Source: Deltaproteobacteria bacterium | Lineage (GTDB): Bacteria > Desulfobacterota > BSN033 > UBA1163 | Direction: 5' to 3' | NCBI GenBank assembly: GCA_018333535.1 | Contig: JAGXTA010000071.1 | Span: 99,100-163,099 of the forward strand | DNA: 64,000 nt | Shown: positions 1-64,000 of the stretch, piece after piece | Position numbering within the stretch: position 1 is the stretch's first letter | Layout: each line of letters begins with the position of its first letter | Translations under genes and position numbers: made by a program | The notes under the pieces: generated by a model | What the model was told of the DNA's origin: nothing | What the model saw: only the letters and a program-made list of their open reading frames with translations | Database searches by the model: none

Positions 1-727
1 TTACCGCCCGGCTAACTTCCCAGACCATCCTCAAGGCAATTGGTTTAATCGCAGGCCCTGAAAGTCCCCCGGTCACATTTCCCAACTCGGGTTTTTTTGT
101 ATGGATGTTAATGGCCATTGCCTTGAAAGTATTGATGAGCGAGACCGCATCCGCGCCTCCTTCCTCTGCGCTTCGGGCAATGACCGTAATGTCGGTGACA
201 TTTGGCGAAAGCTTAACGATGAGGGGCCGTCTGATGGATTTTTTCACTTCTGACACGAGTCGATACGTCATTTTAGAGTCCGAACCAAAGATGATTCCTC
301 CCTGTTTTACATTGGGGCAGGAGATATTCATTTCAAGCCCTGAAATTCCATCGAGGGAATCCAACCGTCTGGCCAATTCGACATATTCCGCTTGAGTCTT
401 TCCAAAAAAGTTGATGATGAGATTCGTTTTGATCTTTTTTAAATAGGGGAGCTTCTCTTTGATGAAGACCTGAAGCCCTGGGTTTTGAAGGCCAATGGAA
501 TTAAGAATCCCGCCATTCGTCTCAAAAATTCTTGGAGGAGGATTTCCCTGCATGGGGTTCAAAGAAATCCCTTTTGGGATAATGGCCCCGAGTTGGCTCA
601 AGTCCATAAAATTTTCAAATTCCTGCCCATATCCGAATGTCCCTGAAGCGACGATCACAGGATTTTTTAATTCCATCTTTCCGATACGGATAGATAACTC
701 AGGATGATGAACAGATTTCATCTTCAT
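1..727 (-). CDS. pyrD: dihydroorotate dehydrogenase class 1B catalytic subunit (PyrD), 3' end cut by window edge
   Basis: Minus-strand ORF with start codon (rc ATG) at 725-727: MKMKSVHHPELSIRIGKMELKNPVIVASGTFGYGQEF...LEMNISCPNV... Absent from ORF track because there is no stop inside the window. Lies directly downstream of pyrK. Confidence 0.85.
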   Translation of the reverse strand, partial: MKMKSVHHPELSIRIGKMELKNPVIVASGTFGYGQEFENFMDLSQLGAIIPKGISLNPMQGNPPPRIFETNGGILNSIGLQNPGLQVFIKEKLPYLKKIKTNLIINFFGKTQAEYVELARRLDSLDGISGLEMNISCPNVKQGGIIFGSDSKMTYRLVSEVKKSIRRPLIVKLSPNVTDITVIARSAEEGGADAVSLINTFKAMAINIHTKKPELGNVTGGLSGPAIKPIALRMVWEVSRAV

Positions 728-784
728 TCCAAGATAGATTTCCGAAAAATCTAAAAATCTCTAATCAGAGAGCGAGAAGTAGTT

Positions 785-1600
785 TTAAGAGCTCTCCCAG
801 ACGATCTCTGACAACGGGAAGACAGGTCCATCTTTGCAGACCCGTCGATATGCCATTTCGGTGTCCCTCGTCTTGACTACACATCCCCAGCAGGCCCCGA
901 ATCCACAGCCCATACGAGCCTCAAGGGAAACCTGAATGATCCATTTCTTCGATTTGAGCGCCTTTGATAGCGACTTAACCATCCCCTCCGGTCCACAAAT
1001 ATAGACATGGTGGGGTCGACCCCTATCAAACCTTTCGATTTCAGATAGAAATAGGTCAACGACGGTCCCTTTTTTGCCCAAACTTCCATCCTCTGTGGCA
1101 ATAAAAACCTTTCCCTTTGGAAAGTCGTCCTCACATAAGATATCGTCTTTTGTCTTTCCGCCGATAAAAACATATATTTTTTCTGAACACAGCGCCTCTC
1201 CAAGGGCAGAGAGAGAGGCCATGCCCACTCCTCCCCCGATTAAAATAGTTGCCGCCGGAGAGGGAAGGGGGGGTAAGATAAACCCATTGCCCAGAGGACC
1301 TATCAGATTAACCTTTTGCCCTTCTTTGAAGGTTGACATCTTCTGGGTGCCTTTCCCCACCTTTTTATATAAAATGGAAAGCTGCCCCCTTTTCTCTTTA
1401 CTGGGATGCAGGGTCGAATAGCTCTTGTAAATGGAAAACGGTCGTCTCAGAAGAGGGTGGTGATTATCGGACGTGCTGATCATGACAAACTGCCCTGGTT
1501 TTGCTTCATTGGCAATAGCAGGACAGTCTATTTCAAGCAAGAAATAGATCGATTTAATTTTTCTGTTGTTGAGGACAATCCCGTCAGTTTGGAGAGCCAT
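785..1600 (-). CDS. pyrK: dihydroorotate dehydrogenase electron-transfer subunit (PyrK), FAD/NAD-binding with C-terminal 2Fe-2S motif
   Basis: 271 aa; C-terminal CGFGACWGC cysteine cluster and ferredoxin-reductase-like fold motifs; adjacent to pyrD. Confidence 0.85.
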   Translation of the reverse strand: MALQTDGIVLNNRKIKSIYFLLEIDCPAIANEAKPGQFVMISTSDNHHPLLRRPFSIYKSYSTLHPSKEKRGQLSILYKKVGKGTQKMSTFKEGQKVNLIGPLGNGFILPPLPSPAATILIGGGVGMASLSALGEALCSEKIYVFIGGKTKDDILCEDDFPKGKVFIATEDGSLGKKGTVVDLFLSEIERFDRGRPHHVYICGPEGMVKSLSKALKSKKWIIQVSLEARMGCGFGACWGCVVKTRDTEMAYRRVCKDGPVFPLSEIVWESS

Positions 1601-1621
1601 CTTTTTTCCGAAATAAAAGTT

Positions 1622-1740
1622 ACGTTTATCGTTGTCGAAGCTCGTATCGAGACTCGCTTGTCGAAACTGGAGGCTCGGATTTTATTCGAGTTTCGGGCCT
1701 CGTGCTTCTAATTTCGATACGAGCATCGTTACCGTAAACC
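1622..1740 (+). repeat. ~110-120 bp dispersed repeat with terminal inverted repeats (GCTCGTATCGA ... TCGATACGAGC), copy 1 of 4
   Basis: Near-identical copies at 16989-17107, 18929-19036 and 23349-23456, all in the same orientation. Spurious ORFs 1406..1711 and 16827..17078 read the same peptide across it. Confidence 0.8.
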
Positions 1741-1784
1741 TCTTTTTTACTTTAACCGATTAACCTTAAATGAAACGGGCCAAG

Positions 1785-2231
1785 TCATCTCTCCATAAGA
1801 AGCGCATCATATTTTCCCTGATAAAAATTCTTTCTTTTTCCTGCTTCCTGATAAGCAAAGGATTGATAGAGTCGGAAAGCTGGAATATTTTGAGGGTTGA
1901 CCTCAAGATAATATTTCTTCACTCCTTTTTGGCAACAAAAATCAATGTAGAATTCCATTAATCTTTTACCCAGCCCTTTTTTTTGATGCATGGGATCAAT
2001 GCAGATGTTGAGGAGCTCCGATTCTTCTCCGACATTCCTAAAGCAGATAAAACCGAGAGGGACATCTTCCTCCTCCCTGCATATAAGAAAGCAATGAGAA
2101 AAGGGGTGGGCAACCTCCCCAAGCAACATATCCCTCGACCAGGGATTTAATATAGAGGTGGCGGCAATGGGGACGACCTCATCCACATCCTCTATTTCCA
2201 TCTTTTTAATCCTTAACTTTTCTGATCCCAT
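1785..2231 (-). CDS. GNAT family N-acetyltransferase (RimI-like)
   Basis: 148 aa; acetyl-CoA binding motif QKKGLGKRLM and conserved GNAT core. Confidence 0.7.
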   Translation of the reverse strand: MGSEKLRIKKMEIEDVDEVVPIAATSILNPWSRDMLLGEVAHPFSHCFLICREEEDVPLGFICFRNVGEESELLNICIDPMHQKKGLGKRLMEFYIDFCCQKGVKKYYLEVNPQNIPAFRLYQSFAYQEAGKRKNFYQGKYDALLMER

Positions 2232-2379
2232 TTATTTCATTAAAAACAGCGACATTAGTCACAGCAAAGGGTGTCATTCCTGCGAAAGCAGGAATCCAGG
2301 AAAACACTGGATTCCGTGTCAAGCACGGAATGACAGACTGAACACGATTTATGTCCTCACCTACAAACCCTCATCACCT

Positions 2380-4284
2380 TTACTTAGGTTCAATATAACG
2401 CAGTAATTCCGACGCCGCTTTTTTAAGCTCCTCATCTTTTGCCTGGTTCAGGATGGTCAGATACGATCGCTTGGCCTCCTCATATTTCCCGTTTTTCCTC
2501 TGAAGATTCCCGATTTCGAGATGGGTCAAAAAGAACCACGGCGAGCTTTCCTGAAGATATCTCAGGGCCATTTCAAAACTTTTAAACGCCTTATCGTGCT
2601 TTCCCTGCTGGTAAAATATTTCCCCCAAACTAAAGTAAGTTCCGCCCAACCATTCGGGACGGCCCCCCTTGAGGATCATGGAATAATAGTGGATCGATTC
2701 TAAAATACTGTTTTGTTTAAAAAATAGTTTCCCCAACTGGAAAGCGGCATGGGTTGCGAGAGGATGATGCGGGAAATCTTCAACGACCTTCTTAAACGCT
2801 TTTTCAGCTTCCCAATTTTCCTTTAGCGATAAGTAAATGTTTCCCGTCTGGGTTAAGGCAAAGAGTTTCCAATGAGGATATTTATCTTTCTGAGCAAGAA
2901 GCCCGTATGCCTCAAAGGCCTGGTTCCAATTTCCGGATTGACTGAAGCATTCTCCCTTAATGAAGAGGCTTTCCTCAATATTGGGAGAGTTTGGAAACTC
3001 AAGCAATAAGATGTCCAAGTTGGTGATGGCCTCTCTGAATTTATTATCATAAAAATAGGCCTTTCCGATACGGTAAAGAGCCTTCTCCCTATAGTTCGTA
3101 TTCAGGACGTTAAAATAGTAGGGAAGGGAGTCCGTGATTCTGCCCTCTAAAAAGGCTATCTCACCATTGAGCCACTGGAGAACCGCCTTTTCATCATCAA
3201 ACGCGTTCAATTTTTGGAGCCTCTGAAATACTTTATGGGCTCCCGAAAGGTCGTTCTGTTGCATATGGTTCCAGAAAAGGGAAAGGAAAGCAATCCCCCA
3301 GAATGGATTTTCCTTTGATTTTGTAAAAATAAGATTGAGTTCTTTTATCGATGAGGGATGGTCGCTGCTCTGCAGGAATATCTCTCCCAATAAATAATGG
3401 GTGAATAGAAGGAGCGGAGAATCTTTGGCCTGGGGTTTAAAGGATTGGAGGGTTTCGATCGCCTCTTTAAAATGACCGATTCGGTAATCACAAAAGGCCA
3501 TTTTCCACAAGACTTCCGGGATGACGACATCCTCCTTGAAACGTTCATTGAACGTCCCGTAGATATTCTTCGCTTCATCGAACTTCCCTTGCTTCAAATA
3601 AGTTTCGCCTAACCAGAGCAAGGCGTATTTAAAAAAAGGGGGAGAAGCAGGTTTAAGATCGGACATCATCGTCTTAAAAAACCCCGCCGCCTCCTCGAAG
3701 TGGTTCTGCTTATAAGACAAGATTCCCAGCCAGAAATGAGAGGCTTGAATGAGCTCATTGTTTTTAGAGGCAAGGGATACTTTTTTAAAATGGGAGCCTG
3801 CCTGGGAGGTTCGATTCGATCCAACATCAATCAATCCGAGGTAATAATAAACCCGATCCATGCCTTCAAATTTGGGGTATCGATTGAGAATGGAGACGAG
3901 ATATCTTCTGGCTCCTTCGTTGTTTCCAAATCTGAGTTCAATATCGGCCAACCAGAAAAGGGTGTATTCCGTATAATCAAATGCTTTGTTCTCATTGATG
4001 ATCTTTAAAAAAATGGATCGGGATTCTTTCAGCTTTTCTTTGAGATAGAGCGTTTTTCCCAGAAGATAACAGATGTCATATAATTTCCCGTGTTCAGGAT
4101 AATCACGAAGGAATTGTGAAAATTGTTTTTCGGCAATATCATAAAAGCCATCATTGAAGGCACCGGTCCCAACCCAGATCAGCTTTTCATCTTCACCAAG
4201 AATCCTTGCGAAGGCATCCTGGCCAGAAAAAAACCCCATCGACCAAAAAACAAAAAGTGTATAAAAAATGATACGTTTGGCCAT
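2380..4284 (-). CDS. tetratricopeptide-repeat protein with N-terminal signal peptide
   Basis: 634 aa; hydrophobic N-terminus MAKRIIFYTLFVFWSMGFFSGQDAFA, then many TPR-like repeats (W/LG/Y/A/F/A/P pattern). Confidence 0.75.
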   Translation of the reverse strand: MAKRIIFYTLFVFWSMGFFSGQDAFARILGEDEKLIWVGTGAFNDGFYDIAEKQFSQFLRDYPEHGKLYDICYLLGKTLYLKEKLKESRSIFLKIINENKAFDYTEYTLFWLADIELRFGNNEGARRYLVSILNRYPKFEGMDRVYYYLGLIDVGSNRTSQAGSHFKKVSLASKNNELIQASHFWLGILSYKQNHFEEAAGFFKTMMSDLKPASPPFFKYALLWLGETYLKQGKFDEAKNIYGTFNERFKEDVVIPEVLWKMAFCDYRIGHFKEAIETLQSFKPQAKDSPLLLFTHYLLGEIFLQSSDHPSSIKELNLIFTKSKENPFWGIAFLSLFWNHMQQNDLSGAHKVFQRLQKLNAFDDEKAVLQWLNGEIAFLEGRITDSLPYYFNVLNTNYREKALYRIGKAYFYDNKFREAITNLDILLLEFPNSPNIEESLFIKGECFSQSGNWNQAFEAYGLLAQKDKYPHWKLFALTQTGNIYLSLKENWEAEKAFKKVVEDFPHHPLATHAAFQLGKLFFKQNSILESIHYYSMILKGGRPEWLGGTYFSLGEIFYQQGKHDKAFKSFEMALRYLQESSPWFFLTHLEIGNLQRKNGKYEEAKRSYLTILNQAKDEELKKAASELLRYIEPK

Positions 4285-4285
4285 T

Positions 4286-4888
4286 TCAGAACGACTTCCT
4301 TATTTCTTTGATAAGGTTTATATCTTCAGGAGTATTAATATTGATAAAAGACTCCTTTGTCCGGTCTAAATTGATAAACTCGGGCTCTTCAATGATTTTT
4401 ATCCTTACCAGGGGGTAGAAATCAAGGATTTTGTATTTCCCCATATCGATAAGTTTTTTTATGGGCGGTATGCAACTTTTTGAGTAGATGGCGTGCAAGG
4501 GCTGCAATCCATCATCCGTTCGGGGCACAATCGCATCAAATCCGTCGGCCTGTTTGATGAGATACTGGATCATGGACTCCTTGAGAAAAGGCATATCGCA
4601 GGCAACACAAAAAGAGTATGAGTTCGATGCGAAAAAGAGCCCTGTATACAACCCTCCGAGGGCGCCGTGATTGACAATGAGGTCGCTTACTATCTTTGCC
4701 TTAAAACTCTCATACGATTCTTTTTGATTGGTGACAATGATAATTTCATTAAATAATTTTTCCAAAATATTATAAATCCTTTGAATGATCGGGATGCCAT
4801 CGATTTCAATGAAAGCCTTATCTCTGCCCATTCGGGCGCTTTTACCGCCAGACAGGATGATTCCCGTCACACCATATCTTTTTTCCAA
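4286..4888 (-). CDS. mobA: molybdenum cofactor guanylyltransferase MobA
   Basis: 200 aa; N-terminal GIILSGGKSARMGRDKAFIEIDG is the MobA nucleotide-binding signature. Confidence 0.8.
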   Translation of the reverse strand: MEKRYGVTGIILSGGKSARMGRDKAFIEIDGIPIIQRIYNILEKLFNEIIIVTNQKESYESFKAKIVSDLIVNHGALGGLYTGLFFASNSYSFCVACDMPFLKESMIQYLIKQADGFDAIVPRTDDGLQPLHAIYSKSCIPPIKKLIDMGKYKILDFYPLVRIKIIEEPEFINLDRTKESFININTPEDINLIKEIRKSF

Positions 4889-4929
4889 AAGGCCACCAAT
4901 AATGTCTGATAAGATATATTATGTAAACT

Positions 4930-6033
4930 TTAGCTTTCAGGTCTAAAAAACTTCTTCCAGCCTTCTCCCTCTCTACCCTTTTTTACGCCTATCTCTTCGA
5001 ATTCCCGGAGTATCTCCTCCTGTCTCTTAGTTAGGTTTTTTGGCGTTTTAACAAATATTTGAACAATAAGGTCGCCCCTGCCATACCCTCTGATTTTTGG
5101 AAAACCTTCGGCTTTAATCTTTAAAATCTCTCCGTTTTCCGTTCCCCTGGGGATTGTAAGGTTCTTTTTACCGTTTAAGGTGGGGATTTCGATCTCTGTT
5201 CCTAACGCTGCCTTGGAAAAACTGATGGGGACTTGGCAGACGATATCATCGCCATCTCTAACAAAGAATTCATGTGGTTCTACAAAGAGAAAGACGAAAA
5301 GGTCTCCAGGGGGACCGCCCCTTTCGCCCTCTTCTCCCTCTCCCCGTATTCTTAATTTTGAGCCTGTATCAACCCCAGGGGGTATCTTGATCTTGATCTT
5401 TTTGGTTTTCTTAACCCAGCCAGAGCCGCGGCATTCCTTACAGGGATGAGAGATGTATTTTCCCTCCCCATGGCATTGACCACAGGTGGTGCTGATGGTG
5501 AAAAAACCCTGTGAACGGATCGTCTGCCCTGTTCCTTTGCAATTGGGGCATTGAACCGGGGAAGTCCCTGGTTTGGAGCCTGTTCCACCGCAGACTTCAC
5601 ACGCTTCTCTTTTGGGAATTTCGATCTCATCTTCTTTTCCAAAGGCGGCTTCATAGAATGAGATCCGTAAGTCATATCTTAAGTCAGCCCCCTGTCGCGG
5701 CCTGGATCTCCCCTGAGACGTTCTCCCAAAACCAAAGAAATCTTCAAAGATATCTCCGAAAGAAGCAAAGATATCCTCGAAGCCTCTGAATCCTGTAAAT
5801 CCGGTTCCTTTTAATCCCTCTATCCCGTAATGATCGTAGATCTCTCTCTTCTGAGGGTCCCTCAAGACTTCATAGGCTTCCGAGGCTACTTTAAACTTTT
5901 CTTCCGCCTCCTTATCTCCTGGATTCCGGTCGGGATGGCACTCCATCGCCACTTTTCGATAAGCTTTTTTGATCTCTTCCTCATTGGCATTTCGCGTGAC
6001 GCCGAGGATCTTATAATAATCTCTGTTTTCCAT
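4930..6033 (-). CDS. dnaJ: molecular chaperone DnaJ
   Basis: 367 aa; J-domain with HPD (CHPDRNP), Gly/Phe-rich linker, four CxxCxGxG zinc-finger repeats and a C-terminal domain. Confidence 0.95.
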
Positions 6034-6112
6034 GCCGTTTAAGAAGCATCATCCTGGAACTTATTTTTCAACATTCCATTATTCCAATATTCCATTATTC
6101 CGGAATAGGGAC

Positions 6113-6451
6113 TTATTTGTCGTAATCCTCGAGGATCTTGCCGGTCCTTCCTCGTTCTACGATCTCATCCATTTTGGGGCCTAAATCGACTCCCATCTCC
6201 TTCATCCTTTTTTTTGCCCAGAGACCGACATTTCGGGAGTCCTTATAGAAATCGTCCCCCTTTGGTTTGGAGGTGTCAAGGCCGGCCAGACGGGATCCTT
6301 CAGTCTGGTGGACTGAAAAGGAAGATATTAATCTTTTGAGGTCATTGCCGCCACAAAACTTGCACTTGACCTTCCTGATTTCCCTTGAGTTGAGAAATAA
6401 CTGGCTGAACTCCCTTTCACATTGATTGCATCGATACTCGTAAATAGGCAT
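6113..6451 (-). CDS. FmdB-family zinc-ribbon putative regulatory protein
   Basis: 112 aa; N-terminal MPIYEYRCNQCEREF...CKFCGG with two CxxC pairs, typical of the FmdB family. Confidence 0.7.
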   Translation of the reverse strand: MPIYEYRCNQCEREFSQLFLNSREIRKVKCKFCGGNDLKRLISSFSVHQTEGSRLAGLDTSKPKGDDFYKDSRNVGLWAKKRMKEMGVDLGPKMDEIVERGRTGKILEDYDK

Positions 6452-6453
6452 CC

Positions 6454-6690
6454 TTATTTTCCCTTGCTTGCCTTTTTCTTTAACCCCTTCTTTTTAGATG
6501 GACTCTCATTTTCTGAGGACGATTCAAATTCTTCAATGTCAGCCCTATCTTCTTCCGGAAGAAATATCTTATCACTTGCATCCGGCAATCTGGACAGATG
6601 GATTTCATAGTCCTTTTGGATGATGACTCTGTCTTTGATGTTCCTTTCGATATTTCTCTTGTCGAACTTCTTACTCTCGTCTACGTGCAT
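6454..6690 (-). CDS. hypothetical acidic protein with Lys-rich C-terminus
   Basis: ORF track gives 6454..6756, but an internal start MHVDESKK at 6688-6690 has a GGAG RBS 7 nt upstream. No recognisable domain. Confidence 0.4.
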   Translation of the reverse strand: MHVDESKKFDKRNIERNIKDRVIIQKDYEIHLSRLPDASDKIFLPEEDRADIEEFESSSENESPSKKKGLKKKASKGK

Positions 6691-6922
6691 ATGAGTCTCC
6701 TTTTCGTAGAAAAAGAATTGAACGATTGGCAGCGAATGCACTGAATTCACATCCATTCGTATAATTCGTTTTCATTCGAGTTATTCGTTTAATGCTTCAT
6801 CATAAGAAATAGCATAATTCCGCATCACCTTCAAGGTGTTTCGTAACTTATTGTTAATTAAAGATAATTTAAGCATCCTGTAGACTGCCCGTTATTTATG
6901 AATGGAGAAATGTACAAAATTG

Positions 6923-6950
6923 TTGACAAATTACAAAAATGTCTATAATA
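6923..6950 (+). promoter_or_regulatory. sigma-70-like promoter candidate upstream of the KAS/histidine-kinase operon
   Basis: TTGACA at 6923-6928 and TATAAT at 6944-6949 (15-17 nt spacer depending on the -10 register), in an AT-rich spacer ~45 bp upstream of the 6992 start. Confidence 0.45.
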
Positions 6951-6991
6951 ATACGTAAGTTGTTTAACTCATTAAAAACTTTAAGAGAAAA

Positions 6992-8242
6992 ATGGACAAT
7001 CAAAAAAGAAGAGTAGTCATCACCGGTATGGGAGTCGTCGCCCCCAACGGGATCGGAATAGATAATTTCTGGGATTCCTTAGTCCACGGCCGGTCTGCAG
7101 TAAGAAGAATCACCCACTTCGACGCCTCCTCCTACCCCTGTCAAGTCGCCGCCGAAGTCCCCGATTTTGATCCCACGGATTATATGGATCCCAAAACTGC
7201 TAAAAGGTTGGACAAATTTGCCCAATTTGCTTTAGTAGCTTCAAAAATGGCTGTCGAAGATTCAAAATTTGATTTAGATTTAATTGATCCCTATAGGATT
7301 GGGGTAGCTATTGCAACTGGAATCGGTGGTGGGGAATGCAAAGAAAATCAACACATTATTTTTATGGAGAAAGGAGTCAAGAGAATAAGTCCTTTTACTG
7401 CAGTAATGATCTGTACTCATTCAGCTGCTGGTATTATTAGCTGTGAATTGGGAGTAAAAGGCCAAAATATTACAATATCTTCGGGTTGTACATCAGGGCT
7501 TGATGCAATCTACTCAGCTTATAATGCGATTCAATTAGGAGATGCTGATATAATGTTTGCTGGTGCCGGTGAAGCTCCCATTACACCTTATATTATTGCA
7601 ATTTTTTGTGCTGCCGGACTTCTTTCAAGGGATAATGGAGAACCAGAGAGAACGATTAAACCCTACGATTCTCGTGGAGAAGGAACAGTATTAGGGGAAG
7701 GAGGGGCCATATTGATATTGGAAGAGCTTCAAAGTGCTCTTAAAAGAAAAGCAAAAATATATGGCGAAATTTTAGGTTATGCTTCGTGCAATGAAGCTTA
7801 TAATATATTTAGAATAGATCCAAGCGGAGAAGCAACTGCAATGGTAATGAAAAAAGCAATAGAGATCGCTCACCTTAGCATAAAAGACATTGACTATATT
7901 AATGCTCATGGGAATGGTTCACCCGAATATGATTTAAATGAGACGGTTGCTATAAAAAAAGTTTTTGGCAAATCGGCAAACTCCATTCCTGTTACTTCAA
8001 TCAAACCAGTAACTGGGCAATCCTTTTCGGTTACTGGAATTCTCCAAATGATTACATGCCTATCAGTCATTAAACATGGTATTATCCCACCAACTATGAA
8101 TCATACAATTCCCTCAATAGGTTGTGATCTCGATTATGTGCCCAACCATTTCAGAAAGAAAGAAGTCAATATTGCCTTAATGAATGCTTTAGGATATGGT
8201 GGAGGTCATACAGCCCTGATCGCTGGTAGATTTAATTATTGA
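6992..8242 (+). CDS. beta-ketoacyl-ACP synthase II-like (FabF/KAS family), divergent
   Basis: 416 aa; active-site Cys (SSGCTSGLDA) and first His (YINAHGNGSP) conserved. The second catalytic His appears replaced by Gln (SIKPVTGQSFSV vs FabF STKSMTGHLLG). Stop overlaps the downstream kinase start (ATGA). Confidence 0.8.
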   Translation: MDNQKRRVVITGMGVVAPNGIGIDNFWDSLVHGRSAVRRITHFDASSYPCQVAAEVPDFDPTDYMDPKTAKRLDKFAQFALVASKMAVEDSKFDLDLIDPYRIGVAIATGIGGGECKENQHIIFMEKGVKRISPFTAVMICTHSAAGIISCELGVKGQNITISSGCTSGLDAIYSAYNAIQLGDADIMFAGAGEAPITPYIIAIFCAAGLLSRDNGEPERTIKPYDSRGEGTVLGEGGAILILEELQSALKRKAKIYGEILGYASCNEAYNIFRIDPSGEATAMVMKKAIEIAHLSIKDIDYINAHGNGSPEYDLNETVAIKKVFGKSANSIPVTSIKPVTGQSFSVTGILQMITCLSVIKHGIIPPTMNHTIPSIGCDLDYVPNHFRKKEVNIALMNALGYGGGHTALIAGRFNY

Positions 8243-10422
8243 ACTTGGAGAAAGATAAATTGTCCATCCCTACCATAACACTTTTATTTGCATTTTTAGT
8301 AAATTTAGGGCTTGGCCTTTTAGTATATATTAAAGCAACTTCTTACAAACGAGTAAATATTATTTTTGCCATCCTTGCCTGGTCTGCAGCCGGTTGGGCT
8401 TTTAGCTTTTTTCTGGTCTATCTTTTCACTGATAATCCTTTAAAATTATTTTTTGGAAGAATGGGTTTTGCAACATCGAGTATTATATCCACTGCATTTC
8501 TTTTATTTGCAATTATCTTTCCTAGTGAACAAAGAGCAGTTAGCTCATTTAAACTTATTATTTTGAGTTTGCCAGCTTTATTATTTTTGGGTTTATCTTT
8601 TACTGATAAGATAGTGTTTTCACTTGGCAGTGGTTTAAAAATGTTTTCCTATGGCCCATTTTATCCATTATTTTCTTTTTATTTAACAGGTTACATAATT
8701 TTAGGATTCGTTTTCTTGATAAAAACATATAGGAAGACTTCTGGACAAGAGAGACTCCAAGTTAAATACTGTTTATTGGGGATGTTTTTTACTTCGAGCC
8801 TTGGATTATTGAATAATTTATTTCTTCCGATGCTTGGGATTTCTATGCTTAATTGGCTCGGTCCGTCCTTAACAGTAATTATGGTAGGTTTTACAACCTA
8901 TTCCATTATTAAACATCGTTTGATGGATATTAATATTGTTTTTAAAAAAGGGACGACTTATATTCTTTTGTTGTTGCTTCTGTTTGTCCCCTCCTTTCTT
9001 TTAATCCTTCTTGGGCAGAAATTTTTCTATGGAAAAATTAATTATTTATTTACGGTGATGATGTTTTCGGTTCTTTTCCTGGTGGCACTCTTATTTTACA
9101 GGATCAAACCAAGGACTGAAAAGGCAGTGGACCAATTCCTTTTCAAAGAACGCTATAATTATCGCGAGACCCTGGGGGAATTGAGCAAGGCCATGGTGAA
9201 TATCCTCGATCTCCAATCACTTTTGAAGAAAATCATGGAGACCGTGACCCAAACCATGGGAGTGGATAAGGCGTCCCTGTTCTTATTGGATGACGAAAAA
9301 GGGGGTTATGATTTATTCGAATCGAAGAATATCAAGATGCCTGCCTCTTCGCCTCTCCTCCGCAAGGAGGCCCCTCTTCCCGGTTATTTACAGAAGATGA
9401 GAGAAATTGTTGTAAAAGAAGAATTAGCCAAAGGAACCAATATCCCCGAATTAAAAATGGTCATTGAGCAGATGACTTCGCTGGAAGCGGAGGTCAGCAT
9501 TCCCCTGCTTTCGAAAGGACAGCTTATCGGCATTATTAATCTCAGCCATAAATTCAATAAAGATGTCTATTATCAAGAGGACATTGAACTCCTCACCACT
9601 CTGGCCAATCAGACCGCCATTGCTGTTGAGAATGCAAGGCTCTTTGAAGACCTGAAAAGGTCAAAATCCTATATTCGCAGGGCGGACCGCCTCGCCTCCC
9701 TTGGAACCCTGACGGCAGGCCTGGCCCATGAAATTCGCAACCCCCTGGTTGCCATCAAGACGCTCACCCAGTTGTTGCCGGAACGGCTTGAGGATGAGGA
9801 ATTTCGTAATCATTTTCTAAAAATTGCCGCAGGAGAGGTCGATCGGATCTCACATCTGATCAATGAACTCCTCGATTTTGCCAGGCCTTCGATCCCAAAA
9901 TTGGAATTTGAAGATGTCAACAGCATTTTGGATGGAATGATCCTTCTGGTGTCGACAGAGAGCAAGAAAAAGAATGTTCATATTGAGAAACAATATGCGA
10001 CGGATCTTCCTTCCGTTAAGGTTGACCGGGAACAGATCAAGCAGGTTTTTTTAAACATCCTGCTAAACGCCATTGAAGCAACTCCTGAGAATGGGAAAAT
10101 CACTGTAAAAACCCATTCTTTTTTAAAACCCGGAGGGGAACCCTATCTTCAGGTCGAATTTAAGGATACGGGATGCGGCATCCCTCAAGAATATTTAGAG
10201 GAAATTTTCAATCCCTTTTATACAACGAAAACGACGGGAAGCGGCCTGGGACTGTCGATCTCCAACCAGATCGTACGGGACCACAAAGGATATATTGATG
10301 TTGAGAGTCAAAAGGACAAAGGGACCTCTTTCTTCATCAATTTGCCCGTGGACCAGGACCATCCAAGAAGAAGACGAGTTGATCTCGAAACTCAGCATAC
10401 GCCTTTTTTTGAGCCACGATGA
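8239..10422 (+). CDS. membrane sensor histidine kinase with multi-TM N-terminal domain, GAF, HisKA and HATPase_c; PEP-CTERM system kinase PrsK-like
   Basis: 727 aa; ~12 hydrophobic segments in the first ~290 aa. GAF-like region; H-box LAHEIRNPLVAIKTLTQLL; N-box LNILLNAIEA; G-boxes DTGCGIP and GSGLGLSI. Architecture matches the TIGR02916 description; PEP-CTERM proteins and a PrsT-like TPR lipoprotein lie elsewhere in the window. Confidence 0.75.
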   Translation: MNLEKDKLSIPTITLLFAFLVNLGLGLLVYIKATSYKRVNIIFAILAWSAAGWAFSFFLVYLFTDNPLKLFFGRMGFATSSIISTAFLLFAIIFPSEQRAVSSFKLIILSLPALLFLGLSFTDKIVFSLGSGLKMFSYGPFYPLFSFYLTGYIILGFVFLIKTYRKTSGQERLQVKYCLLGMFFTSSLGLLNNLFLPMLGISMLNWLGPSLTVIMVGFTTYSIIKHRLMDINIVFKKGTTYILLLLLLFVPSFLLILLGQKFFYGKINYLFTVMMFSVLFLVALLFYRIKPRTEKAVDQFLFKERYNYRETLGELSKAMVNILDLQSLLKKIMETVTQTMGVDKASLFLLDDEKGGYDLFESKNIKMPASSPLLRKEAPLPGYLQKMREIVVKEELAKGTNIPELKMVIEQMTSLEAEVSIPLLSKGQLIGIINLSHKFNKDVYYQEDIELLTTLANQTAIAVENARLFEDLKRSKSYIRRADRLASLGTLTAGLAHEIRNPLVAIKTLTQLLPERLEDEEFRNHFLKIAAGEVDRISHLINELLDFARPSIPKLEFEDVNSILDGMILLVSTESKKKNVHIEKQYATDLPSVKVDREQIKQVFLNILLNAIEATPENGKITVKTHSFLKPGGEPYLQVEFKDTGCGIPQEYLEEIFNPFYTTKTTGSGLGLSISNQIVRDHKGYIDVESQKDKGTSFFINLPVDQDHPRRRRVDLETQHTPFFEPR

Positions 10423-11990
10423 ACTATCAAGATTTAATTCACTCTCCCATCCTCTCCCCCGGGGTTGCCAAACTGGTTCAGAAATGCGCCCTGAACAACG
10501 CCCCTGTTTTTATCCAGGGCGAACAGGGGACGGGAAAAGAGCTGATCGCAAAGATCATCCATCATACAGGGGATTGGAAATCCTCTCTTTTTTACAGGGT
10601 GGATTGTCAAATCCTTCATGAGAATACTCTCTTTGACCACCTCTCTCCCCTTTTTGAAAAGATCCTTTTCGGGATGACCCCGGCGACCTTCTTTTTAAAC
10701 GAGGTGGGACGCCTCGGCCGTAGGGATCAGTTGAAACTCCTGGAACTGGTCGAGGACGGCCTGCTCCAGAACGGAGTGGAGAAAAAAACCGTTAAAAACA
10801 TCCGCTTCATCTCCTCCTCCTCGGAGAACTTAGAAGAAAAGGTGGCGCAGGGAGCATTTTCAGGGGACCTCTATTTCCGCTTAAGAACCATGGCCATCCA
10901 TGTCCCGCCGCTGAGGGACCGTCCGAGAGAAATCGGCGCCATCGCTCAATATATTCTCGAAGAGAGTGTCAAGCAGTTGAAGCTTAAAAGAATGGGGATC
11001 TCGAATGACGTCCTCAGGTTGTTGGAGAGATACTGGTGGCCCGGGAACCTGAAGGAACTGGAGAGGGTCGTCACCCGTTGCGCCATTTTATCAGAAGGTG
11101 AAAAGATTATGGAAAAAGATCTCTCGATCGAGAACGGGATGGATAGAAATTCCTTTTTCTCTTTCGTTGAAAAGGCGGAGACGAGGCCGGCGGCGCCTCC
11201 CAAGAACGAACCCTCCCGTAACCATTCCAACGGACTCAATATCCCCGATGCCTCGTATTTTTTCCTTGAATTGGTCCATCGCATCAAAAATCCCCTGGTC
11301 TCCATCAAGACCTTCACTCAACTGCTGAGGGATAAATTTAATGATGCGGAATTCAGGGGCTATTTCTACAGGATCGTCACCGAGGATATCGAAAAGATTG
11401 ACGGCGTGCTCAATGGCCTCCTCAATTACATCCGGATCAATCACCCGGTCGAGAAGAAAGACACCATTCATTTCATCATCGAAGATGTCCTGAAAAAGCA
11501 TGGGACGCAGATTGAAAACAAGAGGATCAAGCTATTCAGGAAGTTTGAAAAAGACCTTCCTGAAACGATCCTCCATGAAGAGCAGTTGCGATACATTTTG
11601 ACTTCCCTGATTCAGTATGCCATTCCTGCGATCCCAGCCAGCGGAAGCATCGGTTTTTTAACGAAGTCCCTGGATGACCGCCCGGTTCGCGTGGAAAACG
11701 GAGAAGGCCAAACGCCTTCCTCAACAGAGAGGAGATACATCGAAATCATGATGGTTTTCACCGGCTACAAGAAACCCATCGATCCGCTGGATACGTTATT
11801 GGGAGCGCCTTTACTACGCGAGGAGGAATTGACCGATCTGGAGATACGGCTCATCAAAGAGATGATCGAGAGGAACCGGGGGATGATGAAATTCGAAGTC
11901 AATGAGAAGAAGCTCAGGACCCTGGTTTCCCTGAAATTCCCCGCGGAGAGAAGAAAGGTGATCACTTATCAGGCTACGAATTCATCATAA
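10419..11990 (+). CDS. fusion of a sigma-54-type AAA+ domain (degenerate GAFTGA) with a degenerate histidine-kinase-like domain
   Basis: 523 aa; Walker A GEQGTGKELIAKIIH, arginine-finger region GDLYFRLRTMAIHVPPLRDR, GAFTGA position reads MTPATF. No HTH. C-terminal half has HisKA-like VHRIKNPLVSIKTFTQLL but no N-box Asn and no DxGxG. Paralogous to 35387..36244. Start overlaps prsK-like stop. Confidence 0.7.
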   Translation: MNYQDLIHSPILSPGVAKLVQKCALNNAPVFIQGEQGTGKELIAKIIHHTGDWKSSLFYRVDCQILHENTLFDHLSPLFEKILFGMTPATFFLNEVGRLGRRDQLKLLELVEDGLLQNGVEKKTVKNIRFISSSSENLEEKVAQGAFSGDLYFRLRTMAIHVPPLRDRPREIGAIAQYILEESVKQLKLKRMGISNDVLRLLERYWWPGNLKELERVVTRCAILSEGEKIMEKDLSIENGMDRNSFFSFVEKAETRPAAPPKNEPSRNHSNGLNIPDASYFFLELVHRIKNPLVSIKTFTQLLRDKFNDAEFRGYFYRIVTEDIEKIDGVLNGLLNYIRINHPVEKKDTIHFIIEDVLKKHGTQIENKRIKLFRKFEKDLPETILHEEQLRYILTSLIQYAIPAIPASGSIGFLTKSLDDRPVRVENGEGQTPSSTERRYIEIMMVFTGYKKPIDPLDTLLGAPLLREEELTDLEIRLIKEMIERNRGMMKFEVNEKKLRTLVSLKFPAERRKVITYQATNSS

Positions 11991-11996
11991 GGAAGC

Positions 11997-12190
11997 CAGG
12001 AAGGCAGGAAAAATTCAAATTCTAAAACCCAAATTCTTTACCTTTTTTTTATTCATGGTTTCCTGGATTCCTAATAAGGAGTAACATAATAAGGAAGCCA
12101 AGAAGGCAGGAAAAATTCAAATTCTAAAACCCAAATTCTTTATTTTTTTTTTCATGGTTTCCTAAATTCCTAATGAAAAAATTCCTAATA
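11997..12190. repeat. tandem duplication (~95 bp x2) containing the dispersed AGGAAGCCAGGAA motif, upstream of the NtrC-type regulator
   Basis: Sequence aaggaagccaggaaggcaggaaaaattcaaattctaaaacccaaattcttta...catggtttcct..attcctaat occurs twice in tandem. The ttcctggcttcct motif recurs near 20470, 40965, 43855, 51080 and 54820. Confidence 0.7.
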
Positions 12191-12194
12191 AGGA

Positions 12195-13607
12195 GTGGCG
12201 ATGGTTGGAAAGGAAGCATTGAAAAGCATTCTGGTTGTCGATGACGAGGTGGGGGCCAGAGAATCCCTAAAAATGATTTTAAAGGGGGAGTACCAGGTCT
12301 TTTTGGCGAAAAACGCCGAAGAGGCCTTTCAACAGGTCGATGGCCATATCCCTGACGTAATCCTTCTTGATATCATCCTGCCGGATATGGATGGCCTGAG
12401 GATTCTGAAAAAGTTGAAGCAGACCCTTCCCGAACAGATCGTCATCATGATCACTGCCACCAAGACAGTGAAGACAGCCGTGGAAGCGATGAAACTCGGA
12501 GCTTATGACTACGTCACCAAGCCCTTCGATGTGGATGAGCTTCGCTTGATCATCAACCGGGCCCTTTCCACAAAGGCGCTGAAGGAGGAAAACCAGCGGC
12601 TCTGGATGGAGGTTGACCGGAATTTTGGCTTTGAAAATATCGTGGGAAAGAGCAAGGGAATGAAGGATATTTTTAAAGTGGTGAAGCAGGTGGCCGATAC
12701 CCGATCCACGGTTCTGATCATGGGAGAGAGCGGAACAGGGAAAGAACTCATCTCACGCGCCATCCACTACCATAGCCCGCGGAAAAATCATCCCTTCGTC
12801 ACCATCAACTGTGCGGCCATTCCGGAGACCCTGATCGAGAGCGAACTCTTCGGCCATGAAAAGGGGGCCTTCACCAATGCGATCGAGAAAAAATTGGGTC
12901 GTTTTGAGGCGGCCCATGAGGGGACTCTCTTTCTTGACGAGATTGGTGAATTGAGCCTGATGACCCAGGCGAAGATCCTCCGGTTTCTCGAAGAGAAGGA
13001 ACTCAACCGGGTGGGAGGTTCGAAGACGATTAAGGTCGATGTGAGGCTCATTACAGCGACCAATAAAGATTTGCCCCAGCTTGTCAAGACAGGACAGTTT
13101 CGAGAGGATCTCTACTACCGGATCAATGTGGTTCCCATCATCCTTCCCCCGTTGCGAGAGCGAAGAGAGGATATCCCCCTATTGATCAGCCATTTTACAA
13201 AGAAATTCAGCGAGGAGAACCAAAAACAGTTGAAGGGGGTCAGCAAAGAGGCCTTGGAATTGCTGCTGAACTACGAATGGCCCGGAAATGTCAGGGAACT
13301 GGAGAACCTGATCGAACGGGTGATTGCCCTCACCCACAATGAGTATATCCAGCCGGACGAATTGCCCCTTCCCATCATCAATCAATCCAAGGCGAATGGT
13401 TTGAAAGAATCGGTCTTAAGCGGCCAGATCTCCTTCTCGAGGGCGGAGGAAGAATTTGAGAAGGAAATCATTCTGGATGCCCTGAGAAAAGCCAATTTTA
13501 TTCAATCGCACGCCGCAGAGATTTTAGGGATCAGTCGAAGGATTTTGAAATATAAGATGGACAAATTGGGGATCCAGCAGCAGGACCGGATCAAGCAATA
13601 CTCCTAA
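12195..13607 (+). CDS. sigma-54-dependent response regulator (NtrC family: REC + AAA+ + Fis-type HTH); PrsR-like
   Basis: 470 aa; REC domain (VVDDEVGARESL...DIILPDMDG); Walker A GESGTGKELISRAIH; GAFTNA motif; FREDLYYRINVVPIILPPLRERRED; C-terminal HTH ILGISRRILKYKM. Confidence 0.85.
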   Translation: MAMVGKEALKSILVVDDEVGARESLKMILKGEYQVFLAKNAEEAFQQVDGHIPDVILLDIILPDMDGLRILKKLKQTLPEQIVIMITATKTVKTAVEAMKLGAYDYVTKPFDVDELRLIINRALSTKALKEENQRLWMEVDRNFGFENIVGKSKGMKDIFKVVKQVADTRSTVLIMGESGTGKELISRAIHYHSPRKNHPFVTINCAAIPETLIESELFGHEKGAFTNAIEKKLGRFEAAHEGTLFLDEIGELSLMTQAKILRFLEEKELNRVGGSKTIKVDVRLITATNKDLPQLVKTGQFREDLYYRINVVPIILPPLRERREDIPLLISHFTKKFSEENQKQLKGVSKEALELLLNYEWPGNVRELENLIERVIALTHNEYIQPDELPLPIINQSKANGLKESVLSGQISFSRAEEEFEKEIILDALRKANFIQSHAAEILGISRRILKYKMDKLGIQQQDRIKQYS

Positions 13608-13841
13608 ATCTTCCACCTGCCAAATATTTAGTTCCTGCGCCGAAAGATACGGTTTTAAGTTCAAGAGGCCCGCCTAAAATGTAAACCCTTGTTCATTTTT
13701 GTACGTCCCTTTTAGCCCGATAATGCCAGAATGCCACCCTCATAACTTGTAATAACAATAGCCCTGAAATATCAACAGGTTATTATACTGAAACAATTCA
13801 ATGATTTTAATTCAAAATGGCAACATTTTTGCTTTAATAGT

Positions 13842-15005
13842 ATGTCTATTCAATCGGATCGAAAGGAAAAAAGAATGGAACCTAAAAAAAGTTTGGCCAA
13901 TATCCTGATTGTGGATGACGAAATAGGCCCGAGGGAATCCTTAAGAATGATTCTTAAACCCCATTATAACATCTTCATTGCAGAGAACGGGCATTCGGCC
14001 ATCCAGATGCTCCGGCAGACCGAGATGGATGTTGTCACCCTGGATATTAGAATGCCCGGCATGTCAGGCATTGACACCCTCAAGGAGATCAGGCTTCTCG
14101 ATCCTGATGTGATGGTCGTCATCATCACGGGCTTTGGGACGCTAAAGAGCGCGATCGAGGCCATCCGATACGGGGTGTTCGATTATATCCCGAAACCTTT
14201 TAATGTCCCGGAGATCATGTGCATTATTGAAAAATCGATCCAGCGGAGAAAATTGAACCTGAAAGTCAAGGAGATGCTTCGTCAGCGCTCCGATTCCGGC
14301 AATCAAAACGGTCCGATGGATACCGACCTTTTGCTTTCGAAGGAAATGAGCGGTCTTGCCGATTCGGGAAACGGAGAAAGAGGCGCTTCGGAAAATCAGA
14401 ACTGTCTCGAATTTTCAAAAGTTCTTGCCTTTACGCTTGAGGAGAAAGACCCTTATACGTCGGGACATTCAGAGCGCGTTTGTTACTATTCTGATTTCAT
14501 CTCAAAAAAATTGTCGCTCAATCCAAAGGACAGGAATGAAATCAGGGTCGCTTCTTACCTCCATGATATCGGAAAAATTGGCATCAGCAACCGTTTTATC
14601 AATAAGAAGGGCGCTCTCTCGTCCACCGAATGGGCCATCATCAAACAGCATACCAAAAAGTCACTCGAACTCTTGGTGCCCCTGAACCTTTCACCCCATA
14701 CCCTTTCCTATGTTCACCACCACCATGAGCGGTACGATGGAACCGGTTATCCGGATGGATTGTCGGAGGACCGGATCCCATTGGGAGCCAGGATTATTGC
14801 AATTGCGGATGCTTATGACAGCATGACCTCCGACCGGCCCTACCGCAAACCCCTAACGAATGGGGAGGCAAAAAATGAGCTCTTGAAATTTGCCGGAAAA
14901 CAGTTTGATCCCCAGTTGGTCACCATTTTTCTGAACATTCTTAGGGAGATGGAAGAGGTCTTTCTGGTCAAGGACCATGTCAGAGTTCCATCCGTTTCCT
15001 ATTAA
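13842..15005 (+). CDS. response regulator with HD-GYP phosphohydrolase domain (putative c-di-GMP phosphodiesterase)
   Basis: 387 aa; N-terminal REC (ILIVDDEIGPRESL...LDIRMPGMSG); C-terminal HD-GYP motifs YLHDIGKIGI and HHHERYDGTGYP. Confidence 0.85.
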   Translation: MSIQSDRKEKRMEPKKSLANILIVDDEIGPRESLRMILKPHYNIFIAENGHSAIQMLRQTEMDVVTLDIRMPGMSGIDTLKEIRLLDPDVMVVIITGFGTLKSAIEAIRYGVFDYIPKPFNVPEIMCIIEKSIQRRKLNLKVKEMLRQRSDSGNQNGPMDTDLLLSKEMSGLADSGNGERGASENQNCLEFSKVLAFTLEEKDPYTSGHSERVCYYSDFISKKLSLNPKDRNEIRVASYLHDIGKIGISNRFINKKGALSSTEWAIIKQHTKKSLELLVPLNLSPHTLSYVHHHHERYDGTGYPDGLSEDRIPLGARIIAIADAYDSMTSDRPYRKPLTNGEAKNELLKFAGKQFDPQLVTIFLNILREMEEVFLVKDHVRVPSVSY

Positions 15006-15022
15006 ATGAAAAGGAACCTTCA

Positions 15023-15784
15023 ATGAACCAGATCATCCGATGCATCACCTGCGATGAAATATTCACAAAAACCCCTTACGACCAGTGGCCTGAGTATGAG
15101 TATGTTTCGGTTAACCGTCCTGAGCCCAGCCGGACGATTGAAAAAGATGATTTTCAAGATTTTTTAAAACATCATCGGAACCATCCGATGGAGGACCTGA
15201 AGGTTCTGGAGGACTCCTTCGTCAGCGAAAAACCTTATTTCGAGCCGACAAAGGCCTCCTATTTCAAGGCGACAAATGGAAAAGAGATGTTTGTGATCAA
15301 GAAATTCAGGAAGAGGATCGATGAACCACTGTCCTATCAATTGATCCGGGGAGACTACTCCTTAAAACTTCTCCGCCTTGAAATCCAGGCCGAAGAGATT
15401 GTCAAACAACTTAAAAAAGAACTGAATCCCTCCCCTCTTCCGGAGCCTCAGTTAGAGGCCTTTCTCAAATTGTATCGGCAGGTTCTCAAAACCATCGATA
15501 TAAATAGCCTGGAGAGGGTTCCCGAAGATTCCCCTCATCCCCTCGAGATCTATTATAAAATGGATGATGTCAGCCTCGCTTACCTGCTAAGAAATTGCAG
15601 GACAATATTTAAAGGGCAGGAATATCAAGCCGTCGAGGCGTTTATCCAGCGTCACAGGGAGGATGGGGTTTTATTGTTGAAAGCCGTCTACCAGATTCAA
15701 ATCTCTGAGTCATCCAAGTCAAAGAAAGGCGCCCTTCCCATCCCTCACGCCATAGAAGGGAAGAAATATGTAGAGAAAACATAA
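15023..15784 (+). CDS. hypothetical protein
   Basis: 253 aa ORF with good coding appearance directly downstream of the HD-GYP regulator. N-terminal CITCDE...; no recognisable domain. Confidence 0.5.
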   Translation: MNQIIRCITCDEIFTKTPYDQWPEYEYVSVNRPEPSRTIEKDDFQDFLKHHRNHPMEDLKVLEDSFVSEKPYFEPTKASYFKATNGKEMFVIKKFRKRIDEPLSYQLIRGDYSLKLLRLEIQAEEIVKQLKKELNPSPLPEPQLEAFLKLYRQVLKTIDINSLERVPEDSPHPLEIYYKMDDVSLAYLLRNCRTIFKGQEYQAVEAFIQRHREDGVLLLKAVYQIQISESSKSKKGALPIPHAIEGKKYVEKT

Positions 15785-16017
15785 GCCCCTTCTCCCCTGG
15801 AGATTCCTGAAAAAGTCCGGCAATCTCTGTTTACACCGATTAGGAACCGATTGCACAGATTAGAAATGCATTGTTAAATAAATAAAAATCTGTGGGATCA
15901 TTTTTTAAAATCTGTGTAATCAGAGAGCGAAAATCAGTTTTTCAAAGTTTTCCTCTCTTAAAAATTGACAAGGCGCCGGAAGTCTGTTAACTTTTTAATA
16001 CAAATGCAACAAATCAT

Positions 16018-16086
16018 TAGCCCTGTAGGGCAACCCTATCAGCCAGAGGCTGATCCGCCTCAGGCGGAAAGGGTGCCCTACAGAAC
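16018..16086 (+). other. nested inverted-repeat (multi-stem) element in the ccsA leader
   Basis: Outer stem ctgtagggca/tgccctacag encloses two hairpins (atcagcc-aga-ggctgat and ccgcc-tca-ggcgg), ~40 bp upstream of the ccsA ATG. Confidence 0.4.
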
Positions 16087-16126
16087 ATTTAATACATTGA
16101 CGTCCTGATTCGATATGGAGTGAAGC

Positions 16127-16975
16127 ATGGATTTATTTTTGACAAGCCACGTCCTTTTTAATATCTCGATGGGAATTTATCTTCTCAGCTTCCTGGGCTA
16201 TCTCCTTTTTACAGCCTCACGGAGCAATCGACTGGGAACGGCTTCTACCTCTCTGCTGGTCATAGGGCTGGTCATTCACTCGGTTGGCCTGGTATTGCGC
16301 TGGCTGGAAACCCATCAGACAGGATATGGTTATGTTCCCCTTTCGAATATGTATGAATCTCTTGTCTTTTTCTCCTGGACGATTGTCCTGATCTACCTCA
16401 TCCTTGAATTCAAATACAAGCAAAAGATCATTGGCGTCTTTGTCACCCCCCTGGCCTTTTTGACAATCGCCATCCTCTCCATCATCCCAAGCGTCAGTCC
16501 CAAGATCACCCCGCTGATGCCAGCCCTCCAAAGCAACTGGTTGACCATTCATGTGACGACCTGTTTCTTCGGGTATGCCGCTTTTGCCGTCTCCTTCGGG
16601 ATCAGCATCCTTTACCTGATTCAAGATCGTAAAGGTGGACCGCAGGAGGGAATGGCAAAATGGCTGCCTGCTCTTCCCATTCTTGATGAGATTAACTACA
16701 AATCGATTGTGATCGGATTTCCGATGCTGAGCCTGGGCATCATCACCGGTGCGGCATGGGCGAATTATGCATGGGGAAGTTACTGGAGCTGGGATCCGAA
16801 AGAGACGTGGTCTTTGATCACCTGGTTTGTTTATGCGGCCTTCTTACATGCCCGTATCACACGGGACTGGAGGGGGAGAAAAGCAGCCATTCTATCCATC
16901 GTCGGGTTTGCGGCTGTCCTGTTTACCTACTTCGGGGTCAACTACCTCCTTTCCGGACTGCACAGCTACGCCTAA
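16127..16975 (+). CDS. ccsA: cytochrome c-type biogenesis protein CcsA/ResC family (heme-handling WWD domain)
   Basis: 282 aa polytopic membrane protein with Trp-rich WWD signature WGSYWSWDPKETWSLITW and conserved His residues. Confidence 0.8.
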   Translation: MDLFLTSHVLFNISMGIYLLSFLGYLLFTASRSNRLGTASTSLLVIGLVIHSVGLVLRWLETHQTGYGYVPLSNMYESLVFFSWTIVLIYLILEFKYKQKIIGVFVTPLAFLTIAILSIIPSVSPKITPLMPALQSNWLTIHVTTCFFGYAAFAVSFGISILYLIQDRKGGPQEGMAKWLPALPILDEINYKSIVIGFPMLSLGIITGAAWANYAWGSYWSWDPKETWSLITWFVYAAFLHARITRDWRGRKAAILSIVGFAAVLFTYFGVNYLLSGLHSYA

Positions 16976-16988
16976 ATCCTTAGAACAG

Positions 16989-17107
16989 ACGTTTGTCGTT
17001 GTCGAAGCTCGTATCGATGCTCGTTTGTCGAAACTGGAGGCTCGGATTATTATCGAGTTTCGAACTTCTTGCGTCTAACTTTGATACGAACATCGTCACC
17101 GCTAACC
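16989..17107 (+). repeat. TIR repeat family copy 2
   Basis: acgtttgtcgttgtcgaagctcgtatcgatgctcg...ctttgatacgaacatcgtcaccgctaacc; starts 14 bp after the ccsA stop, between convergent genes. Confidence 0.8.
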
Positions 17108-17125
17108 ATTAAAAATGCACCGTTT

Positions 17126-17551
17126 TCATAACTTATAGAGCTCATCGTCGAACATGTGGACCCAGTTCTTTTTCAGAACCTGAATCGCCTCCTCCATCTG
17201 ATCGACGCCCACGATCAACACCGTCTTTTCACCCCTGCCCAAACAGGTGTAGAGGTAATTGACATTGATTGAAACCTCTTTGAGCGGCTTTAAAACCGCA
17301 TTGAGACCACCCGGATGGTTGGGGGCTTCCACTGCGAGCACCTCGGTGATCTTAATCGAATAACCATGTGTCCTTAAGACATTGGCCGCCTTTTCAGGGT
17401 CGCTGGCGACAAACCGGATGGCGCTGACATCTGAGGCGTCAACCACGCTCACCGCTATGATATTGATCCCATTCTCTCCCAAATAATCGCTCATTTCAGA
17501 GAGCTTTCCGGGAACATTCTCAAGGCTTACGGAAATCTGTTTGACAGGCAT
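17126..17551 (-). CDS. ACT-domain protein (tandem ACT-like regulatory domains)
   Basis: 141 aa; two ~65-aa halves with ACT-like pattern (ISVSLENVPGKLSEM... / VLAVEAPNHPGGLNAVLKPL...). Adjacent to the oxidoreductase operon. Confidence 0.6.
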   Translation of the reverse strand: MPVKQISVSLENVPGKLSEMSDYLGENGINIIAVSVVDASDVSAIRFVASDPEKAANVLRTHGYSIKITEVLAVEAPNHPGGLNAVLKPLKEVSINVNYLYTCLGRGEKTVLIVGVDQMEEAIQVLKKNWVHMFDDELYKL

Positions 17552-17562
17552 AGCTTACTCCT

Positions 17563-18099
17563 TCACTTCAAATATTCGTATCCCAGCATTAAAGCTGATT
17601 TGTTCAGCTTGAAGACCGCAGGATTCTTGCCGCCGAAGGTATTTTTCAGAACCCGAATCATTGTTTCCGGAGACACCAGCCCGGATTTTTTGATGAAGGC
17701 TCCTACCATGATCACATTGGCGCCCCTATTTTCGGGAAGTTGTTTGGTCAAGTCATTGAGCGGGATCTCGTAGATCTCCAGATCTCCCCGGATGGGCCTG
17801 TCTTCGATCAGGCTTGAATTCAAAAAGATGGTCCCTCCGGATTGAACCTGATTCTGAAATCGGATTAAGGAGGGGTTATTCATCAACACCGCATATTCGG
17901 GTTCCGAGGCGACCGGAGAGGCAATCTCCTCTGAGGAGACCACCACCGTGCAGTTGGCTGTTCCTCCCCTGACCTCTGCTCCGTAAGAGGGCAAACAGGT
18001 CACATTCTTACCTTCGACCATCCCTGCGGTGGCAAGGAGGTATCCCATCATAATGACCCCCTGGCCGCCGAATCCTGAAAAAATAGTCTTAATGAGCAT
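17563..18099 (-). CDS. 2-oxoacid:ferredoxin oxidoreductase gamma subunit
   Basis: 178 aa; POR/KOR gamma-type (FSGFGGQGVIMMGYLLA...). Overlaps the beta-subunit gene by 11 nt. Confidence 0.8.
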   Translation of the reverse strand: MLIKTIFSGFGGQGVIMMGYLLATAGMVEGKNVTCLPSYGAEVRGGTANCTVVVSSEEIASPVASEPEYAVLMNNPSLIRFQNQVQSGGTIFLNSSLIEDRPIRGDLEIYEIPLNDLTKQLPENRGANVIMVGAFIKKSGLVSPETMIRVLKNTFGGKNPAVFKLNKSALMLGYEYLK

Positions 18100-18847
18100 C
18101 TTTCTTGTCTCCGGGGGTATCCTTCAGCACTCCGAGCGGGAAATGGCTCGCCATCACTTCATCGATCCATTTCGAGGCTTTTAAAGGATCCATTTTCCAG
18201 TTTGTCGGACAGGCGGACAGGACTTCGACAAGCGTGAACCCATATCCCTGTATCTGAAGACGAAATGCCTTTGCAATCGCCTTCTTTGTTTTCAAAATAT
18301 TGGCAGGGGTATTGACGGCCGTTCTCTCAATATAAGAACTGCCAGGGGCAATGGCAAGCATCTCGCTCAGATTGATAGGAAAACCTTCTACCTTTTCTTT
18401 TCTTCCGCGTGGCGAGGTGGTGGTGTTCTGTCCTAATATCGTGGTAGGCGCCATCTGGCCCCCGGTCATCCCGTAGACTCCGTTATTGACGAAGATGGTG
18501 GTAATGTTCTCCCCTCTGGCCGCCGCATGAATCGATTCTGCTGTTCCGATGGCGGCCATATCTCCATCTCCCTGGTAGGTGAAGACCACTCTATCCGGAA
18601 CGGCCCGTTTCAGTCCGGTCGCCACCGCAGCCGCCCTGCCATGGGACGCCTCGCCCATATCGATATCAAAATAGTTGTATGCGAGGACTGCGCACCCAGC
18701 CGGAGGGACGCCGATGATCTTCTCCTGAAGGTTCATCTCATCGATCACCTCTCCGATGAGCCGGTGGATGATGCTATGGCCACATCCGGGGCAGTAATGA
18801 AAAGGAGTTGTCTTCAGGGACTTCGGTCTGCTGAATATTTTTTTCAT
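18089..18847 (-). CDS. 2-oxoacid:ferredoxin oxidoreductase beta subunit (TPP-binding)
   Basis: 252 aa; N-terminal Cys motif CPGCGHSIIHRLI and TPP-binding GDGDMAAIG. Confidence 0.85.
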   Translation of the reverse strand: MKKIFSRPKSLKTTPFHYCPGCGHSIIHRLIGEVIDEMNLQEKIIGVPPAGCAVLAYNYFDIDMGEASHGRAAAVATGLKRAVPDRVVFTYQGDGDMAAIGTAESIHAAARGENITTIFVNNGVYGMTGGQMAPTTILGQNTTTSPRGRKEKVEGFPINLSEMLAIAPGSSYIERTAVNTPANILKTKKAIAKAFRLQIQGYGFTLVEVLSACPTNWKMDPLKASKWIDEVMASHFPLGVLKDTPGDKKDAH

Positions 18848-18928
18848 CGTAATATCTCAAGCCAAGTGTTTTTTCGATGGATTAGGTCGTCATAAGCTTT
18901 TTTTTAAAAGGTAACGGTAAAAAACTAG

Positions 18929-19036
18929 CGTTTGTGGTTGTCGAGGCTCGTATCGAGTCTCGTATATGGAGGCTTGATGCTCGATCTTCGTTTCCCGAGC
19001 TTCTTGCTTCGATACCAGCATCGTCACCGTAAACCC
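18929..19036 (+). repeat. TIR repeat family copy 3, between the alpha and beta subunit genes of the oxidoreductase operon
   Basis: gcgtttgtggttgtcgaggctcgtatcgagtctcg...cttcgataccagcatcgtcaccgtaaaccc; sits in the 265-bp gap between korA-like stop (19113) and korB-like start (18847). Confidence 0.8.
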
Positions 19037-19112
19037 ATTTTCTTTTTTTGCTACCCTTACCGATAACCGAAACGGGCTTCATAGCCGTAACCTTGACCGA
19101 TTGACTTTAAGT

Positions 19113-20168
19113 TTATCCCAGCCTCTTTTGGTAATACTGACTGGAGATGACCCGTGCAATTTCAAGAGGGGTGAGGATCACTCCTCCCGGCCTGCCATAG
19201 AAATGGACTTCTGCGTTTCCCTCGATGCCAAGTTTCACATCCTCCACCATCTGGCCCATATTCATCTCAAAGACAAAAAAATGTTTCACCTTTTTTGAAA
19301 AATCCTTGATCGCTTTAAAGGGAAAGGGCCAAAGAGTGATGGGCCGTAGAAGTCCGACCTTGACCCCTTCTTCTCGCAACCGTTTGATCGCCCCCTTGGC
19401 AATCCTTGCGGCAATGCCAAAAGCGATGACCATCATTTTTGCGTCGTCAGCAAAGTAGGTCTCCCATTTCACTTCTTCCCGGATGATCTTTTCATATTTC
19501 CTCATCAATTTCCAATTATGCTCTTCCTCTTTGATCGGGTCCAAAATGAGGGAACGGATGAACCGGCTTGGCCTTCCCTTGGCGCCAGTAAGCGCCCAGT
19601 CCTTAGCAGGCAATTTCTTCAAAGGAATTTCCTGTGGCAGTTCAACCGGCTCCATCATCTGGCCGAGCATGCCATCTCCCAGGATGAGGACAGGGGTGCG
19701 GTATTTATCTGCAAGATTAAACCCTTCATAAGTGAGGTCTGCCAGCTCCTGACAGGAGTTGGGGCCGAAGACGATGGTGCGGTAATCGCCATGCCCCCCT
19801 CCACGGGTGGCCTGAAAATAGTCGGACTGTGACGGAGCAATATTGCCGAGGCCCGGTCCTCCTCTCGACATATTGACAATCACAGCAGGCAATTCCAGAG
19901 CGCAAAGAAAGGAGATCCCTTCCTGTTTCAGGCTGATGCCCGGTCCCGAAGAAGAGGTCATCACCCTTCCCCCGGCCATGCTGGCTCCGATGACCATGTG
20001 GATCGATGCGATCTCGCTTTCGGCCTGAATAAAAACCCCTCCTTCCGCTTCCGGAAGTTTTTCCGACATATATTCGGGGATCTCATTCTGGGGCGTGATG
20101 GGATATCCGAAATAATAGCGGCACCCGGCACGAATAGCCGCCTCTCCCACCACATGATTTCCACGCAT
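19113..20168 (-). CDS. 2-oxoacid:ferredoxin oxidoreductase alpha subunit
   Basis: ORF track gives 19113..20276 (387 aa), which would overlap the delta subunit by 100 nt. Internal start MRGNHVVGEAAIRAGCRYYFGYPITPQNEI (352 aa) removes the overlap. The GYPITPxxEI motif is typical of the OFOR alpha subunit. Confidence 0.8.
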   Translation of the reverse strand: MRGNHVVGEAAIRAGCRYYFGYPITPQNEIPEYMSEKLPEAEGGVFIQAESEIASIHMVIGASMAGGRVMTSSSGPGISLKQEGISFLCALELPAVIVNMSRGGPGLGNIAPSQSDYFQATRGGGHGDYRTIVFGPNSCQELADLTYEGFNLADKYRTPVLILGDGMLGQMMEPVELPQEIPLKKLPAKDWALTGAKGRPSRFIRSLILDPIKEEEHNWKLMRKYEKIIREEVKWETYFADDAKMMVIAFGIAARIAKGAIKRLREEGVKVGLLRPITLWPFPFKAIKDFSKKVKHFFVFEMNMGQMVEDVKLGIEGNAEVHFYGRPGGVILTPLEIARVISSQYYQKRLG

Positions 20169-20175
20169 CAATACT

Positions 20176-20406
20176 TTAGGCACGGTGCACCTCGATGGCG
20201 ATTTCAGGGCACATGATAGCGCAAAGAGCGCATCCTGTGCATTTTCTGCCTTCTTTCTTGTGCTGGCTTTCCGCAAAAATGACGGGGGTATATCCCTTCT
20301 GGTTCAACCGATTGAAAGGTTCAATTAAATGATGAGGGCAGACAGAGATGCATAACCTGCAGTCTTTGCACAATTCAGAGTCAATTTCGATCATTCCTGA
20401 CGGCAA
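20176..20406 (-). CDS. 2-oxoacid:ferredoxin oxidoreductase delta subunit (2x[4Fe-4S] ferredoxin)
   Basis: 76 aa with two CxxCxxCxxxCP motifs (CKDCRLCISVCP and CTGCALCAIMCP). Confidence 0.8.
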   Translation of the reverse strand: MPSGMIEIDSELCKDCRLCISVCPHHLIEPFNRLNQKGYTPVIFAESQHKKEGRKCTGCALCAIMCPEIAIEVHRA

Positions 20407-20517
20407 ACTTTCCTCCTGATCGTAAGGAATCCAGGAACCCAGGAAAATTTATAAATTCTCTAATTAAATGATTTCCTGTCTTCATGGCTTCCTAATGATC
20501 TAAGTGAAGTTGAAATT

Positions 20518-20547
20518 TCTTGACCTATAAGATTAAATATTATAAAA
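20518..20547 (+). promoter_or_regulatory. sigma-70-like promoter candidate for the ArsA-family gene
   Basis: TTGACC, then a 17-nt spacer tataagattaaatatta, then TAAAAT, ~40 bp upstream of the ATG at 20587. Confidence 0.45.
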
Positions 20548-20586
20548 TCTAAAACCTATAAAATCAAACTCTTCCGGAGATAAAAG

Positions 20587-21546
20587 ATGGATTCATCGTT
20601 AAGCCGGCTCGATCAGGAGCCGAAAAGGCTGATTATGATCGGAGGGAAAGGCGGCGTAGGCAAGTCAACCTGCGCCTCATCGATTGCCCTCCACTTCTCG
20701 CTTCAGGGCAAGAAAACGCTGATTATTTCAAGCGATCCCACCCCTTCTCTTTCCGACATCTTTGAAACAGAGATCGGCGATCAGGAGACGCCCATTAAGG
20801 GAGCCAAAGACCTTTATGGCATTGAGATTAGCTCCGATGTCGTTTTAAAAAAATGGAAAGAGCGGTTTGGCCCTGAAATCTATGAGGTGGTTTCCTCCTT
20901 TGCCTCAATCGATTACGACTTTGTAGAGTATATCGGGGGAGCGCCCGGCATCGAAGAAGAGTATATGCTCAATTATATTCTCGAACTGGTTGAGAGTGAA
21001 CAGTATGATCTGGTAGTCTGGGATACGGCTCCGGCTGGACATACGTTGAAGCTGTTGCATCTTCCGCAGATCTTCCTAAGGCATCTTGAAGCTGCAACGA
21101 AATTCTATATGAATTTATATAGTTACTTTGAAAAGTTTAAGGAAAGTGTGAAGTTAAAAAAGGGGAAAAAGACCTTGCTGGAGATCATCAGTGGATGGGA
21201 GAATCTGGCTGAGAAAGTGGTCAGTTTCATTCGGGATACCCAGAAGACAGACTTTATCATCGTCACCATTCCAGAGGCGCTGGGCGTCAGGCAGACCGAG
21301 AGGATCATTCGGGACTTTGACGAATACCAGCTCAGGGTGAATCATTTGATTATTAATTATGTGATTCAGGAAGCCGATTGTGAATTCCATAAGGCGAGAA
21401 AGGAGATGCAGCAAAATTACATCAAGATCCTGAAGGATCAATATGGTTCGCGGATTCGGTTGATTGAGCTTCCCCTCCTTCCCCATGAGGTTAAAGGGGT
21501 GGAAAGAATTGGTAAGATATCGGAGATTCTGTTTAAGCAGGAATAA
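20587..21546 (+). CDS. ArsA/GET3-family anion-transporting ATPase homolog
   Basis: 319 aa; P-loop GGKGGVGKST and ArsA signature DTAPAGHTLKLL. Confidence 0.75.
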   Translation: MDSSLSRLDQEPKRLIMIGGKGGVGKSTCASSIALHFSLQGKKTLIISSDPTPSLSDIFETEIGDQETPIKGAKDLYGIEISSDVVLKKWKERFGPEIYEVVSSFASIDYDFVEYIGGAPGIEEEYMLNYILELVESEQYDLVVWDTAPAGHTLKLLHLPQIFLRHLEAATKFYMNLYSYFEKFKESVKLKKGKKTLLEIISGWENLAEKVVSFIRDTQKTDFIIVTIPEALGVRQTERIIRDFDEYQLRVNHLIINYVIQEADCEFHKARKEMQQNYIKILKDQYGSRIRLIELPLLPHEVKGVERIGKISEILFKQE

Positions 21547-21696
21547 TGGAATGGTGGAACAGGGGAATAATGGGTTGAACACTTTGAGGTTAAGGTTTAG
21601 GTTAAGGTCGAGATTTGCCTAACCTTATCCTTAGCCTTAGCCTTCTATTTTTCCAATATTCTATTATTCCGACATTCCGGTTAAAAGGAGAAAACC

Positions 21697-22893
21697 ATGT
21701 CCGTACTATCGAATCGAGCAAGAAGTTTAAAACCATCTCCTACCCTTGCCATCAATGCTAAGGCAAAGGCGATGCAGGCCCAGGGCATCCAGGTCATCAG
21801 CTTTGGCGCTGGCGAACCAGACTTTGACACTCCTCAGAACATCAGGGCCGCAGCCATTAGGGCGATTGAAGAGGGTTTTACAAAATATACCCCTGTCGGC
21901 GGGACGGATGAGTTGAAAGATGCTGTTATCAAAAAATTTCAAAGAGACAACGGGCTAACCTACAAACGATCCGAAATCATTGCCTCCTGCGGCGGCAAGC
22001 ATTCCTTCTACAACCTGGCGCAGGCTATCTTTGATGCGGGGGATGAGGTGATCGTGCCCGCCCCTTACTGGGTCTCCTACCCTCCGATGGTCGCTCTGGC
22101 CGGAGCCACTCCTGTCATCGTTGAAACAAAGGAAGAGAATGGGTTCAAATTATCGATGGAGGACCTGAAAAAGGCGGTCACGCCAAAAACGAAAGCCTTG
22201 ATCATCAATAGTCCCTCCAATCCGACTGGAAGCGCTTATACGAAAGAAGACCTGGAACGGATTGCGGGGATGGCTCTTTCGCATCACTTTTTTGTCATCT
22301 CGGACGAAATTTATGAGAAGATCGTCTATGATGGCTTCAAGTTTATAAGCATGGCTTCTTTAAGTGAGGAAATCAGGAAGAGGACGATCATCGTTCACGG
22401 AGTGGCCAAGACCTATGCGATGACAGGATGGAGGATTGGTTATACGGCAGGGCCAGAAGAGATCATCTCTGCCATGAGCAATATTCAGAGCCAGAGCACC
22501 TCAAACCCCACCTCGATTGCCCAGAAGGCATCCGTAGAGGCGCTCGCAGGGTCCCAGGAAGAAGTTTTCAAAATGGTTTCGGCCTTTGAAGAGAGGCGTA
22601 ACTATATCATTGATCGCCTCAATAAGATGCCAGGAGTCTCCTGTTTTAAACCCATTGGCTCCTTCTATGTTTTCCCCAATTTCTCTTCTTATTACGGGAG
22701 ATCCTACCAGGGAAAGAAGATTTCCAACTCGACCGAGCTGGCTGATTACCTGCTCGATGTAGCCCGGGTAGCGGCTGTCCCCGGTGTTGAATTCGGAGCG
22801 GACCCCTTTGTGCGGCTATCTTATGCGACTTCTATGGAAGATATTAAGGAAGGGTTAAATCGGATCGAGGAAGCGCTCAAAAAGCTCTTTTAA
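21697..22893 (+). CDS. aspartate aminotransferase (class I PLP-dependent aminotransferase)
   Basis: 398 aa; PLP-lysine region [14 protein letters not shown] and N-terminal [30 protein letters not shown], typical of AspAT. Confidence 0.85.
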
Positions 22894-23341
22894 AGTAGTC
22901 CTCGAGGATCGAGCGGTGGTCGAAGGCGATCTTCTCAGGAAGATTCAATTCATTAAAGATTCCGATTTCCAAGGCATCGTCCATGGCCTTAGGCTTGCCC
23001 TTAGCTTTTGCTATGTAAACCGTTGAAATGCTATGGTGTCTTGGGTCTCTCTTGGGATCCGAATACGTATGAAGTTGTTTCTCAAGTTTCACATCTAAGT
23101 TTGTCTCCTCTTTCGCCTCCCTGATAGCGGCCCCTTCCAGAGATTCTCCATAGTCTACGAACCCTCCTGGGAGGGCCCATCCCTCAGGAGGATTTTTTCT
23201 TTTGATGAGAACAATGCCTTTCGCTTCGATTTCAATGATGATATCGACCGTAGGCAAAGGGTTCTGGTAGAGTTCGATCTCATTCTTACAAACCGGGCAT
23301 GTAATGGTTCGGCGGGCCATAGACTCCAAGCTTTCGAGCAA
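22877..23341 (-). CDS. NUDIX hydrolase with N-terminal zinc-ribbon
   Basis: 154 aa; Nudix box [26 protein letters not shown]; N-terminal CPVCKNE... Confidence 0.85.
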
Positions 23342-23348
23342 AAAAAGT

Positions 23349-23456
23349 TTTTCGTTGTCGAATCTCGTATCGATGCTCGATTATAGAAACTCGATACTCG
23401 TCGAGCTTCGCTTACCGGGCCTCTTGCTTCGATACGAGCATCGTCACCGATAGCCC
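23349..23456 (+). repeat. TIR repeat family copy 4
   Basis: tttttcgttgtcgaatctcgtatcgatgctcg...cttcgatacgagcatcgtcaccgatagccc; lies between the cinA stop and the NUDIX start. Confidence 0.8.
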
Positions 23457-23522
23457 TTTTTCTCTTTCTAACCTCTACCTTCTGACAAACCACCAAACGG
23501 GCTTCGTAACCCTCACCGTCAC

Positions 23523-24755
23523 CTATTTGATCAGATATTTTCTCAGCATGTCGAGAGCGATGATGGATGCTCTTTCGCGCACCATCCAGAGCTCGCCGCC
23601 CAAAGAATATTGCTGTCTCTCTATTTCCTCATTTGTAGAAATGGAATAGAAGGTTTCTACAAGGTATTCCTCCCTGCCCTGCTCCTCAACGGTTTTCGCA
23701 ACCATGGCAAGCCCAAGGGTCGCCTCAAACTCACCCTTTGCCCTTAAGGCAAGTTGGTCGCAAAGTGTCTGGGGATCTTTTTGAAGGGAGAGAATCTCAT
23801 CTTCTGAAATCTTTAAAAAACCGGATTGGGACCTGTTGCTTGGAAGAATCAATCCCTGGATGAAGGAAGACCTTCCCGTGCTGGTTAGCTTATTGGAGAG
23901 GATGCCCCCCGTAAATGTTTCAATTACCGATAATGTGAGGTTGAGCCTTTCCATCTCCTTCATAACATTTCCATGAAGGGTCTCCTTATCCACACCGTAG
24001 ATCAGAGATCCGAGGCGTCCCCTGATCTCTCCTTCCATTTTCTCAATGAGCGATGTTGCCTCAACAGGACTATCTGCTTTTGCCGTAATGCGGATCTTGA
24101 TATCTCCGATGGAGGCAAGGGTTCCCACAGAAGGATTCTGGTTTTGCTTCATCAGGTCTTTGATCTGAAGACCGATAGCGCTCTCTCCGAGGCCGCAGGC
24201 ACGGAGGACCTTATATTGAATGATCTCGCCCTGCAATTTGAATCGTCTTCTCAAATACGGAATCACCGTGGTTTCCATCAAATATTCCATCTCCAAGGGG
24301 ACACCCGGGACGGAGATGATGGCTCCATTGGGATATTCTACGATAAATCCGGGAGCAGTCCCCTTCGGGTTTTCAACAGGGATTCCACCTTCCGGTATGA
24401 AAGCCTGTTTCCGGTTGTTTTCTGCCATCCGGAAGCCCCGCCTTTTGAATAAGGCTTCGATCTGTTCCATGAGATGGGGTTGGTATTGAAGGGGACGGTT
24501 AAAGACTTCCGCAACAGCCTCACGGGTCAGGTCATCCTCGGTCGGACCGATGCCTCCTGTCGTGATGACGATGTTCGATCTGGCGATGGCTTCTCTGAGG
24601 ACTTCCTTAATCCGCCGAAGATCATCTCCGACCGTTGCGGTCCGAATCAACTCCACGCCCGAGGCGGCCAATTTTTTCGCAATTGAAGAGGTGTTTGTAT
24701 CTAAGATTTGACCTAAGAGGAGTTCTGATCCGATGGAGACGATTTCAGCATTCAT
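23523..24755 (-). CDS. cinA: competence/damage-inducible protein CinA (MoCF-binding domain + CinA C-terminal domain)
   Basis: 410 aa; N-terminal MNAEIVSIGSELLLGQILDTNTSSIAKKL...TTGGIGPTEDDLTREAVAE is the classic CinA N-domain. Confidence 0.9.
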   Translation of the reverse strand: MNAEIVSIGSELLLGQILDTNTSSIAKKLAASGVELIRTATVGDDLRRIKEVLREAIARSNIVITTGGIGPTEDDLTREAVAEVFNRPLQYQPHLMEQIEALFKRRGFRMAENNRKQAFIPEGGIPVENPKGTAPGFIVEYPNGAIISVPGVPLEMEYLMETTVIPYLRRRFKLQGEIIQYKVLRACGLGESAIGLQIKDLMKQNQNPSVGTLASIGDIKIRITAKADSPVEATSLIEKMEGEIRGRLGSLIYGVDKETLHGNVMKEMERLNLTLSVIETFTGGILSNKLTSTGRSSFIQGLILPSNRSQSGFLKISEDEILSLQKDPQTLCDQLALRAKGEFEATLGLAMVAKTVEEQGREEYLVETFYSISTNEEIERQQYSLGGELWMVRERASIIALDMLRKYLIK

Positions 24756-24919
24756 AGATGTGGGTTATGATTAAGTCAAATGCCATCATAACACCATCGA
24801 ACGGACTTATCAAAAATTAATTTTTGCTGATAAATGGGAATTTAAAGGAGGCGTGATGGAAAGATAGAAGTGTGCAAAGTTTGCATAATATGACAATTTA
24901 TACGCCATTTTTTAAAAGG

Positions 24920-25267
24920 TTAAAACATCCCTAAAAAATCTTCAAGGAACTTCTTTCCTTTATGGTCAAGTTCGTCAAACTTAATACCTGCCTCATTTTC
25001 TTTCTGAGACGCCCAGATAACCTCTCCCTTTCCTTTCAGTCTAAAAAAATCTTCATACGTCTCAAAAAATATTTCTTTTCCTGAACGAAAAATATCCTTA
25101 GTTATTAAAGGGTTATCCGCCTTTAATTTAAATCCGCCACGGGATATATTCTGAACCCATCCAAGCATTATGGGTTCCATATCAGATGTTCGAATGGATA
25201 CCTTTGTTTCCAGATTGACTCTCGGATATTCCCGTCTCTCAGATTGGCCATCCTGGGCAATTTCCAT
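24920..25267 (-). CDS. PilZ-domain protein (putative c-di-GMP receptor)
   Basis: 115 aa; RxxxR (ERREYPRV) and N/DxSxGG (NISRGGF) PilZ motifs. Confidence 0.7.
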   Translation of the reverse strand: MEIAQDGQSERREYPRVNLETKVSIRTSDMEPIMLGWVQNISRGGFKLKADNPLITKDIFRSGKEIFFETYEDFFRLKGKGEVIWASQKENEAGIKFDELDHKGKKFLEDFLGMF

Positions 25268-25403
25268 TTTTTATCCCTTCGTAAAAAAGAGGTTTTTTAA
25301 ATTTTAATTAATCGATATTTATTAAGCAATTAATATGCCAAATAATTTCAGAGCTTTCAATAAAGACTACAAGAGAATTCGATAAAACCTTGAATCCAAA
25401 AAA

Positions 25404-25452
25404 GCGCCCCTGGCCCGACTCGAACGGGCGGCACACGGATTAGGAATCCGTT
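25404..25452 (+). repeat. attL: 49-bp direct repeat identical to the 3' part of tRNA-Arg(CCT)
   Basis: gcgcccctggcccgactcgaacgggcggcacacggattaggaatccgtt at 25404-25452 matches 34810-34858, which is inside the tRNA gene on the minus strand. Confidence 0.85.
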
Positions 25453-25580
25453 TTAGGCGCTTTCCTTTAAATTCCCACCGATTCCTTTTAATACATAATT
25501 TCCCTTGACATTCAATAATTTACCTGATACTATCTTTCCTATGAGTTCCTTTTGCTACCCTTTGCTTAATGACCGTTTTG

Positions 25581-25696
25581 GGGGACAGGTGGGGGACAAA
25601 ATTAAACGAATAATAATCCGTGTCCCAAAATTTCGTTTCAAAAAGCACATGGATAAATAATCCGTTCCCCATTTCCGGGGGACAGTGGGGGACAAC
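25581..25696 (+). promoter_or_regulatory. direct repeats between attL and int (candidate integrase arm-type binding sites)
   Basis: ggggacaggtgggggacaa (25581) and ggggacagtgggggacaac (25677); also ataatccgtgtccc (25611) and ataatccgttcccc (25658). Confidence 0.45.
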
Positions 25697-25722
25697 CAAA
25701 TCTATATCAAAGGAGAAAGGCC

Positions 25723-26922
25723 ATGTCAAGACGGAAAGCGACGGAGTTTGAGGGCGTGAGATACCGGAGCCATCCGAGCCGGAAGCATGGGATCAAGAAT
25801 GATCAGTATTTCTCCATCCGTTACCGAGTGGACGGGAAGAGAGTCGAGGAGGGTTTGGGGTGGGCCAGCAAGGGGATGACGGCAAAGAAGGCAGCGCTTC
25901 AGCTTGCAGAGCTTCAAGAGGCGCACAGGAAGGGGACAGGTGAACCTGTAACCCTTCGAGAGAAACGGAAGATTGCCAGGGCAAAGAGAGGGAAGCAAGA
26001 GAAACAGGGGATCACATTCGGAGATTATTTCATCAATACTTTCATTCCACAGGCTGTCATTGAAAAACCGAGGGAAACGAAAGATAAAAAATCCCACTAT
26101 GAACACTGGATCAAGCCGGTAATGGGCGCCCTTCCCTTCCCGGAGATCGGCGTCCTTGAATTAGAGAGGGTCAAGACAAACATGTTGACCGCTGGTAAGG
26201 CTCCCCGAACGATTCAATATGTGTTTTCAACAATTCGGCGGGTATGGAATGATGCAAAATTGAAGGGGATCGTATCAGAGGAAAGTCCGACCCGGAAGAT
26301 CAAACTGGACCGCTTCGATAACAAGCGGGCCAGGTATTTCACCCATGATGAGGCGGAAAAATTCTTGACCGAACTGAAAAAGAGAAATGGTTCGTTATGG
26401 GATATGGCTCTCGTTTCTCTTCAATCGGGCCTTCGCTTCAGTGAAATTGCGAACCTGAGATACGGGGATATTGACCTAAAGAGAAATATCATTGGGATCC
26501 GGGACAGCAAGGGAGGTTTTTCAAGATATGCCCGAATGACCGAAGAGGTCAGGAATGTTTTTTCAAGAATGGAGCCCGGGGCCAGGGAAGCCCTCATTTT
26601 CCATGATGCCGATGGAATGAGGATCAAGAGGCCGTCGAAAATTTATATGAAGGTCATAGACGGCCTGGGATTCAATAACGGCGTAACAGACCGGCGACAA
26701 CGATTGACATATCACTCTTTGCGACATACATATGCAAGCTGGCTTGTAGATCGGGGAGTCGGGCTGTATGATGTTCAAAAACTTCTCGGTCATAAGAACA
26801 GCCAACTAACCGAGCGATACAGCCATTTATCAGATACCCGGCTGGACAATGACGTGAGGGAATTCGAAAAAGGAATCAAGCAGGCCCGGAGAGGTAAGGT
26901 CGTTGCAATAGGAAAGCGTTAA
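25723..26922 (+). CDS. tyrosine-type site-specific integrase (phage integrase family)
   Basis: 399 aa; C-terminal catalytic region LTYHSLRHTYASWLVDRGVGLYDVQKLLGHKNSQLTERYSHL (R..HxxR..Y). Confidence 0.9.
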   Translation: MSRRKATEFEGVRYRSHPSRKHGIKNDQYFSIRYRVDGKRVEEGLGWASKGMTAKKAALQLAELQEAHRKGTGEPVTLREKRKIARAKRGKQEKQGITFGDYFINTFIPQAVIEKPRETKDKKSHYEHWIKPVMGALPFPEIGVLELERVKTNMLTAGKAPRTIQYVFSTIRRVWNDAKLKGIVSEESPTRKIKLDRFDNKRARYFTHDEAEKFLTELKKRNGSLWDMALVSLQSGLRFSEIANLRYGDIDLKRNIIGIRDSKGGFSRYARMTEEVRNVFSRMEPGAREALIFHDADGMRIKRPSKIYMKVIDGLGFNNGVTDRRQRLTYHSLRHTYASWLVDRGVGLYDVQKLLGHKNSQLTERYSHLSDTRLDNDVREFEKGIKQARRGKVVAIGKR

Positions 26923-27015
26923 ATTGAAAATGGGGAAATAGGCGGGCCAGCCGACAAGCCGGGAACCCTACCCGGTTTTTCCCCATTCACTACAAGGGCA
27001 GCGAAGGGGGCTGAG

Positions 27016-27597
27016 ATGGAAAAGACAGGATGGTTGGAAAATTTCTTGGAGCCATTGGAGAGGAGAGCTAATGAAATTTTAAAGACTCAATCGAATATTA
27101 AAGAGGACTCCAATTTTAAAAAACTGAATAAGGGGAAAGGTGTCTCTCGGTGGCAAGCCAATCCAAAATATCAAAGTGCGAAAGATCTTTTAAAACAGAT
27201 ACAATCTTTTAAAGAACTTATTTTAAAAAATGGAACACCGAGGGACGTTATCTATAAATTAACATGGATACTCGGAATCGCCTATGATATGGGCTGGCCG
27301 GTCCCAAGCCAATATGTGATCGGGCGCTCTAAAGGCGGGAAAGCCCCAAAGAAAAAAAAGGGAATCCTTTTAGCGATTAAATGGGCAAGGGAAAAGAGCA
27401 AACAAAAGAGTGCGCGGGGTTTATGGAATTATTTTAAAAATAAAAACTTTGAAAAAGACGAGTATGAAGTCTATTTCTATCAAGATCCGACCGGCGCGGG
27501 TGAAGATCTTCTTTGCCAAAAAATCGACAGTATAGAGAAAGGGTCTATCAAATTCGAGGCATTTAAAAAATACGTTTACAATAAAAATAATGGGTAA
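27016..27597 (+). CDS. hypothetical protein (integrative-element cargo)
   Basis: 193 aa, Lys-rich, no recognisable domain; followed by an intrinsic terminator. Confidence 0.45.
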   Translation: MEKTGWLENFLEPLERRANEILKTQSNIKEDSNFKKLNKGKGVSRWQANPKYQSAKDLLKQIQSFKELILKNGTPRDVIYKLTWILGIAYDMGWPVPSQYVIGRSKGGKAPKKKKGILLAIKWAREKSKQKSARGLWNYFKNKNFEKDEYEVYFYQDPTGAGEDLLCQKIDSIEKGSIKFEAFKKYVYNKNNG

Positions 27598-27635
27598 GTA
27601 AGCCGCTTTCTTACCTTTCCCGAATGTTATATTGA

Positions 27636-27670
27636 CCTCCAGAGAATCAAATTTTCCTGGAGGTTTTTTT
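27636..27670 (+). terminator. intrinsic terminator
   Basis: Hairpin cctccag-N14-ctggagg followed by TTTTTTT. Confidence 0.6.
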
Positions 27671-27901
27671 ATGAGGAAAACAGCAGTTGATCTTTCGGGC
27701 CTAAAGTCCAAATGGGGCTCTACCGTCGTCGCGCGGGAGGAAATTCGTAATTTTTCCGGGGGAGCGATTTCCGAGAAGTATGTTGCTAATCTGGATTCTC
27801 AGGGCCGGGGGCCTTCTGGGCGATTTCGATGCGGCCGCAAGATTTTATACCCGGTCGATGATTTGATCCGATGGCTCGAGGCTCGTTCGGAGGTTGCTTA
27901 G
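27671..27901 (+). CDS. Xis/AlpA-like helix-turn-helix DNA-binding protein (putative excisionase/regulator)
   Basis: ORF track 27632..27901 includes the terminator; the likely start is MRKTAVDL at 27671. C-terminal ...KILYPVDDLIRWLEAR resembles excisionase/AlpA HTH proteins. Confidence 0.5.
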   Translation: MRKTAVDLSGLKSKWGSTVVAREEIRNFSGGAISEKYVANLDSQGRGPSGRFRCGRKILYPVDDLIRWLEARSEVA

Positions 27902-28022
27902 ATGAGTCTCACGAATGACGATACGATAAAAGACTTCCAAATCGTGGACTTTCCCGAAGAACTAAAGGCGCAGGTTAGCGCTGTGATCCTTACAGCATTC
28001 TTCCGGGAGAAGGAGAACGGGC

Positions 28023-30245
28023 GTGGACAACAATCAGAATAATTTCCCCCCCCATCTCCAACGATTTCTTTCCAAATTACAGAAAGTCAAATACATCGGC
28101 AGTGGCCGCCACATGGCAATTTGTCCTGCTCACGATGATGGACAAGCTTCCCTGAGCATCTCACAGGGGGATGACGGTCGAGTGCTGCTAAAATGTTTTG
28201 CCGGGTGCGCGGCGCAAGACGTGATGGAGGCCCTCGGTTTGGAGATGAAGGACCTTTTTCCACCCAAGGAGGAGGGGGTATCCTCTCCCTCTCCCCCGAA
28301 AAGGCGTGCAACCGTGCAACCGTCCTGTCAAGTATCTGAAAATACTAAGAATGAACTGGTTGCAGTACCGGAAGGGTTGCATACAACCGGTTCGCAGGGC
28401 TGCACTCTACAGCAGTACGCCACCCTGAAGGGATTGCCCATTTCTTTTCTTCGGGAGCTTGGACTTTCTGATGTCAAATATATCGGGAAGGCCGCGGTAC
28501 GAACACCTTACTTTAATGCTAAACAGGAGGAGATTTCGGTTCAGTACAGAATCGCACCGGATGGGAATAATAAATTTCGCTGGAGAAAGGGATCGAAGCC
28601 CTGCCTGTATGGGACAAATCGTGATTACAAGTCGAACGGAAAGGTGATCATAGCTGAAGGGCCATCCGATGCACAGACACTTTGGAACGCCGGTTTCTCT
28701 GCCCTGGGGTTGCCCTCTGCGGACGGTTGGAAAGAGGAAAGGGATGCTACTTTGTTGGATGGAATCACTTCTATATTTGTTGTGATCGAACCGGATCAGG
28801 GTGGAGTTGCCGTCCAAAAGTGGTTGGCCACCTCTCGTATCCGTCACCGCGTCCGACTGCTGAGTTTTGATGGATACAAAGACCCTTCTGCACTTTATCT
28901 CCATGACCGCGAGAACTTTAAAACCAATATGCAGAAAGCTATGGCGAAAGCTATCCCATGGACAGAAGTGGAGGCCAGGCAGAATAAAGAAGAGAGGGAT
29001 AAAGCCTGGGCAATGTGTAAATCTCTGGCAGAGGATCCCGACATCCTGTCTTTATTTGTCGAGAAAATTAAAGGGATGGGGGTTGCAGGGCAAGAGAAAG
29101 AGGTTCAGATTCTATACCTCATGTTGACCAGTAGACATCAGAAGAGGCCTGTTTCAGGCGTTGTAAAGGGTCAGTCGGCAGGCGGGAAGAGTTATATCGT
29201 TGAAAAAGTTAAGAAGTTTTTTCCCGCATCTTCCTATATTGAGTTGACGGGGATGTCTGAGCACTCCTTAGCTTACGGAGAGGAATCCCTTTCAAATCGG
29301 TTTCTCATTATATTCGAGATCATGGGAATTTCAAATGATATTGCAAACTATCTGTTGCGCTCTCTTCTTTCAGAAGGTCGGGTTTTATACGAGACTGTTG
29401 AACCAGATTCTACCGGCAAACTGAGGGTGAGACGGATTGAGCGACAAGGACCAACCGGTACTATTATCACTACCACTCAAATTCAAATCCACCCTGAAAA
29501 CGAAACAAGACTATTATCGATCAACATTTCAGATTCACAAAAACAAACAAAAGACATTATGGTTGCCCTATCCGCTGAGGAAGAGGAGCCTGATTTGAGC
29601 GCTTGGCAAGCACTGCAAACATGGATTGATTTTGAAGAACATAAGGTGGTGATCCCTTATGCCGAGAATCTGGCAAGGCTGATTCCTCCCGTTGCGGTCA
29701 GGCTTCGGCGGGACTTTACTCAGGTGCTGAATTTGATCAGGAGCCACAGCATATTGCACCAGGCGAATAGAGGGCGGGATTCCAAGGGGAGAATTATTGC
29801 CGAGGTTAGAGATTATGCCATAGTGAGGGAGCTAACTTCCGAGATCATATCTGAGGCTATCGGATCAACAGTCTCTTCCAGAATCCGTGAAGTGGTTGCT
29901 GCGGTAAACACCATCATTACAGGGACAGACTTGGAACCCGGAAAGCCCTCTGCAACCGTACAGGCCATTGCAACCTCTTTAAAAAAGGATAAATCTACGG
30001 TCTGGAGGCAAGTTATGGCAGCCAGAAAAAGAGACTATTTGGTAAATAACGAGAAAGTAAAGGGAAAACCTGCGCAGATAGTGCTCGGAGACCCTTTACC
30101 TGACGACCTGGTTATCCTTCCAAATCCCGAAATGTTGAACGGTTGCACGGTTGCAGTCGTTTCCGAGGGAGGGGGTAGGGACGACCTCGCTACCACTAAA
30201 AATGGACGTTACGAGGTGATGAACGATGGACAACTCACTTATTGA
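28023..30245 (+). CDS. DnaG-type primase (zinc finger + Toprim) fused to a C-terminal P-loop NTPase
   Basis: 740 aa; zinc-binding CPAHDDGQASLS...CFAGC; Toprim residues VIIAEGPSDA and FVVIEPDQGG; Walker A GQSAGGKSY in the C-terminal half. Confidence 0.65.
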   Translation: MDNNQNNFPPHLQRFLSKLQKVKYIGSGRHMAICPAHDDGQASLSISQGDDGRVLLKCFAGCAAQDVMEALGLEMKDLFPPKEEGVSSPSPPKRRATVQPSCQVSENTKNELVAVPEGLHTTGSQGCTLQQYATLKGLPISFLRELGLSDVKYIGKAAVRTPYFNAKQEEISVQYRIAPDGNNKFRWRKGSKPCLYGTNRDYKSNGKVIIAEGPSDAQTLWNAGFSALGLPSADGWKEERDATLLDGITSIFVVIEPDQGGVAVQKWLATSRIRHRVRLLSFDGYKDPSALYLHDRENFKTNMQKAMAKAIPWTEVEARQNKEERDKAWAMCKSLAEDPDILSLFVEKIKGMGVAGQEKEVQILYLMLTSRHQKRPVSGVVKGQSAGGKSYIVEKVKKFFPASSYIELTGMSEHSLAYGEESLSNRFLIIFEIMGISNDIANYLLRSLLSEGRVLYETVEPDSTGKLRVRRIERQGPTGTIITTTQIQIHPENETRLLSINISDSQKQTKDIMVALSAEEEEPDLSAWQALQTWIDFEEHKVVIPYAENLARLIPPVAVRLRRDFTQVLNLIRSHSILHQANRGRDSKGRIIAEVRDYAIVRELTSEIISEAIGSTVSSRIREVVAAVNTIITGTDLEPGKPSATVQAIATSLKKDKSTVWRQVMAARKRDYLVNNEKVKGKPAQIVLGDPLPDDLVILPNPEMLNGCTVAVVSEGGGRDDLATTKNGRYEVMNDGQLTY

Positions 30246-30489
30246 TGGATGTCTCGAAGAGATCGGCAAAGGATACAGGCCGGGCCTGCTGCCGTGGCTG
30301 AAACAGCAGCCAGCCCGATGGCGACGGCTGCTGAACCTGGAGGACGCAATCAATAAGGCGGCGCTTGGGGGCGGTCAGGTAGGGTTGACGGCGGCACTGT
30401 CCGAGTACAAGGACTTCTTCCGGGAGATGGTGACGGCGTACGAAATGAGTAACACATTTCCATTATTCGAAGGCAGGGCAAATGAGTAA
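30226..30489 (+). CDS. hypothetical small protein
   Basis: 87 aa ORF overlapping the neighbours by a few codons. Weak support. Confidence 0.3.
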   Translation: MDNSLIDGCLEEIGKGYRPGLLPWLKQQPARWRRLLNLEDAINKAALGGGQVGLTAALSEYKDFFREMVTAYEMSNTFPLFEGRANE

Positions 30490-31303
30490 ACACCGAAAGA
30501 CAATAACCATCCAGGAAACAGCATATTCAATCCTGGCTGCTCATAATCCAATGACTGTCCGGCAGGTCTATTATCAGCTGGTTTCCAGACAAGTCATAGA
30601 AAATAACCGCGGCCAGTATCAGGCCGTCTCAAATGCTTTGGTTCAGGCGAGACAAGAGGGATTCATCCCATGGGAATGGATCGAGGACAGAACGAGACGA
30701 CCAAGGTCGGTCAGTATGTGGGACAACTTATCTGATTTTGGCTATACAGTTCTTTCTTCATATCGCCGCGACGTGTGGGATTCTCAACCTCATTATATTG
30801 AGGTATGGCTGGAGAAGGATGCGCTCTCAGGGATATTCGAGGGTGTACTGGAACCCTACGGAGTGACCTTGAATGTAGGCAGAGGATATGACGGCTGGGA
30901 CTCCATCCATAATGCAGCTGAGCGTTTCAATGATGGGGACGGAATGACTATCCTTTACTTTGGCGATTTCGATCCGTCCGGAGAGGACATGGCACGGTCC
31001 CTAAAAGAGAGATTAGCCTTTTTTAAGTCAAGTCCGGAAATCCTGAAAGTGGCGTTAACCTACGGGGACATAACCCGTTACAACCTGCCTCCCGACTTCA
31101 CCAAAGTAGGGGATACCAGACAAAAAAATTTCGTTGCCAAGTATGGAAATGTGGCTGTTGAGCTTGACGCTTTACCTATCGATATTCTCCGAGATCGGAT
31201 AGTTAGGGAAGTGGAGGCACGGATGGACCTGAATGCACTGGCAGGGGTGAAGCTGATTGAAGATGTAGAGAGAGAGGAACTGGCAAGGGCATTGGGGCGG
31301 TGA
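30482..31303 (+). CDS. Spo11/TopoVI-A-like protein (5Y-CAP tyrosine motif + Toprim)
   Basis: 273 aa; TVRQVYYQLV (RxxYY catalytic-tyrosine motif), IEVWLEKDALSGIF (Toprim Glu motif), ILYFGDFDPSGEDM (DxDPxG Toprim motif). Motif order and spacing match type IIB topoisomerase A / JetD-like folds. Confidence 0.55.
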   Translation: MSKHRKTITIQETAYSILAAHNPMTVRQVYYQLVSRQVIENNRGQYQAVSNALVQARQEGFIPWEWIEDRTRRPRSVSMWDNLSDFGYTVLSSYRRDVWDSQPHYIEVWLEKDALSGIFEGVLEPYGVTLNVGRGYDGWDSIHNAAERFNDGDGMTILYFGDFDPSGEDMARSLKERLAFFKSSPEILKVALTYGDITRYNLPPDFTKVGDTRQKNFVAKYGNVAVELDALPIDILRDRIVREVEARMDLNALAGVKLIEDVEREELARALGR

Positions 31304-31416
31304 TAACAGTGCGGGTCCTTCCTGGAGGTTTGGCGGTGAGACTGCGCTGCCCGCGATATTCGAGAGGGAGTGAAAATTTTTTTGACTTGACGTTTTACTT
31401 TAGCTATCAATAATGA

Positions 31417-31746
31417 GTATCCGAGGAGGGTTACCTGAAACTCGTCACTCAGGCTAAATTTGCAAAATTAAAAGGTGTCTCCAGACAGCGGGTCGGCCAG
31501 TGGGTCCGGGATGAGATCATCGAGCTGAGGGGTGGCAAGATTGATCCTATACAGGCGGATAGCGATCTTAACAACCGTCTCGATCATTCAAAGCGGCTTG
31601 ATTGGGAGTTTACCAATTTAAAGCCACCAGTTCCATTCAAGAAGATCTCTACTTTTGAGATACCAGACCTGGAATTGGATTTTAGCGCTTATTTTAAAAA
31701 AAGAGCTCTCAAAAATAAGAGAACGAAGAAAGATCGGGGGCGGTGA
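31417..31746 (+). pseudogene. HTH DNA-binding protein gene lacking a canonical start (possible frameshift relative to ATG at 31413)
   Basis: Frame encodes ...LKLVTQAKFAKLKGVSRQRVGQWVRDEIIEL... (HTH) but has no in-frame ATG/GTG/TTG. An ATG at 31413 opens a different frame (MSIRGGLPETRHSG*). Confidence 0.35.
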
Positions 31747-31846
31747 TCCTTCGGTCACACCGGTTGGTGACTATAAATCTCTTCTTGCCCGGTTGAAGCG
31801 CGGTGGCGGTGGAAACTGGCTTTAAAAAAATCAGAGGAGGATCGAA

Positions 31847-32407
31847 ATGGAAATGACGATCAAAACATTTGCTGAGCGTGAAGGAATGAATGTGGTGACG
31901 GTGGAAGAGGCCATCCAGCTGGGGATCCTTCCCATTACAGTGGACGGTTTGATTCCAGTGGATCAAGTCCAAGGGCATTTAGAATGCCTTGAACGGAATG
32001 AAAAAGAGGCCCGGGTTGCACCGATTCGGGAGGAAGTTGAGAGCCGGATATCGGGACGCCGGTCCTATTCAACCTCATTGAAGCCGAACCCGGGAGATAG
32101 TGTGGGGGAGAAAATTTCTTCTTCACGTTTCCATTCAGTCTTTCCGGAATCCCGTCCATTGGGAGAATTTTTCAGTCCAGAAGGTAAGGCGGCTTTTGAG
32201 AAGGCGGCTGCATCCGGCCAAATCCGGATCCTCCAAAAAACGGGTAGCATGAGCGTGGCCTCTTCGTCTTCTCCCCTGGAGGAGAGGGCAAAGCAGACTT
32301 GGAATAGGGATGCCGATATTCGGGAGGAATTCAAAAACAATTTTGCTTCTTATCTCGCTTTTCTCAAACAGAGCGAGGCAGGAAATGTTCGGATCTTTCG
32401 GAAATAA
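31847..32407 (+). CDS. hypothetical protein (integrative-element cargo)
   Basis: 186 aa ORF, no recognisable domain. Confidence 0.4.
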   Translation: MEMTIKTFAEREGMNVVTVEEAIQLGILPITVDGLIPVDQVQGHLECLERNEKEARVAPIREEVESRISGRRSYSTSLKPNPGDSVGEKISSSRFHSVFPESRPLGEFFSPEGKAAFEKAAASGQIRILQKTGSMSVASSSSPLEERAKQTWNRDADIREEFKNNFASYLAFLKQSEAGNVRIFRK

Positions 32408-32469
32408 ATTTTGTTCTTAGACGTATGGCAAAGATTTTTCAGTCTCGAAGCGAAAGGAGGTAAGAAAAA

Positions 32470-32697
32470 ATGGCTAACTACGAGCAAAACGTTTGGTATC
32501 AAGGAGGCGACGACGCATTGGCATTGAACGAAGCGCTCCGGACTGCCTGGTCAGAAAGACCTGCCCTGAGATCTGCCTTTGCTTCTTTGGATCAGTTTTT
32601 GGCGGTGAATCGTGTCGCCTTTGCGGCTGAGGCGGAATCTACAGGTAAAAGGTTTAGGGAAATTATTGGATACTTTCCGGTTGTTGAAAATCCGTAG
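32470..32697 (+). CDS. hypothetical small protein
   Basis: 75 aa ORF. Confidence 0.3.
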   Translation: MANYEQNVWYQGGDDALALNEALRTAWSERPALRSAFASLDQFLAVNRVAFAAEAESTGKRFREIIGYFPVVENP

Positions 32698-32762
32698 AAG
32701 AAAGGAGCGGTTATGACTAAATTGGAAGAGAAGAGGAACATTCTCTTTGAGAAAAAAAAGTT

Positions 32763-33278
32763 GTGGATGAAAAAAGACTTTCTCTCTCCAGTTTGAAAGG
32801 TCGGCAGGATAAGATGATCGCTGATTTGGCCGACAAAAAGTTTCAGCTTGAAACGGCGATGATGGAGCACCAAAGATTACAGGGCGAAGTTTCATTGGGC
32901 CAGGCTCCCGAGAAAGATCTCTTTCGGGTGGCAAAGGAGATCGAGGAGTTGAAGCTCCAGATCCAGGAGCTCGAGTTACTCAATTCGTCCTTTCCGAAAG
33001 CGAGAGATTCCCTGGAGACGGAGATCCGGAAGGCTGAAAATATTTGCCAGGGACTGACCCATGACTTTTGGTATCACATCATGGAGCTGGAAAAGGAAAA
33101 AGCAAAGGGTAATACCGCGCTCTTGAGGGCATGGGCCGCGTTTAATCTGTCAGGCGGAGGGGCTTCGTTCGGCCAGTTCCTTTCGAAGCACTTTAATTCT
33201 TACTTTGTTGAAGACGTTGAAAAAATATCGAAAGAACTTGAGGCCGAGTATTTAAAAGGAGGTGATCGGAATGGTTGA
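32763..33278 (+). CDS. hypothetical coiled-coil protein
   Basis: 171 aa, heptad-rich (LQIQELELLNSS...). An A8 tract at 32751-32758 just upstream, plus an overlapping alternative start at 32713 in another frame. Confidence 0.4.
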   Translation: MDEKRLSLSSLKGRQDKMIADLADKKFQLETAMMEHQRLQGEVSLGQAPEKDLFRVAKEIEELKLQIQELELLNSSFPKARDSLETEIRKAENICQGLTHDFWYHIMELEKEKAKGNTALLRAWAAFNLSGGGASFGQFLSKHFNSYFVEDVEKISKELEAEYLKGGDRNG

Positions 33279-33465
33279 TGTGAATTTGACAGCGATTTTT
33301 GGCGAGGTTTTTCAGGATGCCGATGCATTGAAGGCCATGGCAAAGGTTTTGAGCCGGCAACCGGAATCAATAAGAGACCGGATCATTAACGAATTGGCGT
33401 TGGCGACAAATATTACCGGAAAAGCATGGCGAGATAGAATGCGGGCATTGACCAGTAAGAGATAG
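33262..33465 (+). CDS. hypothetical small protein
   Basis: 67 aa ORF overlapping the previous gene's end. Confidence 0.3.
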   Translation: MIGMVDVNLTAIFGEVFQDADALKAMAKVLSRQPESIRDRIINELALATNITGKAWRDRMRALTSKR

Positions 33466-33560
33466 GTTCTCTGTAAATAAGACAACGCCCTCCAAGTATA
33501 ACCTTGTCCATTTTTAGACAAGGTCAGTAAGAGATAGGTTCTCTGTAAATGAGACAACGC
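33451..33560 (+). repeat. two ~36-bp direct repeats flanking a hairpin (iteron-like)
   Basis: cagtaagagataggttctctgtaaat[a/g]agacaacgccc at 33452 and 33523; the hairpin accttgtc-cattttta-gacaaggt lies between them. Confidence 0.6.
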
Positions 33561-34053
33561 CCGCGACCGAGGCGTGTATCGGCGACGATATCCATTCCTC
33601 TTTCCGAAGTAGTACCCTGGTCGGCGGTGATCCGGCCAGGGGAAGATCGGGACAACCCTTGTCATGAAAAGATGGCCTATCAGAAAAAAAAAGGAAAGCC
33701 TTCCGGACCCTCTTCCAGATCCGGGCAACTGGGGCCTTCGCTTTCTATTTTTTGAGGTTTTAAGCGAACTCCTCACCTTTTTAAAATCGAGGAATGGGAA
33801 GGGAAATATCTCTCTCCCTGGTTCTCACCGGGAGGCTAAAAGAGAAGTGATCGATAGGGGGATCACCCTTCAGGGGCTTGGAATTCGATCATGCGTCGAT
33901 GATCTTTCCGATTCATTACAGGCTAATGAGAGGTGGGCGGTCATCAATGGCAGGCCTACAAGGGTTAAGGTGAATTAAGAAAAACGGCTGTTTTTTGGAA
34001 GGTGCTTTTCGAAAGTTGCCCGGGGGTGTGCCTGGAGACGGACCCGAGAGAAT

Positions 34054-34518
34054 TCATCGAAGAGGGGATCGAAGAGTTGATTGACTTTTTAAATTATATT
34101 GAGTTTGCCATGCTCCAGGGGAAGCTCCCCTTTTGTAGGTGGGCTTTTGAGGTAAGATTGTGATACATCTATCTAAGGCGTTGATATATTGAACTTGTTC
34201 AATGGCAATAAGGGACCTTGAATCCTTTCTATTTTTATCACCTTCTTTCTGCCTTTCCTTCTCTTTCTGGTATTTGATTTCACTTATTACCGCCGTCCTT
34301 GTCGGTATATCCTCATTCTCCCTTGCCTGAGCTTTCACCTTTTCCACGATTTCGGGGTGCTTGGCGATGGCTTGGGCATGATGTAGTCGCTTATGTGATA
34401 TCCCTATTTTTTCATGTCGTGCCTTACCATCACGATGACCTTTGGGGATACCTTGATATTTTTCTGGAGGGATTTTTTCTGCCAGCTCCCCAATCCCCGC
34501 ACCAATATCCAGAAGCAT
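34054..34518 (-). CDS. hypothetical protein at the right end of the integrative element
   Basis: 154 aa; N-terminal MLLDIGAGIGELA; basic, Lys/Arg-rich middle. No confident family. Confidence 0.35.
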   Translation of the reverse strand: MLLDIGAGIGELAEKIPPEKYQGIPKGHRDGKARHEKIGISHKRLHHAQAIAKHPEIVEKVKAQARENEDIPTRTAVISEIKYQKEKERQKEGDKNRKDSRSLIAIEQVQYINALDRCITILPQKPTYKRGASPGAWQTQYNLKSQSTLRSPLR

Positions 34519-34810
34519 CTCTCAGGCTGGATCGCAAAAGGGGGAGATGGATTAATGAGAATATACCGGAGGGGGGAGCTAAGGGAATTGGAGTGCGACT
34601 AAAAACAGTCACACTCTCTAATGCAGGCATAGGCAGGAACGAAAGCCCGATACTAAGGGGATTGGCCGAGTCGCAGTCCATACGGGCGGAGGAGGTGAAC
34701 CAAATGGGAGTCTATAAGACCGTTCATGGCGGGGGACAGATGGGGGATAAACCGTGTTGGGCCAGGAAAATAAAAAAGGCTTGAAACCCTCCAAGCCTTG
34801 ATAGTCTAAG

Positions 34811-34884
34811 CGCCCCTGGCCCGACTCGAACGGGCGGCACACGGATTAGGAATCCGTTGCTCTATCCACCTGAGCTACAGGGGC
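34811..34884 (-). tRNA. tRNA-Arg (anticodon CCT)
   Basis: rc reads GCCCCTGTAGCTCAGGTGGATAGAGCAACGGATTCCTAATCCGTGTGCCGCCCGTTCGAGTCGGGCCAGGGGCG. Cloverleaf with anticodon loop TTCCTAA and T-loop TTCGAGT; no encoded CCA. Confidence 0.85.
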
Positions 34885-35149
34885 ATCTCAATCCAACAAT
34901 ATGATTTTCACGCAATTTCGTCAAGACTATTTAAAATAAATTTTACTTCAAGGCAATCCTTTATGGAGGCTACGTCAACGTTTTCCTGTCGCGACGGCGG
35001 GCCAGCACGGCGGGCCTTGCGAAACGGGCGTCTTCACCCTAACCCTTGCCGAAGAATTATTTAGAACGAATTTTTGGATGGAAGTCTGAAGGGGTGAGAG
35101 CCGAAATATTTCCTGGAGGGGGAGGCTGCTCTTCTAAATCGTTAACCTT

Positions 35150-35374
35150 CTATTTGGACTCAACTATTTGACCTGTCATCTTGTCAATGGTCACTTCAAC
35201 AAAATCCATTCTTTCCATATTCCAATCATTCCCTAAAAACTTTTTCACCCAATTCATGATCGATTCAGGGGTGATTCGTTGAGGGTCTTTTCTTCTTTCG
35301 GGGAGAATCCCAATTAAATGACGTTGGTCCTCTTGGTTGTGATGGTAGAATTCATAAGCCAATATATGTTCCAT
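35150..35374 (-). CDS. small conserved protein, paralog of 49433..49618
   Basis: 74 aa; shares YEFY...HL[IV]GILPERRK[DE]PxRIT.ESI.NWVKK with the 61-aa ORF at 49433. Located 12 nt downstream of the degenerate-kinase gene. Confidence 0.5.
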   Translation of the reverse strand: MEHILAYEFYHHNQEDQRHLIGILPERRKDPQRITPESIMNWVKKFLGNDWNMERMDFVEVTIDKMTGQIVESK

Positions 35375-35386
35375 ATTTCTTATCCC

Positions 35387-36244
35387 TTAATTGACCGATG
35401 GATAATAAACGACCTTCCTTCTCTCTACTGGAAATCTTAAAGTGATTAATGTCCTTCCCTTTTGGCCATCTATTCCAAATTCCATCACCCCTTGATTTTT
35501 TTTGACCATTTCGTCAATGAGTCTTAACTCAAAATCAAGGGTTTCTTTCTTTTCTGGGGAAGGGTCTTTGATGATGGGTCCAAATTGTTCTATCGTTTTT
35601 CTATAACCATCAAAGAGGACCGATATTTCAATATATTTTCCTTCCGCGAAGGATGGAGCGCTGACCTCTCCATGCTGCTTCTGATGGATAAACAATCTGG
35701 TCATAAAGCCAACCCCTCCATTGACAGGGATCCATCTTATGGCATACTTAAGGGTAGAGTCTAAAATATATTTCAAATGTTCATCTGGAGTGATGGTTTC
35801 GGGAAGGTCTTCTTTAAAATTTTTAAACACTCGAATCTTCTTTTCAGACATTTGGGTTTGGTTGTTCTTTAGCACATTTTCGATGAGGGCGTGTACCGTA
35901 TTTATTTTTGTTTCCGTGGAATTGACCTTGAGGTAATTCAGAACAGAGCTCAGGAGCAGATCGACCTTCCCGATCTCCTCATTGAGAATATGATGAAAAT
36001 GATCATCGAAGGTCTTATCGTTAAATTTTCCTCGGGATATTTGCGTAAAATATTTGATGGATTCCAGTGAATGGTCAATGCGTTGAATCAATTCGATGAG
36101 AAGAGAGGATTTGAATGAACCATGCAGCTCATTTGCCATCATCAGTTTTTTAAATTCGAGTGAGCCAGGATCACCCTTATCGGATTGAGGAAAAATAGAA
36201 TGGAATAAATCATTCTGGGGATTAAAAATAGAATTATTTTTCAT
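35387..36244 (-). CDS. degenerate histidine-kinase-like protein (HisKA/HATPase-like, lacks N-box and G-box residues)
   Basis: 285 aa; clear paralog of the C-terminal half of 10419..11990 (KFND, FTQ, F.K.DLPETI...YAI..IP..G..GF.T, RTLITLRFPVERRKV). The phospho-His position appears to be Gln (LIQRIDHSL vs LVHRIKNPL). Confidence 0.6.
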   Translation of the reverse strand: MKNNSIFNPQNDLFHSIFPQSDKGDPGSLEFKKLMMANELHGSFKSSLLIELIQRIDHSLESIKYFTQISRGKFNDKTFDDHFHHILNEEIGKVDLLLSSVLNYLKVNSTETKINTVHALIENVLKNNQTQMSEKKIRVFKNFKEDLPETITPDEHLKYILDSTLKYAIRWIPVNGGVGFMTRLFIHQKQHGEVSAPSFAEGKYIEISVLFDGYRKTIEQFGPIIKDPSPEKKETLDFELRLIDEMVKKNQGVMEFGIDGQKGRTLITLRFPVERRKVVYYPSVN

Positions 36245-36811
36245 ATATTATTTGGTTCTTATCCACTAAGATAAAAGCAATTTTGATACCACATTTGAGG
36301 TGGGATCCCAACTATTGATAATCATTCTATTATCGATTTATTCTGAACACTTTAAGGGTCTTAATGGTGGAAAATATTTTCCAGTTTGTCCCGATAAATT
36401 ACCACTAAAAAGTGAAAATGTTTTCCTATCCCTCATCCAAAAAGGTCTGGATAGCGGATTGGGAAGCTTCACGGCCTCGGCCTGGAGGGGGGGATCGAGT
36501 TTATGAGAAATCTCAATCAGGATTGAGGAGGGGTTGGCCAAAAGAAGACCCCAGTCAGGGCCCGCAAAAGGTTCGCAAGGTTAAAGCTTAGTTAGAAAAT
36601 AAACGTCAAGGGTCAAAAGGTAAAGGCTAACCCGCCTTCCGGTAGGCAGGTTAGCCAGTTTTGTGAATGGGTTAGGTCATTGGTCTTAAAGATTTTACCT
36701 TACCACTTCACTTTGCCTAAACTGGCTTCCTAACCATAGCCTTAACCTGAAAAATTTTCATTGTTCGTGCCTGCCTGCTGTGGGCAGGCGTAACCTGACG
36801 GCCATGAAAAC

Positions 36812-39097
36812 TTACTTTAATTTCTCTAACACACTCTTCGCCTCTTCGGCTCCTGCAAACTTAGCGTCCAATTCAAGGGCTTTTTTCAGCTCCCTCTTTG
36901 CATTTTCGTTATCACCATTCTTAAGGTAAGCCATTCCAAGATGGTATCGCATGACAGGATTGTCCGTAATTTTTTCATTCGCCTCTTTCAAATAAGTAAT
37001 CGCACGGGTGAAAATATTCTTTTTGTAATAAACCCATCCGAGGGTATCCGAGATGTGGGGGTCATCCGGAAACTGTTCCTTTGCGCCTTGAGCTAAATTC
37101 AAGGCTTCATCAATATTCTCACCCTTCTCCGCATAGAGATAAGCTAGGTTATTGGCTGCAGGGGCGAATTTAGAATTAATTTTCAGGGCCTTCTGGTAGT
37201 ATTCCTTGGCCTTCTCATACTTCTTCTGAGTGTCATAGATAATGCCTAATCCCATGAGGGCAGAAAGAGAATCCGGCGCCTTCTGGAGAGCGGCACTGTA
37301 TCCCTCGATGGCCTTCTCTGTTAAATTCTGCCGGATATAAAAACTGGCAAGGGAGGTATGAAATCCTGCAACATTGGGATTGAGTTCGATCGCCTTTTTA
37401 TAATTCGTTTCTGCCTGGTCCGCCTCTTTATTTACCTCGTAAAGACGACCCAGCATATTGTAGAAAAAAGGATTTTGTGGAGAAGCCTTAATCTGTGCTT
37501 CCACCCTCTCCAATGCCTTTTTGCTCTCTTTCTGGTTCATGTAGACGACGGCAATGAGATTAAGCGCCTCTAAAAAATTTGGCTGGAGGGACAATGCCTT
37601 CTCAAATTGGGGTAATGCATCCTTCTCCCTCTTTTGCACCAAAAGGATTCGTCCTTTATGGAAATATCCGACTGGATTATTGGGCGCGATCTGAATGACT
37701 TCTTCAAAAGACTTGCTGGCTTTCGGGATATCCCTCTTCAGGAGATAGATGTTTCCAAGGATCAGATGGGCCTGGATCGATTTAGGGTCTCGTTTCAAAA
37801 TCTCCTGTGCTTCCTCAATGGCTAAATCTAAAGCCCCTGTCCTGAGATGGATATCTGCAAGCAGCAATCTCCCTTCAATCCAATTGGGGTTCAGTTTAAC
37901 CGCCTCGGCCAGCACCGTCTTTCCCTGCTGGATATCCCTGTTGCCGAGATGGGCAAGGCCGAGGAAGTGATGGGCCATAAAAGATTTTGGATTATCTTTG
38001 AGGTAAGACTGAAATAAATTAATGGCATCATTGAATTCAGTCTTGACCAGATAGAGGCGGCCCTTGAGGAATATTCCTTCATCGCTTTTGGGATTGATCT
38101 CAAGGATTTTCGCAACCATCTCAGAGGCCTTATCAAACTTACGATCATTAAGGTGGACTTCGGCCAGTTTAGCCCTTGCAGGAATATTTTTCGAATCCAC
38201 CTCGAGCGCCTTCTGGTAGGCCTCAATGGCCTTCTCTTTCTTCCCCCAGATTAAATAGAAGTCTCCCAGATGGATGTGAGAAAGGACCTTCTTGGGATCT
38301 ACTTCGATAGATTTGATGAATTGTTTTTCTGCATCCTCCATTTTCCTTAAAGAAACGTAGAAATTTCCCAAGGCAATGTAAGTATTTCGGTCTTTAGGTT
38401 CGATTTTAATCACCTCAATCAGTTCAGCCTCAGCCAACTCGGCTTTCCCTGTTCTCCGATAGAATTCAGCCAGTCCATATCGAGCCTTTGTCGATTTTTC
38501 ATCGACCTGGATGGCCTCTTTGAATGTCTGTTCTGCCTTAGCAAAATCCTTCTTCATAATATAAAGGTTGGCTAAATGGAGATGGGCTTCAATCTTCTTG
38601 GGATCTTGTTCGATCGCCTTCTTCGCCTCCTCAATGGCCTTGTCCAGATTCCTATCCACAGTATAGATGGAGCTCATGAGCAGACGGCCCGAGGCATTGT
38701 TTGGATCTTTTGCTAGGATCTTTTCGGCCTGTTCTTTTGCCTTCTGGGGGTCTCTTGACAGGAGAAAGAGATTTCCAAGCTGAAGTCTCGCTTCAATTAA
38801 ATCGGGGTTTAACTCAATACTTTTCGAAAACTCAGAAAAAGCCTCCCGAAACTCTCTCACTCCTAAGTGGGTGAGCCCGAGTTTGTAACGGGCCTCGGCA
38901 TTCTTGGGTTCGATCTGAAGAACATTCTTGTATTCGATCATGGCTTCTTTGAATTTGTTTTGCGCGAAATACTTCTCTCCCCTCTTCCAGTGCTTCTCCT
39001 TTTTTGCTTCCTTGCTGCAACCCGATAATCCGGACAGAATGAAGCAAAAAAGAATGATAAAAACAAAAACCGATCTCCTCTTATTTAAAAAGTCCAT
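36812..39097 (-). CDS. TPR-repeat lipoprotein (PEP-CTERM system PrsT-like)
   Basis: 761 aa; signal peptide and lipobox (ILSGLSGCSKE), then >15 TPR repeats throughout. Confidence 0.7.
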   Translation of the reverse strand: MDFLNKRRSVFVFIILFCFILSGLSGCSKEAKKEKHWKRGEKYFAQNKFKEAMIEYKNVLQIEPKNAEARYKLGLTHLGVREFREAFSEFSKSIELNPDLIEARLQLGNLFLLSRDPQKAKEQAEKILAKDPNNASGRLLMSSIYTVDRNLDKAIEEAKKAIEQDPKKIEAHLHLANLYIMKKDFAKAEQTFKEAIQVDEKSTKARYGLAEFYRRTGKAELAEAELIEVIKIEPKDRNTYIALGNFYVSLRKMEDAEKQFIKSIEVDPKKVLSHIHLGDFYLIWGKKEKAIEAYQKALEVDSKNIPARAKLAEVHLNDRKFDKASEMVAKILEINPKSDEGIFLKGRLYLVKTEFNDAINLFQSYLKDNPKSFMAHHFLGLAHLGNRDIQQGKTVLAEAVKLNPNWIEGRLLLADIHLRTGALDLAIEEAQEILKRDPKSIQAHLILGNIYLLKRDIPKASKSFEEVIQIAPNNPVGYFHKGRILLVQKREKDALPQFEKALSLQPNFLEALNLIAVVYMNQKESKKALERVEAQIKASPQNPFFYNMLGRLYEVNKEADQAETNYKKAIELNPNVAGFHTSLASFYIRQNLTEKAIEGYSAALQKAPDSLSALMGLGIIYDTQKKYEKAKEYYQKALKINSKFAPAANNLAYLYAEKGENIDEALNLAQGAKEQFPDDPHISDTLGWVYYKKNIFTRAITYLKEANEKITDNPVMRYHLGMAYLKNGDNENAKRELKKALELDAKFAGAEEAKSVLEKLK

Positions 39098-39233
39098 CAG
39101 CCTTCCCCCTTCATGGATTGTTTGAATTAACCAGATTCATTTCAATTCTATCATAATACCGTCTTAAACTCAATGCCCCCCGCCTTTCCCCTGGCCAACG
39201 GGTTTCCCTATTAAAACGTCTGAGGAAACGATC

Positions 39234-39425
39234 TTGATCCGTCCAGAAAAGGACCGGCCTATCCTCAAGGCAGCAATCCATTGCAGAGCAACTCATCTCC
39301 TCACAGGAGATGTTAAAGATTTTGGACCATTTACGAACCATCCTGATCTTACAGGGGGTGTTCTTATTCAGACGGTTTCAGAATTCTTGGATAGCTTTAT
39401 GAAACCAAGGAGCAAACCCCGTTAG
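39234..39425 (+). pseudogene. C-terminal fragment of a PIN-domain (VapC-like) gene
   Basis: Short ORF (TTG start) encoding ...ILKAAIHCRATHLLTGDVKDFGPF..., which resembles the last PIN acidic motif. No upstream PIN portion. Confidence 0.4.
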
Positions 39426-39828
39426 AAATTCTAGTCCCGCTTTAGCGGGACATTATTTCTAATATCCTCATTCTCCGTCGTCCCTCGTCAATCGTCTATC
39501 CTCTCTCCTCCCTCCTCTATCGTCCATCGTTCATTGTTTATTGTTCATAGTTTATAGTTCATCGTTCATAGTCTTTCCCCTACCGCCTCCTGTGTTTTCT
39601 TTGATCTATCGTCCCTCGCTCATCGTCTTTTGCTTTCTGTCTTCTGTCTTCTGCCTCCTACCTCTTGCCTTCTCCCTTCACCTTTTTATTGTTTATTGAT
39701 CACTGTTTGCTGATCACCGATTACTGATCACTCCTCTCAAATTGCAATATTGCAGGCCTGACCCCAAAATCGAAGTTCCAAAAGTATTTTCCTTGACTTT
39801 TGTAACTTATAAATTACAATATATTACG

Positions 39829-40302
39829 ATGAAAATTCTCATGGATGCAGATTGTTTGATCAAATTGACTAAGGCTGGACTAAAAGAATTTATCTGCCAG
39901 AATGAAAAAATAGTTATCCCCGGAATCGTTAAGAGAGAAGTTGTGGATGCGGGTAAGAGCAAGGGGCATCCAGATGCTCAATTAGTTGAGGAAAATATCC
40001 GACATGGGCTCATCACTGTAGTCAAAGAAGTTACATTGAATCATGTGAAAGGTGATCAGGCCCTTGTGGCCATGTTTAAGCGAGGGCGATATACAGCCGT
40101 GGCCACCGATGACGCAAAGTTAATCCGCATTCTCAGAGCAACTGAAATTCCATTTGTTCTCCCTGCTCTGCTTATTTATTCGATTTATTGCAGAGGGTTG
40201 ATCGGTCAAGCAAAGGGCCTGAATTGGTTGGATAAACTATCGCCCTTCATTAATGAAGAGGAATATAGTGTAACAAAACTTTTATTGGAGGAAAGGCCAT
40301 GA
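39829..40302 (+). CDS. PIN-like domain protein (DUF3368-like), putative toxin
   Basis: ORF track 39742..40302; the likely start is MKILMDADCLIKL at 39829. PIN-like acidic residues (MDAD..., ATDDAKL). Overlaps the downstream antitoxin-like gene by 4 nt. Confidence 0.6.
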   Translation: MKILMDADCLIKLTKAGLKEFICQNEKIVIPGIVKREVVDAGKSKGHPDAQLVEENIRHGLITVVKEVTLNHVKGDQALVAMFKRGRYTAVATDDAKLIRILRATEIPFVLPALLIYSIYCRGLIGQAKGLNWLDKLSPFINEEEYSVTKLLLEERP

Positions 40303-40583
40303 AAGTAAAATCTATCAGAATTCCCGAGGAAATCGATCAAGCTATAGATTATGTTGCGCGTTCTGAGAAACTTGAAAAGACAAGTTCCCTTCGCAAACTA
40401 ACAAGAATGGGCTTCGAAGTTTATGTGGCAAAGTTATATGAGAGGGGTAAACTGACCCTCCGTGAAGCAGCTAATCTCTTACATCTAAACCTGATGGAGA
40501 CCATAGATCTCTTGAGTGAAATGGGTGTCAAAGGTAATATCAAAGCAAAGGATGTTATGGAAAGTTTAAAGGCATTATCTTAA
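40299..40583 (+). CDS. UPF0175-family putative antitoxin
   Basis: 94 aa; ...EAANLLHLNLMETIDLLSEMGV... matches the UPF0175 pattern. This family is commonly paired with DUF3368 PIN proteins. Confidence 0.55.
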   Translation: MKVKSIRIPEEIDQAIDYVARSEKLEKTSSLRKLTRMGFEVYVAKLYERGKLTLREAANLLHLNLMETIDLLSEMGVKGNIKAKDVMESLKALS

Positions 40584-40589
40584 ATCAAG

Positions 40590-40860
40590 AAGCAAATTAT
40601 TTTAAAAAAGTCCATTAAAGTTGAAACGTCCAAGAACAGAATATTGGAATGGAAAGCCCTTGGGAAGAAAGTCTCATCAAATTGGGATGGCCTCTCAGCC
40701 GTCGAAGAAATCCGCCAGCAAAGGGAGAAGGTACGGTGAAAAGAATAACTCTCGACAGTTCTGTAATCGTATCGTCGCTCTTAGAAAAGGAGCTTCGTCA
40801 TCAGGAAGCTTTTGAAATTCAATTCTGCGGCAGGTTGTGAATCTACTCCCCAATGGAAAA
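40590..40860 (+). pseudogene. degenerate duplicate of the antitoxin + PIN-fragment unit found at 58325-58610
   Basis: ~270 bp with >85% identity to 58325-58600; overlapping short ORFs 40621..40815 and 40649..40840 are its broken reading frames. Confidence 0.6.
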
Positions 40861-41346
40861 CCCCTTTCGTCCCTCCTAAACTGATCACCGATTACTGATC
40901 ACTTCTCACTATTTTTCGTCTCGTCTCTCGTCTGTCGTCCCTCGTCAATCGTCTTTTCTATATTCCTGCCTTCCTGGCTTCCTTATTCAACTTTGGAGTG
41001 GAATCTATTGGGGAAAAAAGAGAAAACCACTTCTACTTTTTTAAGGTCTCTAATTTACCGAAATTTAATATCACGAATGAAAACGAATGGTTACTGAATA
41101 AATAGTATTTGGCATAGGACTTGCGTTATTACTAAGCTTAGTAAAATGCTTGCATCTCGAGGAGGATTAAAAAATGCGAAAAGTACTTTTTTTAAGTTTG
41201 TTGATGTTGGGGCTCGTCTTCGGGACAACACCGGCTAGGGCTGATATCTTGGTAGTAGACATTGGGCTTTCGGTTGGACAAAACCCAAAAACAATGTTAA
41301 TTTAATTCTGGTTCTTAAACCAAAGGAGTAATGTTGGTATTCAGAT

Positions 41347-41754
41347 ATGAAAGAGGTTTTGTTTAATAAACTTCAGAGGCTTAAGGAAGAAACGAAATAT
41401 CTGGTGGATAACAAGCCTAAATTATTCCGGAACTTGAAATCCTCTGTTGAGACGAAGAAGATTGTTGAGCGTTCGGTTTATCTTTGTGCTGAAATTGTTC
41501 TCGATATTGCGGATCTGATCATCATTAAAAAAGGATATCCGAAACCGACGACTTACAGCGATTCAATCTATAAACTCGGAGAATATAACCTGATTCAAAA
41601 GGAGTTTGCTCGAAAATTTGTGCATATCGCTGGCGTCAGAAATTTCCTGGCTCATGACTATCAGAAAAATACTGTTCCCGAGTTGGAAAAGTTCCTGAAG
41701 TATGGGCTTAACGATCTCAAGAAATTTATGAAAGCTGTTGAGGCGCTATTGTGA
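41347..41754 (+). CDS. HepT-family (DUF86) toxin of a HepT/MntA module
   Basis: 135 aa; Rx4HxY motif RNFLAHDY. Confidence 0.75.
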   Translation: MKEVLFNKLQRLKEETKYLVDNKPKLFRNLKSSVETKKIVERSVYLCAEIVLDIADLIIIKKGYPKPTTYSDSIYKLGEYNLIQKEFARKFVHIAGVRNFLAHDYQKNTVPELEKFLKYGLNDLKKFMKAVEALL

Positions 41755-42152
41755 AAAAAGAAAAAAAAGCTATCGTTGAGATACTTATCAAAAGATCCGA
41801 TGTTCTTTTTGCGTACCTTTTCGGATCGAAGGTAAAGGGCTATGCAAATAAGCGGAGCGACTGGGATATTGCTATCTATTTCAATTCATCGATAAAGCAG
41901 AATAGCCATTGGCCCGCATTTGAACTCGAGGCTGAATTATCGAGAGCCGTCAAAGCGACCGTACAGGTTACTGCTCTGAATTCAGAATTATCCCCCGTCT
42001 TCGGCTTTGAAATAATTAATGACAGGGTTTTGCTCATCGATAGAGACCCAAATTTCAGAATGGATTTCGAAAATAGAATATTAAGGCATTACCATGATTG
42101 GCAATATTTTCTAAATAGGCAAATCGTTGCAGAGAGACAAACGACAATTTAA
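41751..42152 (+). CDS. MntA-family minimal nucleotidyltransferase antitoxin
   Basis: 133 aa; LFGSKVKGYANKRSDWDIAI (GSx9-13DxD NTase motif). Start overlaps HepT stop. Confidence 0.75.
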   Translation: MKKEKKAIVEILIKRSDVLFAYLFGSKVKGYANKRSDWDIAIYFNSSIKQNSHWPAFELEAELSRAVKATVQVTALNSELSPVFGFEIINDRVLLIDRDPNFRMDFENRILRHYHDWQYFLNRQIVAERQTTI

Positions 42153-42265
42153 TAAGTGCTGCTGTGTTGCAGTCCTGCTGGGAAAAACCAAGTTAATAGG
42201 TTAACAAGGTAATGAGTTAATAAGTGCTGCGGTACTGATGTGCTGCAGTTAAAGTTAAAAAACAA

Positions 42266-42299
42266 AGGCCCATTGGCCGAAAGGCTGATGGGCTTTTTT
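42266..42299 (+). terminator. intrinsic terminator
   Basis: Hairpin gcccat-tggccgaaaggct-gatgggc followed by TTTTTT. Confidence 0.6.
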
Positions 42300-42347
42300 G
42301 TGGACAAAATCGAAAAACAATGGTATTCTTAAAAAAAATTAAAAGTT

Positions 42348-42770
42348 ATGAATGAACGTCGCTTTAATTTAGAACAGATCTGTAACCATTTTGGAGTGTT
42401 GGTTCTTTATGCCTTTGGCAGTCAGTCAAAGAGGGTAAAAGAATGGTTGGAGGGACATCAAAATAGACTGCCTTTAGATTCGGATGTAGATATTGGAGTC
42501 AGAATGATACCAGGCGCGAAATGGTCTATTGTGGCTAAGGTCTCTTTGGCCCTGGCATTGGAAGACCTTCTTGGTTGTAAAAGGGTTGACCTGGTATCAT
42601 TATTAGACGCAGATCCATTTCTGGCAGCGGAGATAATTCGAGGTGAGCGATTTTTTGCCTCTGATGAACTCGGGGCCGATGAGTATGAGTTATATGTTCT
42701 AAGAAGAGCCGGAGATCTTGCCCAGCTTGAACGAGAGCGGATGGCTCTGGTTTTGGGTGAAACAACATGA
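42348..42770 (+). CDS. MntA-family nucleotidyltransferase antitoxin (second module)
   Basis: 140 aa; LYAFGSQSKRVKEWLEGHQNRLPLDSDVDIGV. Confidence 0.7.
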   Translation: MNERRFNLEQICNHFGVLVLYAFGSQSKRVKEWLEGHQNRLPLDSDVDIGVRMIPGAKWSIVAKVSLALALEDLLGCKRVDLVSLLDADPFLAAEIIRGERFFASDELGADEYELYVLRRAGDLAQLERERMALVLGETT

Positions 42771-43225
42771 CACCTCAGGCTATTTCCAAAAGGATTGTTA
42801 CGGACCGTTTTGATATAGTTGATAATCTTCTACGAGATATTCGGGCTCTTCCATTGACCGACAAATCTGACTTTTTCTCAGACAGTCGAAACATTTGGGC
42901 GGCAGAGTCGTGTCTACGTCGTAGCCTCGAAGCCCTCTTTGATCTGGGCCGTCACATCTTAGCCAAAGGTTTTGGACTTGGAGTCACGGAATATAAAGAG
43001 ATAGCCCTCCGGCTTCACAGCCAAGGTATCCTGAATGATGAAGAATCAAAATTGATGCAGATTCTTGCGGGTTACCGAAATCGATTAGTCCATTTTTATC
43101 ATGAGGTATCCGCAGAAGAGCTATACGAGATCTGTGCAAATCGGTTGGGTGACCTGGAATTGATTCGAAACGGTCTAAGGGCTTGGTTAAGAGAACATCC
43201 TGATAAATTAGACTCTACGTTATAA
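42767..43225 (+). CDS. HepT-family toxin (second module)
   Basis: 152 aa; Rx4HxY motif RNRLVHFY. Start overlaps the upstream NTase stop. Confidence 0.7.
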   Translation: MTPQAISKRIVTDRFDIVDNLLRDIRALPLTDKSDFFSDSRNIWAAESCLRRSLEALFDLGRHILAKGFGLGVTEYKEIALRLHSQGILNDEESKLMQILAGYRNRLVHFYHEVSAEELYEICANRLGDLELIRNGLRAWLREHPDKLDSTL

Positions 43226-43330
43226 TATCGCAGTTAAAAAGTTTTGAATGAGGAGTGCTGAGTTTTGAGTTATTAGACTAAAGGGCTGCGGTTAGGAAAT
43301 TCAAGTTAATAGGTTAAAAAGTTAATGAGA

Positions 43331-43367
43331 AGAGCCCATTGGCTAAAAGCCTTTGGGCTCTTTTTTT
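43331..43367 (+). terminator. intrinsic terminator
   Basis: Hairpin agagccca-N16-tgggctct followed by TTTTTTT. Flank shares ~60 bp with the terminator region at 42180-42300. Confidence 0.6.
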
Positions 43368-43604
43368 AAACCCAACAAATTTATCCCACTTGCCCCGTAG
43401 CAATAACATACGGGGTGAAATGCGGCCTGCCCTGTGGCAGTATGGAGTATGAAAACTACTCCACGGGGAGCCTATTTCACTGGGACCCAAGCAACCCAAT
43501 ATGTAGAAAGACTGGTGGACTTTTTGTTATAGATGAAACGGAAAATTTTGGTATTGATATTTGGCATTTACCATTATATAATGGCAATTATTTGGAGGGT
43601 ATCC

Positions 43605-43829
43605 ATGGAAACGACATTAGATAAATTTGGCAGGATAGTGATCCCAAAAGAAATTCGTGATGAGCTTTGTTTAAAGCCCGGGGAAGCGTTGCAGGTTGAA
43701 AAATCTAGTGATAAGGTCATCTTAAAACTGCTGAGAGAAGAACCATCATTACATATGAAAGAGGGTGTGCTGGTGTTTACAGGCACTGTGACGGGTAATA
43801 TTAAAGATGCTGTCCGTATCTTGCCTTAA
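43605..43829 (+). CDS. AbrB/MazE-family antitoxin-like protein (orphan; no cognate PIN downstream)
   Basis: Likely start METTLDKFGRIVIPKEIRDEL at 43605 with a GGAGGG RBS; ~70% identical to the antitoxin at 53096..53359. Confidence 0.6.
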   Translation: METTLDKFGRIVIPKEIRDELCLKPGEALQVEKSSDKVILKLLREEPSLHMKEGVLVFTGTVTGNIKDAVRILP

Positions 43830-43867
43830 AACCCTCAAGCGACCTTATTCCTGTTTTCCTGGCTTCC

Positions 43868-44815
43868 TTATTCTCTAAACTGTCCGGTATCGACCCACTC
43901 TTTTTTTAAAACAGACCAGAAATCCTCTGCAAGTCCCTTCACCACATACTCATAAGGCAGCCAGCCATATCCCCCTTCCCCCCAATCCTTTCCCCAGGAA
44001 TTTCGTATGAGGAGAGCGCCGGTCGTTTCCACCTTCCCGTATTTATTTTTGATCTTCATCTTATCATCATACCCAACCGCAACCACCGCATGTCCGCCTT
44101 CGATCTTTTCCCTCGGAGACGGAAAAGGGATTTTACCGCCCTTCTCTGCCTGCTCGATGGAGTTATAGACGGTAAAACCGAACATGGCGGGATGGCCCTT
44201 GGAGAGATAGGTCTTTAGCCTGTTCAACACCTCTTCGGGTTTGATCCTTGGTGGATCATGCCTGAAATACTTGATCGTCTGGTAATTCTGCGCAAAGGCA
44301 TAGCAAAAAGCCGGAGGTTCCTGATCAAACCGCTTATCATCATCCGAATAAGGCCAGTGCTCTTCGGGAGGCACCCCGAATAGCACCATTGCGCCCATCG
44401 TGCTTCGAAGGTAGGCGCCGGTATCTCCCTTCATCTTCATCAGATTGCGCGTCACCTTATAAAGAAAAAGCCTCGAGGCATCGATATGCCTTCCAAAAGC
44501 CTTTCTCTCATAATACTCAATCACCCCTGCCCCTGCATGGGCGGTGCAGGAACCGATCCGTCCCTGGTCCTCGATGGGCGAGCACCATGGCCGGAGATCC
44601 GAAGATACCGGTGTACTCCTGGCCCTTAACGAGCTTTTGGGTCCGAAGATCAACCGAACCTCATCGGTCTGGTCCGTGTAATCCCTGAAATCCGGATAAT
44701 CCGGAATCCACCCCATCCCATGTCTCTTTTCGTTATGATCCATTGTCTGTCTCCTCCCTTCTAAAGATAGATGAGAACGCAATTGAATTTCCTGGCCTTC
44801 TTTTAAGAAATTCAA
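43868..44815 (-). CDS. papain-like cysteine peptidase (C1 family)
   Basis: 315 aa; QGRIGSCTAHAG (catalytic Cys region), GGHAVVAVGYD (His), IRNSWGKDWGEGGYGW (Asn/Trp papain signature). No obvious signal peptide. Confidence 0.75.
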   Translation of the reverse strand: MNFLKEGQEIQLRSHLSLEGRRQTMDHNEKRHGMGWIPDYPDFRDYTDQTDEVRLIFGPKSSLRARSTPVSSDLRPWCSPIEDQGRIGSCTAHAGAGVIEYYERKAFGRHIDASRLFLYKVTRNLMKMKGDTGAYLRSTMGAMVLFGVPPEEHWPYSDDDKRFDQEPPAFCYAFAQNYQTIKYFRHDPPRIKPEEVLNRLKTYLSKGHPAMFGFTVYNSIEQAEKGGKIPFPSPREKIEGGHAVVAVGYDDKMKIKNKYGKVETTGALLIRNSWGKDWGEGGYGWLPYEYVVKGLAEDFWSVLKKEWVDTGQFRE

Positions 44816-45663
44816 TTTGCGCTATTCTTGAACGGTCGATAGAGTGGATCGCCTATCAAGATCATTTGCCAGGACCAGTATGGATTGGATAACGCATAAC
44901 ATTCAGCTAAGGTCAGCCGTCCCTCTATGAGAAGAGCAAAAAAAAGATCCGGCAATGGAAAGGCCTGGACATAAGGCTCAGCCACAGGTCCTATGGTAGC
45001 CGCCACCCCTTTTTCGAGCATCCTCTTGCACCAGACCTGACTTTCTTTATTCTTCAGCGTTACACATTCCCCGCTTGCAATATGAAATCCGACAGCTCCC
45101 TTAACCCAGGTAAAGGCATCCACATACCGGGCTAAACTGTACCATCCGCAATAAAGCGCGGCATCCGGACACTGTCCGGGCTGGAAAAGGGTCTGCTGAG
45201 AATCGAGGACAACCGGCATGCGACGGCTTTTTTCAACCAGATGGGCGGCGTTATATATTGCCTTATCGTAAAACGCATAGCCTGTTAACTCCCCGGCAGG
45301 TTTATCACCCGGATTCGGCCAACGCGCATCGAAATAGGCTTTACCACGAAGTCCCTCCTTTTCGGCCTCGAGACTATCATCAATCATGCGGCGGACAATC
45401 GCTTCTTCAGGACCATCCAGGCGGCTTACCAGGATGACTTGCCGAGGCATATTTTTAATCTCTTTCCCACGGAACCCCAAGAAAAATTTATTGGGAAGCA
45501 TATTCTCAAGCGGATAAGAATCCTCCCTGACCAGAGCCAACTCCGAATCAACAGCAGCCCCCAGAGAGACCTTTCGCACAGCCTGGATCTGCTTCCTGAT
45601 GCTCACCTCTTCTTCTTTCAACCCCTTCAGTTTTTGGTCATCCTTTTCCTGCTCTGCCTTCAT
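44812..45663 (-). CDS. hypothetical protein; probable C-terminal part of a larger secreted protein split at an A7 tract
   Basis: 283 aa. Its frame continues upstream (..GKKELSGLQKQYNALRDRIMKAEQEK..) to the A7 run near 45738-45744, where it would join the frame of 45660..46079. Confidence 0.5.
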   Translation of the reverse strand: MKAEQEKDDQKLKGLKEEEVSIRKQIQAVRKVSLGAAVDSELALVREDSYPLENMLPNKFFLGFRGKEIKNMPRQVILVSRLDGPEEAIVRRMIDDSLEAEKEGLRGKAYFDARWPNPGDKPAGELTGYAFYDKAIYNAAHLVEKSRRMPVVLDSQQTLFQPGQCPDAALYCGWYSLARYVDAFTWVKGAVGFHIASGECVTLKNKESQVWCKRMLEKGVAATIGPVAEPYVQAFPLPDLFFALLIEGRLTLAECYALSNPYWSWQMILIGDPLYRPFKNSAN

Positions 45664-46079
45664 GATCCGGTCACGAAGGGCATTGTATTGTTTTTGTAAA
45701 CCCGATAACTCTTTTTTTCCTGACCCGTCAGCTCAGGAGGACGGACTCGCAGCGGGAGGCCATACATGGTAACCAGACACAGGAATTTATTGCCTTCCGG
45801 ATCATTTTTCTTAAGGAACGTCCTGATGGGGGCGGCAATATACTTTTCAAAGTCATTCCTGCTGCATTCCTCCTCCGATGAGGTGTTTAGCAATATCAGG
45901 TTGTTTGAGGGAATATGCCGTTTCTCCATATAATATTTAGCCAACTCCACACTGTGCCACGCCATCTTATTGGCAACGACTACTATATTTTCAGGTGTCA
46001 ATCCCCAGCAACCGGGTTGTTCTCCAAAGATTGCGCATGGAATAAACAAAAATATAAATAAAAATATTTTAACCCTCAT
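45660..46079 (-). CDS. hypothetical secreted protein; probable N-terminal part of a frameshift-split gene
   Basis: 139 aa with signal peptide MRVKIFLFIFLFIPCAIFG. Ends 4 nt into the next ORF; the A7 tract lies ~80 nt upstream of its stop. Confidence 0.5.
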   Translation of the reverse strand: MRVKIFLFIFLFIPCAIFGEQPGCWGLTPENIVVVANKMAWHSVELAKYYMEKRHIPSNNLILLNTSSEEECSRNDFEKYIAAPIRTFLKKNDPEGNKFLCLVTMYGLPLRVRPPELTGQEKKSYRVYKNNTMPFVTGS

Positions 46080-46321
46080 GGTATCATCTAATCTTTTCTA
46101 TATCGATTTATCAACGATCAGGCTTAAAGATTCCTTCTTTCCCATTATAATTTTACTCTATCCAATTTACAATTCAAATGAATAGTTTTATCCCATGGTT
46201 TCAGAAAATCGAAGACTTTATGACGGGGTTTACTTTTTTCAAGTATCTGCTATAATCAATTTTAAATTGACCTGCCACCAGCCGGTAGATTTTCCACTGA
46301 CTGAAACCAGCCAAGGGGAGT

Positions 46322-46366
46322 AAAAAAAGAGCCTGACGATCCTATGACCGAAAGGCTCTTTTTTTC
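46322..46366. terminator. bidirectional intrinsic terminator
   Basis: aaaaaaagagcc-N20-ggctcttttttt; A-tract and T-tract flank a GC stem. Confidence 0.6.
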
Positions 46367-46392
46367 ACTTATTAACTCATTCTCTCATTAAC

Positions 46393-48813
46393 TCATTTCT
46401 TATTATTGACCTCCCTCCACGAAATCGGAAGAATCGTTGAATGCCCCTTCAGGTGCGTCGAATAGAGCCCTCCCGGAAACCCTGTGTAGGCAACAGGTCT
46501 TTTGCCCAGGGCAGAGATAACCGTGCCTGACGGAATCCCGGTCCCAATGATCTTTGAACGGTCTGAGAGGTCAATCTTTGGCCCTCCTTGATCATTTTCA
46601 GGGTTGAGATTGAAGATTGGGTTTCCGACTTTATAATTCAGGGCATAAATCCGGGCGATTCCGTCACTCTCCTGAGAAGGGGTATAAGTGGAGAAATAGA
46701 CCACTCCAAAGACAACAACCGGAGGAGCCAGGACCTTCTCCCCTTCCTTTAGACTGATAAACCAGCCCTCTTTGTTGGCAAGGGTCTGGACGGTGGCAAA
46801 ATCCTTTGTTACATCCGCAAGATTACCTTCCGATAAGGGTGAGCCGTTTCCCTTATCCATAAAGGCATAAAATTTGTCGATTCCAATCTTCACATTGGGA
46901 TGTTCCCGGTCCCCTGTTCCAAACAGGACTATTTCCCCGCCTTTTTCGAGCGTCACATCCGGCTTACTAAAAATTTTCTGCTTGCCACTACCGGTAAAAC
47001 CAAGGTTTGAATTGAAGACAACCCTTCCTGACCAACCATTCGGATCAGCCCCCTTTAAATCGAACCTCCAGAGCTTTCCTCCCATATCTCCGACATAAAG
47101 ACGGTCAATGTAACCATCGCCGTTAACATCCACGCAGGAGATCGTGCTTGGGATGGAGTGTTTCATGCCTGGATCTCTTTTAGAATCCCACCGCCAGATC
47201 TGCTGGCCGGTTAATAAATCGACCACATAAACCGCCCTTCCCTTCTTATCTTCAGCGGCCGGGGTTTTTCTGTCCTGATTCTCGTCATATCCGCCGCCAA
47301 TGATGCAGACCGCCTTTCCCCCTTTTCCATCTTTGATACGACCGAACTGGGGTTCTGACCAGGTCTGTCCTATTTCCGAAAACCCGGTGGTTTCTGGGCC
47401 GATCTTCCAGAGAAACTTCGGACTTTCAGGCTTGGTCACATCAAGGGCATAATAATTGTTTCCCCCTCTTCTTAATCCGAAAACAATGATCTTCTGTGAA
47501 TTGGTGATATAAGCCTTTGGTGAGCCATCCACGAAATATTTAAGGCCATTTCCCTGAGGCAATTCTTTTAAACGGACAAGTAACTCAGAGGGAATAAAAC
47601 CCCAGAGCTCCTCTCCTGTGGCGTCATCAAAGGCACGGAGCATCCCGTCGTTTGCTCCCACAAAGATGACCTTCTTCGAATTCCCATAAGGAATCACCAA
47701 CGGCCTTGAATTGACAATGGGGCCGAGGATCCATTTCCGTTTTTGAAGGGAGGTCTTCTCCTTGTCTTTGGCATAAGAGTCATATCCCTGAACATATTGA
47801 ATCAGTTTATCTTTTGCGGCCTTGTCCTCGGATGAAAGCCCTAACATCTCCGGCGTAATCTTCTCGTTTGAGGTAGAAAATTCGTGTAATTCGGTCGTTA
47901 AATTCGTGCTATTCGTGGCTTCAATATTTGTCAATATTTTCCTAGGCTTATCCCTCTTAAGAAGGACTTCCCCTACCCCCCCCTTATCCACGTTTTTCCC
48001 ATCGGCAGAAGAGCTCCAGGCGCTCTTAGAAGACTCCTTTATCTGATTGTTCGTGTCAAGAACAGGCGTCTTAGATGAATCCACAACCTGAACAACTGTC
48101 GACCCATTCGTGTTATTCGTTAATTCATACTTTTTGACGTTGCCAATCGCCTCGCCATCTGAACTGATTTCTGAGACGGCAACATACACCTGCCCTCCTG
48201 TATTAATCGGCGGTGAAGGCGTTGAGGTCGTTGCCGGTTCCGGGGCTGACGCAGGAGTTGGACTCGCATTCGAAGTGGGTTCGGTGGGTGAAGAAAAAGT
48301 TGACCCAGGCCTCGGCTCCGAACCTGTAAAAACTGTGGGGGGCGCGGGATCCGGCATTGACTCTGGAATAGGCGAAGGAACAATGGTGGGTGGAACTAAT
48401 GAAATTGGAGGAGAGGGTTCAATGGCAACCCCGTTTACTTCTATGGAATAATTACTTTCATTAAAATACAAATCATATGCTGTAACAGCTATATAATAAG
48501 TTTTTCCTTCCGTTAGACCCTTTAAAGGAAAAGCATTCACGTTTCCCACATCGACTGAAGCGGTATATTGCTTTGAACTCGTCCCAAAATATACTTTATA
48601 CCCGGCCAGATCGGGCTCTTTATTTGGATCCCATGCCAATCTTAGCTGGGCAGCCAATGCAGAAGGGGGAAAAAGAAGCGTAATGATAGCACAAATAATT
48701 GCAAGGGTTAGATATCGTAATCCATGGTATTGCATAAGTGAAATCCTCCGAAAAAAGTGATAATGATATCTAATAAGCAAGAAATATACCATTAATAAAA
48801 ACAAATTCTTCAC
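46393..48813 (-). CDS. PilY1-like beta-propeller protein with N-terminal FN3-like domain and Thr/Pro-rich linker
   Basis: 806 aa; alternative start at 48735 gives signal peptide MQYHGLRYLTLAIICAIITLLFPPSALAA. C-terminal ~500 aa has PilY1-like motifs (GGNNYYALDV..., VDVNGDGYIDRLYVGDMGGKLWRFDL). Confidence 0.55.
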   Translation of the reverse strand: MKNLFLLMVYFLLIRYHYHFFRRISLMQYHGLRYLTLAIICAIITLLFPPSALAAQLRLAWDPNKEPDLAGYKVYFGTSSKQYTASVDVGNVNAFPLKGLTEGKTYYIAVTAYDLYFNESNYSIEVNGVAIEPSPPISLVPPTIVPSPIPESMPDPAPPTVFTGSEPRPGSTFSSPTEPTSNASPTPASAPEPATTSTPSPPINTGGQVYVAVSEISSDGEAIGNVKKYELTNNTNGSTVVQVVDSSKTPVLDTNNQIKESSKSAWSSSADGKNVDKGGVGEVLLKRDKPRKILTNIEATNSTNLTTELHEFSTSNEKITPEMLGLSSEDKAAKDKLIQYVQGYDSYAKDKEKTSLQKRKWILGPIVNSRPLVIPYGNSKKVIFVGANDGMLRAFDDATGEELWGFIPSELLVRLKELPQGNGLKYFVDGSPKAYITNSQKIIVFGLRRGGNNYYALDVTKPESPKFLWKIGPETTGFSEIGQTWSEPQFGRIKDGKGGKAVCIIGGGYDENQDRKTPAAEDKKGRAVYVVDLLTGQQIWRWDSKRDPGMKHSIPSTISCVDVNGDGYIDRLYVGDMGGKLWRFDLKGADPNGWSGRVVFNSNLGFTGSGKQKIFSKPDVTLEKGGEIVLFGTGDREHPNVKIGIDKFYAFMDKGNGSPLSEGNLADVTKDFATVQTLANKEGWFISLKEGEKVLAPPVVVFGVVYFSTYTPSQESDGIARIYALNYKVGNPIFNLNPENDQGGPKIDLSDRSKIIGTGIPSGTVISALGKRPVAYTGFPGGLYSTHLKGHSTILPISWREVNNKK

Positions 48814-49432
48814 GCTTTATGAGGTAATAGAATAAATTGAGTGGTGTTGATTAACAAATTGAAATTACAGCATATTCTCGGTTTTTTCCTAAGAAATATT
48901 TGGGTATCAGTTTTGACAAGAATAACAAATTTGCAGCTATATTGAACTTTTCAGAATTAAAAATTTCCATGCAAGGACATTTTGTCATTTTTTTTCTTCC
49001 AGCAGGCTCTCTTGAAGGCACAGCGGGAGTTCTCACGGGTGGCGGGAAGGGGTTGGGGTATTCGGAGGCGAAGATGGCGCGGTAGCTTGGGGTGATCGGT
49101 TCTTATGGGACAAGGATTGTGGCCGAGCGGCAACTGTCGGAAGGGGTGAGATAAAGGTATAAAAAATATCTGATCAATCGGTTTGGAACAACGATACCTG
49201 TAAAAAAACGGAAATCTTTACAAAATCATTTGAATAAATACTTTCATATTATCAAATGGTTAGAAATATAATTGATCAACTTGTCAAGATTTCTTACAAA
49301 TCTCAATGTGTTCTGAAAATTAACAAAAGAAAAAACCCTAACGAAACAATAACTTCCTTTCCTTTCTTAAATCGGCATGAAAATTGTAGATAATATATAT
49401 GATTTTGAGGTGATGATCCTGTTGAGGCGAGT

Positions 49433-49618
49433 ATGTTGGTTTATGAATTTTACTGGCGCGGTGACATTGGGGATACCCATCTGGTTGGAATATTACCTGA
49501 GAGAAGAAAAGAACCCACCCGAATTACCGACGAATCGATTATTAATTGGGTGAAAAAGGTTATTGGGGATGAAATAAGAGCCAATGACATCTTCTTCTGC
49601 AAGGTAAACATAGAATAG
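49433..49618 (+). CDS. small conserved protein, paralog of 35150..35374
   Basis: 61 aa; YEFYWRGDIGDTHLVGILPERRKEPTRITDESIINWVKK. Followed by a strong terminator. Confidence 0.5.
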   Translation: MLVYEFYWRGDIGDTHLVGILPERRKEPTRITDESIINWVKKVIGDEIRANDIFFCKVNIE

Positions 49619-49629
49619 TTTTAGAAAAA

Positions 49630-49669
49630 GAAAAAACCCACAGGCTCAATTGACTGATGGGTTTTTTTT
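49630..49669 (+). terminator. intrinsic terminator
   Basis: aaaaaaccca-cag-gctcaattga-ctg-a-tggg followed by TTTTTTTT. Confidence 0.65.
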
Positions 49670-49745
49670 GAACCCCTTGAGTTTAGATCCTAGATCTTTC
49701 GCATACGCCGAGAAGCTATCCCAACCGCAACTATCCCTATCCCTA

Positions 49746-49772
49746 ACAATATACCTAATTACCGTTGCCTGG
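49746..49772 (+). repeat. 27-bp direct repeat caatatacctaattaccgttgcctggc (second copy 52905-52931)
   Basis: Exact copy at 52905-52931, where it abuts the truncated sigma-54 activator pseudogene. Confidence 0.7.
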
Positions 49773-50250
49773 CAGTATGCCGTGTAGAACATATGACTTG
49801 TCGGTTGAAGTCCGGCCGTGGGAATTCGGCAGTTCGCCCACGTAGCCGGAGGGAGGTGTAAGGGGTAACCTGAAGCACTAAGTTCCCTGACAAAGGCTCA
49901 GGAAGTGAGCCGAGCAAACCTGCGGGTTGCAGCGAAAGCGAACCTATATGTAGCCTCGTGAACGGAAACGGAGCTGCCGATCCTATTGTCAGGAGGAGAA
50001 GGCCGAAGCGGAATGCACATCAGGCAACGGAAGCATACGAAGAAAAGCAGAGAGCCCAAAATTTATCCCTACAGATATCTTTATGACAATCTTAAATTAT
50101 ACAAGATACCGACGACTGCTCCGTGGACTCAGACTGCGAAAGCTTCTGGAAGAAGATGATCGGAAAGCCGTATGCGGGAAAATCGCACGTACGGTTTGAT
50201 GAGGGGGAGCTGGAGATAGAGCCCTCGCTACTACGCCAGCTCTCTACTCT
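49772..50250 (+). ncRNA. group II intron remnant (domains V and VI present; no IEP ORF, no canonical 5' GUGYG end)
   Basis: 50165-50196 aagccgtatgcgggaaaatcgcacgtacggttt matches the domain V consensus (GAGCCGUAUGCG-loop-CGCACGUACGGUUC) including the AGC triad. It is followed by a domain VI-like helix (ggagctgg...ccagctct) with a bulge. Confidence 0.5.
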
Positions 50251-50353
50251 ACCCATTTGCACTTTTAAAAAGTAAAAAGAATTTGATAATAAGGAAAGAA
50301 TTTTTAAGGCAGTGCCTTTCATTCATAACTCAAAACTTATAATTCAACATTCA

Positions 50354-50611
50354 CTATGGAGTCTTCAGTATATCAAGAGTCCCGATTCTTCTTAAAAGAT
50401 ATGTTTCACCGGATATCTGGAATGTAAACCGATAGTCTTTTGTAACCCTCCCTTCCCAAATGTTTGGATGTCCTTTAATCTTTTTTATTCGTAAGGATGG
50501 ATGACGGGGATTTTCCATAAGAAGGACAAATTGCTTGTCAGCTCGTTCCTTAATCGCTTCAGGTAGAGTCTTATAATCTCCGTCAAAAGGCCTGGTCGTC
50601 TGAATTGTCAT
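50354..50611 (-). CDS. RelE/ParE-superfamily toxin
   Basis: 85 aa; ...NIWEGRVTKDYRFTFQISGETYLLRRIGTLD... follows the RelE-like C-terminal pattern. Overlaps the upstream antitoxin gene by 4 nt. Confidence 0.55.
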   Translation of the reverse strand: MTIQTTRPFDGDYKTLPEAIKERADKQFVLLMENPRHPSLRIKKIKGHPNIWEGRVTKDYRFTFQISGETYLLRRIGTLDILKTP

Positions 50612-50889
50612 CGTTTTTTTCTGAGATGCTGAACCAATTCATTGGCGCTTTTAAAGGGCCCTGATACTTCTCCTTTTACGATCGCTTCATCAGTTTCTTT
50701 CTCTTTTTCTTGCCATTCTTTAGTCCAAAACCAAGCTCGATCTTTGGAAATCAGTTTTTGGGGAATAAGGAGAAGTCCTTCTTCTGCCACATCTACCTCT
50801 AATAAATCACCGACCTCTAAACGAAGCTTCTCAAAAGCTTCTTTAGGAATGGTAATTTGATGTTTTTGGATAATCCTGGTGATCTGCAT
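50608..50889 (-). CDS. AbrB/SpoVT-type antitoxin
   Basis: 93 aa; N-terminal MQITRIIQKHQITIPKEAFEKLRLEVGDLLEV swapped-hairpin motif. Confidence 0.55.
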   Translation of the reverse strand: MQITRIIQKHQITIPKEAFEKLRLEVGDLLEVDVAEEGLLLIPQKLISKDRAWFWTKEWQEKEKETDEAIVKGEVSGPFKSANELVQHLRKKR

Positions 50890-51277
50890 TTCTTCCTCCG
50901 CTTTTTCCCTTTGCTGTAAAGAATTCTACCATCTTTAACGATTTTTTCAAGTTTCCTTTAATTCGTTTGGAGCAAGGCACCTAATCCCCATTAAAAAAAT
51001 CAGCCATTCAGCCAATGGGGGCGTATTCCGACACAAACACTTCCCTGTATCCTCTGCAGGAGCATCTGCTTCTCCTGTCTTCCTGGCTTCCTCATAGTCA
51101 AATATCAATAAATCAAGCTTGACCTCAATTCCTTTACATCTTATGGATGACCCCTAAACTTCTTTCGTAAACCCTGTTAGAAATTCCAGCGGGGCATTAT
51201 TTCTAACGGGGTAAATAAAAAAGGCAGATGAGAAATTATCCCACCTGCCTTCTTAATTTTAGATAGTTTTATGGAGC

Positions 51278-52042
51278 TTACTTTTTCATCCTCTTCCTAA
51301 CAAAGTACCCAAGGCCGATGAGGCCTGAGCCGAGAAGGAGAAGGGTGCTGGGTTCAGGCACAGATACAGAACCTGAATCATAAATAGCATATAACCCATG
51401 ACCATTGAATGATATGAGCACTTCTGAACGAGGGTCACTGAGAAGAATATCAAGTGCATTATTTCCATTATTTTGGTATAAGTGGTCTACTCCTGCGAAT
51501 ATTGGATGAGAGCTGCTTATTTCAATATTTCCCTGAACACCGTTATAGAAAGAACCAAACCCCAAACCGAAATAGTTTAAGAAGGTATTCCATCGCGCAG
51601 CTTCGTCTACCGGTCCGCCCCATCCTGTACCACCTGCAAGATATACATTACCGCCAGCGTTTACATAGTTAATAAGCACAGTGTTATCTGCAGAATCTCC
51701 GGCAATAAAAACACCGTCATAAGTTAAAAGTGTCGCCAGATTGAATGTGATCCCCATTGTCACATTCCAAGTATGACCAGCAGTTGTCATTGTAGATGCC
51801 AAGTGAGATCCTGTTAGACCGAAATTTGATGAGTAAGCAAGGAAATTACCAGGGGAGCCTCCGGTGAACCATTTAGCGACATTATTAACATAGGTTGCGG
51901 GGTCGTTAATTGGATTAACAGTAAATCCATAGTTGGTCAACTGCCATTCATCATTCGCAAGCACTATCTTTCCAGCCTGCGCACCAGAAGTCGACAACAG
52001 ACAGATAAACAACGCAGTAAAACAAGCTAATATCGTCTTCAT
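51278..52042 (-). CDS. PEP-CTERM domain protein (exosortase substrate)
   Basis: Likely start MKTILACFTALFICLLSTSGAQA (signal peptide). C-terminal VPEPSTLLLLGSGLIGLGYFVRKRMKK. Last ~90 nt of CDS plus ~140 nt of 3' flank are nearly identical to 60400-60560. Confidence 0.8.
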   Translation of the reverse strand: MKTILACFTALFICLLSTSGAQAGKIVLANDEWQLTNYGFTVNPINDPATYVNNVAKWFTGGSPGNFLAYSSNFGLTGSHLASTMTTAGHTWNVTMGITFNLATLLTYDGVFIAGDSADNTVLINYVNAGGNVYLAGGTGWGGPVDEAARWNTFLNYFGLGFGSFYNGVQGNIEISSSHPIFAGVDHLYQNNGNNALDILLSDPRSEVLISFNGHGLYAIYDSGSVSVPEPSTLLLLGSGLIGLGYFVRKRMKK

Positions 52043-52320
52043 AATTTCCTCCTTTCTATTGTAATTGCTTTTAATTTTAGCATGAATCATACCAAAACCA
52101 AATTAACCCGGTAATTGTTTGCAACCTATTAATTTATTTAAATAATTAAATAAAAACACAAAGAATATTCAAGGTCCACCCAAGCCCCATTTTTTAAAGA
52201 ATTGTAAAATAATTTTACAAAATCAATTCCATTCATCCCAATTGTACTAAATATAAATTAATTCAATATGTTATAACAAAATCAATCCGAATTAAAAATG
52301 TAAGCGTTTACGACATAAAT

Positions 52321-52907
52321 TTACACTTCTTTCTTGATGATTTTTAGTCTTTCCATCATTTCGTATAATGTCGGCCTGCTGATCCCCAGTTCCTCGGCCG
52401 CTTTAGAGATATTTCCCCTGCTTCTTGAAATAGCCCTTTGAATCAGGTCTCTTTCAAGTTCTTCCCGGGCCTCCCTCAAACCCTTGCCCTCATATTTTTC
52501 AAACGGTGAGGCAAGATCGAGGTCCTCTGGAGTTATCTGGGTTCCCTCAGCCATGATGACAGCCCGCTTGACCCGGTTTTCAAGCTCACGGATGTTTCGG
52601 GCCAGTTATATGTTTCGATCGCACGAACGGCCTGTGGTGTAAACCCGGAGATTCTCTTCTTGTTTTCCGATGAAAACCTCTGCAACAATGCCGTAGCCAG
52701 GAGCAAAATGTCCCCTTCCCTCTCCCGGAGAGGGGGCACCGAGATCACGACCACGCCAAGCCGGTAATATAAATCCTCTCTAAAACTGCCCTTCTTCATC
52801 CCCTCCTGCAGATCACGGTTCGAGGCGGCAATGACACGGACATCGACAGATATCTCCTCCCTGCCTCCGATTCTTTCGATCTTCTGTTCTTGAAGAAAAC
52901 GGAGCAA
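52321..52907 (-). pseudogene. sigma-54-dependent activator pseudogene (5'-truncated at the 27-bp repeat; internal -1 frameshift)
   Basis: ORFs 52533..52907 (..FREDLYYRLGVVVISVPPLRERE..) and 52321..52554 (Fis-type HTH NISKAAEELGISRPTLYE) are the C-terminal AAA and HTH parts. YNWPETSVSL.. should read YNWPGNIRELEN (one base missing near 52590). Coding stops at the repeat at 52905. Confidence 0.7.
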
Positions 52908-53095
52908 TATACCTAATTACCGTTGCCTGGCGCCATTTTCGTTTCGAGCGGCATCTGTCGGAAGAGGTTAGATTAAGATATCAAGATGGCTAGGCACGTT
53001 CCGCACGAACGTCTCCCATTTCTGAAATTTAAATGGTATTGACATTTGCCATTTGGCATTTTATTATGGCAATAATAAAAGAGGAGGTTTTTGCT

Positions 53096-53359
53096 ATGGA
53101 AACAACAATAGATAAATTTGGCAGAGTTGTAATACCGAAAGAAATTCGTGATCATCTTGGTTTGAAATCTGGAGAAGTTTTACAAATTGAGAGATTAGAG
53201 GATGAGGTTATGTTAAAACCCTTAAGAGAAGAATCCCCTTTACATATTAAAGAAGGCGTGCTGGTATTCTCAGGCGCTGCAACTGGTAATATGAAAGAGG
53301 CTGTCCGTCTCCATCGAGAGGAACAACTTAGAAAAATAGCTCTACCAAGTAAAAAATGA
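53096..53359 (+). CDS. AbrB/MazE-family antitoxin
   Basis: METTIDKFGRVVIPKEIRDHLGLKSGEVLQIE... with GAGGAGG RBS. Palindrome tgccatttggca in the upstream leader. Confidence 0.7.
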   Translation: METTIDKFGRVVIPKEIRDHLGLKSGEVLQIERLEDEVMLKPLREESPLHIKEGVLVFSGAATGNMKEAVRLHREEQLRKIALPSKK

Positions 53360-53790
53360 AAATACTATTTGATACTTCTGTTATTATCGCTGCGATTATT
53401 GAACCACACCCTATGCATTCTCGTGCTTTCCCATGGCTCAAGCGTGCCAAGTCCAAAGAATTTGATAGCCTTGTTGCGAGCCATACATTAGCTGAACTTT
53501 ATGCTGTTTTAACAACATTACCCATAAGTCCTAAAATTACACCCGGAATGGCTCGTCAGCTTATCTACAATAACATTGAGACTATCTCAAAGATTGTATC
53601 CCTTTCTTCTTCAGATTATATCTCCGTGATTCAACAGATAGCTGATCTGGGGCTATCAGGAGGCGTTATTTATGATGCTCTTATTGCGAAGGTAGCTCAG
53701 AAATCCAAGGTTGATCGCCTTTTAACTTTCAATATAGAAGACTTTAAACGTATATGGCCTGAAGGGGTAAAGCATATTTATTTACCTTAA
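53356..53790 (+). CDS. PIN-domain toxin (VapC-like)
   Basis: 144 aa; MKILFDTSVIIAAI... and conserved acidic residues. Overlaps the antitoxin stop. Confidence 0.7.
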   Translation: MKILFDTSVIIAAIIEPHPMHSRAFPWLKRAKSKEFDSLVASHTLAELYAVLTTLPISPKITPGMARQLIYNNIETISKIVSLSSSDYISVIQQIADLGLSGGVIYDALIAKVAQKSKVDRLLTFNIEDFKRIWPEGVKHIYLP

Positions 53791-54045
53791 TGCCTGGAAA
53801 ATCTTTTTAAATCCCTCCCCTCCCCACCGTCCTGTAATTTGAGAAACTCATGGGAATATACATGGCTTGACATAATTGCATGAATGCAACCCCCATATCA
53901 TACTGTGCTTTTAATGGGTGACCCCAATTCCGAAACAGGAAATAGTGACGCATTACCTTTAAAAAAACTTTTTGCTTGACATACTTCATTCATAAAGTTA
54001 TACTCTTTTCTAAAAGTTAAGTATTAGTTAAAAAGGATAAACAAA

Positions 54046-54300
54046 ATGGCTGTTGTTAAAATGCATCCCAAGGGACAAATTGTCATTCCCAAAGAAATTC
54101 GTACCAAATTGGGCGGGGTAAAACCTGGAAAGGCTTTGTCTATCACCTTCGTGAAAGACCATGCAGTAATTAGGCCCTTACCGGACGACCCCATAGAATT
54201 TTTAACGGGGTTTTTCGAAGGCCGCCCTGTTTCCCTTTCAGAGGAACTGCTAAAAGAAAGAAAGCAGGACAACATAATCGATGAAAATAATTCTCTTTGA
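54046..54300 (+). CDS. AbrB/SpoVT-family antitoxin
   Basis: 84 aa; MAVVKMHPKGQIVIPKEIRTKLG... Confidence 0.65.
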   Translation: MAVVKMHPKGQIVIPKEIRTKLGGVKPGKALSITFVKDHAVIRPLPDDPIEFLTGFFEGRPVSLSEELLKERKQDNIIDENNSL

Positions 54301-54682
54301 TGCCCATGCCATCCTGAGATGGACCCAAAAGGAGAGAGGCTATCAAAAAGTGAAAAACCTTCTTATAGCTTGTCGTGATCAATCCGCGACGGGTTATATG
54401 AATCAAATCAATCTGGGGGAGGTTTATTACAAAACAATTCGTGCCGTAGGTATCGATAGGGCTAAAGAATTCTTAGAAAATTTCTTCCGTCTTCCCGTCC
54501 AGATCATCTTGCCTGACAGCGAACTGATCTGGAGCGCTTCCGAAATCAAGGCATCGTACTCGATTTCCTATGCCGATTGTTTTGCGGCTGCAACAGCCCT
54601 CCGATTGAAAGCAACCATCCTTACCGGTGATCCGGAGTTTAAGAAACTCGTCTCTCTCGTCCCCATAGAATGGCTTTCATAG
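54281..54682 (+). CDS. PIN-domain toxin
   Basis: 133 aa; MKIILFDAHAIL...; overlaps the antitoxin by 20 nt. Confidence 0.6.
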   Translation: MKIILFDAHAILRWTQKERGYQKVKNLLIACRDQSATGYMNQINLGEVYYKTIRAVGIDRAKEFLENFFRLPVQIILPDSELIWSASEIKASYSISYADCFAAATALRLKATILTGDPEFKKLVSLVPIEWLS

Positions 54683-55139
54683 GGTTAAGGGACTAAACCC
54701 GTAACATCTTTCCTCGTCCTTCCAACATTCTGATATTCCATTTATTCCGTTACAGAAGGGGGGGCGGGTGAGAAGGAAAGTTGACCCAAAAATTGAGTCA
54801 GCGGGAGCATCTGCTTCTCCTGGCTTCCTCATAGTCAAATATCAATAAGTCAAGCCTAAGGTCCTTTCTAAAAGACGTTGGGCAACAGGAATTGTAATGT
54901 CTGTTGGCCCTGGCCATCTTTAAATCCTTAATCAGAGCAATTTAGCCCAAAATCGTCACTCTAAGACCAAAATCAGCCACTTCTTTTCAGAATAAACTCA
55001 TGAGTTCAATCACTTGACTTGGTCCGACCTCAATCGTTTTATCCACTACACTCCACCGGTTTTACCCGGTGCTTTCAATACGTCCTCAAGTCTTCGTCCC
55101 CTACTTAGCCTGGTCCGACCCCACCGCCTACAATTTCCC

Positions 55140-55514
55140 TTATACCGCAATCTCCAGGGTAATCTTCGCATAATCGACATGCGGCGTAATCCTTTTTCTG
55201 TCCTTCTTTGTTGTTTCCAGGGTGACCAAACCAATTTCGGCAAGCAACTTTAGGTCCTCGTTGACATTTTTCAAATTCCTTCCAAGCATCTTTGACAGCT
55301 CATAAACAGATTTAGGCTTATTCTCTCGAATGGCCCTTAGAATCGCAAGCCGATTATTCGTGAGAACCGACCTCATGTCATCAATGGATTCAAAATAGAT
55401 TCCCTCCTCTTTCCTCACCTTCTTCCCGGATTCCACGCTCTTCCAAGTGTCAGCAAAGTCCCTAAGGCTATCCTTCAACCTCTTTATGCCAATATCGATT
55501 CTCTTTACTTTCAT
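55140..55514 (-). CDS. helix-turn-helix DNA-binding protein (putative antitoxin/regulator)
   Basis: 124 aa; ...RLAILRAIRENKPKSVYELSKMLGRNLKNVNEDLKLLAEIGLV... is a winged-HTH-like region. Confidence 0.45.
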   Translation of the reverse strand: MKVKRIDIGIKRLKDSLRDFADTWKSVESGKKVRKEEGIYFESIDDMRSVLTNNRLAILRAIRENKPKSVYELSKMLGRNLKNVNEDLKLLAEIGLVTLETTKKDRKRITPHVDYAKITLEIAV

Positions 55515-55798
55515 ATCTCCCCTCTCCGGACCTTCTCAACATCTCTGTAGAAATCCCTGATTAGCACATCCACCCCTCTGAAAAAATAAGGGTCTTCCTG
55601 ATTCCCATGATGTCGGTGGTGTCCCTTTTTTTCGGCATTATCGTACCCAATGATTCTTTTCCCTCCCTTAACATAGACCAGGGAATACCTGACCCCCTCC
55701 GGCCTGTCTTTAGATACCGGAACTTTCCACATTTTCATTTCGATGATATCCCCGTTCGGCTCAACATTCTTTCGATGAAAAATTAACTTCGCTTTCAT
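55511..55798 (-). CDS. small protein of unknown function, translationally coupled to the downstream HTH protein (putative toxin)
   Basis: 95 aa; overlaps the downstream gene by 4 nt. His-rich segment KKGHHRHHG. No confident family. Confidence 0.35.
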   Translation of the reverse strand: MKAKLIFHRKNVEPNGDIIEMKMWKVPVSKDRPEGVRYSLVYVKGGKRIIGYDNAEKKGHHRHHGNQEDPYFFRGVDVLIRDFYRDVEKVRRGEI

Positions 55799-56531
55799 AT
55801 ATTAGGTATATTATACCTTATATTGTCCGATTGTCAATCTCTTCCAGGTCTCTTGACCGGAACGTGCCCCGTCCCGCTATTGGCGGGATGCGCAGGGTCT
55901 TTGCCCGCCGGCAGGCAGGAAGGGGCACAATAATGGTATTACATTGCCGGGAAGCCCTGGCGTGCCTGCACCGTCCTAACGGGGTGGCCGGGGAGCTTCG
56001 TTAATTTGACTGCGTCCCAAAGCATCTGGCATGTCGATGAGTTGACTTAAAAATTGAGTCAGTGAATAGTGAATCGGAGGGCTGGAAAGGTTGCTTCGAT
56101 TCTTAAATTCTAAAAATGAGACAAGAGGTCGAATCTGACTTAATAATTAAGTCAACGGGTTTGTGGGTTAGGAAAGCTTAAGTCGATTTGCCTTCCGGTT
56201 TCTTAAATAACTAAACTACGTCCCTGGAAGCCCTCCTTCAAAACAATCCTCGATCAACTCGCAAAAGATCCCTCTCTGGACCCTTATAATCTGCTCTTTC
56301 CAAACGACACGTCTTGAGAATGCTGAAAGCGGAACACCGTTGGAAAACCAGAGATTCTTCTGATCTGCTTCCTTAGAATCAGAAACGATAGCGCTATACC
56401 TTATTCTTGGCTGAACCAAAGCCCCCCCGCTTCAGTGACGCATTACCTCTCCCACTTTTTTTCTCTTGACAGAAGTTTTTAAATTCTTTAAAATGTAGTC
56501 GTAATGACCAATAAAGGAGGTTATTCTGACC

Positions 56532-56798
56532 ATGAAAGAATGCTCTGTAGCGGAGGCCAAGAAGCATTTTTCAGAACTCCTGGGACGTGTGGCTTTCGGA
56601 GGCGAACACATCTTGATATCCAAAAGAGGGAAGCCTTTGGCAATGCTTGTGCCTTCAACCGGAGAGCCAACGGAAGATCACCTCTGCAAAGTGGAAGGCT
56701 GGTTGGAAAACGACGATTCTTTCTTCGAGATTATCGATCAAATCGTCCTTGACCGAGAGAAGCATACCTCTCGTATTTTACGGTCGCAGAGAGGCTAA
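56532..56798 (+). CDS. Phd/YefM-family antitoxin
   Basis: 88 aa; MKECSVAEAKKHFSELLGRVAFGGEHILISKRGKPLAMLVP. Confidence 0.7.
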   Translation: MKECSVAEAKKHFSELLGRVAFGGEHILISKRGKPLAMLVPSTGEPTEDHLCKVEGWLENDDSFFEIIDQIVLDREKHTSRILRSQRG

Positions 56799-56802
56799 TC
56801 CC

Positions 56803-57246
56803 ATGTACCTTATGGATACGAATATGCTTAGCGAAATCATTAAAAGGAACCCCAACAAGAGCTTCATGGACAGGCTAAAAACCGTCCCATCCGCAGCCCT
56901 CTTTACGTCAACGATTTGTGTTATGGAACTCAGATTTGGTGCGCTCAAACGAGGCAGTAGCCCTTCGCTTTGGCCAAGGATTGAGCAGAATATTCTCCCG
57001 AAAGTCCGCATCTTGAGCTTCACTTATAAAGAGGCGATTAAAGCAGGAGAGTTGATCTCGCATCTATATTCTTCCGGACAGCTCATTGGAATAGAGGATA
57101 TTATGATCGGGTCGATTGCGCTCTGCAATGGGTTGACTGTAGTCAGTGCAAATACCAGGCATTTTTCTCGTATCCCGGATCTAAAGATAGACGATTGGTC
57201 TCAATCAGTTTCTGTCCCATTAGGCACAAGGCGTCTACTCCTCTAA
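56803..57246 (+). CDS. PIN-domain toxin VapC
   Basis: ORF track 56647..57246; the likely start is MYLMDTNMLSEIIKRNP at 56803, 5 nt after the Phd stop. ...IGIEDIMIGSIALCNGLTVVSANTRHF is the VapC C-terminal pattern. Confidence 0.7.
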   Translation: MYLMDTNMLSEIIKRNPNKSFMDRLKTVPSAALFTSTICVMELRFGALKRGSSPSLWPRIEQNILPKVRILSFTYKEAIKAGELISHLYSSGQLIGIEDIMIGSIALCNGLTVVSANTRHFSRIPDLKIDDWSQSVSVPLGTRRLLL

Positions 57247-58275
57247 GGAGCTCGCCACTGAACACTCGACGCCCTGCTTCTTTCCCGAAGGTGCGGAAGT
57301 TTAGCTAAGTATCCTGCCGGATTTGAAATAGTCAAATAGTAAACAACGAGTGTCTTTCCCAATTCATGTGCTTAAGTTGCATTTGAACCAACATCCCCCC
57401 AATTTTTGCCTTAATCAAATATCAATCAATCAAGCCCGACCCCAAAGCCTCGTGGGGAGCCTATTTCACTGGGACCCAACGAATTCAATAAACCCAACAC
57501 TTATCACTTTACGTATTGCCTCCAACCTTTTACCTTGATCCTTTTTCCTTTTATCCTCGCTCCTTTATTTTTTTGTTGATTGTTGAGACCTGACCCTGAT
57601 CCCTGTTTTTAAGGACAAAAGATGAAATGCCAATAAAATAGACCTGACCCTGATCCCACTGAAAGGGATTCACACAAAGAGGATCGTGAAGCTATCGGCT
57701 AAAATGCTTCTGATTGCTTGGACCTTGATGAAGAAAAAGGAGGCGTTTGATCCCACTTATCTAAACGCCGAATAAAAACACTTATCATTTTCGACGAGAG
57801 AAGCCCGATCAACAACGTTGAGGCCATAAAAGGACCTCGTGCGGGACAATGCTGGGCCTCTCGCTGAGCTTTGGAATCTGGATAAAGGATGCTGGGTGGT
57901 CGCCAGGGTGTGACACACCGGATACTGATGGAGTTTACCCTGAGCCCGTCGAAGGGCTGAGATTCAGAGTTCGTCATGGGCGAGAGATTCGTCGAGTTAA
58001 AGACAGATCTGTAATAGGATTTAAAGGGAAGAGTGTTCCCAAAATGAGAACGGGTTTATAACTTGCTGTTTTTATAAGAGATAAAATTTTTTCGTTTACC
58101 CTCCCGTGGTCGGGTCTTACCCTCTTGACAGGATCAATATAGGATGTCCCCTCAATCACCGTCTGGATGACCCCCTAAACGGCCCCAAATCCATTTTTCA
58201 ACAATACCTTTCTTTTCCTTACCCTTTTTGCTATAATAATTATTAATTGTTAATCTAAGAGGAGGATTCTTCGAG

Positions 58276-58485
58276 ATGCCAAAATCATTAGAAAGTAGAT
58301 TGAATGATTTAATTCATGAGATTACAGAAATCAAGAAGCAAATTATTTTAGAAAAGTCCATTAAAGTTGAAGCGGCCCAAAACAAAATACTGGAATGGAA
58401 AGCCCTGGGGAAGAAAGTCTCATCAAATTGGGATGGCCTCTCAGCCGTCGAAGAAATCCGCCAGCAAAGGGAGAAGGTATGGTGA
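58276..58485 (+). CDS. small antitoxin-like protein (partner of a truncated PIN)
   Basis: 69 aa; upstream RBS AGGAGG. A degenerate copy lies at 40590-40740. Confidence 0.4.
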   Translation: MPKSLESRLNDLIHEITEIKKQIILEKSIKVEAAQNKILEWKALGKKVSSNWDGLSAVEEIRQQREKVW

Positions 58486-58610
58486 AAAGAATAACACTCG
58501 ACAGTTCTGTAATCGTTTCGTCGCTCTTAGAAAAGGAGCTTCGTCATAAGGAAGCTTTTGAAATATGGACAACCATATTATCCGGGAAATATTTTGCAAT
58601 CATGCCTTAA
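58479..58610 (+). pseudogene. truncated PIN-domain gene (N-terminal 43 codons only)
   Basis: MVKRITLDSSVIVSSLLEKELRHKEAFEIW... then stop. A PIN N-terminal motif without the remaining ~90 aa. Confidence 0.5.
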
Positions 58611-58735
58611 TCCTACTAAAATTTTTCTCCCTTTTCAAAAAATAGAACCGTCCCCTTTATTCAAAAGCCTATTGTTGATTTAATTGGTTAGTTATGGTAT
58701 GATTTATTCATACTAAATAGAGGAGGTGGAATCCC

Positions 58736-58972
58736 ATGTCAAAGGTTATAAAAAAGACCATATCCTTACCTTTTGAATTGGCGAAGGAAGCCGAGGAGAT
58801 AGCCCGTGAAGAAAGGAAAACACTAAGCGCTGTTATTCAAGAGGCTTTGAGGCTTGTAAGGAAGGAGAAACTAAAGAAGGAATTTTACCAAATTCAGGGT
58901 TACTGGAGTTCAAAGGCGAAAGAGAAAGGGATACTTACCGAAAAAGACCTGAAACGGTACCTTAACCCATGA
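58736..58972 (+). CDS. ribbon-helix-helix (CopG-like) antitoxin
   Basis: 78 aa; KKTISLPFELAKEAEEIAREERKTLSAVIQEALRL. Confidence 0.65.
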   Translation: MSKVIKKTISLPFELAKEAEEIAREERKTLSAVIQEALRLVRKEKLKKEFYQIQGYWSSKAKEKGILTEKDLKRYLNP

Positions 58973-59364
58973 GAGTGGTATTTGATACGAATATCTTTAT
59001 TTCGGCTTTCGTCATTCCAGGAAGTCAGGCGGAAAAAGCGATGTTGAAGATTATCGAGGGAGAGGATGTCTTGCTCCTCTCTAAGGGGATCCTTGATGAG
59101 CTTCTTTCTGTCCTTTCGATAAAGTTCAGTCGTGACAAAGAAGAGATCAGTCGTGTGGCAGTTATTCTTTCGGAGATAGCTGAATGGGTAGAGCCATCTG
59201 AAAGTATCAAGGCCCTAAGAGATGAGCCTGACAATAGAATCCTTGAATGTGCTGTGAGCGGGAATGCTGACATTATCGTTACTGGAGATAAAGAGATACT
59301 AAGGCTTGGGGAATACGAGAAAATAAAGATCATTAGCCTGAAAGAGTATCTGGAGAAATTATAA
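58969..59364 (+). CDS. PIN-domain toxin
   Basis: 131 aa; MRVVFDTNIFISAFV...NADIIVTGDKE; overlaps the antitoxin stop. Confidence 0.7.
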   Translation: MRVVFDTNIFISAFVIPGSQAEKAMLKIIEGEDVLLLSKGILDELLSVLSIKFSRDKEEISRVAVILSEIAEWVEPSESIKALRDEPDNRILECAVSGNADIIVTGDKEILRLGEYEKIKIISLKEYLEKL

Positions 59365-59615
59365 ATTGCGGCGCTCCCGTTAAAACAAAAAACCTATCAA
59401 CCTTCTTGTTTTTAATTTCTCCCCTCTCTACCGTCTTGGAATTTAAAAACTCATTGGAACATTCAGGGCTGTTTGTAATTGCATGATTGCAAGCCTGACC
59501 CCACATATTTTCGTGAGTACCGGCACCCTTTGTAGTACGGTAATGATCCCGTAGGATGATTTCTTATTGACGGACGAACACATTTCGTGCTACAGTGCTT
59601 AATCAGGAGGTGTCC

Positions 59616-59849
59616 ATGCAGGCGGTCAAAGTTCTACCGAAATGGCAGATAACGATTCCTAAGAGGGTCAGAGAAAAGCTGAAGATACGCGTCGGCGACA
59701 CCATTGTCGTGGAGGAAAGAGAAGGTGAAATCATCCTGAAAAAGGGTAAGACCATCTTCGACTATGCCCAAAGCCTGCCTGACCTGGGGATGACCGTCGA
59801 CGAGATTAGGGAAAAGGCGATTGCCGGGGTGACTCATGAACGGAAATAA
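59616..59849 (+). CDS. AbrB/MazE-family antitoxin
   Basis: Likely start MQAVKVLPKWQITIPKRVREKLKIRVGDTIVV (ORF track starts at 59595). Confidence 0.65.
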   Translation: MQAVKVLPKWQITIPKRVREKLKIRVGDTIVVEEREGEIILKKGKTIFDYAQSLPDLGMTVDEIREKAIAGVTHERK

Positions 59850-60252
59850 GGCCTTTATTGACACAAGCGCAATTCTGAGGTTCCTGGTAAAGGATGATCC
59901 AGCCAAAACCGCCGCTGTAGAAAAGCTCCTGAAACAATCGAAAGAGGGAAATCTGACCCTATACGTGCTACCGGTCACAATTCTGGAGATTGTCTGGGTG
60001 ACAGAAAAGGTATATCGCCTGAGCAGAAGGACCATCAGAGAGCTTGTTGAAGCCATCTTGAACACGCCCGGATTAAAATGCCCCCTGGAGTATGTGTTCC
60101 GACAGGCCCTCGCCACCTATGAGACACAAAATATCAAGTTTGCGGACGCGGTCATGGGCCATTGGGGTCTGGAGGAAGGCCTTACAATAGTCTACACTTA
60201 TGACGAGAAGGACTTCAAGAAAATATCAGGCTTGCAGGTCCGCAGGCCATAA
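59836..60252 (+). CDS. PIN-domain toxin VapC
   Basis: 138 aa; AFIDTSAILRFL...; overlaps the antitoxin by 14 nt. Confidence 0.7.
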   Translation: MNGNKAFIDTSAILRFLVKDDPAKTAAVEKLLKQSKEGNLTLYVLPVTILEIVWVTEKVYRLSRRTIRELVEAILNTPGLKCPLEYVFRQALATYETQNIKFADAVMGHWGLEEGLTIVYTYDEKDFKKISGLQVRRP

Positions 60253-60466
60253 ACATTCGATGGACTGTTGAAGCCCTTTATCACTCATCAACTTACACAC
60301 CTTAACGAATTTTAGTACATCCCCAAAGCCGTTATCCAAAAAGTAGCCTGTCCCCTTTTTCTACGGCAACAAAGGCTCATTCCCATATCGAACCGGGTGC
60401 ACATAAAAAAAGGCAGATGAGAAATTATCCCACCTGCCTTTTTTGTTTCGGATAGATTTATTGATC

Positions 60467-61426
60467 TTACTTTTTTATCCTCTTCCTAACAAAGTACCCA
60501 AGACCGATGAGGCCTGAGCCGAGAAGGAGAAGGGTTGAGGGTTCTGGAACTCCAGTAGGTGGAGCGGCTCCTGCCGGCAGATCGATGACTGCTACAACGC
60601 CGGAAAGGCAATCCGAAGTGACTCCCGTGGTAAGGTTGAGATTGTTCAGCCCAGGGCTTAGGAAACTCGTGATATCAAACCGTATAATGTCCCAGAGAAA
60701 CCCATTACTTGGTCCACCGAGTCCACCGGGGACAGACGCACCTTGGAATATCGGTCCTGTAGGTACAAGTGTCAGGCCGTTGAGGATGAGAGCGTTATCC
60801 GTAAAAGTCTGCCCATCGCCTACATGCATTTCAAGAAAGGCGTTACCGGATGTGTAATTGATCCCTGAGAGGGTGATGTTCCAACCAGGGGCATCGTATG
60901 CATTGTCAATGTTGGAGTCGTTACCGTTGAATATGACAATGTCGCGATTATTATTTGTGTCACCGTCTTGGAAAAAGGCCATGAGGGAGACACCGTTGAT
61001 ATCCACTATAGGCGGCCCAGGTTTATAGAAATTGCTAAGCGAGTAGATCCCGTTACCGAGAACCAGAGATGTCACATTCGCCCTGTATGCCTGGCTGCAG
61101 GTATAACCCCAGCAATTGTCATCGGAAATTCCGAGGGGTGTGCCGGTAATATTTGTGCCGTTGAATGTGACATTCTGATTGGCGGAGAGGGCTGTGTCGT
61201 TTGAGGGTCCGTGCCAATAGAGAAGAGCACTGTCAACCGGCCCGGAAACCCCGGCGAGGCTGATGGTCCCTGTCCCTAAACCCCGCATCCCGCCATAACC
61301 TGCGGAGGTATAGTCAGTTCCGAAAACTGTTTCGAACGGCACAAGGTCTGTTGCTCCGACTCCACCGGCAATTAGAGTCATACAGAGGCTAGCCATTCCA
61401 ATAAAAATTGACAAATTCCTTTTCAT
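60467..61426 (-). CDS. PEP-CTERM domain protein (exosortase substrate), Asn/Gly/Thr-rich
   Basis: 319 aa; signal peptide MKRNLSIFIGMASLCMTLIAGGVGA. C-terminal VPEPSTLLLLGSGLIGLGYFVRKRIKK is identical to the tail of 51278..52042. Confidence 0.8.
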   Translation of the reverse strand: MKRNLSIFIGMASLCMTLIAGGVGATDLVPFETVFGTDYTSAGYGGMRGLGTGTISLAGVSGPVDSALLYWHGPSNDTALSANQNVTFNGTNITGTPLGISDDNCWGYTCSQAYRANVTSLVLGNGIYSLSNFYKPGPPIVDINGVSLMAFFQDGDTNNNRDIVIFNGNDSNIDNAYDAPGWNITLSGINYTSGNAFLEMHVGDGQTFTDNALILNGLTLVPTGPIFQGASVPGGLGGPSNGFLWDIIRFDITSFLSPGLNNLNLTTGVTSDCLSGVVAVIDLPAGAAPPTGVPEPSTLLLLGSGLIGLGYFVRKRIKK

Positions 61427-61471
61427 AACTTTAGTCCTCCTTATGAATTTATTTTTCTTATAGGATTTTTA

Positions 61472-61640
61472 TTAATTTAAGGATCTAATTTTCCTTCTTA
61501 CTAAGAAACCCAGTCCAAGAAGCCCAGCTCCAAGGAGCAATAAGGTAGCCGGCTCGGGCGTGATGATGACAGATTGTTTATTTATAATATTCCTTTGAGC
61601 GTCATATTCATAGATTTGTTTAATTAATTTGCAACTAAGG
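61472..61640 (-). pseudogene. PEP-CTERM sorting-domain remnant (C-terminal fragment only)
   Basis: Minus-strand frame encodes ...QIYEYDAQRNIINKQSVIITPEPATLLLLGAGLLGLGFLVRRKIRSLN* with no start codon or signal peptide. Not in ORF track (<60 aa). Confidence 0.5.
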
Positions 61641-61974
61641 TGCCAATAAATATTAAATTAAGTAAGTTATTTTTGATCAGAACAACTCTATGAAATTATT
61701 GATATATATATATTTCTTAGGTTGAACGCTTTTGGTTTTTCTTTTTCAAGTTTTTTAAATAATTGTAAACTATTCTGACAATTCACAAGAGTGTTAAGTG
61801 TTGAGTGTTAAGTGTTGGGAAAAATAGTTTAAAAAACAATAAATTAGGGGCTACATAATCAAAAATTTAGAAAAATTGAAATTGCAAAGAATCCCGACAA
61901 TTCGCTAAGTGTTAAATGTTGGTGATATATTGTAAAATGCAGCCAAATGGAGGGAATTGGTGATGAATTTAATA

Positions 61975-63975
61975 CTATTTTGAGAGCTTCTTTAAGATTT
62001 CTGCAGCCTGATCAGCTCCCCTGAAACTTGTGGATATATTTAAAGAAGACTGCAACGCGTTTTTTGCGTCCTTTGGATTATTATTTTTATAATAGCCAAC
62101 ACCTAAGTGGTATAGAATAACCGGGTCTTGTGGAAGGAGGCTTGAAGCCTCCTTTAATTTCTCGATTCCTTTCTTTAACTCCCCCCGCTGGACATATACC
62201 CAACCAAGTGCATCTAATGAGAAGGGATTTTGGGGTGCAAGTTCTATGGCTTTTTGGGCCATCTTCAATGCCTCGTCATGGCTTTTAGGCTGGCCCGCAA
62301 GAATTAAGGCTAATCTCTGATACGCATCCGGAGACTTAATGTTTAGCTCGACTACCTTCCTGTAGGACTGAATTGCTTTTTCTTCATCTTTTGTTTGAAA
62401 ATAGACATCGCCAAGTGCCACATAGGCGGGGCCATAAGAGGGATTAATCTCGATGGCCTTATTAAAGGCTTTCAAGGCCTTTTCATTATCATTGATTTGA
62501 CTATAGGTCTGACCAAGAGCCAGGTGGGCAGAAAATAAATCAGGAGCAATAGTTACAATCTGATTAAAGCTATTTATAGCCTCCTGGGGGTTTTTCTGTG
62601 CTATTTTTGAAAGGCCCTTGTAATACCAGGCGAAAAGATCTTTTTCATATAATTTTGTGATGGCATCGCTTTTCTGGATGGCCTTATCATACCAGGTGTT
62701 TAAAAAGAAGATCATCATCAGATTACGGTCTTCTGCTAATTTTTTCCCTTCCTTTCCGGCTGGGAAAAAGCTGATGGCCTCTTGTTTTACGCCCGGCACC
62801 ATCTCTTTTCCAGATGCCATTCCCTTTTGATAGTTATTTTTATCTCCCTTGGCCATAAAAATATTGGCCATAAGGTAATGAACAAGATATGGAGATTCAC
62901 CTTGAGATAGAGTCAGTCGCAATCCTTGTAGCGCGCGGTCGTAGTTCCCCTTTATCTGCTCGATAATCGTCATGGGGACAAAACTCCTCCCACTTTTTGG
63001 ATCTATGGCAATCACCGTTTTGAACTGTTCGTCAGCCCTGTCTATCTCACCTAATGCGAGATAGCACATTCCAGCATCATGATGAATTCGGGGAAATCCG
63101 AAGCCGCTTTTTATATAGGTTTCAATATTGCCCAGGGCATCATCCCTCTTTCCCATATTCACCTGAGCCGCTGCCTTGATGTAATATCCCCCTGGAAATC
63201 TCTTGTAAATGCCCAGAAGTTTGTCAGATAGCTTGATGGCCTCCTCGTAAGAACCTTCTATCAGAAGCTCCAACCCTCTTCTTAGATAGAGTTCTTTTAC
63301 CCCGGGGGTGTAATAAGCAAATTCAACTAAGGCCTTGGACTCTTCCTCTTTTTGACCGGTTGATTTGTAGATCTCAATCAACTGCCTCCGGTAGATAAGA
63401 TTTTCTTGATCGTTCTCTATGGCTTTTTGGTAATAGGAAATTGCCTCCTTGGCGTTCTTTCTTAACCAAAAGACCTGGCCCAGACCGGCATAGGCAGGGG
63501 CAAATGAAGCATTTGAAGCGATAACGTCTTTGAAGGCCTTTTCTGCCTTACCGAGATTATTCTGTGCAAGGTTCAAGCTTCCGGAATAATAGATAGCTAC
63601 TGGATGGGAAGGCTCTTTTTTGAGAGCCAAACCCATATGTTTTTCTGCTTCCTTAAATTTCCCTTCTTGGGCTTTTAGCATGGCTTTAATAAGCTCTGCA
63701 TAAAAGTCCTTATCGTTTACCCCCTTTAATAAAGCCAATTCTCCCTCGGCCATCTTCTTTTGGCCTGTGAGAGCATAGATCGTCCCGAGAATGCCATGAG
63801 CCTTATGATTCTGTTTATCTCTTAAAATGACAAATTGCGCATATTGAATGGCCTCCTGCATTAAACCCTGCTTTAGTCTTGTTTCAGCTAAATTAAGACC
63901 TGCGGTGGTTGGGTCCGTCTGGGTAAAATCGATTTTACCAGGTTCATCTGAAAAAGGAGCCTGAGACTCAGACAT
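61975..63975 (-). CDS. tetratricopeptide-repeat protein
   Basis: 666 aa with TPR repeats along its whole length. Confidence 0.7.
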   Translation of the reverse strand: MSESQAPFSDEPGKIDFTQTDPTTAGLNLAETRLKQGLMQEAIQYAQFVILRDKQNHKAHGILGTIYALTGQKKMAEGELALLKGVNDKDFYAELIKAMLKAQEGKFKEAEKHMGLALKKEPSHPVAIYYSGSLNLAQNNLGKAEKAFKDVIASNASFAPAYAGLGQVFWLRKNAKEAISYYQKAIENDQENLIYRRQLIEIYKSTGQKEEESKALVEFAYYTPGVKELYLRRGLELLIEGSYEEAIKLSDKLLGIYKRFPGGYYIKAAAQVNMGKRDDALGNIETYIKSGFGFPRIHHDAGMCYLALGEIDRADEQFKTVIAIDPKSGRSFVPMTIIEQIKGNYDRALQGLRLTLSQGESPYLVHYLMANIFMAKGDKNNYQKGMASGKEMVPGVKQEAISFFPAGKEGKKLAEDRNLMMIFFLNTWYDKAIQKSDAITKLYEKDLFAWYYKGLSKIAQKNPQEAINSFNQIVTIAPDLFSAHLALGQTYSQINDNEKALKAFNKAIEINPSYGPAYVALGDVYFQTKDEEKAIQSYRKVVELNIKSPDAYQRLALILAGQPKSHDEALKMAQKAIELAPQNPFSLDALGWVYVQRGELKKGIEKLKEASSLLPQDPVILYHLGVGYYKNNNPKDAKNALQSSLNISTSFRGADQAAEILKKLSK

Positions 63976-64000
63976 AATGGCTCCTGTAGCGATCCCACCA

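Follow-up and report, generated by a model that had tools for sequence, protein, structure and literature searches.

A pseudo-histidine kinase and a small protein of an undescribed family encoded by a predicted sigma-54-dependent operon next to a PEP-CTERM system gene

To our knowledge, pseudo-histidine kinases that regulate by binding are few (NifL, RetS and DivL) and each of them was found singly. RetS and DivL are large sensors, associated with membranes or built of several domains, in which most ATP-binding motifs survive, DivL being devoid of the phospho-accepting histidine, and Spo0B and ChpT are proteins made of a DHp domain plus a degenerate CA domain. Sigma-54 activators without regulatory domains are controlled by trans-acting anti-activators, namely HrpV/HrpG acting on HrpR/HrpS and PspA acting on PspF, and the Hrp anti-activation includes a small counter-partner. 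[quoted passage not shown] For the PrsK/PrsR/PrsT regulon, Haft et al. 2006 describe a motif ending in TTTACA (motif 1) upstream of the PEP-CTERM genes.

We compared with these systems a two-gene operon located in a 64-kb stretch of DNA, hereafter the window. The two ORFs, whose coordinates were confirmed, lie on the same strand with a gap of 12 nt, as proposed in a preliminary description of the locus. They and their surroundings comprise the following features:

24920-25340, reverse strand: PilZ-domain gene (115 aa, ORF at 24920-25267), with its own sigma-54 promoter at 25325-25340
34776-34799: terminator-like hairpin, after tRNA-Arg(CCT)
34810-34884, reverse strand: tRNA-Arg(CCT), directly 3' of the 74-aa gene with no intervening terminator
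35150-35374, reverse strand: small-protein gene (74 aa)
35387-36244, reverse strand: pseudokinase gene (285 aa)
36276-36291, reverse strand: predicted sigma-54 (-24/-12) promoter TGGTATCAAAATTGCT, beginning 47 nt before the start codon (ATG) of the 285-aa ORF
36369-36382, reverse strand: proximal enhancer-like palindrome GGAAAATATTTTCC, 44 bp from the distal palindrome
36413-36426, reverse strand: distal enhancer-like palindrome GGAAAACATTTTCA, about 155 nt upstream of the expected start site
36625-36656, reverse strand: terminator-like hairpin with a 13-bp stem and a T-rich tail, after prsT
36812-39097, reverse strand: gene for PrsT, the TPR lipoprotein of the PEP-CTERM system, upstream neighbour of the operon

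The PrsT ORF scored 424 bits against TIGR02917 (NCBIfam cut-off 312), and the hairpin that follows it separates prsT from the operon. The order PrsT, kinase-like gene, small gene is retained in three loci (L001, L003 and L004), and the tRNA-Arg(CCT) also lies 3' of the small gene in L001-L004; in four others (L021, L042, L045 and L080) PrsT adjoins the small gene and the kinase-like gene is missing. A biofilm/exopolysaccharide regulatory gene adjoins the operon. In the ancestral arrangement the next gene after the tRNA was the sigma-54-driven PilZ gene, which was the operon's downstream neighbour before insertion of a 9.4-kb island; the operon lies outside the att repeats of that island. Elsewhere the window holds an integrative island and toxin-antitoxin modules. 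An Rfam search of the operon and the 570 nt upstream of it returned no riboswitch or other RNA element.

The promoter TGGTATCAAAATTGCT is an exact match to TGGYAY-N5-TTGCW. Together with both palindromes it is conserved across six orthologous loci, in which GGTAT.AAA.TTGCT is invariant despite diverged flanks; the distal palindrome is conserved in L001-L005, and the proximal one is the sole exact match to GGAAA-N4-TTTCC in the window. The same promoter type recurs elsewhere: in 80 genome loci a sigma-54 promoter precedes 43 of 93 small-family genes (chance expectation about 2.5), and in other genomes palindromes are phased at -92, -113, -134 and -157 upstream of such promoters. The palindrome accompanies 39 of 194 sigma-54-like sites, of which 18 precede small genes, 9 kinase-like operons and 6 genes for receiver-less activators, the last suggesting activator autoregulation. 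From these sequence features the operon is predicted to be under enhancer-dependent sigma-54 control, the conserved promoter and two palindromes being new relative to the preliminary description. Tandem pairs of receiver-less activator genes with the palindrome occur near small genes in seven loci (L019, L035, L050, L052, L062, L064 and L068). A search for candidate activators in the window yielded nothing beyond the PrsR-like activator and the remnant of a degraded activator (52321-52907), and no such receiver-less pair.

The abundance of palindromes before small-family genes (18 of the 39 sites) and the invariant basic loop ERRKDPxR of the family would also be compatible with the small protein being a DNA-binding autoregulator, with the GGAAA-N4-TTTCC palindromes as its operators rather than enhancers. 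We find this very improbable, given that the palindromes lie at -90 to -160 and are helically phased, as expected of activator enhancers, that the same palindromes precede genes for receiver-less activators, and that comparisons of the small protein with AbrB-type and other DNA-binding folds revealed no resemblance.

The preliminary description regarded the 285-aa protein as a degenerate histidine kinase, and alignment with the neighbouring PrsK-like kinase and with ZraS bore this out. Its H box reads IQRIDHSL, as against AHEIRNPL in the neighbouring kinase, with Gln in place of the phospho-accepting His; the N-box Asn is replaced by Tyr167, invariant in the kinase-like family; and the G boxes are unrecognizable, G1 (DxGxG) aligning with FDGYRK and G2 with a non-Gly stretch. 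Pfam HATPase_c did not match the protein at E values up to 1. On account of these substitutions we call it a pseudokinase and, with the histidine and all ATP-binding boxes lost, predict that it cannot autophosphorylate. The helices of the DHp four-helix bundle and the alpha/beta fold of the CA domain are retained. The kinase-like family profile aligned over its full length to the DHp and CA core of ZraS (9jfj, E 1.2e-9), and the AF2 model, in which DHp helices, a CA sandwich and a disordered lid could be recognized, had kinase cores as its best Foldseek matches (ZraS, CpxA and HK853, E 1e-8 to 3e-10, ZraS at 3e-10), among which were also the pseudokinases RetS and DivL, including structures of the RetS kinase region such as the RetS-GacS DHp co-complex 7n0e. 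The earlier statement that neither protein family is recognizable thus holds for the 74-aa protein, which belongs to no described family, but not for the 285-aa protein, which clearly falls within the histidine-kinase fold superfamily.

The 285-aa chain consists of a disordered N-terminus, DHp helices (residues 43-108), a degenerate CA domain (116-273) and an invariant C-terminal tail, FPVERRKVVYY. The roughly 41 residues preceding the DHp helices were modelled with low confidence and contain no hydrophobic segment and no domain match that could represent a sensor or transmembrane input; domain models detected no PAS domain in the protein, and neither operon product carries a signal peptide or a PEP-CTERM tail (TIGR02595 unmatched). 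The 285-aa protein is, then, a soluble cytoplasmic pseudo-histidine kinase. Both operon genes are under purifying selection (dN/dS 0.18-0.34) and are conserved outside the source genome, with 446 and 461 homologues for the two genes.

A paralogous module is encoded elsewhere in the window as part of a larger protein:

8239-10422: gene for the PrsK-like kinase
10419-11990, forward strand: AAA+/kinase-like fusion paralog (523 aa), between the PrsK-like kinase and the PrsR-like activator
12195-13607: gene for the PrsR-like activator

As the preliminary description had maintained, the C-terminal half of this fusion (residues 270-521 of 523) is homologous to the 285-aa protein, with 42% identity over 252 aa (E 1e-69), and all the motifs quoted there (KFND, IK.FTQ, DLPETI, YAI..IP..G..GF.T and RTL..L.FP.ERRKV) were found. 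The AAA+ domain of the fusion is of the sigma-54 type and degenerate, with no GAFTGA and with Asn in place of the Walker B Asp; across the fusion family GAFTGA is absent and the Walker B position is occupied by K, R or N. At least 539 proteins join the kinase-like module to a sigma-54-type AAA+ domain, and the order FabF, kinase, fusion, RR/sigma-54/HTH_8, RR-HD was found in the window and in both distant fusion loci examined. The triad of kinase, fusion and activator genes is widely conserved. The kinase and the activator of the window score below the NCBIfam cut-offs for PrsK (170, cut-off 300) and PrsR (461.5, cut-off 502.6), respectively.

Fusion of the paralogous module to a sigma-54-type AAA+ domain suggests, by Rosetta-stone logic, that the pseudokinase may bind the AAA+ domain of a sigma-54 activator. 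By analogy with NifL, it would most likely modulate a sigma-54 activator or a kinase by stoichiometric protein binding and not by phosphotransfer. [quoted passage not shown] Counting against this NifL-like model are the absence of the palindrome elsewhere in the window, an upstream motif unlike the TTTACA-ending one of PEP-CTERM genes, the scores of the kinase and the activator below the PrsK and PrsR cut-offs, and the loss in the 285-aa protein of nucleotide-binding residues, nucleotide binding being kept in NifL. Distant standalone orthologues of the 285-aa protein have a housekeeping-like context (RlmL-HolA-MurJ-DAO) with neither a sigma-54 promoter nor a nearby small gene, so the role of the kinase-like family need not be tied to the sigma-54 regulon.

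The DHp and early CA regions of the 285-aa protein share 24% identity (E 5e-13) with the core of the neighbouring PrsK-like kinase. This similarity, the presence of RetS structures (including 7n0e) among the best structural matches, and the 4-nt overlap between the fusion and kinase genes would fit a RetS-like mode, in which the pseudokinase DHp forms a heterodimer with a histidine kinase, the PrsK-like one or another, so that autophosphorylation of that kinase is blocked or redirected and the activator is left untouched. We consider this unlikely: the module is found joined to an AAA+ domain and not to a kinase sensor, which indicates the activator rather than the kinase as the target, and 24% identity says nothing for matched residues at a dimer interface. 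A different role is brought to mind by the fusion family, in which the His of the H box (HRIKNPL) is invariant in all 119 sequences and the ATP-binding residues are absent, hinting at phosphotransfer in the fusion branch. The module, sharing with Spo0B and ChpT a DHp plus degenerate-CA make-up, could accordingly be a phosphotransfer or phosphatase component of a kinase-to-activator phosphorelay. For the operon we judge this quite improbable, since the position is Gln in the 285-aa protein and Q, H, E or D among 50 standalone members, and phosphotransfer is thus not the conserved function of the standalone branch.

A second member of the small-protein family is encoded in the window:

49373-49388: degenerate sigma-54-like site CGGCATGAAAATTGTA, the sole promoter-like site before the 61-aa gene
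49433-49618, forward strand: small-protein paralog (61 aa), standalone gene

The two proteins are 51% identical (E 9e-22), including the HL[IV]GILPERRK[DE]P.RIT.ESI.NWVKK stretch on which their relationship had been proposed. Their family carries the signature YEFY...GILPERRKDP.RIT..S..W and matched nothing in Pfam, NCBIfam, PHROG or PADLOC. Its size (about 418 clusters), the confident prediction of a beta-beta-alpha-beta-beta fold for the 74-aa protein (pLDDT 89.9) and a dN/dS of about 0.2 establish that the small protein is real. A structural search with the predicted fold returned no informative match. Homology of the 74-aa protein to the kinase-like C-terminus through a P(x)ERRK hairpin was unproven (hhalign probability 0.06%), only the four ERRK residues matching, with negative scores, when an HMM of the small N-terminus was run on that C-terminus; an AbrB/MazE swapped-hairpin fold was likewise discarded (hhalign to AbrB 0.5%, no support from Pfam or Foldseek). 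The small protein behaves as a modular domain, with fusions to PilZ (P0328), a methyltransferase and a zinc ribbon, and in a related small family, 'sub2', the fusion partner is an ExeA-like AAA_22 ATPase. Its conserved face, formed by the aromatic strand YEFY and the basic loop PERRKDPxR, is a putative partner- or ligand-binding surface.

A genome can have six small genes or more; tandem arrangements are frequent, most copies stand alone, and their neighbours are mixed. No family dominates their surroundings: among 149 neighbours none exceeds about 6%, two-component proteins ranking first with only 6-9. PilZ and HD-GYP proteins recur among these neighbours. With the natural PilZ fusion P0328, the sigma-54-driven PilZ gene ancestrally next after the tRNA and the sub2-ATPase fusion, they could indicate that the small protein serves exopolysaccharide or surface-protein output as an adaptor in the c-di-GMP/PilZ pathway, the pseudokinase being merely co-transcribed. 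This reading appears rather unlikely to us, PilZ neighbours being present at only about 6 of 80 loci and no known c-di-GMP-binding motif being found in the small protein; it is, besides, compatible with the NifL-like explanation.

The preliminary description had entertained a toxin-like or regulatory pair linked to PEP-CTERM signalling. Two small, adjacent, co-oriented genes 12 nt apart, in a window with an integrative island and toxin-antitoxin modules elsewhere, might indeed form a toxin-antitoxin or other obligate selfish or defence pair. A co-occurrence check, however, showed that the pairing is lineage-specific: of the 80 loci with a small gene, just 5 have the kinase-like gene directly upstream. 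Each family occurs mostly without the other. Searches of Pfam, NCBIfam, PHROG and PADLOC assigned neither operon protein to a toxin, antitoxin or defence family, and the small family was not found on viral contigs. With the pairing so rare and the small genes multi-copy and mostly alone, a toxin-antitoxin role is not supported; considering also that the operon lies beyond the att repeats and that sigma-54 control is atypical of such systems, we regard it as largely refuted and extremely improbable. The regulatory link fared better, being upheld by the PrsT neighbour above cut-off, the conserved promoter and palindromes and the recurrence of this promoter type before small-family genes elsewhere. 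The operon looks like a regulatory add-on and not a toxin pair.

Our best overall explanation, held tentatively and a little short of even confidence, is an enhancer-dependent sigma-54 operon in a PEP-CTERM/exopolysaccharide neighbourhood, with NifL-like feedback by the pseudokinase. The small protein would be a cytoplasmic output or adaptor of the same sigma-54 regulon, and its co-transcription with the pseudokinase would have arisen only in this lineage. A bolder proposal, which we rate as rather improbable, is that the YEFY/PERRK small proteins and sub2 form a new class of connector domains of sigma-54 regulons that dock onto pseudokinase/activator complexes, where the invariant P-x-ERRK, present also in the kinase-like C-terminal tail, would allow them to compete for a shared site. 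In uncultured Syntrophales-like bacteria each paralog would thereby connect its own two-component or c-di-GMP pathway to the control of exopolysaccharide and PEP-CTERM surface proteins. If this were true, the triad of kinase, dead AAA+/kinase-like fusion and activator would represent an undescribed three-component signalling architecture.

A minimal soluble pseudokinase is here tied to sigma-54 activators twice, by the AAA+ fusion in a conserved triad and by the predicted sigma-54 control of the standalone copy. This points to a widespread third component, not described before, in the two-component systems for exopolysaccharide and PEP-CTERM surface proteins of anaerobic sediment bacteria. With the small protein comes an uncharacterized domain family of about 418 clusters, whose confident fold prediction and clear regulatory signature make its function directly testable. 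The organisms being uncultured and the biochemical role inferred, the immediate impact is moderate.

Set against known systems, the operon recalls the control of receiver-less HrpR/HrpS in that receiver-less activator pairs with the palindrome lie near small genes in other genomes, but it has no sequence or fold relationship to HrpV/HrpG or PspA-PspF, and the window has no receiver-less activator pair. With the PEP-CTERM regulon of Haft et al. 2006 the operon and its relatives share single-gene units, long upstream regions with a candidate activator motif and a predicted sigma-54 promoter, an adjacent PrsT and nearby PEP-CTERM genes. They differ in having GGAAA-N4-TTTCC in place of the motif ending in TTTACA, in small proteins without signal peptide or PEP-CTERM tail, and in the scores of the kinase and activator below the PrsK/PrsR cut-offs. 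Spo0B and ChpT have a DHp-like bundle and a CA-like domain that does not bind ATP, resembling the fusion paralog with its invariant His, which is missing in the 285-aa protein. As in RetS of Pseudomonas and DivL of Caulobacter, the kinase core fold would serve protein-protein regulation and not catalysis, as deduced here from sequence and model, although the 285-aa protein is a soluble core that has lost all boxes. Unlike NifL, which binds ADP, it has lost its nucleotide-binding residues and has no PAS sensor domains, no activator gene is adjacent, and the 74-aa protein is unrelated to PII. NifL-NifA is nevertheless approached in that the 285-aa protein keeps the DH and GHKL kinase-like fold with its catalytic residues apparently lost, that a paralog carries the module joined to a sigma-54-type AAA+ domain, and that the operon of the standalone copy also encodes a small protein.

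The two ORFs of the operon were found at the location given in the preliminary description; they lie on the minus strand, separated by a gap of 12 nt:

35387-36244, minus strand, 285-aa kinase-like protein
35150-35374, minus strand, 74-aa small protein

BLASTP confirmed the homology claimed between the 285-aa protein and the C-terminal half of the AAA+ fusion at 10419-11990 (residues 270-521 of the 523-aa ORF, 42% identity over 252 residues, E 1e-69), with all quoted motifs present, and that between the 74-aa protein and the 61-aa ORF at 49433-49618 (51% identity, E 9e-22). Both genes are conserved beyond this genome, with 446 and 461 database homologues, and are under purifying selection (dN/dS of 0.18-0.34 for both against orthologues in L001, L002 and L004, three loci of other genomes orthologous to the operon). 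The nearest loci belong to Syntrophaceae/Thermodesulfobacteriota MAGs, and a protein identical to the 523-aa one is on record from a 'Deltaproteobacteria bacterium' MAG. Immediately downstream of the 61-aa paralog, the Rfam models RF02003 and RF00029 detected domains of a group II intron RNA (49798-49937 and 50163-50252), and no obvious intron-encoded protein lies in the interval.

The 285-aa protein keeps the fold of a kinase but not its chemistry. It had no significant match in Pfam and, in NCBIfam, matched only AtoS-type kinases, weakly and partially. The DHp and CA core of ZraS (9jfj) aligned along the full length of a family profile built from 50 members (E 1.2e-9), and the 285-aa protein was 24% identical to the PrsK-like kinase (8239-10422) across DHp and the beginning of CA (E 5e-13). 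The AlphaFold model (mean pLDDT 75.7) comprises an unstructured N-terminus (residues 1-41), two long DHp helices (43-70 and 77-108) and an alpha/beta CA-like domain with a disordered 'ATP lid' (213-237). Foldseek matches were histidine-kinase cores only (E 3e-10 to 5e-8), including ZraS, CpxA and HK853, and also the non-catalytic RetS, DivL and plant phytochrome kinase-related domains. The H-box reads IQRIDHSL, versus AHEIRNPL in the PrsK-like kinase; across the family the phospho-His position is occupied by Q, H, E or D, an invariant Tyr stands in for the N-box Asn, and neither G1 nor G2 box is recognisable in the alignments. Invariant elements include KF.D..F, NTVH, LPET, QYA and the C-terminal FP-x-ERRK-VVYY tail. 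The profile, model, Foldseek and box alignments thus show that the protein was correctly described as degenerate, with Gln at the His position, the fold being kept and the catalytic residues lost. Judged on its sequence, it is a pseudo-histidine kinase, a member of the histidine-kinase fold superfamily that fails its defining catalytic features and is not to be filed as a kinase.

In the fusion, the same kinase-like module follows an AAA+ domain of the sigma-54-interaction type and its lid (Pfam E 6e-24 and 5e-14). Alignment to the neighbouring PrsR-like activator (12195-13607) revealed no GAFTGA loop at all and an Asn in the position of the Walker B Asp. None of 119 fusion-family members has GAFTGA; Walker A is retained, the Walker B Asp is K, R or N, and Tyr takes the place of the N-box Asn, yet all of them keep the H-box His (HRIKNPL). 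A phosphotransfer role of the Spo0B/ChpT type, not plausible for the 285-aa protein, is on sequence grounds plausible for the fusion given this invariant His, and the fusion may serve as a phosphotransfer element or as a third component not described so far. The fusion architecture was found in at least 539 proteins, and the synteny FabF - 7TM/GAF kinase - fusion - receiver/sigma-54/HTH_8 activator - receiver-HD phosphodiesterase at 6992-15005 was identical in both distant genomes checked (L086 and L087); the kinase-like module is therefore repeatedly and covalently tied to a sigma-54-activator-type AAA+ domain and placed between a kinase and an activator. As this kinase and activator (8239-13607) score under the PrsK and PrsR cut-offs, they are named only PrsK-like and PrsR-like. 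The PrsR-like activator itself has a GAFTNA loop in place of the canonical GAFTGA; Desulfovibrio activators tolerate similar single substitutions (PMC4641369).

The small protein, earlier reported as not recognisable, was indeed recognised by no library: Pfam (best E 0.24), NCBIfam, PHROG and PADLOC (nothing significant; best, a PHROG family of unknown function, E 0.22) or PDB sequence profiles (E 0.69 or worse). Foldseek gave E 0.13 or worse against PDB and E 0.02 or worse against BFVD, whose matches were all uncharacterised phage proteins. The confident AlphaFold model (pLDDT 89.9) is arranged as beta(3-12), beta(18-25), alpha(36-47), beta(56-64) and beta(70-72); as there is no signal peptide, the protein is predicted to be cytoplasmic. 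The family is undescribed, and an exhaustive profile search retrieved 418 clusters (50% identity); nearly all of the proteins are standalone and 55-140 aa long, and the C-terminal third is variable. Y7, E8, F9, Y10, L20, G22, I23, L24, P25, E26, R27, R28, D30, R33, I34, S38, W42 and G48 are invariant or nearly so. The domain is modular, being also fused to PilZ (P0328), a class I methyltransferase (P0305) or a CxxC tail (P0253). Sub2, a related family of ~100-aa proteins (YKVFYKNY...GVL.ERRKDLRGK..WA.LTFG), absent from the window, adjoins small-family genes in ~17 loci (including L035, L042, L045, L047, L050, L052, L062 and L068), usually ~150 nt downstream, and is fused to an ExeA-like AAA_22 ATPase in L037 and L074. 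The kinase-like C-terminal tail, the small family and sub2 have in common an invariant P-(x)-E-R-R-K immediately following a beta hairpin, a likeness without statistical support beyond four residues.

Scanning one genome per species yielded 80 loci with small-family members. A kinase-like gene lay within 10 kb in only 12 of these and directly upstream in only five, the closest orthologous loci (L001-L005; gaps of 11-140 nt). Small-gene copies are numerous per genome (two MAGs have six or more loci each) and commonly in tandem (L010, L031, L038, L048, L053, L057 and L064). Their neighbours are heterogeneous: among 149 ORFs within 2.5 kb, the commonest Pfam domains were Response_reg (9), HATPase_c (8) and HisKA (6), followed by PrsT-type TPR, AAA_22 and PEP-CTERM (4 each). 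Standalone kinase-like orthologues (~45% identical) occur in an RlmL-HolA-MurJ-DAO setting that lacks both small genes and sigma-54 sites. Viral contigs contained no relatives of the small family. The suggestion of a toxin-like pair is thus unsupported, and a toxin-antitoxin-like reading was rejected because pairing is rare and not obligate, small genes are multi-copy with varied neighbours, and viral relatives are lacking.

The upstream region establishes that the operon has a conserved, predicted sigma-54 promoter with enhancer-like architecture, which the small-gene family shares:

36291-36276, minus strand, -24/-12 element TGGTATCAAAATTGCT, exact match, starting 47 nt upstream of the 285-aa ATG
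36369-36382, palindrome GGAAAATATTTTCC, at about -110
36413-36426, palindrome GGAAAACATTTTCA, at about -155
36656-36625, minus strand, strong hairpin with T-rich tail, ending prsT
34884-34810, minus strand, tRNA-Arg(CCT), then a terminator-like hairpin

The two palindromes are spaced by 44 bp, and the exact palindrome has no other occurrence in the 64-kb window; no terminator was found between the small gene and the tRNA. Across six aligned orthologous upstream regions, GGTAT.AAA.TTGCT is invariant and both palindromes are kept, with diverged flanks. Within 300 nt upstream of the 93 small-gene copies in the 80 loci, 43 had a sigma-54-type site (TGG[CT]A-N7-8-[TC]GC[AT]), versus ~2.5 expected by chance (background 0.026 per 350 nt), clustering at ~-50 and ~-125. 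In all sequence analysed, 39 of 194 sigma-54-like sites bore a palindrome (GGAAA-N4-TTTCC-like, at most one mismatch, 55-190 nt upstream of the site), 18 of them before small genes, four before kinase-like plus small operons, five before a 116-aa plus kinase-like operon of another lineage and six before receiver-less 342-aa activator genes, which occur as tandem activator pairs.

At ~7.3-8.7 kb in L018, L025, L028, L029 and L034, a standalone kinase-like gene is second in a sigma-54/palindrome-driven operon, 1.4 kb upstream of a small-family gene, the first gene encoding a conserved 116-aa protein (...WWE.VPEATSYVVYVANDS...). Tandem receiver-less activators (~320-343 aa, ~50% mutually identical), which call HrpR/HrpS to mind, lie ~7-9 kb from small genes in L019, L035, L050, L052, L062, L064 and L068; in six of these seven loci, L064 being the exception, a sigma-54 promoter and a GGAATTG.TTTTCC palindrome lie ahead of the downstream copy. 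Other sigma-54-type promoters lie upstream of a 319-aa ORF (61630-61645; ORF 60467-61426) and inside the annotated 5' end of a PilY1/PilC-like 806-aa ORF (48776-48791), whose true start is therefore probably downstream.

The upstream neighbour of the operon is PrsT (36812-39097; TIGR02917 score 424 bits, cut-off 312). The arrangement PrsT - kinase-like - small - tRNA-Arg - PilZ - CinA recurs in L003 and L004, with the PilZ gene conserved after the tRNA, and PrsT adjoins small genes without a kinase-like gene in L021, L042, L045 and L080. In the window, tRNA and PilZ gene are separated by an island that is missing from L004 and whose remaining ORFs were unannotatable:

25402-34858, 9.4-kb integrative island inserted in tRNA-Arg(CCT)
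25402-25452 and 34808-34858, perfect direct att repeats of 51 nt
25723-26922, phage-type integrase of the island
26931-26998, int-alpA RNA of the island
24920-25267, PilZ-domain gene (115 aa) with its own exact sigma-54 promoter (25325-25340)

The upstream regions of the operon and small family match the promoter logic of the PEP-CTERM genes of Haft et al., single-gene units with long upstream regions bearing a sigma-54 site and an activator motif (PMC1569441); that motif, however, ends in TTTACA, unlike the palindromes here, and the products here have no PEP-CTERM tail. In the window, a one-mismatch sigma-54-type site (52079-52094) lies just upstream of a PEP-CTERM gene. Next to the PEP-CTERM protein gene at 51278-52090 is a frameshifted, N-terminally truncated sigma-54 activator remnant (52321-52907), whose intact orthologue in L004 seems to be without a receiver domain; two AbrB/PIN-type toxin-antitoxin-like pairs (53033-53790 and 54046-54682) flank the remnant.

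By analogy, the pseudokinase would act by binding, the best precedent being NifL, a kinase homologue without phosphorylation activity whose DH and GHKL domains alone bind and block the NifA AAA+ domain, in a complex modulated by the small protein GlnK (PMC12998190). Alternatively, as in RetS, which is among its structural matches, it may form a DHp heterodimer with the PrsK-like or another kinase. Because the operon is itself sigma-54-dependent, NifL-like binding could provide feedback on the regulon. The small protein would be a cytoplasmic output or adaptor of this regulon, presenting a conserved aromatic-strand and basic-loop surface; its links to PilZ/c-di-GMP and two-component proteins are suggestive but weak. 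The system combines a non-catalytic kinase-like regulator in a sigma-54 circuit with a sizeable uncharacterised small-protein family, and its regulatory signature is clear and testable, against which weigh an inferred biochemical function and uncultured hosts. Smaller than NifL, RetS and DivL, and with neither a sensor nor nucleotide-binding residues, the 285-aa protein is nevertheless similar to them in principle.
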